NCBI GenBank assembly: GCA_951406725.2
Contig: OX597817.1
Coordinates: 96,534,001 to 96,598,000, forward strand
DNA length: 64,000 bases
Reading direction: 5' to 3'
Source of the DNA: Octopus vulgaris
Taxonomy: Eukaryota
In this document: one piece after another, positions 1-64,000 of the stretch
Position numbering within the stretch: position 1 is the first letter of the stretch
Layout of the letters: each line of letters begins with the position of its first letter
Position numbers and translations under genes: made by a program
Notes under the pieces: generated by a model
Databases searched by the model: none
Seen by the model: only the letters and a program-made list of their open reading frames with translations
What the model was told of the DNA's origin: nothing

Positions 1-248
1 CCCTAACTAGGTTTGTCATTCAGTCAGTGAAATTCAAGTGACAATAGAAGTGCAGAAAGTCCGAGATAGCTATTGGTGGATTGGCAATATTTGGTCAAGG
101 AAAGTCATGTGATGTTACAGTTTTAATATTGGTAGTAGAGTGACAGAAGATCCTTGAGAAAAAGGCCTCCTGGTGAACAGGAAATGGGTGGGGCAATGCA
201 ACTGGATCTATAGTTAAAGTAGTAGACATATGAACTTGTATGCACATA

Positions 249-1475
249 CGAGGGGCGTTCAATAAGTAATGCCTCTGACCCACTTGCAGTTGTTTGCTCT
301 AGCTGAAATTTTGCATGTGGTAAATTACAGCTCTGAACTAATTGTGGTTTCTGATTTACAGGTGTTTGAACTGAGTCAAGTGTGACACGGAGCCTGTTGA
401 GTGTCGAGCAGTGATGCGGTTTTTGTATTTGAAAGGACGCACACCGTGGGAGACTTTTGATGAAATAAAAGTAACTTATGGTGATGATGCCCCATCATAT
501 GACCTTGTAAAACGCTGGCATCGTGAATTCAAACATGGTCGGAACTTTGTGGAAACAGCTCCCAGATCTGGTCGCCCCCTTCTGCCATTTTGGAAGATCG
601 ACGCATAACTATTCGCCAAATAGCCCATGAGGTCAAGATTAGTACCGGGTCTATGGAAACTATCATTCATGACCATTTGCATATGTAAAAGGTGTCTGCC
701 AAATGGATTCCCAAGTTGCTCACACCTTTCCAGAAGCAAGAACGCGTCGATTGCGCGAGGATGAATTTGAAGATGTGCCAGGAAGATGAGTCAAATTTTT
801 TCAAAAGACTGATTACACAGGATGAAACCTGGGTCCATCACTATGATCCAGAGACCAAAGCCCAGTCAATGCAGTGGAAGCACCGTGACTCACTTCCTCC
901 AAAGAAGGCAAGGGTGCAGCCCTTTGCTGGCAAGGTCATGCTCACAGTCTTCTGGGACCAGGACGGAGTAGTGATGACAGATTTCCTGGCAAAGGGTGCC
1001 ACAATTACAGGAGTCTATTATGCTTCACTTTTGAGGAAATTAAGAGAAGCTATCAAAATCAAGAGGCGGGGCAAGATCAGCAAAGGCATCCTCCTCCTGC
1101 AGGACAACGCTCCGATCCACAACTCGCGTGTCGCCAGATCAGAAGCACAAGCGTGTGGCTATGAACTCATCCCCCATCCCCCAAACTCTCCTGACCTTGC
1201 ACCCTCTGATTTTCACCTCTTCCCAGCCATGAAGTTGTTTTTGAAAGGAAAGCGTTTCCCAGATGATGCAGCCTTGATTTCTGAAGTCACATCGTGGTTG
1301 GAGGACCAAGCTGGGGTCTTCTACAAAAACGGTCTTCAGAGCTGCATCAAACGATGGGGGAAATGCGTAACACTGGGTGGTTTCTATGTAGAAAAAGACT
1401 AATAACTGTGCCAAGTTTCGTTGCTCTACTGCTATGGGAAGTGGGTCAGGGGCATTACTTATTGAACGCCCCTCG
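249..1475 (+). mobile_element. Mariner (DD34D) DNA transposon, near full length
   Basis: Terminal inverted repeats CGAGGGGCGTTCAATAAGTAATGCC at 249 and its reverse complement ending at 1475; TA target duplication at 247-248 and 1476-1477. Confidence 0.95.
411..1402 (+). pseudogene. Mariner transposase, disrupted near 580-690
   Basis: HTH-like N-terminus (411-608), then WIPKLL, TQDETW, LQDNAP, HPPNSPDLAPSDFHLF motifs (692-1402). Confidence 0.93.
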
Positions 1476-1477
1476 TA

Positions 1478-1870
1478 TATGTGCACATATATGAATGCAT
1501 GTATAAGATTGTGTGGATATAAGCATGTGTGCATGCAGATGTAAGCATGCATATGTGTGTGCATGTATGTGTTTGTGCAGATGTGTGAGTGCGTATGTAT
1601 AATGTATGTGTGTATGTATTTATATGTATGCATGTGTGTATATGAATGTGCATGTATGTATAAGATTGTGTAGATATATACCTGTGCATGCATACAAATG
1701 TGTGTGTATATATGCATGCATATGTCTGTGTGTGTGCATGTATGTGTTTATGCAAATGCATGAGCACATACATATGTCTGTGTGTGTATTTGTATGTATG
1801 CAGGTGTGTGTGTGTGTACATGCATATATGTATCTGTGTGCATGTATACTGGTGTGTGTGAGCATTTACA
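1478..1870. repeat. Degenerate (TG/TA)n microsatellite
   Basis: Alternating purine-pyrimidine low-complexity tract; generates spurious His/Thr/Tyr and Val/Cys ORFs. Confidence 0.9.
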
Positions 1871-2795
1871 AAGTGTGTGGATTTGTGGGTGATCAGGCAT
1901 ACACAGGCATTGGGGGTTGGTTGTTATCAGCTCTGCTCATGGGGGTTGGTAACAGTGACCTTAGTGCAGCTGATGCAGAAGAGCAGCTGCTACTAAGGTA
2001 GTGTATCCATGTCGGTAGTCAGTGGTTTGAAGTTCACCAGAAGTGCATACCTCTGTTGACAGCAATAGGACAGATTGTACTTCCTGTTGATGGATACTGC
2101 AGGTTGGTAGAGGACATGCAGTATTTTGCAGAGGCAGAGCTGGCAATTACGAGCACCAGGTGAATATGATGACATCCTGTTAACAATAGTCCACTTGATG
2201 CTGGGTGTTTTATTGCAGAGGTCTTAAAGTCTCCAGAGAAAGTGTGACAAGGAAGTAGAGTTCTCTATTTCTCTGCAGCTGAGCAAGTGCATTTGCTGTG
2301 AGTATCTTCCCTTGAAATTATTGGCTATCATAGTCTTATAGTGCCTAGTAGTGCCATCGGATGGTATGAGGATGGCTTTGTAGACTACATCCCTAGAGAG
2401 GCAGGATCTTCCTAGGGGGCAGATGTTGGGGTCTCAGAAGTTGCAGGTTTGAGTTAGGGGTTGTGAGAGTGCATTTTTGCATATGTACATGCATGCAATA
2501 TTGGATGCAATGTTGTCTAAGCAGGAGTAGCTCACCTTGACATTGTGAGGGTTAAAGAGCTTTTAATAATTATGGCCTCTGTGGAAATGCTTCTTAATTA
2601 ATGACAAGAAGCCCCTGGCTACGTTGGTAAAAACTCCTAGGTTCAATGGGGTGGGGGTTGAACCAAATAATTTTTCTCTTCCTAATTCTTTTCTAATCCT
2701 CTTGGGGAGGGGGTTTGGGAGTCATCCACGTATGTGAGCTTCTCAGTGAACCCACTCCTAGCCAAAGCATCATTGTAATGGGAGGCGACCTTTAA

Positions 2796-3872
2796 CCCTT
2801 TCGTTACCAAACCGCCCGAAAAAAATTTTGGTTAATGTGACCAAGCCGCCCCAAACCGCCCGAATTTACCTATTCATATTTAAATGAGAATATCAGAGTA
2901 AATCTCTTTAGTACATTCGTGAAAACACGTATTATACTTCGTAAACAGTTCAACTACAGTTTTGTACAAAAATCGAAGTGTAATTTTAATTCCGTGAATT
3001 ATGGGAGATTTTTTTCCGAAATTTGTTCCTATTGTGTTTTCAAAATTTGTAATTCTGACAAAAAATGGATACAAATTTCATTATATCAAGCAGCGAGTCA
3101 GAATTCGAAGGATTTTCTACTGAAGACATTCATAAATCTAACTCTATGACTGAAAAAAAAAAGCATGTGGTATTTGATAATGAATCTGATGTTTCATTTT
3201 CCGAAAGTGAAAACAGTGAATCTGAGAGCTCCGACAGCGATAAAGAAAATGAATTGGCACCTGAATGGAGTGAAAATTTAAAAACTGTTTCTTTCGGTGA
3301 TTTTTCTGAAGAAACTGGACCAAGCCACAGACTTTCCCAGAAGAGTAAAGCCTTAAACTATTTCTTTTTACTTTTTCGAATGAGCCTATTTGAAATCATT
3401 ACGGCGGAAACGAACCATTACACTAAACGTAAACAAAGCGAAAGAAAGGATAGTTTGTTATTTCCCACAACCTTAAATGAAATTAAGGCCTATTTTGCCA
3501 TAAATATTATTATGGGTATCAGAAAGTTACCCAGAATAACAAATTCTATCGTAAAATTTTGTTGTATACCCAATTGAATATTAGCTAATAACCCATTTTC
3601 TATAGCGATGTTTGAACAAAACTTTAATAATTTTATATATTGTTGAATTTACCTGTATCTACCTGCAATTAGAGTCACTTTGTGACAAAAATTATAGTAT
3701 AGAATTGGTTGAGAACATTTCATTAAATTATCTTCCAAAATTCATGTTAATATATTGATAAATAAAAAAGTTACAGTTGTTTAATGAAACCAGACTAAAT
3801 TTATGATTACGTTAGGAATTAATTGAAACACATAAGGGGTGTATTTTGGTCAGAAATATAGTAACGAAAGGG
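2796..3872 (+). mobile_element. Non-autonomous piggyBac derivative
   Basis: 12-bp TIR CCCTTTCGTTAC / GTAACGAAAGGG; TTAA target duplication at 2792-2795 and 3873-3876. Confidence 0.92.
3065..3577 (+). pseudogene. piggyBac transposase N-terminal fragment
   Basis: Acidic Ser-rich N-terminus, then YFFLLF..IITAETNHY and EIKAYFAINIIMGI, typical of PGBD transposases; catalytic DDD region absent. Confidence 0.82.
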
Positions 3873-4164
3873 TTAAAGATATGCTTGTTGGCTTAATATC
3901 TGTCTGCTAATGCCTAAAACGAGGTTTCTAATTACAGCAGGGTGGTGGGGTGATTCGAGCTCTTGTGGATATATACCATTTCCTCATTAGGCTTCTTGTA
4001 GGGGTAGTACTTACCTGTGTTCAAGTCTAAAGTTACATTCCAAAAACTGACCATGGTCATATTGGTGGTAACTATTATGGACAGGCTGAGCTCTTTGAAT
4101 AGTTTTATCAAGTCCTATATATATGTGTGTGTTGTACATATATATATATATATGTGTGTGTGTG

Positions 4165-4748
4165 TATGATTTTGATTTTTCCAGTTTCAGCTTATGAGCT
4201 GTGGCCATGCTGGGGCACCGCCATTTGGTGTTGCTACTTGGTTTCACTTCATGAAGGCTTTCTAGCAACTGCTATTTGGTGCATGAGAGAGTTCGATGCA
4301 GCTGCCCTCATCTGCCCCTCCTGCCGTGAAGTTGGTTCATCTGGGACACCTGACAGGAAGAGATCCAGCTTCATTTTAAAGACATCTGTATCCACCCCAT
4401 GCAGGTCTCTCAGGTTCTTCGGGAGGATATTGAAGAGCTGTGGGCCTCGGAAGCCCAGGCTATCACAGAATCTTGTCCTACATCTTGATGGCAAGTTTGG
4501 AGTCCTAGGCACCACGCAGTGGCGCCCAGTTCTGGCATTTGCGTAACTCTCGATGCCAAAGTTCAGGACACTTCCCTCCAGGATCTTCCAGATGTATATT
4601 ATGGCATATCTTTCCCGCCTACGCTCCAGGGAATATAATTTTAATTTCTTGAGTCTTTCCCAGTAGCTTACATTCTGCATAGAGGCTATCTTCTTCGTGT
4701 AGCTACGTTGGATCGCCTCGAGCTCTGTGATCAACTTGACACTGGATG

Positions 4749-4750
<2 letters not shown>
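4165..4750 (-). mobile_element. 5'-truncated CR1-group LINE (3' end only)
   Basis: LYSLERRRERYAIIYIWKIL; closely similar to 14330-14900. Confidence 0.92.
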
Positions 4751-4796
<46 letters not shown>

Positions 4797-4834
4797 TACA
4801 TATATATAATTTATATATATGTGTGTGTGGGGGG

Positions 4835-5395
4835 GGGTGTCCAGAAAGTTTGTGCTAACTTTTAGTAGCTTACCTTTCAACTTATTTTAGAACATGGTTG
4901 AGTTCATAAAATAGGATTTGACTATACCTCTGTTTAGAGCACAGTTTAAGGTATCTTCGTGGAAGAAGGTTCATGTTCCTATAATCTGTGTTAATTCTGT
5001 AAACCTTTAAAATGGAAGATAAGAAAGTTCATTTTCAGCACTTGATGCTTTGGGAACCAGACAAAAATTGCTGCAGTTCGGCTGGGATGTGTTACCCCAC
5101 CCTCCATATTCATCAAATATTGCTCCTTCAGATTTCCACTCTTAAGGTCGCTGCAGAATAGTCTTAATGGTAAAAATTTCAATTCCTTGGATGATGTAAA
5201 AAGACACCTTGATGAATTCTTTGCCATGAAACCACCTTAGTTCTGGGAAGAGGGTATTTTCAAGTTAAAGGAAAGATGGAGACGCATTGTGCAACAAAAT
5301 GGTTCATATTTGGTTGATTAAAAATGTAATGGCAAGTATTTATTGACCTTTTTGTTTCCTTTAAAAATCAGCACGAACTTTCCGGACAACCTAAT
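4835..5395 (+). mobile_element. Internally deleted mariner relic
   Basis: Imperfect TIRs (GTGTCCAGAAAGTTTGTGCT / AGCACGAACTTTCCGGACAAC); HPPYSSNIAPSDFH motif at ~5098. Confidence 0.78.
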
Positions 5396-6194
5396 ATAAT
5401 ATACATACATATAATTTATATATATATAATTATATATATATATATAATTTATATATATATAATTAGATTAGATTAGATTAGTGCTTCATCATGGATTAGC
5501 AACCATTATATCAGCCTATGCCCCTCAGCCGGGGCTACCCGATGGACAGAAAGACCAATTCTATGACACCCTACTGCAGACTACCTCGTTGACGAACGAC
5601 AGAGACCTTCTCTTTGTGGTTGGTGACTTCAATGGTCACGTTGGACGACGTGCTGGGGGCTTCCATGGTGTACATGGGGGCTATGGTTATGGTTCCCGCA
5701 ACGAGGAGGGAACCAGGCTGCTGGAGTTCTGCGATGCAAATGATCTTATGGTTTGCAACACTAACTTCAGGAAACCTACCAGCCACCTAGTCACCTACCA
5801 ATCGGGCCGACATACCAGCCAAATTGACTACATCCTTGCCAGGAAAAGGGAAAGATGGCTGCTTATAAATGCCAAAACCTTCCCAGGTGAAGAATGTACC
5901 CCACAACATAAACTGGTAGTTAGCGACTTTAGGATCAGGACGACCAGAAGATGACCAACATGGAGAAGAAGGATCTGGAAGCTTAAAGATCCCGCGAATG
6001 GACAGAGACTTAGGGACATATTACTTGAAGCCTGTGACAAAGCAGAAGGGGATATAGCTTCACATGAGGTAGAAGACAACTAGAGGTTTCTAAGGGACAA
6101 CCTGCTGAGAGCCACGTGTAGCAGCATAATAGTCAACTGCTACAAAGGTAAGGGTGACGATTTAGATACAAATAATTACAGAGGTATCAAGCTG

Positions 6195-7553
6195 TTGGAT
6201 CAGGTAATGAAGGTTATGGAGAGGGTCATAGCCCAACTGATTAGGGAGAGAGTCAGCTTGGATGAGATGCAGTTTGGTTTTGTGCCAGGAAAAAGCACCA
6301 CTGATGCTATATTTCTGGTAAGACAGCTGCAGGAGAAATACCTAGCCAAGGATAAGCCCCTGTACCTGGCTTTCACTGACATGGAGAAAGCCTTTGACAG
6401 GGTCCCCCGATCCCTTATCTGGCGGTCAATGAGGAAACTAGGGATAGGTGAATGGTTTGTGAGAGCTGTGCAAGCCATGTACAGAGACACTGTAAGTAAG
6501 GTGAGGGTTAGCAACGAGTACACTAAAGAATTCAAAGTAGAGGTAGGGGTCGACCAAGGTTCAGTCCTCAGCCCCCTCCTATTTATCATAGTCCTCCAGG
6601 CAATAACGGAGGAATTCAAGACAGGATGCCCCTGGGAGCTCCTATACGCTGATGACCTTGCTCTAATTGCTGAGTCACTATCAGAACTAGAGGCAAAGTT
6701 TCAGGTGTGGAGACAAGGATTAGAATCGAAGGGCCTTAAAATCAACCTAGCTAAAACCAAAGTCTTAATATGTAGGAAGGCAGGCAAATCACAAACGCCT
6801 TCAGGTAGATGGCCCTGCTTGATCTGTAGAAAAGGCGTAGGTAGAAACTCTATAAGATGCACCAGGTGTAAGCTATGGACACATAAGAGGTGCAGCAATG
6901 TCAAAGGAAGGCTAATTGGGAAGATAGTTTTTGTATGTGGCAGATGCTCAGGAGCAATAAACACTGAAAATGCTCAGAGACCAACTTCCGCCACATTCCT
7001 GGGAGAAAAACTAGAAGTAGTTGATAGCTTCTGTTACCTAGGCGACCAAGTCAGTAGCGGGTGTTGGTGTGCTGAAAGTGTAACTGCTAGAGTGAGAATA
7101 GCCTGGGCAAAGTTCAGAGAGCTCTTACCTCTGCTGGTGACAAAAGGCCTCTCGCTCAGAACAAAAGGCAGACTGTATGACGCATGTGTACGCACAGCCA
7201 TGCTACATGGCAATGAAACATGGGCCGTGACTGCTGAGGATATGCGTAAGCTCGCAAGAAATGAAGCCAGTATGCTCCGATGGATGTGTAATGTCAGAGT
7301 TCATACTCGACAGAGTGTAAGTACCTTGAGAGAAAAGTTGGACCTAAGAAGCGTCAGTTGTGGTGTGCAAGAGAGACGTTTGCGCTGGTATGGTCATGTA
7401 GCGAAAATGGATGAAGATAGTTGTGTGAAAAAGTGCCACACCCTGGCGGTTGAGGGAACCTATGGAAGAGGTAGACCCAGGAAAACCTGGGACGAGGTGG
7501 TGAAGAATGACCTTCAAACTTTAGGTCTCACCGAGGAAATGACCAGAGACTGA
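6195..7553 (+). pseudogene. RTE reverse transcriptase frame (452 aa) with PHD-like Cys/His insert
   Basis: Open frame with the core RT motifs and a C-x2-C...C-x2-C-x4-H-x2-C...C-x2-C insert between KTK and FCYLG. Confidence 0.88.
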
Positions 7554-7756
7554 GACCTTTGGAAGTATGCTGTGCGTGGGAAGACCTGGCAGGACAAGTG
7601 AGACCACAACCCGTGGTCTCTACCTGGGACGTAGCCAGCCCACTTATGCATACCGTTCCTTCTTGTGACACAAACCCTACTTGTGAAGACCTGTTGAGGC
7701 AAGTGAAAATCGAAATCGAAATCTTTCAATATCAATGGAAATTGTAGCTGAGATAC

Positions 7757-7975
7757 CAGTGCCGGTGGCACGTAAGAGAACCATCCGAACGTGGCTGTTA
7801 CCTGCGCCGCCCCAACTGGCCTCCGTGCCGGTGGCACGAAAAAGCACCATCCGATTGTGGCTGTTGCCAGCTTCGTCTGGCCCCCGTGCCGGTGGCACGT
7901 AAAAAGCACCATCCAATCGTGGCTGTTTGCCAGCCTCGTCTGGCACCTGTGCAGGTGGCACATAAAAATCACCCA
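7757..7975 (+). repeat. RTE 3' UTR tandem array, 4 units of ~61-67 bp
   Basis: Repeated GTGCCGGTGGCACGTAAAAAGCACCATCC...GCCAG..CTGGC. Confidence 0.9.
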
Positions 7976-8264
7976 CTACACTCTCGGAGTGGTTGGCGTT
8001 AGGAAGGGCATCCAGCTGTAGAAACACTGCCCGATCAGACTGGGCCTGGCACAGCCTCCTGGCTTTCCAGACCCCAGTTGAACCGTCCAACCCATGCTAA
8101 CATGGAAAACGGACGTTAAACGATGATGATGATGATGATGATAATATTTATATGTATATATATGGGGGGGGTTGTACATGTATATATAATATTTATATAC
8201 ATATAATTTATATATATAATATATATATGTACATATGTATATCATATATATATATAAATAAATA

Positions 8265-8719
8265 AATGGAGATAAACGCAGATGTTAATCAAATCTTTAT
8301 ACTTCTGACATATGTTTCGAAGAAAACATTGGTATTATTCCAGAAGGAATATAATGATGTAAAACAATGCAATCTTCTCATCAGGGAAAGAAAGAGAAAC
8401 AAAATGCATCAATAAGACATTTTAACCAAATGTGATTACTACATATATGATGAAGGGAACACTGGTACATTGTTTTTAAAAAAAACCTGTTAATATATAT
8501 AACGTCAAAGGCAATTTATAGAAAGCAGAGGAAGAAGAAAGAAATTAGCAGAAAATTAAAACTAGAGAAATATAGTGTGATAGGTGAATAGGAATAAAGT
8601 TTAAAGGCATGGAAATAGATATATTTAGTGGAAGTGAAATGTAACATGACAGTTAATGGTCAAGTTTTATAGACTGGTAGAAATCACTTATAGGAACTAA
8701 AGGTATGTTTTCGCCAATC

Positions 8720-8720
<1 letters not shown>
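8265..8720 (-). mobile_element. Penelope pseudo-LTR fragment
   Basis: Homologous to 22410-22700, which lies downstream of a GIY-YIG ORF; contains a hammerhead core. Confidence 0.65.
8301..8390 (-). ncRNA. Type I hammerhead ribozyme-like motif
   Basis: Minus strand: CTGATGA-gaaga..tcttc-GAAAC-atat-GTC; helix I imperfect. Confidence 0.65.
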
Positions 8721-8767
<47 letters not shown>

Positions 8768-8792
8768 CTGTATAATTTATATGTATAATATA

Positions 8793-9195
8793 TACTCTTT
8801 ACTCTTTACTTGTTTCACTCATTTGACTGCGGCCATACCGGAGCACCGCCTTTAATCGAGCAACTCGACCCCGGGACTTATTCTTTTGTAAGCCCAGTAC
8901 TTATTCTATCGGTCTCTTTTGCCGAACCGCTAAGTAACGGGGACATAAACACACCAGCATCGGTTGTCAAGCAATGCTAGGGGGACAAACACACTCACAC
9001 AAACACACACACGCATATATATATATATATACATATATACAATGGGCTTCTTTCAGTTTCCGTCTACCAAATCCACTCACAAGGCTTTGGTCGGCCTGAG
9101 GCTATAGTAGAAGACACTTGCCCAAGGTTCCACGCAGTGAGACTGAACCCGGAACCATATGGTTTGGCAAACATGCTACTTACCACACAGCCACC
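8793..9195 (-). mobile_element. tRNA-derived SINE with CORE-like segment and CR1-group LINE-derived tail
   Basis: Minus strand: A box TGGCTGTGTGG, B box GGTTCAGTC, ACCTTGGGCAAGTGTCTT, internal microsatellite, tail GGCGGTGCTCCGGTATGGCCGCAG..TGAAAC. Confidence 0.85.
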
Positions 9196-9288
9196 CCCCC
9201 CCCCCCGTCTATATATTTAATATATTTGTATAATATATGTACATACATATACATATATATATATACATATGTATATATATATATATAT

Positions 9289-11703
9289 ATCATCATCATC
9301 ATCATCATCGTTTAACGTCCATTTTCCGCGCTAGCACGGGTTGGACGGTTCGACCGGGGTCTGGGAAGCCAGGGGCTGCACCAGGCTCCAGTCTGATCTG
9401 GCAGTGTTTCTACAGCTGGATGCCCTTCCTAACGCCAACCACTCCGCGAGTGTAGTGGGTGCTTTTTACGTGCCACCGGTACAGGTACCAGGGGAGTCTG
9501 GCATTGGCCACAATCGGTTGGTGCTTTTAACGTGCCACCGGCACGGAAGCCAGTCAAGGCGGTGCTGGCGTCGGCCATGTTCAGATGGTTCTTTTTATGT
9601 GCCACCGGCACAGAAGCCAGTCAAGGTGGCGCTGGCATTGGCCACGTTCGGATGGTGCTTTGTATGTGCACCGGCACAGAAGCCAGTCGAGGCGGTGCTG
9701 GCATCGGCCACGTTCAGATGGTGCTTTTTATGTGTCACCGGCACATGTATCACAACTACTATTTCCATTGATATTTATTTCTATGTTCATGTACTTGACT
9801 CAATAGGTCTCCTCAAGCACAGCGGGATGTTCTGGTATCCAAGGTACTTTGAATGGGCAGGGGCTATGCGGGACTGGTGCAGGAAGCAGCCCGGGTCTTT
9901 GCAGTCACAGCATATCTCCAGAGATCTCGGTCCTTTGTCATTGCCTCTGTGAGGCCCAACGCTCTGAGGTCATGCTTGACTACCTCATCCCATGTCTTCC
10001 TGGGTCTTCCTCTCCCCCTGATACCTTCAACTGTTTGGGAGCGGCACTTCTTCACACATCTCTGCTCATCCATCCGCAGTACATGACCATACCATCACAA
10101 GCGTCGCTCTTGCACACCACATCTGATGCTTCTTATGTCCAGCATTTCTCTCAGGGTGCTTACCCTCTGTCGTGCGTGCACACTGACATTACACATCCAG
10201 CGGATCATGCTAGCTTCATTCCTTTCAAGTCTACGCATGTCCTCTGCAGTCACAGCCCATGTTTCACTACCATGAAGCATGACAGTTCGCACACATGCAT
10301 CATACAATCTACCTTTCACTCTGAGCGAGAGACCCTTTGTCGCCAGTAGGGGTAGGAGCTTTCTAAACTTTGCCCAGGCTATTCGTATTCTAGTGGTGAC
10401 ACTCTCTGAGCATCCACCTCCACTACTAACCTGGTCACCCAGGTAGCGGAAACTATCAACTACTTCTAGTTTCTCCCCCTGGAGTGTGATGGAATCTGTT
10501 TTCTGAGTATCTGTGGTGTCTATTGTCCCTGTGCATCTGCCGCACATGAAAGCTATCTTATCAGTTAATTTCCCTTTGATGATGCATCCATAGCTTACAC
10601 TGGGTACATCTTATGGAGTTTCTACCTACGCCTTACCTACAGATCGAGCAGGGCCACCTGCCCGAGGTTGTGTGTGCTGAGTTCACCTTTCTGCTCACTA
10701 TAACTTTGGTCTTTGCTACATTTACTCTAAGGCCCTTTGATTCTAACCCTTGCTTCCACACCCGAAATTTCTTTTCGAGTTCCGGTAGTGATTCTGCTAT
10801 GAGAGCCAAGTCCTCAGCATAGAGGAGCTCCCAGTGGCAACCTGTTTTGAATTCCTCTGTTATTGCCTGGAGGACTATGATGAATAAAAGGGGACTGAGG
10901 GCTGAGTCTTGGTGTATACCTACTTCTACCCGGAATTCTTCACCATATTCGTTGCCTATTCTAGCCTTGCTGACAGCCTCTCTGTATAGGGCCTGTACAG
11001 CGCTTATTAGCCATTCGTCAATCTCCAGTTTCGGCAATGATTACCAGATAAGGGATCGGGGGACCCTGTCAAAGGCTTTCTCTAAGTCCACAAAAGCTAT
11101 GTAGAAGGGTTTAGCTATGTAGAAGGGTTTAGCTAGGTACTTCTCCTGCAGTTGTCGGACCAGGAATATAGCATCAGTGGTGCTTCTACCTGGCACAAAA
11201 CTGAACTGCATCTCATCTAAGCAAATTCTTTCCCTAAAGAGATGGGCTATGACCCTCTCTGAGACCTTCATCACCTGACCCAACAGTTTAATACCCCTAT
11301 AGTTATTTCTATCTAGAGCATCACCTTTACCCTTGTAGCAGTTGACTATGGTGCTGCTACGCCAGTCATTGGGTATGACTTCATTATGAACTACCTGGTT
11401 TACAATACGGGTGACTACGCCATAGCCCACATAACCAGATGTTTTAAGCATCTCAGCAGTGATTCCTGATGGGTCGGAGGCTTTACCTCATTTCATACCC
11501 TTAATTGCCTTAACTACAAGGGAGCTGTCTATTCGGATAGCTGGTCCCTCTACTGGGTCAACATTTGGCAGGCTCTCCTCCTCCCATTCATTCTCCACAT
11601 TCAGCAGTCTTTCATAATGGCTTCTCCAAGCCTCTTTCTTTTCACCATCATTAAAAGCGAGTGCCCCATCATCCATGCGGACACATTTCTCTCCTGTAAC
11701 ATC
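9289..11703 (-). mobile_element. RTE-clade LINE (second subfamily), 5'-truncated
   Basis: Minus frames: NYRGIKLL, DLEKAFD, YAED, FRYLG, RGRPRKTW; 3' UTR array; (GAT)n tail at ~9290; 18-bp duplication (AKPFYI twice). Confidence 0.93.
9457..9746 (-). repeat. RTE 3' UTR tandem array, 5 units of ~61-67 bp
   Basis: Five copies of GGTGCTTTTTACGTGCCACCGGCAC (with variants) on the plus strand. Confidence 0.88.
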
Positions 11704-14700
11704 AGCTGCTGAGCAAGAATCTTTTTTGTGCATGGCACAAAAGATTGTACAGCAGCTAACCTGGCTTCATCAAACCCAAGCTCGCAGGTGGGACTACCCA
11801 GAATACACAAGACCACCACAGCAAACAGACCCAAGATGGACACCGCCGGGAACAACATACACCTCACCTCGATGCTCCTACTGAACATCAGAGGACTGCA
11901 AACACTCAGTAACAGGACAAAAATCCCGTTCTTGAGAGACTTTGTTGCATGCAATCAAGCCTTATGCATAGCACTTACGGAAACGCACCTGAAACCGGAC
12001 ATAGCAGATGCGGAATTACACATACCACAGTATGTTGTACTACGGACCGACAGAAAAGAAAGGAGTCATGGAGGAGTTGCTATGTACATCCGTGAGGACC
12101 TCACACCCCAGGTCCTTTTGTCATACTCAAACTCGGTGTGTGACACACTAATTGTACATATAAGGCAACTTGATGTAGTTGTGTGTGCTACATATCACCC
12201 TCCAGATGCCCCAAGCCATGTGGGCAAGTTTGAAGACTGCCTTATAAAAATAGAAGAAGTTCTAAGCACATTAGAACAACACATAAGTGTACTTCTTATG
12301 GGAGACTTCAATCTACCCAATGTCAGATGGCCCGAGGGCCTTTCTCTCCCAGGAATGACAAGATGTGAACGAGGACAGGCGAGGTCCCTCCTGAACCTCA
12401 TCAACACCCTGTACATGGAGCAAGTAATACTCCAACCAACCAGGGCAGGTAACACACTGGATCTCTGCTTCACAAATTATATGGATCTCATCCATAATGT
12501 GAAAGTGACACCGACACTACTCTCGGATCACAACATGGTAGAGCTGACCATGTACGGGCTAAAAGAGAGCACGGACATGCAGCCTACAAGAAACCCTCAG
12601 AATCTTTCCAGCTTGAACTACCATAAGGCAAACTGGAAACAAATTGAGAAAGAGATCCTCAAACAAAACTGGCCTGAATGTCTCTCCTCGCCAGACATCG
12701 ACGTGAAACTTCAACAATTCATGTCTGTAATGCAAGCCATATGCTACAAATGTGTCCCAGAGAGAAAGGCCACTGTACACAAGAACAAAATCCCCAGAGA
12801 GAGGAAAATTTTAATGAGACGGCGTACAAAAATTTCAAATCGCCTAAACAAACAAATTGAAAGCAGTGAAAAGTCCCGCCTCAAAATAAAACTGTTGGAA
12901 ATTGAAAAATGTCTGCAACTCTCCCATGAAAAGGAAAGAGCAGACAAAGAAGCCTGGGCTATAGACAACATAAAATCTAACCCCAGAGCTTTCTACAGGT
13001 ATGCCAAAGAAACAGCTACGGTGCACTGTTGGATAGGGCCACTCCTTGAAAAGGATGGCACACTCACAGGAATACCAATGAGGGTAAGTGAAATACTGAA
13101 TGAGGCAATTCAAGAGTGTTTTCACTCCACCCCTTGGGCATTTCCAAATCACCAATCCAACTGACTTCTTTACCACTGCAGATATAAAATCAGAGGCGGC
13201 GACGATAAATTACATCGATATAAAGGAAGACGATGTAATAAAGGCTATAGATGAAATGAAAACAGACTCAGCTACTGGCCCCGATGGATTCCCGGCAATC
13301 CTCCTAAAAGTATGTAAGAGAGTCCTAGCAAGACCACTGCAGTTCCTCTTTCAGAGCTTCCTTGCAGCTGGCAAACTTCCAAGAAAACTGAAGGAAGGTA
13401 AAATATGCCCTGAAGGAAGGTAAAATATGCCCTATTCATAAAGGAGGTAGCAGAGCGGAGGCCAAGAACTACAGACCTATCTCTCTGACCTCACACATCA
13501 GCAAGGTTATGGAACGAATAGTCAGAAGGAAACTGATCACCTTCCTTGAAGAAAATGACTTGCTGCCCGACACCCAACATAGTTTCCGACCAGGGAGAAG
13601 CTGTTTAACTCAGCTCCTACAACACTATGACTGGGTGCTGAAACGACTGCTCAACCACTCAAATGTGGAAGTGATATATCTCGACTTTGCAAAGGCCTTT
13701 GATAAAGTCGATCATGGAATGATATGTCACAAACTGCGTGATCTCAACATAGTTGGAAAACTGGGAGAATGGCTTCATGACTTTCTGGTGGTAGTAGCCA
13801 ATGGGGCCACTTCCATTAACACGCAAATAGTGAGCGGTGTTCCGCAGGGCACTGTTTTGGGACCACTACTGTTCATAATGGCCCTCTCAGACATGCCCTC
13901 AGCCCCGCAGAGAGCCACGATCACAAGTTATGCAGATGATACAAAAGTTTCACAGGCAATACAGAACCCTGAGGACACTAAACGCCTGCAATGTGAGCTG
14001 GACAAAATATACAAGTGGGCTGAAAAGAATAGCATGCAGTTCAATGCCTGAAAGTTTCAAGCTTTATACTATCAGCATGCAAAACTAAATGCAATACCCA
14101 ATGAATACACTGGACCCGGAGGAATTGCAATCCCAGAGGCACAATCAGTGCGTGACCTGGGTATTTACATGAGTGATGACGCAACCTTTTGTGTACATGT
14201 TGCTAAATTGGCAATGAAATGTAGATGACTGGCCGGATTAATTCTCAGAACCTTTAGAACAAGAAACCATGATGGTCCTCTGGAGGACACTTGTCCTAAG
14301 CCACTTTGACTATTGCTCTCAGTTATGGTCACCATCCAGTGTCAAGTTGATCACAGAACTTGAGGCGATCCAACGTAGCTACACGAAGAAGATAGCCTCT
14401 ATGCAGAATATAAGCTACTGGGAAAGACTCAAGGGATTAAAACTATATTCCTTGGAGCGTAGGCGGGAAAGATATGCCATAATATATATCTGGAAGATCC
14501 TGGAGGGACTTGTCCCAAACTTTGGCATCGAGAGTTACACAAATGCCAGAACTGTGCGCCACTGCGTGGTGCCTAGGACTCCAAATTTGCCATCAAGATG
14601 TAGGACAAGATACTGTGATAGCCTGGGCTTCCGAGGCCCACAGCTCTTCAATATCCTCCCGAAGAACCTAAGAGACCTGCATGGGGTGGATGCAGATGTC

Positions 14701-14916
14701 TTTAAAATGAAACTGGATCTCTTCCTGTCAGGTATCCCAGATGAACCAACTTCACGGCAGGAGGTGCAGATGAGGGCAGCTGCATCGAACTCTCTCATGC
14801 ACCAAATAGCAGTTGCTAAAAAGCTTTCGTGAAGTAAAACCATGTAGCAACACCAAATGGCGGTGCCCCAGCATGGCCACAGCTCATGAGCTGAAACTAG
14901 AATCAATCAATCAATC
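11700..14916 (+). mobile_element. CR1-group LINE copy 1 (end of ORF1 plus ORF2, frameshifted)
   Basis: APE (LLNIRG, LTETHL, GGVAMY, GDFNLP, LDLCF, SDHN); RT (YLDFAKAFDKVDH, SGVPQGTVLGPLLF, YADDTK); (AATC)n tail; 22-bp tandem duplication at 13388-13431 breaks the frame. Confidence 0.95.
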
Positions 14917-14929
14917 ATATATATAATGT

Positions 14930-16020
14930 GTATAAATCAATAAATGGTGGGGTTGTGTTGACCGAACATGGAGAAGTGATAGGCGAGGAAATATTATAAA
15001 AAGGCAGAATGCCAAATTGAAGGTAAATTTTAATAAAAATGGGTTTATAGAAAATTTAAAACAATATTAACTCGAACCGGTTTCATTGCAAAGCAAATTT
15101 TCAAGAATTGAAAGGTGAAAAGAATTTTTTTTTTAATTGTGGAAGGGCAAAAAAGAACTTTACAATGTTTTTTTCAAAAAAATAATAATAAACATATACA
15201 AGAATTAAAAAATAAGTATACCGATACATTGTAGAGTCTGTATATTTTTTGAGTTCAATGATAGTCCTTGGAAAAATTTCCTTGGAGGATTAAGATCCAT
15301 GTGATTAAACGTGGTGCTTAGTTTAGGGTGTTTGTTAAATGAACATCAAAACAGGAAATGGGGTAAGAGTTATCCAGTTCCTCTGTGGATTTTATGCTCT
15401 TCAATTGGGATTATCAATTTTTTTGTCAGATAGGATGTTAGAAAAAAGGAATATGGTCATCGTGGAGTTTGCATATTAAGATGCGTTTGGAATTTTTCAA
15501 TAAAAAGATTCTTCTTGTTGATTCTTTCTTGTGTAGTGATTCCGTCTTTACATTGGTAGAAGGGGAATATGTGAAATTAAGGATTTTTGTCTTTAGTGCA
15601 TGAGTCTATGTGGTTACTTAGTGGAATTTGACGGTATTCTGGGAGATTTATCTGTTCTTTATGCATCGCTACTCTTTTACGTAAAGGAAGGCTCGTTTGT
15701 CCATCATAATTGTGTTGGCAACTGGCGCATGTGAGAATGTAGATGAGGTTCTCATAGGAACAGGAGAAGTTGGTCTTGATTTTAAACTTTGTTCCTTGTT
15801 TGAAAGTAAATTCAGAGCCTTCAAGCAGGAAGGGGCAGGTACCACAATTCGGCCGTGCACAATTTTTAACTGATGGGGGTGGATGTGGTGTGTGAAGTTT
15901 GGCATTTGTCAAGAGTTTTTTCAAAGATTTATGTTGCCTTTTACATTTGAGGATTTTATGTGTATTGATAATATTATTCCTTGTAAGGGAAACGTTGCGT
16001 TGCATTTGTTAAATAATTGT
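14930..16020 (-). mobile_element. Penelope-like element 3' part with GIY-YIG endonuclease
   Basis: ORF 15577-16005: CARPNCGTC linker, NLIYILTCASCQHNYDGQT, R-x3-H. Confidence 0.8.
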
Positions 16021-16049
16021 AAACTGTAACCCTCCCCCTTTGGGAGAAG

Positions 16050-16700
16050 GAGCTTTGGTTATTGTTTAAAAATTAAATTGTGTCCCTGTTTGAGGAAATT
16101 GACAATATTTTCACTGTTTACACGGAAGCATTTTTGTTAGAATGCCTTTGATAGAAGAAAGTCTAAAAAGGAATTTCGCTGCAGCCGTCGGTGGGCGTGA
16201 ACTCATTAAAATTAAAATAGAAGAAATACAAACCTATTTTGGATTGATCACCGACAAAGATGGTGAATCTAGGATAACACCACAAAACGAAATAAAAAAT
16301 TAAATTAAAGAAAAGACAATTGTCTATAAAGTATACAATGTAGAGAAAAAAAAAGATTTGAACACCTGGAGGAAAGCACCATCGAAAAGTGTCTTGGTGC
16401 AACTATGAAAGATATCTAACCAGAGGTGGTAAATTCGCCACAACAAAAGCAAGGTTCGAGTCAACGGAGCGTGCAAGGGAGTACTCGACTCGAACCTTGT
16501 AAAGTGAAAATATTTTATTTTTACCTTTATATCTGGGACATAGGACGTCCTGGATAAAAATTTTAAATGTCCACCCGGAAGTAGAGGTAGGCTGGATTGT
16601 AGCCACACTTCTATACAAGAGAGAGGACAAGATACAATTGATCGAAATTGCAAGAGACGGGCCTACAATTCCAGTCTGTTATATATTTTGAGTATTGTTA
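16050..16700 (+). mobile_element. Possible Chapaev/CMC-like transposase relic
   Basis: Faint resemblance in broken frames (DNIF..., YFGLITDKD, terminal basic stretch); heavily decayed. Confidence 0.3.
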
Positions 16701-16808
16701 TCACTAGCAATATCAAGATATTACTTTGTATTTTGTATTTTATGTGTAGATGTATATATATAGATGTACATGTAATATGTACACGTATATATACACATAT
16801 ATACATGC

Positions 16809-16848
16809 ACTAGGACTATGACCCGGCAATGACGGGTCACAATGCTAG
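16809..16848 (+). mobile_element. Helitron-type 3' terminus
   Basis: Hairpin TGACCCG-gcaatga-CGGGTCA followed 5 nt later by CTAG then T. Confidence 0.5.
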
Positions 16849-16982
16849 TATATATATATGCATATATATATTTATATATATATATATATGTCTATATACA
16901 TTATATATGTATATATATATATATATATATATACATATATTATATATATACATATATTATATATATATACATATATTATATA

Positions 16983-19900
16983 TCTCTCCCGCCTTTGCTC
17001 TAGGGAGAAGAGTTTTAATACTTTCAGTCTTTCCCAGTAGCTGATATGTTGCATTGAGACGATCTCCTTAGTGTAGCTTCTTTGAATTGCTTCGAGTTCT
17101 GCTGTTAGCTTTATATTGTGTGGTGACCATAGTTGGGAGCAGTAGTCCAAGCAGCTGAGGACAAAAGTTTTCCACAGGACCATCAGTGTCTCCTTCTCTC
17201 TTGTTCTGAAAGTTCGGAGAATCCATCCACCTAACCGTCTGTATTTTATCACCAAATTAGTAATATGCACTTGGAAAGATGCATCATTGCTCATGTCAAT
17301 GCCCAGGTCACGCACTGATTTTGACTCGGGGATTACAATACTTCCCAGGCCAGTGTATCCAGTCTACATGTCGTTTACCTTTGTGTGCCGGTAGCGCAGG
17401 GCCTGGAACTTACCTGCATTAAACTGCATGTTGTTGTCCTCAGCCCACCTGTATATTGTATCCAACTCTTGTTGCAGATGTGCAATATTTTCAGGGTTTT
17501 CTATTGTATGGGAGACTTTTGTGTCATCTGCATAGCTAGCAAGAGTGGTCATCTTAGCAACTGGGGGCATGTCTGAAAGGGCCTCTATGAACAGCAGTGG
17601 CCCCAAGACAGTGCCCTGTGGAACACCGCTTGTTATTTGTGTTTCCTTGGAGGTGGCTCCATTGGCCACAACTGCCTGCCTTCTATCTTTTAGGAAGTTG
17701 TGCAGCCACTCTCCAAGTTTTCCGCCTATGCCGAGACCACACAGTTTGTGACAAATCATACCATGATCGACTTTATCAAAGGCTTTTGCAAAGTCGAGAT
17801 ATATCACATCCACATTTGAGCCATTTAGTAGCTGTTTTAACACCCAGTCATAGTGTTGCAGGAGCTGTGTTAGGCAGCTCCTACCTGGTCGAAATCTATG
17901 CTGGGTGACAGTCAGCAAGTCATTTTCTTCAAGGAACATGATTAGTTTCTTGCGGGCTATTCGTTCCATAACTTTGCTGATGTGTGAGGTCAGAGAGATA
18001 GGCCTATAATTTTTAACATCTGCTCTGCTTCCTCCCTTATGGACAGGGCATATTACCCCCTCTTTCAATTTGACTGGGAGCTTAACACTTGCAAGAAAGT
18101 TCTGAAAAAGAAGCTGTAGCGGTTTTGCAAGGGCTCGTTTGCATGATTTGAGAAGGATCGCTGGAAATCCATCAGCTCCAGAGGCTGAGTTTGTGTCAAT
18201 CTCATCTATGGCCAGTGTGATATCATCATCTTCAATGTTGATGTACTCAATTTTTGCCTCTTTGGCCACAGGTAAAGTGGCAAAGAATTCTTCTGGGTTG
18301 TTTACTTGCCTGTGTCCTAGAGGTGTAGTGAACACACTTTGGAACTGATTGTTCAGTATTTCACTTATCCTCATGGGATTTCCTGTGAGAGAGCCATCTT
18401 TTTGGAAGAGAGGTCCTATTCTCTGGTGCATTGTGGCTGTCTCTTTGGCAAACTTAAAGAAAGCTTTAGGGTTTGACTTTATATTTTCTCTTACCCAAGC
18501 TTCTTTATCTGCTCTCTCCTTTTCATGAGACTGATGCAGACTTTTCGCAATTTCCATTAGCATTCTCTTGAGCCGAGACTTCTCACCACTTTTGGTGTGC
18601 TTGCTCAGGCGGTTCGCAATCCTTGTCCGTCGTCTCATAAGAATCTTCCTTTCTATAGGGATCCTGCTTTTGTTTTTGTGTGTGCTGGCCCTGCACACTG
18701 GGACATATTTGTCACATATGGCTTGTATTATAGACATGAAGCGTTTGTGTTTCATGTCAATGTCTGGTGTGGAGAGACATTTAGGCCAATCCTGTTTGAG
18801 GATCTCTTTCTCAATCAACTTCCAATTTGCTTTATGAAAGTTTAATTTGGAGAGATTGTGGATGCTTCGTATAGGCTGTGTGTCTGTGGAGGCTTTTGGT
18901 CCATACATAGACAGCTCTATTATGTTGTGATCCGAGATCATTGTCGGCATCACTTTAACATTATGGATAATATCCATATTGTTTGTGAAGCAGAGATCCA
19001 GTATATTATTTGCCCTGGTTGGTTGCAGCACTATTTGCTCCATGAAAGAGGCATTTGTGAGATGGGGCAGGGACTCTGCCTGTGTCTGCTGATGGTGTGT
19101 CATCCCTGGGAGCATTCTGCCCCCCAGGCCATTCCATATTGGGGAAGTTAAAGTCACCCATGAAGAATACACTGTTGTGTTGTTCCAGGTTGGTGAGAAC
19201 TTCTCCTATTTTTGTTAGGCAGTCTTCAAACATGCCTGTGTGATTTGGGGCATCCAGTGGGCGATATGTAGTACATATGACGATATTCAGTTGTCTTATG
19301 TGTACAATTTGAGTGTCACACACTGAGTTTGAATATGACAACAGGACCTGGGGCGTTAGGTCATCTCGGATGTACATTGCAACTCCACCATGGCTCTTCC
19401 CTTTTCTATCTGAGCGTACGACAACATATTGCGGTATGTGTATTTCTGCATCCCCTATATCAGGTCCAAGATGCGTTTCTATGAGTGCCATGCATATAGC
19501 TTGATTGCATACTGCAAGGTCTCTCAGGAATGAGATTTTCCTTTTGCAGTTTCCTCGCAGCAGCCCTCCTACATTTAGTAGAAATATTTTTGTGGTGTGT
19601 GTGTTGGTGTCTGTGGTGGCCATCCTACATCTGTTGGTGGTGGCCTTATGTGATGGTAGTTCTAGCTTTGTAGCCAGGTCAGCTGCTGGACAATTTTTTG
19701 TGCCATGCACAAAAAAGATTGCTGTTTAGCTGCTGCCCTTCTCACATCTGGGTGAAGCTGGCCATTTGTTGGGCTATGCAGTATCTTTTTTGGACCGCAT
19801 ATCGTCTTTCAGGAGTAGTCAGTGCGCCATTTTACCTTCTTTGATATTTTTTTCTTTTTCTTTTTGTTCTCCCCATGAGAGGGATTTTTGTCTTGTGTCC

Positions 19901-21230
19901 ATGCGGTTTTGGCAGGGCTTCTGATGTGCAAAATGACAGTTTGCACCATCGACGCCATGCCAGCAGTCTCCCTTCAGGTAGAATTTGCAGATGCTTCTGC
20001 TTTTGCCCTTGTAGCTTTTGCTGGGGTTCTTCTGTTTTTTCTGAACAGTGTTTGTTTTAGTTTTCTTGTCTTTTACCTCTTTTTTTCCGTCGACTTTAGG
20101 GTGCTTTCCTTTTTTTGTGGCCATCGCACCTCTTTGGTCTTCAGTTGTGTTGGGAGCTGGACATGTGCCATTGTTTCTCTTGGTTGCAGGTATCTCAGTT
20201 GTGTCTTTTGTTGGGTCCTGGATGCTTTCTCCATCCTTTTGGTCTTCCCTGGTGCAGTCACCTCTTAGGATGATGTCCAGTGTGTCCATGTGTTACCTGA
20301 TTAGAGTGTATGAACGGAGGATTTTTGCGTATCTTTCGCTCTTTCTGGGTGGTGGTCATGGAGAAATCATTGCTCTTAAGCGCTACTGCAATGATATTGT
20401 TTGGGGAGTCACCCTCGGCAATCTTCCAGGTGCAGACAAACAATTGCAGCTCCCTTGCAGACCAGTTCCTTGACATCTTCACTTGGGATACAGTGAGAGT
20501 GAAATAAAGGAACAGAGAGAGGAGGAAAAATAAGGTGGTTGACCTGAGAGAGAGAGGAGAGAAGAGAAGGAAGAGAGAGAAAGGATGGCAGATCAGCAGG
20601 GGGAGAGAGCGGGATAGAGGTGTGGTAGATAGAAAGAAGTAAAGGGACAGAGAGGGTGGTGTGGAGAATGAAGGGGACAAAGAGAGGAAAAGAGAGACAA
20701 GGGGGTTGACCTGAGAAGGAGCGGAGAGAAGAAAAGGAGAGAGAGAGAGGGTGGGATAGAGATACAAGAGAGAGGGCGTGAGGGAGAAAAAAGAGAGAGT
20801 GGGAGAGGAGCGGGCGGGACAGAGAGGGGGCTGAGATGCGAGAGAGTTGATCTGAGAGAAAGCGGTGGTGGGGAGATGCAGAAAGAGAAAGCGAGTGGTG
20901 TTCAGCAGATGGTGGCAGACAGAGGGAGAGAGAGAGAGCAGAATAGAGGGTCTGAGAGACAGATAATGAGAGAAATAGGAGAGCAGGATAGGGGGTCTGA
21001 GGGAGGGAGAGACAGATAAGGAGGGGAGAATGGTAAGACAGAGATAGAAAGAGTAAGACAGATCAGTGGGGTTGGAGAGAGTAGAAGTGAGCAGAGGGGA
21101 AGGGAGAGTAAATGTGAGACAGAGAGCTATATAGTGGACTATATAGAATATGGCTGTGAAGATATGTAGCATAAACTACACAGAAAAGACAGATAGTCAG
21201 GATTGAGAGAAGAAAACACTGTATCACGGA
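16983..21230 (-). mobile_element. CR1-group LINE copy 2, with ORF1 and pyrimidine-rich upstream region; 3' end missing
   Basis: ORF1 CCCH finger ICKFYLKGDCWHGVDGANCHFAH (19819-20289); APE 19006-19710; RT 17364-19172; cut off at LEQRRERY by (TA)n; 5' boundary uncertain. Confidence 0.92.
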
Positions 21231-21705
21231 CGAATTTATATACAAACACGTGCATTTAAAAGTAGTATAAAACATATACTCGCGATTATATCTATGGATA
21301 TATTGGTGTTGCAGAATATGCAATAGATTATTAATAATAAATAATTTTTTTTATTTTCTTACCTTTTGGTTGAGAGAACACTTACCTTCACTTTGTTTTA
21401 GAAGAAAGAAAGATATAAAAAGATAGACCTTCGATGTTCCCGTTTTAAGTAGCTTGCGATTTTGTAAACAAAAAGAGTCCTGATGTTCGAAGATGCAATA
21501 TTGGTTTGTTTTTATGTTTTGATTAGCTTGCAAATTTAATATTTCAGCAATTTGATATGATTTGATATCCGGACGTAGCTTTTAATAGGGAAAAGTTAGT
21601 TAGCAGGTTAACAGAATAGCAAATTTTTCTTTCTTTGTATATCCTTTTACACCACGCGGCTTCAGCACATGTGTTCAGTTCCCTGGTATCTTCGCAGCAA
21701 AAATA

Positions 21706-21788
<83 letters not shown>

Positions 21789-21789
<1 letters not shown>

Positions 21790-22264
21790 TAAGGGCTAAA
21801 GAAGGTTATTCTAAAGCCAATACACTGATTTATCCACTTATAATCCACTTGTTACAGGAAAATTGAACTGAAAGCGGGCAACTAACCTTTAGAAAATTTA
21901 AATTTCGTTATCTCTATATTGAATCAATTTGGGAATTAATCCCTATAAAGGATACATTCTTCTTCAGTAGAGCTTACGAAGGAATATAAATAAAATACTC
22001 ACATGTGATCATGGAAAAAGCAGAAGCTAAAAACACAACTACATTTAAGTACATCATTTATATGTAAAAATAAAAATTCCTTGGTCAGTCTCAGAACAAT
22101 GTGTTGACCTATCGCCGCTACATATTGTAATGGTTACCTGTCCCCTTGTAACTTAATTTTCTAAAGGTTAGTTGCCCACTTTCAGTTCAATTTTCCTGTA
22201 ACAAGTGGATTATAAGTGGATAAATCAGTGTATTGGCTTTAGAATAACCTTCTTTAGCCCTTAA
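21789..22264. repeat. ~110-bp near-perfect inverted repeat (21789-21898 / 22155-22264)
   Basis: Direct reverse-complement match; lies between (TA)n tracts; minus-strand CTGAAGA in the spacer. Confidence 0.88.
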
Positions 22265-22368
22265 TTATAAGATGTTTATATTTCAACCGTAAAGGTTTTT
22301 TAATATACTGCCACACTTTTTGATGGAATCCTTTTCTGTAGAGAAAGGGACTTCATCCTATATTGTTA

Positions 22369-22409
<41 letters not shown>

Positions 22410-22413
<4 letters not shown>

Positions 22414-23280
22414 TAAAAAATGGAGTTAACGCAGGTGTAATCAAATATTTTTACTTTCAACACATGTTTCGAAAATTCCACTGATACTATTCAAAAGAAT
22501 AAATGGTATAAACAATGCAATCTTCTCCTCAGGAAAGTGAAAAAAACGAAACTCGTCAATAAGACATTTTTGCAAAAAATGATGGATTTGTATAGCGATT
22601 GACAGAACGCTATTAATATTGTTTAAAAAACGTTATATGATATAACGTCATAAGTAGCTAACAGAAACAGTAGGGATATTAATAGTGAATGTTAAATATA
22701 AAGGAAATTAAAGTTTAAATTATATATAATGATAGAGACTACTTATATGCACTAAATGTATGTTTTTGCCAATACTTACATCTGTATGCTTGCTCTATAA
22801 CCGTGTTTACTAGAGTATTTTTAGAAAAAATAATGAAAAATAGCTCAGAATTGCAGAGAAGACAGAATTTCTTGCCTTTGTCATATGGTATCGAAATTGA
22901 GAGAATCAACCATTCTAAATGAAATTGTTCATTGTGGTCCTTTAAATCCCAAATCAGTTTGCTGAGACCGGTACTATTCCGTTTATTTCTATCCCTAAAT
23001 GTTGAGTAATGGATAGAAATTCTTTTAGATAACTCTAACGATGTGCTTCCAATGTAAAATCGTACTTTATTATGAGTACTGATTATACACTGGTATATAG
23101 AATTTTTAACCTTAGAGTTACTTGACATAAACTTAATTCTATTGGGATTGACTTCAGATACAATAACCTTATTAATATTTCTAGAGGGTTAGATGGTATA
23201 AGATAAATTAATGTTAGTTTTAGTAAATGTATTAATATTTAACAGTTTGTTATTATGAGAAGAGATCATTTGCAACTTTC
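22410..23280 (-). mobile_element. Penelope-like 3' fragment (GIY-YIG plus pseudo-LTR)
   Basis: ORF 22739-23128: NSIYQC..FYIGST..KRISIH, YDKGKKFCLLC. Confidence 0.85.
22453..22538 (-). ncRNA. Type I hammerhead ribozyme-like motif
   Basis: Minus strand: actttc-CTGAGGA-gaagatt..aattttc-GAAAC-atgt-GTT-gaaagt; perfect 6-bp helix I, minimal helix III. Confidence 0.75.
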
Positions 23281-23391
23281 CACCTTTATAAACAAGGAGT
23301 TACAACACCTTTACTTGTGAGATTTTTGCTGCCCTGGTAACTATCTATTTATTTTTTCCGTGTTAATTGTTAACAAGGTAAAAATACACTC

Positions 23392-23426
<35 letters not shown>

Positions 23427-23427
23427 A

Positions 23428-24216
23428 GGAATTTTTCCTTTTGAACGGCAGTTTCCAACAACACAATTGCTAGTTAACTAAACACTTTTAAACTTCGTAT
23501 ACTGGTAGAATGTGTTTATAAAACATCATTTTTTTCTTGGCTTTATTGAGAAAATTCTATATGTTGTAACATATTTCCACTTTAAAATCGAGCATTTTGG
23601 CAATTTTAACCAACCAAATGTTTGGGGTGAAAACATACCGTGCTGTATGAATATGCCCCTCGTTTAAGAAACAGATTGGGTTTATTTACATTTGCGAAGA
23701 AAAAAGATACCCTTCCCCCACCCCTCACTCTAACTAAACCTAACCCTAAAATAGATTGAATTGCAATAGATCGATATTAGGGTTATAATTATGGGTGACA
23801 ATTTCATTTGACACCGCTAGAAAAAAATCCCATTTTCCGTAGCGGTGTCGTATGAAATTGTCACCCATAATTATAACCCTAGTATCGATCTATTGTATTT
23901 CAATCTATTTTAGGGTTAGGGGTGGGGGAAGGGTATCTTTTTCTTTGCAAATGTAAATAAACCCAATCTGTTTCTTAAACGAGGGGCATATTCATACAGC
24001 ACAGTATGTTTTCACTCCAAATGGACATATTTGATTGGTTAAAATTGCCGAAATGCTCAATTTTAAAGTGGAAATATGTTACAAACTATAGAATTTTCTC
24101 AATAAAGCCAAGAAAAAATGATGTTTTATAAACACATTTTACCAGTATACGAAGTTTAAAAGTATTTAGTTAACTAGAAATTGTGTTGACATATGCCGTT
24201 CAAAAGGAAAAGATCC
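23428..24216. mobile_element. Fold-back MITE, ~790 bp, palindromic over nearly its whole length
   Basis: Arms begin TTTCCTTTTGAACGGCA / TGCCGTTCAAAAGGAAA and pair inward to ~23830; sits in (TA)n. Confidence 0.9.
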
Positions 24217-24347
24217 ATATATTATATATATATATATAATATATATATTGGTAAAAACAGTAAGATAACAAAAGAAAGAAAAAGACCTCAATATTATGTA
24301 AATAGAGGAAAGTTATCTGTAAATTAATATGTTACCATTATTCAATA

Positions 24348-24417
24348 GCCAAGATAAAACTCTGAGTTTCGGATGCTGAAGTGGAAATCCACAACACCAT
24401 CTCTTCGGTTATATGGC
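24348..24417 (-). ncRNA. Variant hammerhead-like motif (CCGAAGA core)
   Basis: Minus strand: ataa-CCGAAGA-gatg..catc-c-GAAAC-tcaga-GTT-ttat; inverted relative to the adjacent Penelope ORF. Confidence 0.5.
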
Positions 24418-24479
24418 CATCTGAAAAACGCTATGAAAAAATACAGTTATTCAAAGGGAAATTACTGTGTTATAATTCT

Positions 24480-25345
24480 GCTACTTATATAAATTAAGGA
24501 AGCCCAATGATAGACTTAGTTATATTAATGTAGGTTCATGCCATCTCCCTATAGTATTCAAATTTTAGATAAAAATATTAGTAAGAGAATTTCTAGCCTC
24601 TCCTCCAATAAGGACATTTTTAATAGCGTTGCCCAAGGCTTTAAAAGATAGTGGTTTTAGTGAAAAAATAAAATTTACACCTGTTACTAGCCCAACAGTA
24701 AAGAAGAGGAAAAATAGAAATAGGAAGATCATCTGGTTTACACCCCCTTACTCACCCGAGGTGACCTTCAATATAGGTAAATATTTCTTAACATTGATTG
24801 ATAGACATTTTCCAGTTAACCATATTTATAGGAAACTCTTCAATAAACACAATTCAAAAATTAGTTTTAGTTCAACTACCAGTTTTAAAAATATAATCAC
24901 ACATAACACACAAAAACCACAACAAGAAAACAGCTGTTCATGCAGGAATAAAAAATTGTGCCCGCTAAATGGAGCTTGCATGTCCGAGACCATCATCTAT
25001 GAAGCTACCAGGGACTCTATGACGACTAAAGACACCATTTCGACGAAGAAATACGTGGGCCTTACAGGGGGTAATTTCAAGGCCAGGTTCAATAACCACA
25101 CCTTGAGTTTTAGGCACTGGAACAAAAGAAAAGTGACAAAATTATCCAATCATATTTGGTTATTAAACAATAAAGGTGTCAATTACAACATCCATTGGAA
25201 GATTTTGGCCAAATGTAAGCCCTACAGCAACGGCAGCGGAAAGTGCGATCTATGCGACATGGAGAGATGGCTTATCTGGAAAAGCAGCTTAGACCCTACT
25301 ACATGTCAAGGACAGAACTTTTCGGATCATGCCTACATGTGACAA
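24480..25345 (+). mobile_element. Penelope-like fragment (RT end, linker, GIY-YIG)
   Basis: KIIWFTPPYS, CSCRNKKLCPLNGAC, TIIYEAT..YVGLT..FKARFNNH, YSNGSGKCDLC. Confidence 0.9.
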
Positions 25346-25719
25346 AATTTTTTTTACTTTTTTGCCCCCCCCCCCCCCGAATACAGATACAACTTGTTTT
25401 CTATATGATGTCCCAAAAAGTTTTTTTTATCTCATTATACTTTTATTTTTTCATATATTTTTATATTTTTACACAATAATTTTTTCTGTACTCTTCCATC
25501 CTGCATTTTTTCCTGTGCCTATATAGACATGTATATAGAATCATTTGTACACGTGTGTGAATATATATGAGTGGGCAGGTGTGTATGTATATAGATGTGT
25601 GCGGGCATAAGAATACATATAGTATATAGACGTTTTTACTTGGTATTTTTACAATTTTTTTCCGTGTTTTTGGGGGGCGTATGTATAATTTTTTTTGTGT
25701 ATGCGTGTGTGTTTATGCA

Positions 25720-28700
25720 GAAACTGGAAGCCCTCCTGTACCAGTAGTCCTATAAAGAAATGAGTATTTAGAAAAAAGGAAGGACCGAAAACAAAAATAA
25801 GGAGGGAAAGGGAAGAAAAGGCAAAACAACCAAAGCTGAAACCCCAACCCACCACACAAACAGCAGAGAACCCCATGGAGGATCCAATGCCACCCAGTAC
25901 ACTTCAGGAAAGAAGAAATCTGGAAGGCACTGAAGAACCTGTAAATTCTACCTGCGGGGCAAATGTTGGCATGAGGAGGACGGCAAAAACTGCCGGTTCA
26001 CCCACCCGACACCCTGCCAGAACTTCAGGGGACTCAAAGAAAAGAGCTTTACTGACGGAAGACAAGAAATGTCTCCCAGGAAAACTTTCAAAAAAGAAGT
26101 GTGCTCCTCAGATGTTCTGCGCAACGCAACAGCTGAGCAAGAGTCTTTTTTATGCTTGGCACAAAGAATTGTCCGGCAGCTAACCTGGCTACACCAAGCA
26201 CAGAGAAGGAACCCTGCCCACCACTATGCAAGTTCACCACAGTCAACAGACATGGGATGGCCTCCCCTAACGCCTGCACAGCCGTCACCCCAATACTTTT
26301 ACTAAATATTGGGGGCCCTGTTGCATCAAAGTAGAAACAAAATTTCTTTCCTGAGAGATCTTACTGCATGCAATCAAGCCCTATGCATAGCACTCATGGA
26401 AACTCACCTCAGCCCTGATATAGAGGACGCAGAAGTACACATACCAAACTATGCCATACTGCAAACAGACAGAAGGGAAAGGAGCCATGGTAGAGTTGCT
26501 GTATACATCCGAGATGACCTCACACCCCAGGTCTCAATGACATACTCAAACTCGGTATGTGTCACTCTAATTGTATACATAAGACAACATAATATAGTCA
26601 TATGCAATACATATTGCCCACCAGATGCCCCAAATCACATAGGCAAGTTTGAAGATTGCTTCACAAGAATGAAAGAAATCCACATGAATCTGGAACACCA
26701 CATGACCATATTTCTTATGGGTGATTTCAACTTCCCCAACTTCAAATGGCCTGAAGGTCTCATACTCTCAGGAATGAATCATTTCAAGCAAGTGCAGGTG
26801 GAGTCCCTGCTCAACCTCACCAACGCCTTATTCGTGGAGCAAGTTGTACTCAAACCAACTAGGGCGAATAACATTCTGGATCTCTGCTTCACGAACAATA
26901 TGGATATCATTCATGATGTGAAAGTGACACCGACATTAGTTTCGGATCACAACATAATAGAGCTGTCTATGTTTGGGCCAAAAGTAACCAGAGACATACA
27001 GCCTAAAGGAAGCACCCAAAATCTCTCCAATCTGAACTTCCACAAAGCAGATTGGAAATCGATCCAAAAAGAGATCCTCAGAGAGTACTGGCCGGAATGT
27101 CTCTTCACACCAGACATTGACATGAAACTAGAATGTTTCATGTCTTCTGTGCAAGCCGTAGGCCAGAAATATGTCCCAGAGCACAAGGCCAAAACAAATA
27201 GGAGCAAGATTCCTAGAGACAGGAAAATCCTCATGAGACGACGGATGAAGGTTGCAAATCGTCTCAACCAACATCCCAAAAGTAGCGAAACATCCCGCCT
27301 AAAAACAACACTGATGGAGATCGAAAAAAGGCTGCAACAATCCTATATGAGGGAGAAAGCAGACAAAGAAGCCTGGGTTATAAAAACCATTAAATCAAAC
27401 CCAAAGGCCTTCTTTCATTACATGAAAGAAACAGTCTCAGTGCACTACAAGATAGGACCCCTCCTCCAAAACGATGGCTCCCTCACAGACAGTCCAACTA
27501 AGATCAGTGAGATGCTGAATGACCAGTTCAAAAGTGTCTTTACCACCCTGTTGGAACACAGACAAGTGAACGAACCAGTGGACTTCTTTGCCGCCTCACC
27601 TATAACCAGCGAGGCGATTACAATAGAATGTATTGACATTAGCGAAGAAGATGTCCTACTAGCCATAGATGAAGATGACACAAACTCAACTGCTGGTCCA
27701 GATGGTTTCCCAGCAATCCTCCTCAAACCTCGTAAACATGCCCTGGCAAAACCCCTCGAGATTCTCTTCCAGAGCTTTCTTTCGAATGGCAAACTGCCAA
27801 GCAAGCTGAAGGAGGGAATAATATGCCCAATACATAAAGGGGGGGGTAGAGCAGATGCCAAAAACTATAGGCCTATCTCTCTGACTTCACACATCAGCAA
27901 AGTCATGGAACGGATAGTCAGAAAGAAACTAATCGCATTCCTTGAGGAAAATAATTTGCTGAGTGATACCCAGCATGGCTTTCGACCAGGTAGGAGCTAC
28001 CTGACCCAGCTCTTACAACATTATGACTGGGTGTTGAGGCAGTTACTCAACAAATCAAATGTGGACGTAATATACCTTGATTTTGCAAAAGCTTTTGACA
28101 AGGTGGATCATGATTTGCCACAAACTGCGTGACCTCGGCATAGCTGGAAAACTTGGAGTGTGTTACATGACTTGCTGAAAGATAGGAGTCAGGCAGTAGT
28201 GGTTAATGGAGCCACCTCTATGAACACACAAATAGTGAGCGGTGTTCCACAGGGCACTGTCTTGGGACCACTGCTTTTTATAGTGGCCCTCTCAGATATG
28301 CACTCAAATGCCCGGATAGCCACTCTGGCAAGCTATGCAGACGATACGGAAGTCTCGCAGAAAATACAGAACCCCAGCGATGTTGCATACCTGCAGCAGG
28401 AGTTGAACTCAATCTACAGATGGACTGAGGATAATAATATGCAGTTTAATGCTGAAAAATTCCAGGCCCTGTGCTACCAGCATCCAAAACTGAATATTAA
28501 ACTTACAGGATACACCGGTCCACAGGGAATTTCAATCCCAGAGCCTAAGTCTGTGAGGGATCTGGGTATCGACATGAGTGATGATACCTCTTTCCAAGTG
28601 CACATTACCAGATGGCAACAAAGTGCAGACGACTGGCTGGATGGATCCTAAGAACATTCAGAACCAGAGATAAGGAAACCATGATGGTCCTCTGGCGGAC

Positions 28701-29320
28701 ATTCGTCCTCAGCCACCTGGATTACTGCTCACAGCTATGGTCACCCACCAGTGTAAAATTAACAGCGGACCTTGAAGCAATCCAGAGAAGATTCACAAAG
28801 AAGATTGTCTCTTTGGAACAGCTCAGCTACTGGGAAAGGTTGAAACAGCTAAGACTCTACTCCCTGGAGAAAAGACGGGAGAGGTATGCAGTAATATATA
28901 TCTGGAAGATCCTTGAAGGAATTGTGCCAAATTTTGGTATTGTAAGCTACACCAATGCTAGAACGGAATGACACTGCATAGTGCCAAAGATCCCAGCAAT
29001 GCCATCACGCTTCAGGACCAGCTTCTGCAACAGCCTGGGTTTCAAGGGCCCACAGCTTTTTAATATTCTCCCAAAGAGTCTGAGGAACTTGCACAAAGTA
29101 GATGTACAGGTTTTTAAATCAAAGCTAGACATCTTCCTGTCGAGAGTCCCAGATGAACCTACCTCACGGCAAGAGGTGCAAATGAGGATAGCTATGTCAA
29201 ACTCCATTCTTCACCAAGTGCCACATATTAGAGGAGGTTCTTTGTAATGACAATGTAGCACAAAACGGTGGTGTATCAGCATGGCCGCAGCTCTGAGCTG
29301 AAACAAGCGAAAAGAAAAAT
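25720..29320 (+). mobile_element. CR1-group LINE copy 3 (ORF1 3' half plus ORF2)
   Basis: CCCH finger (TCKFYLRGKCWH..NCRFTH at ~25937); APE and RT in 26309-28132 and 28160-28651; C-terminus to 29247; 3' tail ..AGCATGGCCGCAGCTCTGAGCTGAAAC. Confidence 0.94.
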
Positions 29321-29724
29321 AATTTATATATATATATAAATATAAATATATATTATATATATATATTATATATATATATATATATTATATATATATATAT
29401 TATATATATATATATATTATATATTAGCTGAAACTGGAAAATCAAAATCAATCAAATATAAATATATTATATATTATATAAATATATTATATATTATATA
29501 AATATATTATATATTATATAAATATATATATATATATATATATAATATATTATATATTATATAAATATATATATATATATATAAATATATTATATATTAT
29601 ATAAATATATATATATATATATAAATATATTATATATTATATAAATATATATATATAAATATATTATATATTATATAAATATATATATATATAAATATAT
29701 TATATATTATATAAATATATATAC

Positions 29725-29764
<40 letters not shown>

Positions 29765-29789
29765 AATATATATATATTTATTTATTTAT

Positions 29790-29815
<26 letters not shown>
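29320..29815. repeat. Almost pure A/T minisatellite built from (TA)n and ~20-bp units
   Basis: Units AATATATTATATATTATATA; contains a tiny LINE tail remnant (GCTGAAACTGGAAAATCAAAATCAATC) at ~29427. Confidence 0.9.
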
Positions 29816-29823
<8 letters not shown>

Positions 29824-30089
29824 TATACATATGTTACTTGTTCTGGCTAATACTTACAGTTCTCTACCACACCAATTGTTGGTGAAAGCAATGGACTTTT
29901 TTCATATACCAGAGCAGATTATGGGACTGTTGAGCTCCAACGACAATATCAAAATGCTGATAACAACAGAATATTTCAGAATAGACTGACATTGTCTTGA
30001 AATTTGTAGCGTATCTGTGGTTTGGTTTGTCCCTGTTTTGGAGAATGTATTTAGAGTAGCAAAGTGCTGAGAAGAAATTGCCAAAGTGA

Positions 30090-30790
30090 AATCACCTAAA
30101 ATGATATTCCTAGATGATGTAAGAGACCAAAAGTATATGCAACTAGTTCTGGATAAACTCGATGAACTAATTACTTGGTCATGCAGTTAAAAGCATGAAG
30201 CATGAAAGTTACACAATATGATGCTTGTCAAACTCTGTAAAAACAACAAAAGTTCAAAATAGCAGGAGAAACTATGCCAATGGTTAAATACAAATCGGCA
30301 AAAAGTTTAGAATGATAGTAAGCTAACTTCTCCAACAAGAATAGAAGACTGAGATCATCGCACTAAGAATATAGCTCTGAGATCATCGATTACAAGTAAT
30401 AGATAAGTTAAAACTACCAGGCAGATACAAAATCTTGTATCTACCTGGTAGTTTTAATTTATCTATTATGGTTTGGACTGTATCCCCCAGCTTGTTTGGC
30501 CATTGCTCAAATATAAAGTAGCACTGTTTTCAGTAGAGATCATGGGCCAAAATGTGGTATTTACTTCAGAAAATGTCACGGAACAATTAACAGTTCAGTA
30601 CAATATTGAAAGAGAGGGTTTCTTCAACTACATAACATCAGTTGTTGAAATTTACAAAGCTGTAAAGGTGCAAACAGTCATGATGCTGAAGGAGTCTGAT
30701 GATGTAGAAATACAAGACAATTTGTCAGATGTCAAAATTGCAAAAACTTGGTGCAGAGAAATTGTAATTTCACACATAATTCCCTAATGA
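30090..30790 (+). mobile_element. Decayed HERO-like non-LTR RT relic
   Basis: FLDDV, PQLVWPLLKYKV, SVVEIYK..MMLKESDD; resembles 52480-53510. Confidence 0.55.
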
Positions 30791-31467
30791 TACCTCAATT
30801 CTCTCTAATATGTAATTTGCAACACCTTACATTTCTCCTTGATCAGTATACCTGATGCTTAGCTTCTTTACTGGCTACATGGCATTGCTCCCTGTTGGCC
30901 CCATTTTTCTATTCTTTCTGGGCTTTATTTACAGTACTATTTCATGAATTTAGCACCTTCCATCTGTTTAGAGTCTTGTCCTATACAGAGATCTTGTTTG
31001 TAAGTCAGTTGTTCTCTACATTGTAAGTCTCCATATCCTCCTCTCACTTATCAAATTCTTCAACTGGTATTTTTTCTGATCATTCATCTGCTTGAAGGTT
31101 TATGATGTTTTTGAAATTAGATGCATCCTCATGGCTAAGGACAAGGCACCTCAGACACAACCACCACTCATTTTCAAACATTGTATTCTCATGTTGCAGC
31201 TGTACATTCTGCCACGGTTCCTTGACATCCATATTCTATCTATATCCTGCAAGCCCATTTTTCATCTACTCAACCCTCAAGGATATAAAGATGGCCAAAA
31301 TATTGCAGGTTAAATGTGGATTATATATAAATTAGTTAAACTTAGACATATTAATTTATAGAAATAACCTTAGGTCAAAAGCTAAAGATTTTTATTCTTT
31401 GAAGCAAAATTGCTTTTGATGGTTTTTCAAAAGTGTTTGCTAAAATATGTTCTTTCTCTTCTTTCAG

Positions 31468-31545
31468 GACATGAAGAATACTGAAAGAATTGTAAAGCTC
31501 ATTAAATCACTTCTCTGGGAGATGTCAGATACATATATGGGACAG
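31468..31545 (+). CDS. 78-bp phase-0 internal exon of an unidentified host gene (DMKNTERIVKLIKSLLWEMSDTYMGQ)
   Basis: Polypyrimidine tract + CAG acceptor, CAG|GTATTT donor, open frame; homologous exon at 40023-40100. Confidence 0.85.
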
Positions 31546-32934
31546 GTATTTGTATTATAAGCTACAAAATATGAGATGCTTTAGCATTTAATTGCTACAT
31601 TGCACAATAAAATTGTAGGTTAAAACTTTTCAGATGAGTTTACTACCACTAATAATAATTTCTTTTTATAACTTCAAAAACATTTTTTACATTTTATTCA
31701 TTCTTGCTTTGAAAAGAGATGAAGTCAACATTCTCTAAACATTAATAAAAATGTTCATCAAAACAATAAAAGTTTTATAAAAACATGTAATTTGTATTGA
31801 GCTACTGACCAGCATGTTATTGCCATTGAGTAAAGTCTTTTAACTCTGTTTTCACCAGTTTACCTGACAGACAAAAACAATTACTCCAGTAAAAAAATAT
31901 ATTCACTGTTTTTAATTTATTTTTCCATCCTACTTTGAAAGAGCTTTCAGATTATGGTGCCAAAGTCTTGAATTCAAATATTACACAAGACATTTCTTGA
32001 CACAGTTTGCATCAGGTGTTTTCTATTTGAACATATTGCAATTACAATATACATATTGTAAGAAATCATTTGAAAATATTTAGATTTTGAAATTCAATTC
32101 AAGCTGAAAAATGCATTAAAAAAGGCTAATGTGAAAATTGTGTGCAGTATATTTTTATTACACATAAACATACAGATTGATTGTTCTTGTTCTTGCATGT
32201 AAAACAGTAAAATAGTGAAAATTGAGATATTAATCACTACAACATCGCATATTGACACAATGGCCACAAATTTATTTATTGCTCCTCATTTTTCCTTTTC
32301 TTCCTTTGTATTTTATTCTAATGGAAGAATAATTCGAAAAGAGTATTAATTTTATCAAGTTTTTTCCTACAAATATCTGCAACTGTTATCAAATCCTAAA
32401 TTTCATGAAACTGTAGTTCAAATAGTTTTGCTGTTTGGTGAGAGTTATTCCTTTTATCTTTCCTCTTATTTTTCTTAGCTTTCTCATTTTCATCTCATCT
32501 TTATCCTTTCTTCACAGTTTTTTTTTGTGTGTGTTTGAACATCTGTATTATATTTCATTCTTTTTTTCCTTCCCTATATTCTTCCATCTTATTCTCTCCC
32601 CATATTTTTCTTCCTTCCCTTATTGGAAAAAAACCTTTTGGTATTTCTTTCTGCAAAGATCAGCTTTGCCTTTCAGCCTTTTGGGGATCAATAAAATAAA
32701 GTACCAATCAAGTTACCAGAGTCAAATTCATTGACTCATCACCTCACCTAAGATTGCAAGCCTTTTAGAAACAATTATATATCAGCAACTTACAGGGTCC
32801 AGACAATTTTTGTTTGCAATTTTCAACAGCTAATTTTACACATCTTTTTTTACTTTCATTGTCAGTCTTTTTCTTCTTATAAAAATAACCATTTTTGCTT
32901 TATATATATATATTTTTTGCAGAATAATTAACTA

Positions 32935-32947
32935 TGGAAATTTTGAC

Positions 32948-32984
<37 letters not shown>

Positions 32985-33900
32985 CTCCACTTTTGGAAGT
33001 GGCATAGAATTCTCCTTCGAATCTGCTCCAGAAGGACAAACAAGATTTCAGACTTCCTCAACATCAGCAGAAGGATGGTGGAAAAGATCAGAAAGGAGCT
33101 GGAAGATTCAGGATGCAGCAGAGAGGAAAACCCTTGATCAACGATCTGACGCCATCAGAATGACAGAATTCATCACTGAAATCCAAGAGATCATTGACAA
33201 TGATCTCAGCAAGTTGATGCATGTCATTGCAAGAGAGAAAGGTGCAGACAGAAAGCTCATCAGGCTGGGATGCATGAGAACATTTGCTGCTTTTCATACA
33301 AGATAAGGAAGGGACAATTTCTGTCTAAGGTGATGTAGGAAAAGTCACTCAAGTACACCAAGGAGCTGATCAACAAGTTGAAACACCTACTGGAGCCAGA
33401 CATGCTGTGATTCTTCTCTTATGCCAAAACCATAAGATCAACTCCCAGAATAACAAATGGTTTGTTCTCTCACACAAGGACATGCTCAGTGTCACTAGCA
33501 GTGAAGATGACATCATACCACCCCACTTCTTCCCTGAGAGCTTCAGGCTGAATACCGACGGCTACATCCATGATGTTCTGAGTGAGATAGTGAAGGCCTG
33601 AATCAACCAGGTAGCTGCAGGAAGGCCATACATATGGCAACAAGACTCTCTGCCCTGCAACACCAGCCAGAAGACCTAAGCCTGGCTGACAAAGAATTTC
33701 TTCGATCACACAGCACTTGAGATTTGGCCTCTCAACTCGCCTGACTGGAAACCCATCAACTTTTTTGTGTAGGGCACAGTGGAGACCAACAAATCCAGCT
33801 GAGAGCCAGGATTACTAAGGCCTTCAGGGGCCTAAAATAGGAGATAGTGGTGAAGGTCTGTGGCCAGTTTATAGGTTGCTGGGAGGCTGTCATCCCAAAA
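32935..33900 (+). mobile_element. Decayed Tc1/mariner-superfamily transposase, DD37D (maT-like) spacing
   Basis: WQQDSLP..WPLNSPDWKPINFF with 37 residues between the second D and the third catalytic position; multiple stops. Confidence 0.75.
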
Positions 33901-35307
33901 AAAAAATGCAGTCATAATTTTCATTAGAATTTCCAGCAGGGAATTTCTAACAGGATTGGAAGATTTGTATAGAGAAAGCACTACAGGACTTTAAGAGTCG
34001 ATGAAAGAATTTTTAAGAAAACAACATCAAAGCAATTATTTCCTATCATAGATTTTTCTCTTTCTAGTTCTTTATAGTTTATATTTATTGGAATATAAAT
34101 CACATCTACATAAAGCATTTAATTAAAATGACAACGAATTGATACATAGTATACAGAGATAATTCACCTTGAAAGCAAATTTTACATCATTAAAAACAAA
34201 GAACTTAATGAATAACTAGAAAAATTCTCATTCTTGTGAGATGCTTGTGATTTTAAACTCACTGCCATTCTTTTTATGATCCACTTCTTGGTAGCAATTA
34301 CAAAAAAATTACACAACACAAGATCTCTCATCACCTTAAATTACAGCAAATCTTGTTGATCTCTTTCCAAGAACATTTCTACCAAATTAATCCTCCTATC
34401 CACAAGTCCTTGAGATGGCTTTGTAAGCAATACTTTTGCAAAGAAAACAACATTCACTGGCTATTTTGCTTCTAATTTCACATGCAAGCAACCAGACTAC
34501 CAATCTCTCTCAGACATATACATTTTGAGTCCAAAAGCACCTCTGATTATGAGATCAGTCAATGTCCTTCTTTTACCCTAGGACAGTGCTCAGTAGCTAA
34601 CTTTTATCCTCACCAAACTCTGATCATGCCACAGTATATCTCATGCCAAAGAAGGGAAACCCTGTCAACTATTCATGTAATGTTTCCAACAACTGTCAAC
34701 AATCTCTTTTTGAGACTCTACATCTGTGATCACCAGTATGCTTCCATAGATCCAAGTATACCAGATACCTGTTCTCTCCTGTCATCTTTGATATTGTTAT
34801 ATTTAATATCAGCAAAGCATTGGACGTTTCTGACTTGAGAATCTACTAGCTAAGCTGTCTGCTTATAGCATTCATATATCTCTCAGCTCTTACAAATTGG
34901 TGGCAACAGCTATCTATATAATCTTAGATTGAAAGCTTAGTCATATTACAGCGTGCAATCAAAGGACTCTGGCTGAAGACTATGTACCATAGATAGACTT
35001 TGTCCTCACATTTTTCTTGTTATATATTGACTTGTTTGCCATTGTTACAACATTAATTTCTCAGAAGATTATACCATACTTCACTTTTCCTTAACCTTTC
35101 ACATAGAAAGACATAGTCCAAATACAACCTAGACACCTCATATCAAACTTGTCTGTTTCAACATTACAATTATAGCTTATATCAAAAAACAATATTGTAT
35201 CTCAACCTCTCTAGTTCTGAACATGTTCTACAGTTGCTACAAAGGCCTCCTGATTATGATGATCTTCCTTGAGAATTCCATCTCTATATAAAAAAAATAT
35301 TATAGAC

Positions 35308-35742
35308 ATAGGCTTAACTGTATGGTTAAGAAGTTTGCTTCCCAACCACATGGTTCTGGATTCAGTCCCACTGTGTAGCACCTTGGGCAAATATCTTCTA
35401 TGACACCCCTGACCAAACCAAAGCCTTGTCAGTAGATTTGGTACACAGAAACTCAAAAAGAAAACCATCATATGTGTATATATATGTATGTGTGTGTGAG
35501 AGAGTGAGTGTATTTTTGTTTTTCCTTGTCTTGAGATTGCATGATAGTTGTAAATGAGTGTCACTGTCATGCAAGTGGCATCAGTAGTATTGATTATTCT
35601 GTGAAAAATGTGTCTGGTCATGAGGAAATACCTTGGTTAGAAACAGGTGAGGGTTGGTGTCACAAAGGACATCTGACTATAGAAATTCTGTCTCAACAAA
35701 CTCCATAGACATTAAACAATAATGAAGATGATGCTGATGATA
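35308..35742 (+). mobile_element. tRNA-derived SINE with CORE-like segment and RTE-derived tail
   Basis: Head matches the SINE at 8793-9195; tail GGGTTGGTGTCACAAAGGACATCTGACTATAGAAA..GACATTAAAC..GATGATG resembles the RTE 3' end. Confidence 0.75.
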
Positions 35743-35757
35743 TATATATACATATAT

Positions 35758-36097
35758 GGAAAGACCCCTTTCAATCACAAACGGTTATAGATTGCACCTA
35801 GGAAGTTCCCCTCAGAAGTACAAGTGCAAGCAAGGTTGTTTGTGGAAGACCAGCAGTTGCCCCTGCATATCAGTCTCCTCTTTCCATGCCACTGATGTTG
35901 TCCAAGAGAAAGGCAGAGGCTAATACAGCTTGGCACCAGTGATGTCACAACTCATTTCTAAAGCTGAGTGAACTGGAGCAACATGAAAAAGAAGTGTCTT
36001 GCTCTAGAACACAACACACAGCCCTGTTAGAGAATTAAACTTACAACCTCACAATTGTCAGTCCAACATTCTAACCACTAAGCTATGTGCCTTCACT
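35758..36097 (-). mobile_element. tRNA-derived SINE (another family)
   Basis: Minus strand starts GTGAAGGCACATAGCTTAGTGGTTAG (A box), degenerate B box, GAGCAAGACACTT CORE-like segment. Confidence 0.65.
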
Positions 36098-38079
36098 TGA
36101 TATATATACACACTCACACTAACAGAGCAAAAACTGCATCCCAAACATTATCCTCCTTCTTCAAATCTGCAAAACTCTTCATCTCTGATCAGTTGCATAC
36201 TTTGTACAAAGCTGAAGATAGAACAACAATAGAATATTGCTTCCATATCTAAGAGAGCACTCTTACTATACACAGACACTTAAGCTACATCCAAATAGAA
36301 GCCAACTGATTGACAAAGACTTGTTCACCAACAAACTATAACCTCTGTCCAAATAATGTGTCTTCAGTATATGAACTTCTGAACTATATATCCGCTTCAC
36401 CCATCTCTCCTCCTCTTATCACTCATACTGCACTAACCATTTTATCCAATTCTTTTCCTCATGACATCAACTTCTTTCTCATCCACTTTTACCTTGCAGA
36501 TGTTTCACTGAACATTAACTGCATCAATTCCACCAATCTTTGAGGGCCTGCAAAAGTAATGACTAACTCATTAATACTAGGTTTACTAAAACAGAACAAT
36601 TTCATAGAATTTTATGTTTGTGTGATGTTGAAATGAACATGTTCAACTATACAACTGATTATATAAAATGCTTTCTTTCTGGGCATTACCTGTGACAGCT
36701 GTATGTATAGTTAGAAAAATAAACTTTAAAGCAATTGACTTGAGCTATAGATTTGAACAAGTACCCAGTCGTTGACACACACAAAACATACAACCAAAAT
36801 ATCGAAATGTAATCTAACAACAAATTCTCACATATGTATGAGAGTTTCCAAATTATTCAACAACAGTCAAAAATGCACACACGTTTCAGAAGAAAGCAGC
36901 ACATTCCGTACAGTACCACATATAACATTGGATTAAATAAAATATAAATACAAGTTATCAAATCTGTCTGATGACAGTAACAAATGTAGATACTTGGGCC
37001 AATCAGTGTACTATCCACAACATTTATAATATAGCTTACTTGTAGATTGACATATCTAATTTTCACCCCAGTTATACCTTTTCAATAAATCCTTTCAGAT
37101 GACTAGGGTTCAGATGCAACATAAACTTGGAAATCGATAAAAATATTAAAATTGCACAATGAGTCTTACTGTTTCATTTCAACTCTTGTCTAATCAAGAG
37201 CGTTTTCACATGACTTTAATCTCATTAATGTGTGACTATGAAACTGGTATAAGCTTTCTATTTTGCTAAGCTTTCAATTTTGTAAGATTTAATTTCTGTT
37301 ACATTTACTGTCTCTGTGCTTTATTTCATGACTTTCTGTAATAACTTCATCATGCTCCACACCAAGATATTTCATCTTTCCACCAAGCACTGTGTTAACA
37401 ATTTCATTCTTTACAGAACAATTGTTACCTTAGTAGCTCTTTTGCCAGCTCTCCATTTTCTTTTAATTCATGGCATTGATGAGGTATGAAATCTTTAGTA
37501 CGCTCTTAGAAACTCAGTCACAAAATCCCCATCATCAGTTAAATTTTCTCCTTGTACACAGGAGAGTGATGGATCCATATACTGTATTAAAAAGATGCTT
37601 CTTGGAGATCAGCCATTTTAAATTATTTCAATATAGAGTATAGAGCACCTTTAATCTGTAAAACCTGTTTGTTGTACAATAAACATACCAAGTATGATAA
37701 GTAGCAAAAAGAATGTCCAGTCAACAAAGCATGCAGAGCAGCACTTCTATTGTAACACTGACATTAGTTATGTTAAAATATGGAAGTTGGGTGTGAGCAC
37801 CCCTCAGTTATCATCAAGCAACAGCAACACACTATTTTTTCAGAGCTTCATTTAGAATTTTATACTGTTACTGCTGAGTCAGGTTAGATATTGGAGATAC
37901 CGAATGTTTTGTGGAAAAGTGAGGTAGAATGTTGCTTCAATGAGAATTGACACAGGAAAGGAGTTAAGGTATGCTTTGAATTGGTAACCACCTTAGTATA
38001 GATAGTGAATGTATACTGTTAGCAGAAAGGTGGGTAATGTAATTAAAATAGACATGATAAATGACATTAAGTGAATTCA

Positions 38080-39560
38080 AGTAGCCATCCATGATTCTTC
38101 CATAAGTAAGATTAACAATTCAAGCAAAAGATCTTGTTTTATGCAGTCTTTGTACATACTACATCAAGAACTGATTACAAAAATATCATAACTGGTGATT
38201 TCAAAGGCCATGTCAGGAAACACCAGAATAGGTGCACAGAAGCTATGAGTATTGTACAGGAAATAAAGCATCTAAGTTTATGGAATTCTGTAATACAAAT
38301 AAACTATAATTGCAACACAAAATTCAGAATGCCAACCATGCATTCACCTATCAATCAGGTAGGTATGAGAGACAAATTAATCCTGTTCTTAGCAAGGAAC
38401 AAGATATGAAGATGGTTGTAATCATGAATGTGCTCCTGGGAGTGAAGAACGAAACAACTGTCAAGCTCAAGAAAAGTAAGGAAGCTAAAAGATCCCATAA
38501 TAAGCAAAAATTCTACCTTGTAGTAACATCTATTTAGACAGAGAGCAGGAGATGCATAGCTTGTCAGTTCTAAAAGACAAATGATTTGGGAGATTATGCA
38601 CAGCCCCCTTCCTGATCAAAGGAAGGGTGCTATTTTTGTAGGTCAAGAAAAGCAAGGAGCAATGTCAAAAGGTCTAGTATGTATTTATTTAGCTCGGAAA
38701 CAAACTGAACAATGATGATGAGAAGTACGAAGTATTCAAATTGCAAAGTAATGTTCTCAAACAAACAAAAGACAATAAAAAAAAATTCAGGATTACATAA
38801 TTTTCTTTAGGGCTTTTATAGTCGAATGACTGGATTCTCTTTGCAGAGCTTCAGCAAACATTGCAAAAATTGCTGAAAAAAACATGGTCAAAAATTCAAA
38901 GATCAATATATCAAAAATGAAAATGCTAGTAACAGAGAGCACAAAATCTCTATCTTGAAAGTTTGTAGAAAGAAAATGTGTGGGAACTTGAATTATATAA
39001 TTAGTGCAAACCATGGCAATATAAAAGAAGTAAAGAAACAGAAAGATTAACAGAGAAGTACATCAAATACACAAGATGTACAAGAATAGTTTACAGATAA
39101 GGTACCTATGAAGAACATAGACAGCTGACTAGTTATAGCAGTATTATCTATAAAATCTAATTAGTATGAAAATAATTGGAATGAGGTTGCAGTTGCTAAA
39201 GCAAATAATGGATAGAAATTCAGAAGCTGTTGTTTGTATTAACAACAAAAAAGTCTTTTTTCTTTCATATAAGACTATGGAGTATTTTCAAAAACATGAT
39301 ACTTAGTGAGATTTGAATGAACAAGATATTTGTGACTGGAAAAAGATGAATTATATGCAAGTCATTAGCTTAAAATGGAAAATATAAATGAGAACAGAAA
39401 TATCAATTGTGGACCACAAATTTATGAAGGAGGGATGATAGCATTAGCTGGATGGTAAAGTAGAGTGTGATGTCAGGTGGAATCTGTTCATAGACAAGGA
39501 AGATAAAAAAAAGACATTCAGAGTTATATATGAATAGAGAGAAGACTGACAAAAGAATTT
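38080..39560 (+). mobile_element. Old RTE LINE relic
   Basis: GDFKGHV, CNTKF, FTYQSG and a decayed post-RT region; many stops and indels. Confidence 0.6.
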
Positions 39561-40022
39561 ATATGTTGTATTGGAGGATCATCCAACCTGTGCCGGAATG
39601 GGCAAATGAACATTCAAATAATAATGATGGTCAAAACAACTGGCAAAATACACCTTATATATATATGTGTGTGTATGTATACATGCAGATACTTATTCAT
39701 ATAGATGTATATTCCTTGTCTTCTAGAATTTAATAGCTTTCAACCAGTGATAAATATGTCTCAGATATATCAATCAAATGGGGTATAAGTATATAAAATT
39801 AGTGTTGAATCAAAAATATTTTGAAAAAAGTAAAAATAAGGATTTTACAAAACAATTTTAGCCCTTTTATTCTATTTTCATATTTCGGATCACGGCAAAT
39901 ATTGAATTAAGGGAATTCAGTAAAAAGAGTGTCTAAAAATGTCTCATATATATATATATCTGTCTTCTTTCATATTTGCATTGTTTGTAAGGAATAACAG
40001 TGGATTCTTAAGCAATAAACAC

Positions 40023-40100
40023 CTGTCCTGCATATGTGTCAGACATTTCCCAAACAAGAGACTTCACAATCTTTGCAATCCTTGTAACATTTTTGTTGTC
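40023..40100 (-). CDS. 78-bp phase-0 internal exon paralogous to 31468-31545 (DNKNVTRIAKIVKSLVWEMSDTYAGQ)
   Basis: Minus strand TTTTTCTCTTTTCACAG acceptor, CAG|GTGTTT donor; 18/26 aa identical to the plus-strand exon. Confidence 0.85.
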
Positions 40101-40196
40101 CTGTGAAAAGAGAAAAAATATAAAATCAATTTTTACATAGACAGACACATATATGCAAATATATATATATGCAAATACATACATACACACACACAC

Positions 40197-40613
40197 AGGC
40201 AAGTGAGGATCAGAATCGAAATCGATCAATGGAAATTGCAGATGTGTTACCAGTGCCGGTACCATCCGTTCGCAACCGTTGCCAGCGCCGCCCCGACTGG
40301 CCTCGTGCCGGTGGCATGTAAAAAGCACCATCCGTTCGTGTCCGTTGCCAGCCTCGCCTGGCCCCCGTGCTGGTGGCACGTAAAAAGCACCATCCATTCG
40401 TGGCCGTTTGCCAGCTCTGTCTGGCACCTGTGCGGGTGGCACGTAAAAAGCACCCTCTACACTCACGGAGTGGTTGGCGTTAGGAAGGGCATCCAGCCGT
40501 AGAAACACTGCCAGATCTGACTGGGCCTGATGAAGCCTTCTGGCTTCACAGACCCCAGTTGAACCGTCCAACCCATGCTAGCATGGAAAACGGACGCTAA
40601 ACGATGATGATGA
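40197..40613 (+). mobile_element. RTE 3' UTR-only insertion with array (3 full units plus 1 partial)
   Basis: Matches 7697-8141; (GAT)n tail. Confidence 0.9.
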
Positions 40614-40659
40614 TACACATACATATATACATACATATACACACATGCACATATTCTTT

Positions 40660-41000
40660 CACTAGTTTCAATCATTTGATTGTAGCCATGCTGAATTACC
40701 TTGAAGAATTTTAATCAAATGATTCAACCCAACACTTTTTTTTAGTCTGGTACTCATTCTATTGATCTCTTAGGCCAAACAACTAAGTTACAGGAACATA
40801 AACACACCAACACCAGTTGTCAAGTAGTGGTGAGGGACAAGCACACACACAGTGGGCTTCTTTTAGTTTTTGTCTACCAAATCCACTCACAAGGCTTTGG
40901 TTGGCCCAAAGCTATAGCAGAAGACAGTTGCCCAAGGTGCCACATTGTGGGATGTACCCAAAACCATGTCATTAGGAAGCAAACTTCTTACCACACAGCC
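40660..41000 (-). mobile_element. SINE, same family as 8793-9195
   Basis: Shared blocks CCAAATCCACTCACAAGGCTTTGG, TGCCCAAGGTGCCAC, TTACCACACAGCC. Confidence 0.8.
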
Positions 41001-41006
41001 ATAAAA

Positions 41007-41190
41007 TCATCATTATCATTGTTTAATATCCGTTTTCCATGCTGGCATAGGTTGGATGGTCTGACTGAGGTCTGGAAAGCCAATGGCTGCACCAGGCTCT
41101 AATTTGATCTGGCAATGTTTCTACAGCTGGATGCCCTTCCTAATTCCAACCACTCTGAGAGTGTAGTGGGTGCGTTTTACATTCCACCAA
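41007..41190 (-). mobile_element. RTE extreme 3' fragment
   Basis: TTTCTACAGCTGGATGCCCTTCCTAA..CCAACCACTC block and degenerate (CAT)n. Confidence 0.82.
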
Positions 41191-41549
41191 TTTTATATAT
41201 ATATTATACATATATATTAGGGGTACCCTTTGTTTGGGGTACTGCAAAGTAATGTCATATTTCGTGTAATAAGTTCAAATCAACATAAAATGTAAGTATA
41301 TTAATTCATTAATCACCATCATAAGCAATAAAATTTTACCCCCTTGAAACCAGTTTTTTCATTACTCACATAAAAAAAAATCAGGTTCTTTAGAACAGAA
41401 AACTGCTGGAAATATCATTTCAACATTGTACAAACTTCTGAATATTTTAAGACAGCTAAAGTGTTCAAGTGATCTAAGTAAAGAACAGGTAAGTAGGGAT
41501 GGTAAGGTAGTACTTCTCAGCCTAATAAATTTCTTTTCTTATATTATCT

Positions 41550-42130
41550 TCACATTACCATGTTGCAGAATGACTTCCTTTCTATTGACTAGAGCTGGTT
41601 GTTTTTTGAGCAAAACTTAATTGACATATTCAACTTGTTGACAATAAAATTCTACAGTGTTCTAATAATTCAATGTGAGCAATACTTATCATATTCCACC
41701 AGACATACAGGTGTAGATATGGTTTAGATGATGGAAATGAATTTTTATTCATGTTAGCAGTTACTTCTTATGTTAATTGTTGGCATAAACTATCCATTTC
41801 TCGTAACCTGTTAAAATTCAGTTAAGAAAATGAGTTAACTCATTTTGATATGCAAATTGTTAAATACACTGCTTTATTCTTGAGGGGCATCCCATGTCGT
41901 ACCCGCTTCCCTTCTTTATGCATTTTCCCAAACTGCTTCAGATGTTTTTTCACAGTGGATCAAGGTTCATTAAGCACCCAATATAAATACCCATTCTTTG
42001 ATATGGAGCCACTTCAATTGCATCATTATTGAGAACAGTTGGTCTTCCTGATTGATACATATCCAAAGGATTAAAATCACTACTTTTGAATTTGTTAAAC
42101 CACCTTCGGCATTTCCAAACACTCACGCCA
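41550..42130 (-). mobile_element. Mariner transposase relic
   Basis: Minus frames: STVKKHLKQFGKMHKEGKRVRH, EKWIVYAN, QPALVNRKEVILQHGN. Confidence 0.7.
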
Positions 42131-42216
42131 TCAGGATATACAGTACAGATGTTTTCCTTTGCACATATTTATTTGTATATTCATATATACATGTGTATGT
42201 GTGTAAGTATGTGTGT

Positions 42217-43762
42217 GTTTCAGGTGTGGAAGCAAGGATTAGAATCGAAGGGCCTTAGAATCAACCTAGCCAAAACCAAAGTCCTAATAAGTAGGAAGGT
42301 AGACCAATTACAAACGCCTTCAGGTAGATGGCCCTGCTCGATCTGTAAAAAAGGTGTAGGTAGAAACTCTATAAGGTGCACCAAGTGTAAGCCATGGACA
42401 CATAAGAGGTGCAGCAATGTCAAAGGAAGGCTAACTAGAAAAATAGTTTTTGTCTGTGGCAGATGCTCAGGAGCAATAAACACTGAAAATGTGCAGAGAC
42501 CAACTTCTACCACGTTCCAGGGAGAAAAACTAGAAGTAGTTGATAGCTTCCACTACCTAGGTGACCAAGTCAGTAGCGGAGGTGGGTGTGCTGAAAGTGT
42601 ATCTGTTAGAGTAAGAATAGCCTGGGCAAAGTTTAGAGAGCTCTTACTCCTGCTGGTGATAAAATGCCTCTCGCTCAGAGTAAGAGGCAGACTGTATGAT
42701 GCATGTGTACATACAGCCATACTACATGGTAGTGAAACATGGAGTGTGACTGCTGAGGATATGCGTAAGCTCGCAAGAAATGAAGCCAGTATGCTCCGAT
42801 GGATGTGTAATGTCAGTGTTCATAATCGACAGAGTGTAAGTACCTTGAGAGAAAAGTTGGACCTAAGAAGCATCAGTTGTGGTGTGTAAGAGAGACGTTT
42901 GCGCTGGTATGGTCATGTGACGAGAATGGCTGAAGATAGTTGTGTGCAAAAGTGCCACACCCTAGCAGTTGAGGGAACCTGTGGAAGAGGTAGACCCAGG
43001 AAAACCTGGGACGAGGCAGTGAAGTACAACCTTCGAACTTTAGGTCTCACCAAGGAAATGACTAGAGACCGAGATCTATGGTAGTATGCTGTGCGTGAGA
43101 AGACCCGGCAAGACTAGTGAGACCATAACCCGTGGCCTCTACCTGGTATGTAGCCAGTCAACTTATACATACCTTTCCTTCTTGGGACACAAAACTCCAC
43201 TTGTGAAGACCCATTGAGGCAAGTGAAAATCAAACCAAATCAAATCAGATATCAGAAAGCAGAATCAAAATCGAAGTCGATCAACATCAATGGAAATTGC
43301 GACTGTGATACCAGTACCAGTAACAAGTAACGAACCATCCGATCATGGCCGTTGCCAGTGCTGCCCCGACTGGCCTCCGTGCTGGTGACATGTAAAAAGC
43401 ACCATCCGTTCGTGGCCGTTGCCAGCCTCGCCTGGCCCCCGTGCCAGTGGTACGTAAAAAGCACCATCCGTTCATGGCCGTTGGCAGTCTCGCCTGGCCC
43501 CCGTGCTGGTGGCACGTAAAAAGCACCATCCGTCCGTGGCCGTTTGCCAGCTCCGTCTGGCACCTGTGCAGGTGGCACGTAAAAAGCACCCACTACACTC
43601 ACGGAGTGGTTGGCGTTAGGAAGGGCATCCAGCTGTAGAAACACTGCCAGATCAGACTGGGCCTGATGCAGCCTTCTGGCTTCACAGACACCAGTTGAAC
43701 CGTCCAACCCATGCTAGCATGGAAAGCGGACGCTAAACGATGATGATGATGATGATGATGAT
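42217..43762 (+). mobile_element. 5'-truncated RTE LINE with PHD-like insert and array (4 units plus 1 partial)
   Basis: Closely similar to 6700-8141; array at ~43330-43592; (GAT)n tail. Confidence 0.93.
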
Positions 43763-43784
43763 ATATATATATATATATATATAT

Positions 43785-43919
43785 ATCATCATTTAGCGTC
43801 CGCTTTCCATGCTAGCATGGGTTGGACGATTCAACTGGGGTCTGTGAAGCTGGAAGGCTTCGTCAGGCCCAGTCAGATCTGGCAGTGTTTCTACGGCTGG
43901 ATGCCCTTCCTAACGCCAA
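43785..43919 (-). mobile_element. RTE extreme 3' fragment, inverted against the preceding copy
   Basis: Reverse-complement match to 43610-43745. Confidence 0.9.
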
Positions 43920-43929
43920 TATATATATA

Positions 43930-46625
43930 TATAGTGAGAATTTACAAAAAAACAAAAGATGAAGACAGGTGTGTAAACAACAAACAGATATATTAGTTTA
44001 ACACTCAGGAAGTGAGAAAGACTTTTACGTTTCGAGCTTACACTCTTCGACAGAAAGGAACACGAAAATAAACAGGGAGAGAAAATAGAAAAAAGCTTAG
44101 TGGCTAGCGATCTATCATGGTGAATCAGAGGGGTCACACAGGAGAGCTAGGAAGGGGAGATAATAAAGTAGTGGAGATCCCAAAACGAAGGTGCACCGCA
44201 AGTGCATGTGGAAGGGGGCTGGTGACATCGATGAGTGCATGTGTAGGTGTGTGGATGATGGTGTAGGTGCTGGGAAGTGGTCAGTGCTAGTGTGTGCGGG
44301 ATGGTATGGTGTGGTGTGTGGAGGAAGCAAGGGTGGGGTCTAGGGGTGGGATGGGATGTATAGGGATGGTGGGATTGGAATGTGTAGGGGTGGGGTAACG
44401 AGGGAGGGAGTGATGATGAAGGGAGAAGGTGGGTGGGAGTGAAGAGAGGAAGTAGGTGCCAGAGCAAGAGAGGAGAGGTGGGTGGGAGGAAGTAGGTGTG
44501 AGAGGAAGACAGGAGGAGGGTTAGATGAAGAAGGGAGGAGAGTTGAGCTCATGTGGCACGAAGAGAGAAGATTAATCCCTGCCCACAGTGAAGACAGGAG
44601 TCTGGATGACCCCTGTGCAAGGACAATCCGAACACAGACAGGTGTTGTAAAGAGTAACCAGTAGAGCATGAGACCACATTGTGATTGCCGAGTTGGATGT
44701 CTCGGAGGTGTTCCACGAACTGGTCACTCAAGCAGCGTCCTGTTTGACCAATGTATACAAAAGGACAGAGACAGCAGGAGATGCAGTACATGACGTTGCT
44801 AGAAGTGCAGGTGAAGGAGTCAGTGATATGATAGGGTCGATGATGGGTGCCTGTGAGGAGAGTAGTATTGGAGAGGTAAGGGCAAGTGTGGAAGTGTGGG
44901 CAGGAGCAGAGAAATGAGCTGGGTTGGGAGGTTGAGTTAGGGAAGAAGCTATGAGCCAAGAGGTCTCATAGGTTATGGGCTCATTTGAAGGAGGGGAGGT
45001 GTCAGTTGGGGAAGATGTGTGAAGTGGGGGGGTTGGACTGGAGTCGCTGGAAGGCTCAGAGAATGGTGCACTGGAGAGGTTGGCTGGTGGGATGGTAGGT
45101 GCGGGGAAATGGGAGACGGGTGACGGCAGGTGCATGGAGAGAGCAGATGCACAGTCCATGGAACATGCACTGGCAAGGGTGGTGTGGATAGTGGTGAGGG
45201 AATATCCATGTAGGATGAAGTGGCAAGCCATGAGTTGAGACCAAGTCTCAAAGTCATGATTGTCACTGCAGAGCCTGCGTAGATGGAGAGCTTGGTGTGT
45301 TTAAAGTGGGAGGAGAAGTTGAGGTATGAGTGTTAGTCTGTGTGTTTGTAGTGGCTAGAGGTGGTGAGAGTGGAGTGATGAACGCTGACTGAAATGTCGA
45401 GAAAGGCGACTGAGGTATCAGAAATAGTGCAGGAGAAGTAGAGAGCAGGATGGAAAGATTTAACAAAAGAGAGGAAAGAGTCTAGAAGTTCGCGGGAGAG
45501 TGAGGTCACACCGATACAGTCGTCAATATAATGACCGTATAGTTCAGGAGTGGAACCAGTGAAACTTGAGAATATTTGGGCCTCAATGTAGCCAATGAAC
45601 AGGTTTGCATAGTTGGGGCCCATTCTCATTCCCATAGCCACTCCCAAGATCTGCTGGTAAAAATCCCCCGCGAATGAGAAGTTAATTGAGAAGACAAGTT
45701 CGGCAAGATGAAGGAGAGTGGATGTGTCAGGTTGGGGGTTGGATCGAAGGTCAAGGAAATGTTGAAGTGCATGCAGGCTCTCGTGGTGAGGGATCACTGT
45801 GTATAGACTCTTGATGTCAAGAGTGAAGAGAAGTTTAGAGGAGCCAGGAGGGAAGGAAAACGAGTCGAACAAATGAAGAGCATGGATGTGAGAGGGGAGG
45901 GAAGTCACTAGGGGGCAAGTACATGGTCAAGATATCTGGTGATGGGGGGGGGGGCAGTCGCAGGCAGAGACGATGGAGCAGCCAGGGTTGTTGAGTTTGT
46001 GGATTTTGGGGAGGAAGTAAATAGTGGGTGTGCAAAGGGTGCGGAGAATGAGGCTGGAGGTGGTGGTGGGAGATGGGAGGAGGAGATGAGGTCATGGATA
46101 GTGGAGGACACAGTCTGTTGGGCGTGGGGTTGGAGGGCAGAGGACAGTAGAAGGAGACGTCTTGAAGTTGGCAGAGAGCGTCCACCTTGTAGAGGTTCGA
46201 GGACTACACCACCCTTGTTGGCCAGTTTTATAATGATGTCTGTGCGGCATTGAAGACATCAAAGATCCAAGAGCTCAGCTGGGGAGATGTTCAGATGTCG
46301 GGGATGCTCGGAAAAGTCAAACTGGTCTACAGCACACTGGGAGGCGCCCACAAAAAGATCAACTGCTGGGAACTGGCCAGGAGCTAGCATCCACTGGGAT
46401 GGTCGGCGGCCCAAGTCAGTGAAACAGTCCTCCTCATTAGATGCAGGTGGAGTGTAATGGAAAAGCACACACAACCTAACACAGTGCACAAAGCTGTGGA
46501 TATCGGCACGAGTCCGAAATTCGTTGCTGGATGGAGTGAGGGGGATGAAGCGCAGACCCCTACTGAGAAGGGAGTGCTCTGTCTCAGAGAGGGGAAGATC
46601 TGGAGGAATGGTAACTTGAAGTTAA
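43930..46625 (-). mobile_element. Penelope-like element, C-rich coding strand (RT plus GIY-YIG), decayed
   Basis: LFTLDIKSLYTVIPH, GVAMGMRMGPNYANLF, YIDDC, FLDISV; NVMYCISCCLCPFVYIGQTGR. Confidence 0.9.
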
Positions 46626-46935
46626 ATTTTAAAATATGAATAGTGATTATGTTTTTGTTAAATCATTTGGTAATTAGATATTGACTATAACTGAGATTAG
46701 GTTATTTGTGAGTTTATTAGGTTTTTACAGCCATTTTATATCTTAATAGATAAATACATTTTCTATCTATTTTTACCTTAAAAATTAATATTTAACATTA
46801 TAATTGGATTGTATGACATTATCCTAATTGTTAAAGTTTCTAATTTGATAATAGAGTTTTTTATAAGAAAAATTATTATTTTATTTCTTAAAAAATATTG
46901 TTTAAATATATTTGCTTATTTATTTAACTATTATC

Positions 46936-47036
46936 TTTAACCTGAAGATTGACTATGATTATAATTCGAATTTTTAATTGAATTTAAATCATTGTAATTC
47001 GAATTGGGTTATGGCCATGAAACGTACGTAGTGGTT
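46936..47036 (+). ncRNA. Hammerhead-like motif with long helix II
   Basis: CTGAAGA (46942), long imperfect hairpin, GAAAC-gtac-GTA with palindrome ACGTACGT; helix I weak; second copy at 61108-61210. Confidence 0.6.
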
Positions 47037-47513
47037 TTACTTATTATATTATATTAAACTTTCTAATACCTTTTTGATAGTTATTTTTAAAATAAATAAA
47101 TAAATAAATAAATATAAGTATTAAAAAATTAAAAGTTTAAAAATTTATAAATTTTAAATTTTAAAAATATATTTAAAAAATTTATAAATAAAATTAAAAA
47201 TTTTTAATTTAAATAATTTAATTTTAAATTTTATATTTTATATATTTTGTATATTATATTAATTATATTCATTTTTATGTTTTGGTTTATGTTTTTCACT
47301 GTTTGATTTGCCTAATAGTGGTTTTATCTCTAATTTAATTTAAATTTATACTGTGAAATTTGATTTAATCCTAAATCTAATTTTTCCCTGTAAGTTTGGA
47401 TTTACTCCCTAATAATATTATTATTATTATAATTATTATTATTATTATTATTATTATAATTAATATATTGATAAATTACGTTTATTGAGTATAATATCTC
47501 AATTTCGTAAGTT

Positions 47514-49121
47514 ATGGAACTTACAGGTAAGATAGAACCACTATTTTGGAAATCATATTTGAAGGATATTCCAATACCCTCTAGGAAAGAATATATTTTG
47601 AAACTTATTAATAATATTAAGGATTTTGTTTCTAGGGTTAAATGGAAAGCCTACTATTATAACTATAATATATCTAATTTTAATGATATTATGAATGATA
47701 ATGATTTTACATCAAATTTTAAATCTAAAAAAGAACCCCCATATAATAGAGATTTACAGATCTTAGAAGATAATATTTGGAAGGTGGTGAAAAACATTAA
47801 ATTTCATAAATACCCAAACAGACATAATGAATATTTAAGAAATTTAGCAATTAGAATTAAAGAAATGAGAAATATGGATGGTATTATTGTACAATCTGAT
47901 AAAACTAGGAATCTCTATAAATTATATGATAAACTTTTAGAGAAAGAGATAATTAAAAAATATAAAATTGTTCCAGATAGTACACTTTATACTATAAATA
48001 AGGCCTCTAAATTAGGCATGATGAACTATGAGTTGGATAATAAAACTGAACCTATGCACCCTAGAATTACTTTGAAAGACCATAAAGATAATTTTTATTC
48101 AGACCCTAAAGTTAGATTAATTTGTCCATGTAATTCAGACCTTGGTAAATTGAGTAAATTCATTTTAGATAAATATATTAATAAATTAAATAAATTTAAC
48201 TACCTAAAATTATGGTTTAGTAATAATAATACTTTAAATTGGTTTAATTATATTAAAGAAAAAAATCAAATAGATATCGATAATTACTATTCTTCTATTA
48301 ATGAAATTGTGTTTAATAAAGCCCTTAATATACACAATGAATAAGGTGGGAATGACTTTTGAAAAGGTTAATGTAATTAAAATGGCTAGGAAATCGTTTA
48401 TTAGATACAATAATAAATTATGGGTTAGGAAGGATACTAGGGACTTTTTTATATACCTATGGGGCACCCGATTCTGCACAAGCTATAGATTTGGTAGGTA
48501 TTTATCTATTATCTGAACTTCAATTAGAAAATTTAAAACTAGAGGGTGGTTTATATAGGAATGACCTTTTATTAATTACTAAGAATTGCACTAATAGGAA
48601 TCTAGAATTATATAAGAAAAAACTTTATAGTTTCTTTAAAAGATATGGTTTAAGTATTACTATATATAATGAGAATTATAATGTTAATTATTTAGATGTT
48701 AATTTTAATCTAATAATGGGTAAAACATAACCATATCATAAATTTAATGAAAACCTTAAATATATAAATGTTAATAGTAATCATCCACCATCAATTAAAA
48801 ATCGTTGATTAATAATATAAGTAAACATATATCATTACTTTCTTATGATTTAGAGATTTTTAATAAACATGCACCTTATTACAATGAGGCCCTACGAGAG
48901 GCAGGTTATAATAATAATATTAAATTTTTTAATAAAAATAAAGATAAAAATATTAATAATTATAATAATTATGTTAGTCATATTAGTAGTAATTGTAATT
49001 ATAAAAATAAAAATAAAAATAATATTAAGAATATGACAAATTTTAATATTAATTCAATAAATGTTAATTATAATCATAATTTTAATTTTGATAATATTAT
49101 AAAGAAATATAATAATTGTAT

Positions 49122-49194
<73 letters not shown>

Positions 49195-49907
49195 AAGAAG
49201 AAGAAGAAGAAGAAGAAGAAGAAAATTTGGTTAATTGTTCCTTATGGTGCTCAAGTTAAAACTAACATTATTAAAGAGATTTTAGATATTATTGAACAAT
49301 TCATTCATGATAATCGTAAATATAAAAAAATTTTCTCTAGTAATAACTTTGGAGTAGGTTATTCTACCACTAATAGTGTAGGTAACATTATTTCTTCTTT
49401 TAACAAATAAATTTTATAAATCATACCAATAATAATAAAGATAAGACACTCATTAATTGTACATGTAGAGATAAAACTAAGTGTAAATTTAATAATAAAT
49501 GTGATTTAAACGATGTTGTTTATAAATGTATAGTTACAATAATTAATGAGAATAATAGGAATAGTAATAACTTAAACGCCATTTATATAGGGTCCACTTC
49601 CTCTAAAATAAAGTTAAGAATCGCACAGCATATGCATTCATTTAAAAATAAAAACCTAATTAACTCTACAGGGCTTAGCAAATACATTTGGGGGCTTAAA
49701 ACCCAAAGTATTAAGTATGATTTAAGGTGGGAAATAATAAGTAAGGCCAAATCATATAGTATAGGAGGCAATTATTGTTATTTATGTTCTAATGAGTTTA
49801 AAGAAATTTTATTTTATGATCATAATTTAGTGAATACTTTGGATGAGGGTAAAATTAAATGCAGACACAGGTTACTTTACTTATATAATAAATTTCTAGA
49901 TAAATAA
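47514..49907 (+). pseudogene. Penelope RT-GIY-YIG polyprotein, frameshifted
   Basis: SDKTRN, ITLKDHK, VRLICP, DIDNYY, GLYRND(L), YLDV, SNHPP, IYIGST, YSIGGNYCYLC. Confidence 0.88.
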
Positions 49908-52472
49908 TGACTATATCTAAACCCTATTTTGTTGATTTATGTACTAGTATTAAACTAAAATTTAGTATGTGATTTATAATAGATATTACATGATTTTATA
50001 TGTTAAATTTAATATTATTAAATAAATAATTTATATTTTAATAAATTTATAAATATATAACTTAATGATAGTAGTGTAGTGTTTCCAATTCTTTATGAGG
50101 TTTGGTATTGGTCAATAAGAGTTATTAAAGGCTCTTTATTTACTTAAAGTTAGATTATATTTAGATGTTCATTTTATTACTAAATATTTATGCGTTTAAT
50201 GAATATAGATTATATGAAGGTTTATAATTTTGAATGTATAGGATAATAATTTTTTCTTTAATATTTTTTAAAATGATAATTTGTATTTTTTTATTCAATT
50301 ATAGAACAGTGTATTTGATCTATAGATAAATTAATTTACCTATATAATTAGTTTAATATATTATTGGTTAGCTTTTATTTTGAGAATTAATATTATTATA
50401 TATAATATAAATATATATTTATCTTATACTTGAGTTAAGTTTATGGTTTGTTTTAAATTTGTTAAATAAATCTATTTGTATGTATTTTCTATATATTTGA
50501 AGTAGATTTATTTAGATGTTTATTTAATGAATATTATTTAGTGAATTTTATTAAAATATAGTTTTTATATTAATTAGTGGTCATATTATAGATAATGCTT
50601 GAATTAATACTGAATTAATTTTGAATGTGTCTAATAGTTATTTTTAAATTTTTTATTTATATTAATTTGACTACTACGTAATTTTTTTATATAAATTAAT
50701 TAAATCTTATAAGATTTTTAGAATATACACAGTAATTGGTAGTTATATTAATTATTTAATTTATTGAGTATAATTTATTGTAGTTATTTTTAATGATAAA
50801 TCTTATAGTATTTAGTGGTTTTATTCTATAATTGTGATTTCGTTTTATTTACATTTATTGATAAACTATAGCTGTTTCCATTGACAATAATTTTTATTGA
50901 TAAAATATATTTGTAGTTTTTCATTGTTAAAAAAATTCTTCATCTATTTATTCTATTTCTGTTAATAACGTAATTCCACGAGTATTCTTATAAACGCTTA
51001 AAAGACGTTTTCCGTTTTAAATTTTAGTTCATGACACAGCCCTGGTAAAGCTAAGTAATCTATTTCTATTTAAGATTTAAAAATTTTTAAATATTTCAAT
51101 AAGTTTTATTGTATTATTTTGTATATTATATAAATACTCATTGTTATTTGATGTTGAATATATGTATATAATTATTAGATTATAAATATACGTTATTTGT
51201 AAGATATTACTTAGCCATTGAGATATATAGATCGTTAATAATTCTACGTTTTTTTTTAAAGTTAGGTTACGGGTTTATAATTTGATTTTAATCTTTAATT
51301 ATTTTATATTAATATTTAATACTTATGTAAGTAGTATTGGATTAATTAATTTATTTATTTTTCTTTATATGTCTATACATTTATTGATAGCGTAAATTTT
51401 AGATTTTAATCACTATATTTGTTGATAATAATTTGGTTATTATTTCTTAAATATTTTATAATTATTAGATGTGTACTTAAATCTTAAATATGAATAATGA
51501 TTATTTAGTTAAATAATTTGTTAATTAAAATTTTGGACTATAACTGAGTTAAGGATATTCGTGAGTTTATTATGTTTTTTTAAGCCATATTATATATTCA
51601 TAGATATCTATAATAGTGACTTTGTTCTATTATAGCTTAAATATAGCGATTTCCATTGATAATTTGTATTAGTATTTTTCATTGATAAAATATATTCGTA
51701 GTTTTCGTTGTTAAAAGAATTTTCCATTTGTTTATTATTAGTTTAGTTAATGACATGATTTTTGAAACCTAAGTAAACCTTCTTATTAAAGTTATTTTAG
51801 TTATTTTAATAATTTATGTTATTTTGTATTATATTGGATACTATATAACTAAGGATTGATAATTTAATTGTATAAGTATTTAGTTGTTGAAGATATGTAT
51901 TTCATTATTAGATTATAACTATATGGTTTTTGTAAGTTACTAATTGGCCAATGAGATATATTGATCGTTAAATAGTTATACGTTTTTTTAAAGATAGGTT
52001 ATACATTTATAATCTGCTTTTTCATCTTTAATTTTTTAATATATTTCGTAAATAATAATGGAATAATTAATTTATTTAGTTTTCATTATACGTATATATA
52101 TTTATTGATAGAGTAAACTTTAGATCTTAATTATTATATTTATTGATAATAATTTAGTTATTAGTCTTAAATATTTTATAATTATTAGATTTGAACTTAA
52201 ATTTAAAAATATGAATAGTAATCATCTTTTTGTTAAATCATTTGGTAATTAGATATTGACTATAACTGAGATTAGGTTATTTGTGAGTTTATTAGGTTTT
52301 TACAGCCATTTTATATCTTAATAGATAAATACATTTTCTATCTATTTTTACCTTAAAAATTAATATTTAACATTATAATTGGATTGTATGGCATTATCCT
52401 AATCGTTAAAGTTTCTAATTTGATAATAGAGTTTTTTATAAGAAAAATTATTATTTTATTTCTTAAAAAAAC

Positions 52473-53515
52473 TCTTCCGCCTTCCATTTCCTCCCTATTC
52501 ATACCTTTGGAGGATTTTCCCGGATGCTCTGATCTTTTGAATACCTTAGCATCATTACTGTCCTTGCCTTTCCTGCCTTATATTCTTCAGTGATTGATGT
52601 TATTGGTAGTTGCAGCATGGATTTTTCCATATAGTGCAGTTGTATTCAGTGGTTTCGGCAGACCAAGCCATTTTCTGATAAACACACTGCATCTTTGTTC
52701 CATCCTTTCTACTCTACTCAAGGCTATTTCGTACATTTGCAATGACCACATTATCCTTGGGTACAGCCCGAATTGCAGTATCCAACATTTGAATTTTCCC
52801 GGTAGTGTTGTTCTGTCAATTGCCTTTAATCCTTGTTCTACTAACTCATGTGTTTCTTTCCCTTGCTTCTTATCATTTAATGAATCTCTGTACCATCTGC
52901 CGAGACTCTTTACTGGTTGTTCTTTCACCGTTGGTATGTCTTCACCTCCTAGCTTGAATTTCACTTCTTCTTGTACTCCTTTCACAAAAGCCATGCTTCA
53001 AGATTTTTGGGCTTTGAATTTCATTCTTGTTCATCCTATCAGTTTGTCCAACCGCTCTAACGTTCCCTCTGCTGCTTCTCTACTTTCCGATAATACAGTA
53101 ACCTTGTCCATAAAAGCCCTTAATGGTGTCTTTGTAACAGCTTTCTCACAGTTTGTAGATCTAAGTAACATTTCCATGACCTGCACGAATAAGATGACTG
53201 ATATCGTGCATCCAGCTGCAATATCTATTTCAAGTTGTTGCTACTCAGTTGTGAACTTTCCTGCTGTAAATCTCATCTTCAGGTTGTCGTAGTAGAACAT
53301 GAGCATTTGTTGAACATCTTTTGGAATCCAAAAGTAGTCCATCGCTGTTTTTATTAGTGTGTGCAGAACAGATCCATAAGCATTGGCGAGATCTAGCCAA
53401 ACAATGTACAGGTTTTTCTTCAGTTGTTTTGCACAGGTGATGGCTTCCCAGATGGCAAATGCATGTTCTATGCACCCAGGGATTCTGGGGATTCCTGCTT
53501 TTTGGATTGCTTCAT
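52473..53515 (-). mobile_element. HERO-like non-LTR retrotransposon RT fragment
   Basis: QKAGIPRIPGCIEH, WLDLANAYGSV, AGCTISVILF, PVKSLGRWY, LPGKFKCWILQFGLYPRIMW. Confidence 0.8.
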
Positions 53516-53795
53516 TAAGTAATAAAGAACAATAAGAAAAGTAAGATGAATAAGGAGAATAAAACATTACAACAATGTAAAACATTAGGAGTGTCAGTAC
53601 CCAGGTATACTTACTTACATACCCACATTTACGGTCCTTTGTATACACACACTTGCTCATATGGGCAGTTAAGTTGATGTCATTAAACTGTCCAGTCATT
53701 CTTGTATCTTGCTGTGAGGCAAGGCACCATAGGCTCTGGCTGACTGAGTGAGGGGCCTCTGTTGGTTGTAAATCTCTTAGTGGCTATTTAATACA

Positions 53796-55368
53796 TATGT
53801 ATAAACTGTGTATCACACTTCATTGCAAGTCAAATTTTTGTTGATATTTTGAATATTAAACTTTGTACAAATGTGAAACTTGATTAATTGAAAGATCCCA
53901 AGTAGGTTCTATGTAGTGAACATTTCAATCATATTGATAAGCTACATACAAAGTTGAGTCATGTATTTTGAGGTGCTTTCAACTGTGTCACGCTTTATTG
54001 CAGGTGTACAAAAACATCAATTTAAGGTAATGAAACAAAGTATTATCATTATATTATTATTTTACAGTAATACTGAAACATGCTACCGAAGAATGGCAGA
54101 AAAAGATATGAAACAAACACAATTAAATTGTTGATGTTGTACTTTATTTGTCTACGTAACTTCCTTGTTTAGAAATGACATCAAACAGTCATTTGTCCAC
54201 AGAAGCCGTTAGCCAACTAATATCTTCTCAGAGATATTATGGTATCAGCAACTGTTTTGATCTTTTCCTACAGGCATCCTTCAATAAAAACTAGATACCT
54301 TCTTCATACTCTTTCTGCTTCAAGATCGACCAGAGCTGGCCAATAGGATTTAGGTTAGGAGAACAGGGAGGCCAAGTTATAAGTGATTGGCCTGTGATTG
54401 CCAAAGCTGCGAGATGCAAAATTGTAGCCTTCGCTGAATGCAAAGGAGCATTGTCATACATAAAAATCAATCATCATCAACATGAGAATGGCAGATCATC
54501 TAACCATGCTGTAAAATGCTCCTCCAGAAATGCAGTGTAGGAGTTGCTGGTGAGTTTGATACTCGGAAAGGCCTGACAAGTTCATTTCCTATGATTCTAC
54601 CCAAACATGACACCACCACCTCCTTGTTGACATCAAATGTGATGCGGGCGAGTGGCTGCAAGAGGCACCCAAACTATGGCCCATCTGTCGGGTCCATCCA
54701 AAGTAGCTCTGGCCTTATCCATGAAGAGGACATCTTGGAAATTAATCTTCATGTACTTCTGTGTTTAATCAATATGTTTCTCATTGTGGTTTTTGTTTAG
54801 GATGGGTCTAGTGACACACTTAACACTTCTGGCCGTCTCTTTAAGGATCCTACAATGGGTGCTTCTGGACAAAGGAGCAACCCCAGCACTTTCAAATATG
54901 GCGGCACTTGTGCTACCGAGGTCTTTTCTTACTTGTATACCAATATTTTGGATGTCACGCTGGGATACACTTCTTCTTGGACTTTTATCTTTCCTTGGTT
55001 TGGTGATGAAGTTTTCCATATACGCCTTCAGTGTTCTTGTATCCCAACCAAGCTCTTGGACTAATTCTCTCATAGATAAGCCTTCTGCAAGGCCTGCAAC
55101 AGTCTGCATCTTCTCTGTAGCTGTCAGACGTCATTTCAGGGACATTTTTGTACACCTGCAATAAAGCATGACACAGTTGAAAGCACTTCAAAATACATAA
55201 CTCAACATAACTTTGTATGTAGCTTATCAATATGATTGAAATGTTCACTGAGTACATACCTACCTAGGATTTTTCAGTGAACCAAGTTTCACATTTGTAC
55301 AATCTTTAATATTCAAATATCAATGAAGATTTGACCTGCAATAAAGCGTGATACACAGTTTATAACAT
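53796..55368 (-). mobile_element. Tc1-like DD37E (TRT-type) transposon with ~220-bp TIRs
   Basis: TIRs ~53796-54018 and ~55142-55368; VLFMDKARATLDGPD; YDNAP..WPPCSPNLNPIG with 37-residue spacing (E decayed to G). Confidence 0.87.
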
Positions 55369-55705
55369 AGGCCTATAAATATACATACATACTTATATAC
55401 ACGCATGTATGAATACACACATGCATGAATACACACATGCATGCACATACACACACACATACATTCCTTTCTTTTATTTGTTTCAGTCAACTTCACTGTG
55501 GCCATGCTGGAGCGCCACTTTTAGTTGAACAAATCAACTACAGGTCTTATTCTTTGTAAATCTGGTACTTATTCTATCGGTCTCTTTTGCAGAGCCACTA
55601 AGTTATGGGGATGTAAACACACCAACATTGGCTGTCAACCATTGGTACAGGGACAAACACAGACACATAAATACATGTATATATGTATTGATATATATAT
55701 ATATA

Positions 55706-56364
55706 CTAGCAGTATCGCCCGGCGTTGCTCGGGTTTGTAAGGGAAATAACTATATAAGCATTTTTAGAGAGTTATAGCAAAAAAATTAGCAAAAAAATGC
55801 ATTAAAAATGAAATAAAAAATGATGGTAATTTTTTTTTTTAATCGTTGACTCATCGTAGACATTTTTAGAGAGTTACTTCCCTTATATAATAGCGAAAAA
55901 GTTCATTAAAATGGAAAAAATGATGGTAAATTGTTTTTAAAATCGTAGACTCATCGTAAACGCTTTCTTAGCCATTTCTTTTTTGGTGTCTTCAAGCCAT
56001 GAAGTCATTGTTCTAAAAGAACGCTGGTCTCCTTGACAACGCTTTACGGCGTTGATTTCCTTACACTCCCTTCCCCACAGCTTCACGAGGGAGGAAAGAA
56101 GGGGGAGAAGCAACACAGGTGCAGGTGTGACCATGGACGCCAACTCTGCCGCCATTGACACACGAAAAAATATGCGTTAAAATGGAAAAAAATGATGTTA
56201 AATTATTTTTAAAATCGTAGACTCATCGTAGACGCGCGCTAATACCCAGACGGGCTCGATATGAATCACGACTATAAGATACCCGAATTTGGTTAAACTG
56301 CACCGCAAAATGTGGGAGTAGTTAGGAATCTAAATTGTAGGAGACAGACACTCACACAACTACA

Positions 56365-56375
<11 letters not shown>
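55706..56375 (-). mobile_element. Non-autonomous Helitron
   Basis: Minus-strand 3' end: hairpin CCCGAGCAACGCCGGG, 8 nt, CTAG, then T; internal ~100-bp imperfect repeats; 5' end merges into (TA)n. Confidence 0.72.
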
Positions 56376-56431
<56 letters not shown>

Positions 56432-56452
56432 ATGTATGTATGTGTATGTATG

Positions 56453-56485
<33 letters not shown>

Positions 56486-56486
<1 letters not shown>

Positions 56487-57588
56487 GTTACGAGGGGACC
56501 TTCGAAAACTGTACGGAATCCCTCAGACAGGCCCGTTTGATGCAGCGAATAAGCTACGGAAACTCATCGGAGAGAGGAGAGAGAGGACACAACCGCAGCA
56601 AGGCAACAGAGAGATACAGAGAGGCACCCGAGAGAGAACACAAAACGGCAACAACTACTGGCTTACATTTAACACTAGTTTATGACAATCAATTGTTACA
56701 ACATCAAGATACATCAAAGCATTTAAAGGAAACAACAAATCAATACATCATACAACAGATCAAAGCATTTAAACATGCAAGTAACAATATAACAGTCCGG
56801 TGACGACACAACAAGGTCAATATATCAGCATTTCAAAGGTACACGTCCGAAGACACAGTTCTTTTCCAAATCACTTCAACAGATAACGTTCACAGTTCTT
56901 TAAAGTCTTTTTCTACACATATCAACACAATTCTGAACATAAATACCACAACTCGATAATCGACACATCAACAAGTCCTTTACTGTTCTTTTCACTATTC
57001 AATGCACCAACTCTTTTTCCTTCTTTTTCTTCACATATCAACACACAATTCACGTACCTTAATTCCTAATTAGAATTGCCAGTGTCCCATATTGCACCCC
57101 ATCTCTCTCTCAATACTGCTAACTCCAGCCTGCCAAGCTCCTGAATCCCACCGCTTGCTCCTAAGATTCCAACTCCTTGTCCTGACTTCCAAGATCCGTC
57201 TGTGCTCTTTGACGACCGAATACCAACTACCCAAAACCTCACTTGCTCTCTCCCTTCCCACTGCCCTCATCTCCATCTGTCTCTACTGCTTATACCCTCT
57301 CTATCTGCCCTGGTCCCTAACTGCCTGTCCTCCTCTGCCCCTCATCCTCTCTCACTGCCAATATCCTCTCCATCTGCTCTTAGATTCCTTACTCTATCTT
57401 TTTCTCACTACTGCTAGATTCTTCCTCACATCTCTCTGACCCCTAATCGACCGCACAAGGCCAAAAGGTCCCTCCAAAACCCCATTAATCTCCCAGTAAA
57501 CAAAGGACTGTTACTTTTTACTCCAGTCCTGCCAGCACCATCATTCCAAAGTGGGTCAAGAAATACTGCACTAGCCAAACCCATAACA
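56486..57588. mobile_element. Probable solo LTR (~1.1 kb)
   Basis: Termini TGTTA...TAACA, embedded in (TA)n, no coding similarity recognised; target duplication unclear. Confidence 0.5.
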
Positions 57589-57589
57589 C

Positions 57590-57623
<34 letters not shown>

Positions 57624-58104
57624 TACATACACACAATGGGCTTGTTTCAATTTCCATCAACCAGATCCACTCACAAGGCTTTGGTCAGCCCAAGGCTATA
57701 GTAGAAGACACTTGCCCAAGGTGCCTTGCAGTGGGACTGAACCCGGAACCATGTGGTTGGGAAGCAAGCTTCTTACCGCACAGCCACACCTGTACATTAT
57801 ACATATAGACACACATACACACACACACACACACATGTTCATCTGCTCACACATATATATCTGTGTTCACACACCCACACACATATATATATACCACAAC
57901 ATATCCTTATATATATATACATACATACACACATATTCACCTACTCCCACTATATATGTATCCTTTTGCCCTTGTGCTTATGCCTCAACAGACATTTGTG
58001 TACATAGAAAGGCACACATACATACACATGTAAAGTCACCTAAGTACATCTATTTACAGATGTATGCATGCATATACATACATATACATGTTTGTTTCAA
58101 ATAC

Positions 58105-58309
58105 AGGTACAACAGAAACAGGAAGTAAGAGTGAGAGAAAGTTGTGGTGAAAGAGTACAGCAGGGATCACCACCATCCCCTGGCGGAGCCTCGTGGAGCT
58201 TTAGGTGTTTTCGCTCAATAAACACTCACAACGCCCAGTCTGGGAATCAAAACCGCGATCCTATGACCGCGAGTCCGATGCCCTAACCACTGGGCCATTG
58301 CGCCTCCAC
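58105..58309 (-). mobile_element. tRNA-derived SINE head
   Basis: Minus strand GTGGAGGCGCAATGGCCCAGTGGTTAGG (A box) and GGTTTTGATTCC (B box). Confidence 0.72.
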
Positions 58310-58508
58310 TTATAATTATTAGATGTGTACTTAAATCTAAAATATGAATAATGATTATTTAGTTAAATAATTTGGTAATTTAATTTTGGACTATAACTGG
58401 ATTAAGGATATTCATGAGTTTATTATGTTTTTTTAAGCCATATTATATATTCATAGATATAGTGACTTTGTTCTATTATAGCTTAAATATAGCCATTTTC
58501 CATTGATA

Positions 58509-58755
58509 ATCATCATCATCATCATCATCATCATCATTTAGCATCCGCTGTCCATGCTAGCATGGGTTGGACGGTTCAACTGGGGTCTGAGAAGCCAGAA
58601 GGCTGCATCAGACCCAGTCTGATCTGGCAGTGTTTCTATGGCTGGATGCCCTTCCTAACGCCAACCACTCCGTGAGTGTAGTGGGTGCTTTTTACGTGCC
58701 ACCCGCACAAGTGCCATCGGAGCTGGCAAACGGTCACGAACGGATGGTGCTTTTT
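58509..58755 (-). mobile_element. RTE 3' fragment with ~1.5 array units
   Basis: (CAT)n followed by the reverse complement of the RTE 3' end. Confidence 0.88.
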
Positions 58756-59430
58756 GTTTATTATAAGTTTAGTTAATGACACGATAATTGAAAGCTAAGC
58801 AAACCTTTTTATTAAAGTTATTTTAATAATTTATGTTATATTGTATTATATTGGATACTATATAACTACTGATTGTTAATTTGATTGTATAATTATTTAG
58901 TTGTTGAAGATATGTATTTCATTATTAGATTATAACTGTACGTGATTTGTAAGTTATAACTTAGCCAACGAGATATATAGAACATTGAATAGTTATACGG
59001 TTCTTTTAAGATAGGTTATATGTTTATAATTTGCTTTTTCATCTTTAATTTTTTAGTATATTTCATAAATATATTACATTAATATTTAATATTTGCGTAA
59101 GTAATAATGGACTAATTAATTTATTTAGTTTTCCTTTTATGTCTATATATTTATTGATAGAGTAAATTTTAGATCTTAATTATTATATTTATTGATAATA
59201 ATTTAGTTATTATTCTTAAATATTTTATAATTATTAGATTTGAACTTAAATTTAAAAATATGAATAGTGATTATTTTGTTAAATAATTTGGTAATTAGAT
59301 ATTGACTATAACTGAGTTTAGGATATTCATGAGTTTATTATGTTTTTTAAAGCCATATTATATCTTAATAGATAAATACATTTTTCTATCTATTTCTTAA
59401 AAAATGAATATTTAACATAATAATTGGGTT

Positions 59431-60964
59431 TTCAGAGCATTAACCTCTGAAAATCTGCAGAAAACAACTTCCGTCACTTTCCAGGGGGAAAAACTAGAAG
59501 TAGTTGATAGCTTCCGTTATCTTGGTGACCAAGTCAGTAGTGGGGGTGGGTGTGCTGAAAGTGTAACGGCTAGAGTAAGAATAGCCTGGGCAAAGTTTAG
59601 GGAGCTCTTACCTCTGTTGGTGACTAAAGGCCTCTTGCTCAGAGTAAAAGGCAGACTGTATGATGCATGTGTACGAACAGCCATGCTACATGGCAGTGAA
59701 ACATGGGCCGTGACTGCTGAGGACATGCGTAAGCTCGCGAGAAATGAAGCTAGTATGCTCCGTTGGATGTGTAATGTCAGTGTTCATAGTCGACAGAGTG
59801 TAAGTACCTTGAGAGAAAAGTTGGACCTAAGAGGCATCAGATGTTTTGTGCAAGAGAGACGATTGCGCTGGTATGGTCATGTGGCGAGAATGGATGAAGA
59901 TAGGTGTGTGAAAAAGTGCCACACCCTGGCAGTTGAGGGGACCTGTGGAAGAGGTAAACCCAGGAAAACCTGGGTCGAGGTGGTGAAGCACGACCTTCGA
60001 ACTCTAGGTCTCACCAAGGAAATGACCAGAGACCGAGACCTATGGAAGTATGCTATGCGTCAGAAGACCCGGCAAGACCAGTGAGAACAATCAAAATCAA
60101 ATCATATATCAGAAAGCAGGGGTTAAGTGATCCATCCGTTCGTGTCCGCTGTCAGCCTCGTCTGGCACCCATGCCGGTGATACGTAAAAGCACCATTCGC
60201 TCGTGGCCGTTTGCCAGCTCTGCCTGGCCCCCGTGTCGGTGGCACGTAAAAGCACCATCCGTTCGTGTTCGTTGCCAGCCTCGCCTGGCCCCGTGCCGGT
60301 GACACGTAAAAGCACCGTCCGTTCGTGGCCGTTTGCCAGCTCTGTTTGGCCCTGTGTCGGTGGCACGTAAAAGCACCATCCGTTCATGTCCGTTGCCAGC
60401 CTCGGATGGCCCCCGTGCCGGTGACACGTAAAAGCACCGTCCGTTCGTGGCCGTTTGCCAGCTCTGTCTGGCAACCGTGTCGGTGGCACGTAAAAGCACC
60501 ATCCGTTCGCGTCCATTGCCAGCTCTGTCTGGCCCCGTGTCGGTGGCACGTAAAAGCACCATCCGTTCGTGTTCGTTGTCAGCCTCGGCTGGCCCCCGTG
60601 CCGGTGACACATAAAAGCACCGTCCGTTCGTGGCCGTTTGCCAGCTCTGTCTGGCCCCGTGTCGGTGGCACGTAAAAGCACCATCCATTCGTGTCCGTTG
60701 TCAGCATCGCTGGCCCCGTGCCGGTGACACGTAAAAGCACCATCCGTTCGTGGCCGTTCACCAGCTCTGTGTGGCACCTGTGCAGGTGGCACGTAAAAAC
60801 ACCCACTACACTCGCGGAGTGGTTGGCGTTAGGAAGGGCATCCAGCCGTAGAAACACTGCCAGATCTGACTGGGCCTGACGAAGCCTTCCAGCTTCACAG
60901 ACTCCAGTTGACCCGTCCAACCCATGCTAGCATGGAAAGCGGACGCTAAATGATGATGATGATG
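59431..60964 (+). mobile_element. 5'-truncated RTE LINE with 9-bp target-site duplication
   Basis: AATTGGGTT at 59422-59430 and 60965-60973; post-RT ORF 59617-60084; long array; (GAT)n tail. Confidence 0.95.
60132..60804 (+). repeat. RTE 3' UTR tandem array, 11 cores at 59-62-bp spacing
   Basis: CACGTAAAAGCACC-type cores at ~60181, 60243, 60303, 60364, 60425, 60487, 60547, 60608, 60669, 60728, 60790. Confidence 0.95.
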
Positions 60965-61107
60965 AATTGGGTTGTATGACATTATCCTAATGGTTTAAGT
61001 TTCTAATTTGATAATAGAGTTTTTTATAAGAAAAAAATTTTTTTTTTTTAATTTATTTATTAAAATATATAGTTTAAATCTATTTGCTTATTTATTTAAC
61101 TATTATC

Positions 61108-61210
61108 ATTAACCTGAAGATTGACTATAATTATAATTCGAATTTTTAATTGAATTTAAATTAATTGTAATTCAAATTGAATTATGGCCATGAAACGTAT
61201 GTACTGGTTT
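61108..61210 (+). ncRNA. Hammerhead-like motif, copy of 46936-47036
   Basis: CTGAAGA at 61114, GAAAC-gtat-GTA at ~61192-61203. Confidence 0.55.
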
Positions 61211-61584
61211 TACTTATTATATTATATCAAACTTTTTAATACTTTTTGATAGTTTAAAAAAAATCAATAAATTAATTAATTAAAAAATTAAAAATTTATA
61301 AATTTTAAATTTAAAAATATGAAAATATAAAAATTTATAACTATAAATATATATTTTAAATTCAAATAATTTAAATTTTATATTTTATTTATTTTGTATA
61401 TTATATTAATTATATTTATTTTTATGTTTTGGTTTATGTCTGTCACTGTTTGATTTGCCTAATAGTGGTTTTATCTCTAAATTAATTTATATTCATACTG
61501 TGAAATTTGATTTAATCCTAAATCTAATTTTTCCCTGTAAATTTGGATATACTCCCTAATATTATTATATATATATATATCTTG

Positions 61585-61725
61585 TATGTTCTACTTGTGT
61601 CAGTCATTTGTTTGTGGCCATGCTGGGGCACTGCCTTGTACAATTCTATTGGTATCTTTTGCCAAAACACTAACTTATGGGAACGTAAACATGGCAACAC
61701 TGGTTGTCAAGCAGTGGTGGAGGAC
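61585..61725 (-). mobile_element. SINE tail fragment (8793 family)
   Basis: CAGTCATTTG..GTGGCCATGCTGGGGCAC..GGTTGTCAAGC blocks. Confidence 0.7.
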
Positions 61726-61729
61726 AACC

Positions 61730-64000
61730 ATCTATCATGTCGTCTAAGCCTGGCTCAGCTACCTACAAATCGAAACTGAGATCTGCGAAAAGGGCTTGTT
61801 CAGTTAATAAGGTGATCAGTGATATCAAGCTTTCACATGAAGACCCTGAAATCAAGATTTCTCATCAAGAAGATGGTCTTACTAACAAACATCTCAACGA
61901 GCAGTTGCTGTTGCTTAAACAAGAGGTCGAGCACCTTAAATCTATTGTTGCTGAATTACAGAATTAACAAACTGAATTCCATTCAAAGTCTCGTATTGAC
62001 GCAGAACCACCCTTGATTTCTTCCCTAAAGACTTCCAAACTGAAGGGATCAAAATCGAAGCGGTCAAAGAAGGTGAAAGAACCGGCGGTCGTTTCCACTC
62101 ATGACCCTATCTGTGTGGATTCTTCCTCATCTGCCATTTCGCTCCCGGAGGTTCCCCAACCTGAATTGAGGAGCGTAGACTCAAACCCACCTGAAGACCA
62201 TTGTTCTCCAAAAAAGAAGAAATGTAGTCAAAACAACAGTGGGGCAGATTTAGCTGCGAAACCTGCTCAAGATCAAATCTGTTTGGATTCTCCCTCATTT
62301 GTCCTTCTCATCAATGCTATTGCTCAACCAATTCTGAATGATCTTGATGTGAGTTCATCTGGGGAGTGGTGCTCCTCCAAAACGAAGAAGAGGCAGTGCA
62401 GTTCAAAACCAGGCGGGTAACTTATGACCACTAAACCCATTCCGATTGACCCCAACGGCTACAAAACCGCTCTTTCTAATTTATCCGATGAAGAATCGAA
62501 TGCTGCAGTTCACAGTAGAGAACAGAACGACCATTTTGCCCACTCAAGATCAGCAATCATTTATGGTAAAGCTGAATCCACCTGTGATACAGGCATAAAC
62601 CACCTAAAAGATGACAAATTTTGTTTCCGTTTTAGTTGGAGAATTGTCCTCTGTCAATGAAAATGTCAGTATCCATAAGGTTGCTTGGCTAGGAAGATTC
62701 CAAGTGAACACAACCTCAGACACTAGACCACGCCCAATAAGAGTAATCTTTTCTTCCGATCAGGAGGCTTCAACCTTTCTGAACAGAGCTCAGAAGCATG
62801 CCTGGGAGGACCCCAATATGGGTTTTTGTGAGGAATATTCACTGAGAGAGAGAATTCGCCGGAGAAACCTGATATCCGAGCTGAAGATGAGAAAACAGAT
62901 GGGAGAGAAGGGTTTATGCATCCAAGATGGACAAATAATCAAGTCCTACCTCTGGTTGCATGCTGTAGTGCTGACAGGGAAAGTGAATCGAGGGCAAAAC
63001 GAAGTAAAGTAGATACCCCCGACAACGATGCTATATCTGATACCCCTTATTCAGCTTGTTCCCTAATTCCCGCCCGTCAAACTTCACAGCTCAGCATCAT
63101 CTATACCAACTCCTTATTTCCAAAGTTCAGCAAATTATTTACACAGGCCCTGCGTGATTCCCCAGATGTGATAGCTATCACCAAGACTTGGCTGACTCCA
63201 GCAGTAAAGGACTCAGAAATCCACCTACAAGGCTACACTCTCTTCAGATGTGACAGAGAAAAAAGGTGAGGTGGAGGTGTTGCTGTGTATGTCAAATCTA
63301 ATCTCAAACCATCCAGCTGTATTCTACCCACTAATGCTCAACCTACAACAAAATTCGATGCCGTCTATTGCAAGCTGAGCCTATCCGGGTTTTGCCTGCC
63401 CGTGTTAGCTGTCTACAGGCCGCCTCTTGTCGACCCCCAGGACGATGCTCATTTACTCGAAGCAATAAGATTTGTTTCGTCTTCTCATGAATGTTTGAAA
63501 TTTGGAGACTTCAATGCTCCCACAATCGACTGGCCCGCATCCATTTGTACATCTTCCCGGTTCAACCAGGCCCTTCTTGACATGGCTGAAGATTGTTTTC
63601 TATCGCAACATGTTGAATCTCCGACAAGGCATCGGTCTGGGCAGCAGTCATCTATGCTGGATCTGGTATTCTCCCGCTATCCAAGATCAGTGTCAGGCTT
63701 ATATGTGTGCACCACTCTTGCCAAGAGTGATCACGCGGTCCTGAAGTTCAACATGCACACAACTTTTTCTATGCCCAAGACTACTTCACTGCCACATAGA
63801 GTCTTCTCTGCAATCAATCTTGAAATTCTAACCGAGGCTTCTACGCTTCTGGACTGGCGATCCCTGATGACGATGTCCTCAGTTGACGAACTATGGTCGT
63901 CCCTCAAAGCATATATAATCTGGTTGACTGACCAGGCACTTCCCATTGGGCTTCCCAAGAAGAAGAAACACAAGCCCTGGGTGATGAAGAAGGTTAAATG
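61730..64000 (+). mobile_element. CR1/L2-group LINE of a different family (ORF1 and APE domain), runs off the window
   Basis: Coiled-coil-like segment and RPRPIRVIF in ORF1; PDVIAITKTWL, GYTLFRCDR, GGVAVYV, GDFNAP, LDLVFS, SDHAVL. Confidence 0.87.

What the first reader, a model, noticed from the sequence alone, without database searches (positions are those of the whole stretch)
60132..60804. Reverse-transcriptase-linked tandem array of ~60-nt structured units in the RTE 3' UTR, with copy-specific length
Seen: each RTE copy that retains this region carries an array between the ORF and the (GAT)n tail. Counts are 4 units (7757-7975), 5 (9457-9746, minus), 3 plus a partial (40250-40455), 4 plus a partial (43330-43592), ~1.5 (58685-58755, truncated) and 11 here. 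Unit consensus: GGCACG-TAAAA(A)-GCACCATCCGTTCGTGGCCGTT-GCCAG-[variable loop]-CTGGC-CC-CGTGCC-GGT. The GCCAG/CTGGC stem is mostly kept while its loop varies in sequence and length (CTCTGT, CCTCGC, CTTCGT, CGCCGCCCCGA, CACCGCCTTGA). The array is polar: the last unit is distinct (usually TGTGCAGGTGGCAC..CACCCACTACAC). Spacing of 59-67 nt does not preserve a reading frame. Inference: a multimerised RNA module carried by the retroelement, for example an RT-binding, stability, processing or self-cleaving element, which expands during retrotransposition. I recognise no described RTE 3' UTR like this and found no known ribozyme core, but I cannot search repeat databases.
Basis: partly seen in the sequence, partly recalled or inferred. 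Interest (0 to 1): 0.8.

Follow-up and report, generated by a model that had tools for sequence, protein, structure and literature searches.

The report
Repeat array in octopus retrotransposon tail
A jumping gene, probably of an octopus, carries at its tail a borrowed mini-element whose front half was duplicated into a variable-length array of 60-base repeats; the array looks mostly like a by-product, though each repeat keeps a possible small RNA knot worth testing.

Summary
The array is real: 11.0 copies of a 61-nt unit at 60132-60803, with shorter arrays in five other copies of the same LINE. It is not a free-standing RNA module. The LINE ends in an appended ~190-nt module made of a motif that lies in the 5' leader of related RT elements in other animals, plus their terminal hairpin (read as RPTHASMENGR* at the ORF end of relatives) and (GAT)n: a bipartite RTE-type unit. 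Each repeat looks like a duplicate of this module's front half with the 36-nt leader core deleted, which explains the distinct last unit. This array is mostly an (X,Y)n dimer repeat. Folding energy is no better than shuffles, the GCCAG/CTGGC stem shows no covariation, and no ribozyme family matches. The best-kept part is a 25-nt junction that can form an H-type pseudoknot, with two compensatory changes in one distant relative. The single-copy leader core is 95-98% conserved against 79-91% for the ORF, so selection acts there. Most likely a weakly constrained, SVA-like VNTR riding on a captured tail; a functional multimer remains possible. Repbase and Dfam could not be checked.

The parts
59422..59430 (+). 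Left target-site duplication (9 bp)
   Evidence: Only match of 7 bp or more between the two flanks searched; coordinates
59431..60084 (+). 5'-truncated C-terminal ORF fragment of an EN-RT non-LTR element (RTE-type)
   Evidence: 90% identical to copies at 6952-7606 and 42471-43125; copy A carries Pfam RVT_1 and a weak PHD-like hit; 41% identity to the complete element L121
60085..60131 (+). Remnant of the LINE's own 3' UTR and degenerate (AAATC)n; ~114 nt with the upstream hairpin are deleted relative to copy D, and the connector and first junction are missing too
   Evidence: Alignment; the same joined form in one contig each of runs X15, X3, X8
60132..60803 (+). Tandem array, 11.0 x 61 nt, mostly an (X,Y)n dimer repeat; unit = 20-25-nt junction + ~40-nt copy of the segment after the leader core
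60779..60803 (+). Last junction 25-mer; candidate H-type pseudoknot (5-bp stem 1, 4-bp stem 2 GGUG/CACC, A-rich loop), repeated at each unit boundary
   Evidence: same build 18-21 nt before the leader motif in L075, L041, L026. Predicted only
60804..60865 (+). Single-copy leader core: 5-bp hairpin (60809-60821), motif GGTTGGCG..GGAAGGGCATCC with a 6-bp stem, A-rich run; homologous to the 5' leader of related RT elements
   Evidence: Upstream of the endonuclease start in L075, L077 and twice in L121; 1-3 differences in 62 nt among copies A-F
60840..60878 (+). Segment ATCC..GCCAG-6 nt-CTGG..CCTG, the likely template of the unit's 3' part
   Evidence: Last units C2 and D3 align in this register, p=0.001-0.005 in 4 pairings; 7 of 11 pairings not significant
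60913..60945 (+). Terminal hairpin, the likely RT recognition site; reads RPTHASMESGR* in one frame
   Evidence: z -2.2 here, -2.0 and -3.1 in copies D and B; 2 of 120 homologous proteins end in exactly RPTHASMENGR, 13 in a related motif, 4 in SNP(C); L121 ends so with no 3' UTR
60952..60964 (+). (GAT)n tail
60965..60973 (+). Right target-site duplication
43190..43262 (+). In copy D (also A, B): weak hairpin followed by degenerate (GAAATC/AAATC)n, the inferred older 3' end of the LINE
   Evidence: 71-74% identical B vs A/D against 47-49% for the UTR before it; folding not better than shuffles, z +1.36 on a slightly short cut

Best explanation
An RTE-type LINE lineage took on a new 3' end: a bipartite module (RTE 5'-leader piece + RTE terminal hairpin + (GAT)n) placed behind its older end (composition shown; capture inferred). 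Reverse transcription now primes at the module's hairpin (inferred; target-site duplication shown). The module's front ~105 nt were duplicated between short GTGC-like homologies and the upstream copy lost the 36-nt leader core, giving a ~62-nt unit (inferred from homology). Misalignment between units in source elements, by DNA slippage or unequal exchange or by RT realignment after pausing at the junction structure, then changed the unit number; in this copy the last two units were amplified as a dimer (dimer shown, mechanism inferred). Selection acts mainly on the single leader core and terminal hairpin. The array is a tolerated, weakly constrained VNTR with no catalytic role.
For: Motif lies upstream of the EN start in L075, L077 and twice in L121, and upstream of EN-like matches in L007, L061, L069, L070. 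33 of 121 motif loci show an RTE-like end signature within 450 nt downstream, mostly followed by a microsatellite; L090 and L118 have the same bipartite build. Terminal hairpin equals the ORF end of relatives. Unit-to-tail homology in a fixed register. F's X units group with C1/D1/D2 and its Y units with the last units C2/D3. B vs A/D/F: ORF 79%, third positions 64% (vs F), old UTR 47-49%, connector 26-31 of 36, mid 77-87%, leader 98%. The older hairpin is dispensable: F's deletion recurs in 3 of 4 runs. Module depth is about ten times or more that of the ORF end in three contig runs, and a loose end shows a second upstream partner. No excess folding, no significant covariation. Unit profile finds nothing in 130 loci (best E 6.8). 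Precedent: SVA/LAVA VNTRs have conserved end units and microhomology-driven change at the DNA level (PMC4432496, abstract).
Against: The 25-mer is better kept than the rest of the unit (0.96 vs 1.97 steps, p=0.004). Of 14 listed variants in array and leader, the 3 at paired sites restore Watson-Crick pairs and 11 are unpaired (only 40 of 180 rows shown). All four copies that include the ORF end keep at least 3 units, across subfamilies 79% identical. Unit-to-tail homology is significant in only 4 of 11 pairings, chosen after seeing the match. The older 3' end folds poorly. Depths of contig runs are not copy numbers, and the raw run gave only 37 reads. No 5' end of this LINE was seen.
Confidence: 0.6

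Rival explanations
1. Functional multimer at the RNA level: each junction folds into a small H-type pseudoknot that blocks 5'-3' decay, stalls RT or binds the LINE protein, so that unit number tunes stability or mobilisation and may release a short SINE-like RNA from the LINE's 3' end.
For: 28 junctions parsed: stem 2 pairs kept in 26-28 of 28, stem 1 in 20-27 of 28 (the parse anchored on these letters and left out 2 decayed junctions). L075 has a different stem 1 (CGAGA/UCUCG vs CGUGC/GCACG, two both-side changes) at the same distance from the motif; L041 and L026 similar. 25-mer best conserved. LAVA VNTR determines mobilisation efficiency (PMC4432496 abstract).
Against: The descriptor is loose: 101 hits in the window, and 9 of 120 relatives against 1-6 in shuffles. 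The top pair of stem 1 is broken in 8 of 28 junctions. In F the one compensatory change fits a within-unit helix better than the pseudoknot. Only 3-4 loci from two source assemblies show the homologue. No site where many molecules begin (little power).
Confidence: 0.22
2. DNA-level promoter monomers: the leader-derived units act like mouse L1 5' monomers (recalled) and drive transcription of the downstream module from inside the LINE 3' UTR.
For: Units derive from a 5' leader. The module far outnumbers ORF ends. Conserved RTE 5'-UTR pieces are proposed to be regulatory (PMC5786205 discussion); LINE-promoter SINEs are described in molluscs (PMC4758252 passages).
Against: Module-only copies in the window start at different points, as 5' truncation would give. 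The most conserved leader part is the one missing from the units. No transcription start data.
Confidence: 0.12
3. Each unit is a self-cleaving ribozyme that processes the transcript into unit-length RNAs.
For: Ribozymes occur at 5' ends of RTE elements (PMC5786205 discussion; twister variants in Perere-3, PMC8501958 abstract start and passages). The loop of X units resembles the HDV L3 loop (recalled).
Against: 0 Rfam hits at gathering score in the window and in 20 related loci, and none of note to E 10 over arrays F, A and B. No hammerhead core. An HDV-like descriptor hits only copy A (9 overlapping loose hits resting on a private base) and none of 4 other copies. The loop is the most variable part. 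Cleavage inside a 3' UTR would cut the ORF from its priming site.
Confidence: 0.03

Closest known systems
Bipartite RTE-derived non-autonomous elements and SINE tails (RTESINE, WALLSI3, Bov-A, CoeSINE4/5, SINE1-1_EBu; PMC5786205 parts 1-4 of 5 read, PMC7245038 passages)
   Same: A piece of RTE 5' UTR joined to an RTE 3' end and microsatellite; tail exchange between elements is described there.
   Different: Here the module is the 3' end of an ORF-bearing LINE, not of a tRNA-headed SINE, and its front half is multimerised. The motif GGGCATCC was not found in that paper's supplement.
SVA / LAVA VNTR (PMC4432496, abstract and outline)
   Same: GC-rich internal tandem array in a non-LTR element, copy-specific length, conserved end units, ordered sub-arrays, microhomology-driven change.
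   Different: Hominoid, L1-mobilised, non-autonomous, 30-50-bp units; no shared origin implied.
RTE-2_OV of Octopus vulgaris (PMC9115989, passages, part 1 of supplement 2)
   Same: Octopus RTE-clade LINE with EN, RT and a Cys/His domain, ~600-nt 3' UTR.
   Different: Its 3' UTR is described as a microsatellite starting at the ORF end, its finger as C2H2; 2 of 2 primers tested do not match the window at 3 mismatches.
Zebrafish DANA SINE (bioRxiv 10.1101/493155, passages)
   Same: Holds the GGAAGGGCATCC motif followed by an A-rich run (reverse strand of the printed sequence).
   Different: A SINE in fish; no such units in the printed sequence.
TE-derived minisatellites (review PMC6947457, passages)
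   Same: First duplication between short direct repeats, then slippage or unequal exchange.
   Different: This array stays inside a mobile element and spreads with it.

Membership tests
RTE-clade LINE | APE endonuclease and RT in one ORF | tested here: met
   Copy A has an EN fragment (5472-6056) and RT (6123-7550), both aligning to the single ORF of L121; RVT_1 E 3.9e-33. Copies are broken and 5'-truncated.
RTE-clade LINE | 3' microsatellite tail and target-site duplication | tested here: met
   (GAT)n in 8 of 8 copies. Clear 9-bp duplication for F; the other 7 lie in TA/CA-rich flanks or gave none.
RTE-clade LINE | RT phylogeny places it in the RTE clade | not testable with these tools
RTE-clade LINE | Short 3' UTR (recalled) | tested here: not met
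   About 590-880 nt here; relative L121 has none.
Bipartite RTE-derived element | Segment from an RTE 5' UTR | tested here: met
   93% over 42 nt to the leader of the second element in L121; 81% over 63 nt to L075.
Bipartite RTE-derived element | RTE 3' end directly downstream | tested here: met
   Hairpin profile hits L090 (E 4.5e-8) and the ORF end of L121 (E 6.9e-7).
Bipartite RTE-derived element | Moves alone, with a defined 5' end | tested here: inconclusive
   Module far deeper than ORF and a second upstream partner seen, but 5' truncation explains the same; no duplications found for G, and H lies in (TA)n.
Self-cleaving ribozymes (hammerhead, HDV-like, twister and other Rfam families) | Match to covariance model or catalytic core | tested here: not met
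   the descriptors had no positive control.
Self-cleaving ribozymes (hammerhead, HDV-like, twister and other Rfam families) | Self-cleavage in vitro | not testable with these tools
   Needs bench work.
H-type pseudoknot RNA element | Covariation in both stems | tested here: inconclusive
   Stem 1: two both-side changes vs L075 and a CG-to-UA change in 3 of 28 junctions (CpG sites). Stem 2 nearly invariant.
VNTR composite retrotransposons (SVA/LAVA) | Alu-like head, L1-driven, hominoid | tested here: not met
   Array sits behind the element's own RT ORF in an invertebrate; analogy only.
RTE-2_OV | Sequence identity and microsatellite 3' UTR | tested here: not met
   full sequence not available, 2 primers only.

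The most novel reading that the evidence does not exclude
An autonomous LINE has moved a structured 5'-leader RNA element, conserved across animal RT elements and absent from Rfam, to its 3' end, keeps it under purifying selection there, and multimerises the pseudoknot in front of it as a tunable nuclease or RT roadblock, so that each LINE transcript also yields a short, self-spreading SINE-like RNA, as flavivirus 3' UTRs yield sfRNA (analogy recalled).
Probability: 0.15. Interest if true: 0.75.

Novelty: new variant of a known kind. Interest (0 to 1): 0.4.

Why it matters
The parts are known kinds: bipartite RTE units and VNTRs inside retroelements. The arrangement, an ORF-bearing LINE ending in a captured leader-plus-tail module with a leader-derived array, was not found in the paper searches that ran, but Repbase and Dfam could not be searched and may hold it. 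It gives a natural test of why RTE 5'-leader pieces are so often kept next to RTE 3' ends: here the piece is 95-98% conserved at a position where it cannot serve as the ORF's leader. It may also account for a share of octopus short repeats. RTE UTRs are being tuned for gene insertion (PMC13708176, passages), so the leader element's role has practical interest.

Tried and rejected
No whole genome was held, so genome-wide unit collection was not possible. Rfam: 0 hits at gathering score in the window and in 20 of 130 loci; E-value mode gave only chance or TA-repeat hits. Viral contigs: 0 hits for three patterns and 0 confirmed relatives. Earlier findings of the scan: nothing by sequence, place or words. 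Stem-versus-loop statistics were dropped because the parse was anchored on the stems and off by one base; one search replaces them. Covariation of the leader motif over 111 distinct loci: the 6-bp stem is paired in 94-111 of 111 per pair but not above shuffles, since the search pattern fixed one side; partners for the purine loop are only slightly above shuffles. A bacterial promoter scan is not informative for an animal. Coding role rejected (stops in all sense frames). Motif in print: 5 papers held it, only the DANA preprint was opened; not in the searched supplements of PMC5786205, PMC13282606 or PMC9115989, where files 5-8 were not searched, file 3 was cut and two were too large; these could hold the element. 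Transcription: run X15 covers all 30 bins but is only guessed to be RNA, so it is not counted. PMC13295347 and PMC8967140 passages gave nothing on such arrays.

Full report
Observation. TRF finds 11.0 copies of a 61-nt unit at 60132-60803 (81% matches, score 836) and related arrays near 7755, 9498, 40290 and 43334. Self-BLAST adds a truncated copy at 58684-58754 and two copies that hold only the terminal part (41004-41188, 43785-43919). I call the copies A (7.9 kb), B (9.5 kb, minus), C (40.4 kb), D (43.5 kb), E (58.7 kb, minus), F (the finding), G and H. F lies between two copies of a 9-bp sequence (59422-59430, 60965-60973), so ORF fragment, array and tail were inserted as one piece. The host is probably an octopus: an O. 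vulgaris primer from PMC9115989 matches a SINE at three places with 1-3 mismatches against 0 expected. Of 24 runs listed, 18 from four coded organisms hold half or more of the element's words. No genome was held.

The element. Copy A encodes an RT (Pfam E 3.9e-33) and a weak PHD-like domain. Its homologues are mostly about 50-58% identical (two at 71-73%); the named ones are from Hydractinia, Mercenaria and Branchiostoma. It does not look like RTE-2_OV.

The terminal 190 nt are a bipartite module. The last 36 nt before (GAT)n translate as RPTHASMENGR* or close variants in 8 of 8 copies. Two of 120 homologous proteins end in exactly these residues, 13 in a related motif and 4 in the other frame's SNP(C). 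The complete relative L121 ends its ORF inside this hairpin with no 3' UTR. The hairpin folds well in D, F and B (z -2.0, -2.2, -3.1; L121 -0.9). About 90 nt upstream lies the motif GTTGGCG..GGAAGGGCATCC. A metagenome scan returned 120 loci, of about 770 estimated. 17 of 121 motif loci match the proteins; in L075, L077 and twice in L121 the motif precedes the endonuclease start by roughly 200-370 nt, and in L007, L061, L069 and L070 it precedes EN-like matches; most of the rest are opposite-strand neighbours. In 33 of 121 an RTE-like end follows within 450 nt, and L090 has the same build as our tail. So the tail is a 5'-leader piece joined to a 3' end, the bipartite form described in PMC5786205 (parts 1-4 of 5 read) and PMC7245038 (passages). 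The motif also stands in zebrafish DANA.

It looks appended. Between B and A/D/F the ORF is 79% identical (third positions 64%, B vs F), the first UTR segment 47-49%, a small hairpin before degenerate (GAAATC)n 71-74%, the connector 26-31 of 36, the leader core 98%, the middle 77-87% and the terminal hairpin 83-89%. I read the upstream hairpin and microsatellite as an older 3' end; this is inference, and it folds poorly (z +1.36). F lacks it, and F's joined form occurs in one contig each of three runs, one at depth 2341. In those runs the module is about ten times or more deeper than the ORF end, and loose ends show a second upstream partner; the 37 raw reads of X23 lie mostly on the module. 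Such depths are not copy numbers, and 5' truncation gives the same gradient. The leader core has 1-3 differences in 62 nt among A-F and 4-7 against the decayed G; one difference is unlikely at 15% divergence (p 5e-4), so it is constrained at its 3' position.

Origin of the unit. The unit's first 20 nt are those that open the module. Its other ~42 nt align with the segment just after the leader core, starting at the same ATCC: p 0.001-0.005 in 4 of 11 pairings, all four with last units (C2, D3), not significant in 7; a unit profile gives only E above 1 on tails. The simplest history is duplication of the module's front half with loss of the 36-nt core from the upstream copy. The last unit keeps the original junction, which explains the polarity. 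In F, X units are 92% alike, Y units 92%, X and Y 81%; X groups with C1/D1/D2 and Y with the last units C2/D3, so the last two units were amplified as a dimer. F's tail is 132/135 identical to H, so the 8% spread among like units suggests growth in steps before this insertion. Skips of 63, 129-140 and 193-204 nt among the 15 of 501 joints shown fit other unit numbers, though alignment ambiguity can mimic them. SVA/LAVA VNTRs behave alike (PMC4432496 abstract).

Structure. Units fold no better than shuffles (z -2.11 to +2.17; whole region +0.80). That 25-mer can form an H-type pseudoknot in most of 28 parsed junctions, and L075, L041 and L026 show the same build with another stem 1 at the same distance from the motif. 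Against this: the descriptor is loose (101 window hits; 9 of 120 relatives vs 1-6 shuffled), the top pair is broken in 8 of 28, and F's one compensatory change favours a within-unit helix. In the read data 3 of 14 listed variants fall at paired sites and all restore pairs (40 of 180 rows shown). No Rfam family matches, and no hammerhead or conserved HDV-like core was found.

Verdict. Best explanation (0.6): a weakly constrained VNTR born from a captured bipartite tail, with function in the single leader core and terminal hairpin. Rivals: functional pseudoknot multimer (0.22), promoter monomers (0.12), ribozyme (0.03). Paper searches found no description of this array; Repbase, Dfam, the older octopus SINE papers and several supplements of PMC9115989 were out of reach or not searched, so novelty is provisional. 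New variant of a known kind; interest 0.4.

Noticed in passing
window 60804-60865; L075, L090, L121 and others: The RTE leader motif may be a structured RNA in its own right (hairpin, 6-bp stem with purine-rich loop, A-rich run); very widespread, with no Rfam match in the window or in 20 loci. The hairpin before it differs in sequence between window, L075 and L090.
   Followed up: partly
window 43562-43919: Copy D and a tail-only copy H lie tail to tail across (GAT)n(TA)n(ATC)n, forming a ~135-bp inverted repeat.
   Followed up: no
window 57640-57790, 40860-41003, 9060-9180, about 35350-35420: Copies of a second short repeat with a CCTTGGGCAA core (CORE-like, recalled); three match an O. vulgaris primer. 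One follows module G directly in the same orientation.
   Followed up: partly
window 11713-14832, 17364-19205, 26306-28651: Other EN/RT LINE fragments only about 25% identical to this family's relative L121; clade not determined.
   Followed up: no
window 46781-47260, 52356-52400, 58330-58500, 59240-59430, 60965-61430: AT-rich repeat family; copies E and F are both inserted in it.
   Followed up: no
L121 31-3459 and 3997-4593: A complete EN-RT element with an intact 1143-codon frame, followed 500 nt later by the start of a second one, inside a contig filed as a bacterial MAG; L122-L124 similar. Probably animal DNA in the bins.
   Followed up: partly
L002 1231-1560: A 55-nt x 6 tandem array (97% matches) starts 147 nt after the leader motif; unrelated in sequence to the window's unit.
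   Followed up: partly
L005, L010, L014 and many others of L001-L120: A large family of short elements starts sharply at GCCTTCAG just before the motif and ends about 190 nt later in a hairpin and (GT)n; the 5' end is complementary to the motif's purine loop.
   Followed up: partly

Follow-up and report, generated by a model that had tools for sequence, protein, structure and literature searches.

A tandem array of Nin/Deu-like stems in the 3' UTR of an octopus RTE-type LINE, with alternating junctions that probably descend from one amplified dimer

The long conservation of SINE body domains has been considered a major enigma, and none of these domains has been found in LINE sequences, according to the accessible part of PMC5804259, where the Inv part of Nin is said to be capable of forming conserved hairpins and possibly to signal template switching. 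Hagfish SINE2-7_EBu represents Deu (PMC7245038, accessible portion). Several other elements, namely, Bov-A and the hagfish SINE1-1, 2-1, 2-9 and 2-10_EBu, combine a piece of an RTE 5' UTR with an RTE 3' end (available portions of PMC5786205 and PMC7245038), and LINEs of the stringent type, such as eel UnaL2, end in a terminal 3' stem-loop followed by short repeats (PMC1636434, available part). In octopus, the described RTE-clade LINEs include the RTE-BovB class (PMC8967140) and RTE-2_OV (PMC9115989), as far as the accessible text of these papers goes. Here we analyze a 64,000-nucleotide stretch of Octopus vulgaris DNA (hereafter, the window), in which a Nin-like stem recurs in a tandem array behind the open reading frame of such a LINE. 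Neither an array of this kind nor a Nin motif within a LINE was found described in the literature, with the caveat that repeat libraries or subscription papers may hold the family; a full-text search with the junction motifs returned no relevant paper, and the motifs were absent from the four of the eight supplement files of PMC9115989 that were covered.

In this locus, the ORF fragment, the array and the tail are bracketed by a single 9-bp target duplication (Table 1); among the other window copies, one candidate duplication was detected in the four tested, within simple-repeat DNA. The ORF-bearing copies in the window all (4/4) end in the same array and tail, and therefore the array belongs to the 3' UTR of the LINE. 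This copy, an RTE-type LINE truncated at its 5' end, has the array at 60132-60803 as its 3' UTR. The ORF fragment shows 86% amino-acid identity to the window copy at 6084-7550, which carries RVT_1, and many of the 120 relatives listed are about 1,050 aa long and contain PF03372 and PF00078 (APE and RT, in some cases with PHD). A PHD-like zinc finger 3' of the reverse transcriptase is weak in the 6084-7550 copy, and PF00628 is detected in many of the listed relatives. The 64-kb window contains no full-length copy of this family. The 3' UTR is about 600-880 bases long in the family, about 880 here, and is short in L015, L016, L019 and L020, four of the RTE-type LINE contigs described below. A short 3' UTR is typical of RTE-clade LINEs although not strictly defining. 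By architecture, microsatellite tail and expansion in octopus, the family falls in the same clade as the described octopus elements of the RTE-BovB class and RTE-2_OV (PMC8967140 and PMC9115989, accessible portions), but differs from RTE-2_OV, in which the microsatellite starts where the ORF ends (PMC9115989, same portion), in having a 61-67-bp array in the 3' UTR.

Table 1. Coordinates of the LINE insertion and of its array, junction and tail features, numbered from the first base of the window
Feature	Position	Strand	Remarks
Target-site duplication, 9 bp, 5' copy	59422..59430	+	Identical 9-mer at 60965
RTE-type LINE ORF, 5'-truncated end	59431..60084	+	Reading frame 59416-60084
Unique 3' UTR spacer, shortened	60085..60131	+	About 110 bases that follow the stop in the 43k copy are absent here
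Amplified X/Y dimer array, eleven ~61-bp units	60132..60803	+	TRF
Type A junction, C5·A11	60292..60306; also starting at 60170, 60414, 60597, 60717	+	
Type B junction, U5·G11 wobble	60658..60672; also starting at 60232, 60353, 60476, 60536	+	
Nin/Deu-like motif, example	60653..60682	+	Local stem of 5 bp with A-rich strand and CACC; geometry compatible with an H-type pseudoknot
Y/X recombinant unit	60485..60541	+	Leaves G·U at the focal long-range pair
Terminal junction, A at position 6	60779..60804	+	
Core seen elsewhere in RTE 5' UTRs	60821..60862	+	Stem 60828-60834/60841-60846; possible loop pairing 60837-60840/60858-60861
3' tail stem-loop	60914..60945	+	Two pairs changed on both sides, each in 1/8 copies; similar tail in L016
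(ATG)n microsatellite tail	60950..60964	+	
Target-site duplication, 3' copy	60965..60973	+	

Seven further copies of the LINE were identified in the window, at 6084-8135, 9296-11500 (-), 42221-43760, 40200-40620, 58510-58755 (-), 41004-41180 (-) and 43785-43919 (-). They represent at least two subfamilies, with 61-63-bp and 67-bp units, and several reside inside TA or CA microsatellites; the copy at 43785-43919 (-) is 97.8% identical to the tail of the copy that carries the 60132-60803 array. Starting points differ among the short copies at 40k, 41k, 43.9k and 58k, as expected of truncations. Other mobile elements in the window (689-1402; 11713-14051; 17364-19725 (-); 26306-28132; 24569-25342; 47511-49410; 62000-64000) include a mariner-type transposase and endonuclease/reverse-transcriptase LINEs of another family (one of these domain-scanned), and some further fragments appear Penelope-like by eye, with no Pfam match. 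RTE-type LINE contigs were also encountered in several GTDB metagenome-assembled genomes (L015-L020, with two elements in tandem in L016); these are likely of animal origin and hence probably represent host DNA contamination.

TRF detects the array with a period of 61, 11.0 copies and a score of 836, a tandem array far beyond chance. We number the 15-base junctions 1-15 and denote as A those with an A at position 11 and as B those with a T at position 5. The eleven junction positions reproduce the order reported in an earlier note on this DNA, A B A B A B B A B A followed by the terminal unit, and, as that note had it, a local hairpin would have a C·A mismatch in A and a U·G pair in B, at pair 5:11; the first A junction (60170) is degenerate at two further bases. 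We designate as X the units that lead from the right arm of an A junction to the left arm of a B junction, and as Y those with the opposite arrangement. Divergence is 8.6% among X units and 9.4% among Y units, compared to 20.8% between X and Y, and nine majority substitutions separate the two types. The B-B step in the junction order is due to the unit at 60485-60541, a Y/X recombinant, the 5' half of which has 3 differences from each Y unit vs 5-7 from X, whereas the 3' half has 0-2 differences from X vs 5-9 from Y. Across 14 of the 22 window units (12 units from other window copies plus one X and one Y), the arms of the GCCAG stem vary by 4% and 1%, the loop by 30% and the spacer by 15%. The sequence CACCG lies 3' of three of the seven A junctions in the window, all three in the 60132-60803 array, compared to none of the 20 other junctions.

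Behind the array, a piece of RTE 5' UTR is joined to an RTE 3' end, the combination that characterizes the bipartite RTE modules of Bov-A and the hagfish SINEs, and the hagfish elements carry the same 5'-UTR core (PMC7245038, in the portion available). In contrast to bipartite modules and SINE tails, the module here is the true 3' end behind a LINE ORF, in all four ORF-bearing copies. The core was not found by motif search in two of the three supplement files of PMC4824008 or in the available supplement of PMC5786205, where a Meta- or Ceph-domain identity was sought. The 6-bp stem of the core has a U-A pair in the window family vs C-G in the distant relatives seen, and in 6/6 sequences base pairing between its loop and a downstream UGCC is possible, with a score reached by 27 of 500 shuffles; no Rfam match was obtained (core copies compared: window 60821-60862; L016 186-221 and 3996-4037; L018 2416-2439 (-)). 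The core may be an undescribed pseudoknot of RTE leaders. The tail stem-loop is likely the reverse-transcriptase recognition site; the stretch at 60914-60964 resembles the UnaL2-type tail in its terminal stem-loop and short repeats (PMC1636434, available part), a resemblance confined to this stretch and excluding the array. In an older copy, at 9296-9350 (-), an A-U to G-C double change in the tail hairpin keeps the pair.

The closest likeness of the junctions is to the second stem of the Nin/Deu domain. Compared by eye rather than with an alignment tool, a B junction plus flanking bases agrees with Nla_Nin in 23 of 25 bases and with Lottia_Nin in 22 of 25, and the rough chance of a 25-base Nin match over the available supplement of PMC4758252 is 6e-6. 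We compared by eye 15 consensus sequences, comprising 12 molluscan Nin and Snail SINEs (PMC4758252) and three hagfish SINEs (PMC7245038), taken from the accessible parts of these sources. The matching stem, with a loop of variable length, is single-copy in all 15 Nin/Deu/Snail consensus sequences, and therefore only local pairing is possible there. Pair 5:11 is T·G in 15/15, pair 1:15 is A-T in four and pair 4:12 is C-G in four, so that two compensatory swaps (pairs 1:15 and 4:12) are apparent, and one pair is broken in one of the 15 stems; the sequences are related, and accordingly these counts are not independent events. Given the U·G at the focal pair across the SINE consensus sequences, B would be the usual state. 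By eye, the junctions appear to share with the Nin/Deu/Snail domains (Lottia_Nin, Nla_Nin, Lsa_Nin, Pan_1-3, Sgi_1 and SINE2-7_EBu, in the same accessible parts) the 5-bp stem, its flanks and an A-rich strand. They differ in comprising only about 25 bases of the domain, with a 5-nt loop and a top pair that is usually C-G in the LINE family, and in that they occur in as many as 11 copies, are linked to a GCCAG hairpin and reside in a LINE 3' UTR.

No tRNA or 5S head was detected in the window (0 genes by ARAGORN and 0 Rfam matches, searches that could miss worn heads), and neither the first stem nor the 3' part of Nin was seen by eye beside the junctions. In older units, at 7782-7790 and 9650-9658 (-), the spacer after CACC contains an 8-base reverse complement to part of the loop of the first Nin stem, which may be chance. 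The 32 matches of a Nin-like pattern in viral contigs were read as unrelated. In a viral contig, the intergenic segment L054 281-323 (likewise in L039) can be read as a stem of 7 bp, a strand rich in A and a loop pairing of 7 bp, with a similar core; it has no Rfam match and is possibly a pseudoknot.

Judging from the single-copy homologues compared by eye, the junction stem likely pairs locally. Against this reading, the stability of the region does not exceed that of its shuffles (z = -0.02). A common layout fits all 27 window junctions (one junction with a deletion was omitted): stem S1 (positions 1-5 with 11-15), position 6, stem S2 (CACC with positions 7-10) and 6-7 nt of A-rich strand. 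Of the 27, 25-27 retain S1 pairs 1-4, 20 retain pair 5:11 and 25-27 retain the S2 pairs; in the other window copies, pair 5:11 is kept locally in 14 of 16 junctions. Position 6 shows all four bases, positions 8, 9 and 10 are invariant in 27/27, and no compensatory change was seen in S2. The pairing of GGTG with CACC that had been proposed earlier is possible in the laid-out junctions, and whether the loop GGUG indeed pairs with the downstream CACC to form an H-type pseudoknot we rate at somewhat less than even. In shuffled units, this pattern, which was defined after inspection of the sequence, was met by 3 and 1 of 2000. Such a pseudoknot would consist of a 5-bp S1, a 1-nt L1, a 4-bp S2 and an A-rich L3, and pair 5:11 would lie where the two helices meet, a place at which U·G or C·A would cost little. 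Stacking sums, which include no loop penalty, amount to -17.7 (palindromic junctions), -16.8 (B), -14.3 (A) and -16.7 (A plus CACCG); the extra CACCG in X units would lengthen S2 to 5 bp and regain the 2.4 kcal/mol of stacking lost by A. Because S2 is mostly absent from the Nin homologues (by eye), the pseudoknot would be particular to this LINE family.

Contigs of three runs, carrying three organism labels, were aligned to 60575-61024; a fourth, raw-read run, X23, gave 24 reads, none of them over the array. In the rows listed, the reference allele accounts for 47-49% of the depth at site 60607 (A), for 79-84% at site 60662 (B) and for 68-74% at site 60727 (A), compared to 0-7% at three private variants in the same runs; these shares are biased to the reference, and neither copy number nor linkage can be read from them, so that a subfamily in which A and B are strictly linked may exist. 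In run X2, the summed depth of the reference A/B alleles is 1.1-2.1 million vs 2,500-5,200 for the three private variants. A and B are both abundant alleles of the LINE family, and the possibility that they are private to this locus is ruled out by the depth of the reference alleles. In the contigs of the three runs, A outnumbers B by 1.8-2.0 to 1. Joints between contigs that step back by 121 and 177 bases fit a change in unit number by slippage or misaligned recombination.

In NCBI and UniRef, four proteins of Octopus vulgaris labelled 'hypothetical' (P0121, P0122, P0124 and P0125) are antisense translations of the repeat and are likely annotation artefacts; P0123 was dropped as an unrelated repeat protein. 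Three of the four loci (P0121, P0122 and P0125) contain five B junctions, including a B-B-B run, with no A upstream, in a set that was chosen by likeness to the array, holds no A junction, and in which a single T5 could be post-insertion decay. The P0124 locus has 10 junctions, of which the readable ones (7/7) are palindromic, and therefore expansion of the array needs no A/B. A repeat-pattern scan gave 0 matches in viral contigs and 14 in metagenome contigs, none of them with the repeat; the best metagenome match, L012, lies antisense within a LINE-like ORF that is unrelated, and we attribute it to chance. A model search for the unit found none in the 20 loci chosen from 68.

The earlier note had proposed that each right arm pairs with the left arm of the next junction, so that the A/B difference is a compensatory pair that redefines the fold and each unit closes as a multi-way junction. 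In the array, this pairing is Watson-Crick at the focal position in 8 of the 10 units (four A-U and four G-C), the exceptions being a G·U between 60476 and 60536 and an A·C between 60717 and 60779. This count, the abundance of both alleles in the three runs and an energy 19 kcal/mol better than that of the all-hairpin fold in this array speak for a chain of multi-way junctions with A/B as a selected compensatory pair. Against it, the number of A-U cells, four among the 22 window units, is matched by 56 of 500 shuffles, and all four are X units of this array, which bears out the note's own caution about a single amplified event; its other caution, that the remaining arrays do not clearly show the effect, agrees with the 12 units of the other window copies (10 G-C, two mismatches and no A-U). 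The suggested count of independent double substitutions yields a single lineage, with 0/7 cases compensated outside the array: the A junctions at 9745 and 43378 are followed by C5 (2/2), and five B junctions in three loci, read from the codons of P0121, P0122 and P0125, have G11 upstream (5/5). The excess of A in the run contigs also counts against the chain because the chain needs a B behind each A. X-type units are not Watson-Crick in the proposed CAC/GTG inner stem. In the energy comparison, carried out with folding programs that consider nested structures only and ignore pseudoknots, the chain exceeds the free ensemble by 43.9 kcal/mol over the array (the all-local-hairpin fold by 63.0) and by 7.9-12.5 kcal/mol in 6/6 three-junction pieces; in the other window copies, it is worse than the hairpins at 40k and 43k and equal at 7k. 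With these energies, the origin of the A-U cells from one dimer and the single-copy state of the homologous SINE stem, the proposed redefinition of the fold into a chain by this pair is not supported, and we regard a selected long-range pair as improbable; what stands of the fold reading is that the units are likely structured RNA, with GCCAG/CTGGC kept while the loop varies. The complementarity of A and B most probably reflects one inherited dimer rather than a selected long-range pair. The same nested folding prefers 15-bp junction:junction duplexes (6 bp, a G·U, G·G or U·G, and another 6 bp), with a local hairpin probability near zero and A paired only with B, which makes these duplexes a serious competitor of the local stem. 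A right arm paired to the left arm of another junction always comes with reciprocal arm pairing, and therefore the 6-bp helix proposed earlier is the inner half of a longer duplex. Whole junctions, A and B being near reverse complements, might pair with each other, with the A/B changes acting as a code that favours A:B and suppresses self-hairpins: the duplexes are the lowest-energy nested folds, those between adjacent junctions exceeding the free ensemble by 7.7-12.2 kcal/mol over the array, with the better register within 0.1-0.6 kcal/mol of the ensemble in three-junction pieces, the pair-probability matrix is symmetric, with A mainly pairing with B, and an A-only array is 5 kcal/mol worse than A+B. 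A B-only array, however, has the same minimum energy as A+B (-240.9 kcal/mol), and all-palindromic junctions form the same duplexes with a minimum energy 12.5 kcal/mol better. The partners are often distant, so that no single fold results, the terminal junctions break pair 6:10 in 5/6 copies, and the single-copy Nin homologues cannot form such a duplex. This reading is unlikely, albeit less so than the chain.

The mirror relation of the two changes could also be purely mutational. In quasi-palindrome mutagenesis, a template switch can copy a substitution onto the complementary arm, and a switch of this kind between the inverted arms in the source element would require no selection on RNA shape. 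The arms form a perfect inverted repeat, and both changes are exact mirrors at non-CpG sites. Nevertheless, a local switch predicts T5 and A11 in one junction, a combination seen in 0/27 window junctions and in none of the readable protein-derived ones, and simulations already yield a mirrored Watson-Crick pair by chance in 6-17% of cases (5.6-8.8% if only the arm is considered and 11-17% if the GCCAG stem is counted as well). We give this explanation slightly less credence than the chain. The unit might, finally, be a degenerate or unknown self-cleaving ribozyme, given that in other RTE elements such a ribozyme immediately precedes the same 5'-UTR core, on its upstream side; twister variants are placed at the 5' end of Perere-3 (PMC8501958, accessible part). 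Rfam, however, gave no gathering-score match in the window and none at E up to 5 in 60050-61000, and at most weak, chance-level matches in seven other loci; twister, HDV-like, pistol and hammerhead layouts, compared by eye, did not fit. Cleavage in the 3' UTR would, moreover, sever the ORF from the tail, whereas the ORF, array and tail entered the locus as a single insertion. Among the explanations considered, this one is the least likely.

The reading we favour, with a probability of roughly 0.6, is that of a LINE 3' UTR array of local, Nin/Deu-related stems in which A and B are separately tolerated changes of the top pair in neighbouring units that were copied by amplification of the dimer. 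Under this scenario, the source LINE would have taken over a SINE-like end consisting of a Nin stem, the RTE 5'-UTR core and the RTE tail, and the Nin-like stem with its neighbouring hairpin would have become the repeat unit. The stem might pause the reverse transcriptase or promote misaligned pairing, with units gained, lost and recombined in steps of at least one unit; a role of the stem in template switching is a tentative suggestion. In one lineage, C·A would then have become fixed in one unit and U·G in its neighbour before the pair was amplified. Amplification of a higher-order repeat can mimic covariation.

A Nin-like stem tandemly amplified in the 3' UTR of an autonomous LINE bears on the question of why SINE domains stay conserved. 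Its presence in a LINE fits the ideas of tail exchange and template switching and provides a test set of very high copy number. More speculatively, and with no great confidence, the Nin/Deu domain, which is conserved across animals, may be a functional RNA fold, consisting of a stem onto which an A-rich strand docks, the core of which was captured by an octopus LINE, shrank to a 25-nt pseudoknot and multiplied up to eleven-fold. A plus CACCG would then represent a pseudoknot in a new register, and B a reversion to the wobble that is usual. If this is true, the octopus genome would constitute a natural dose and variant series for the role of the conserved SINE domain in retrotransposition.
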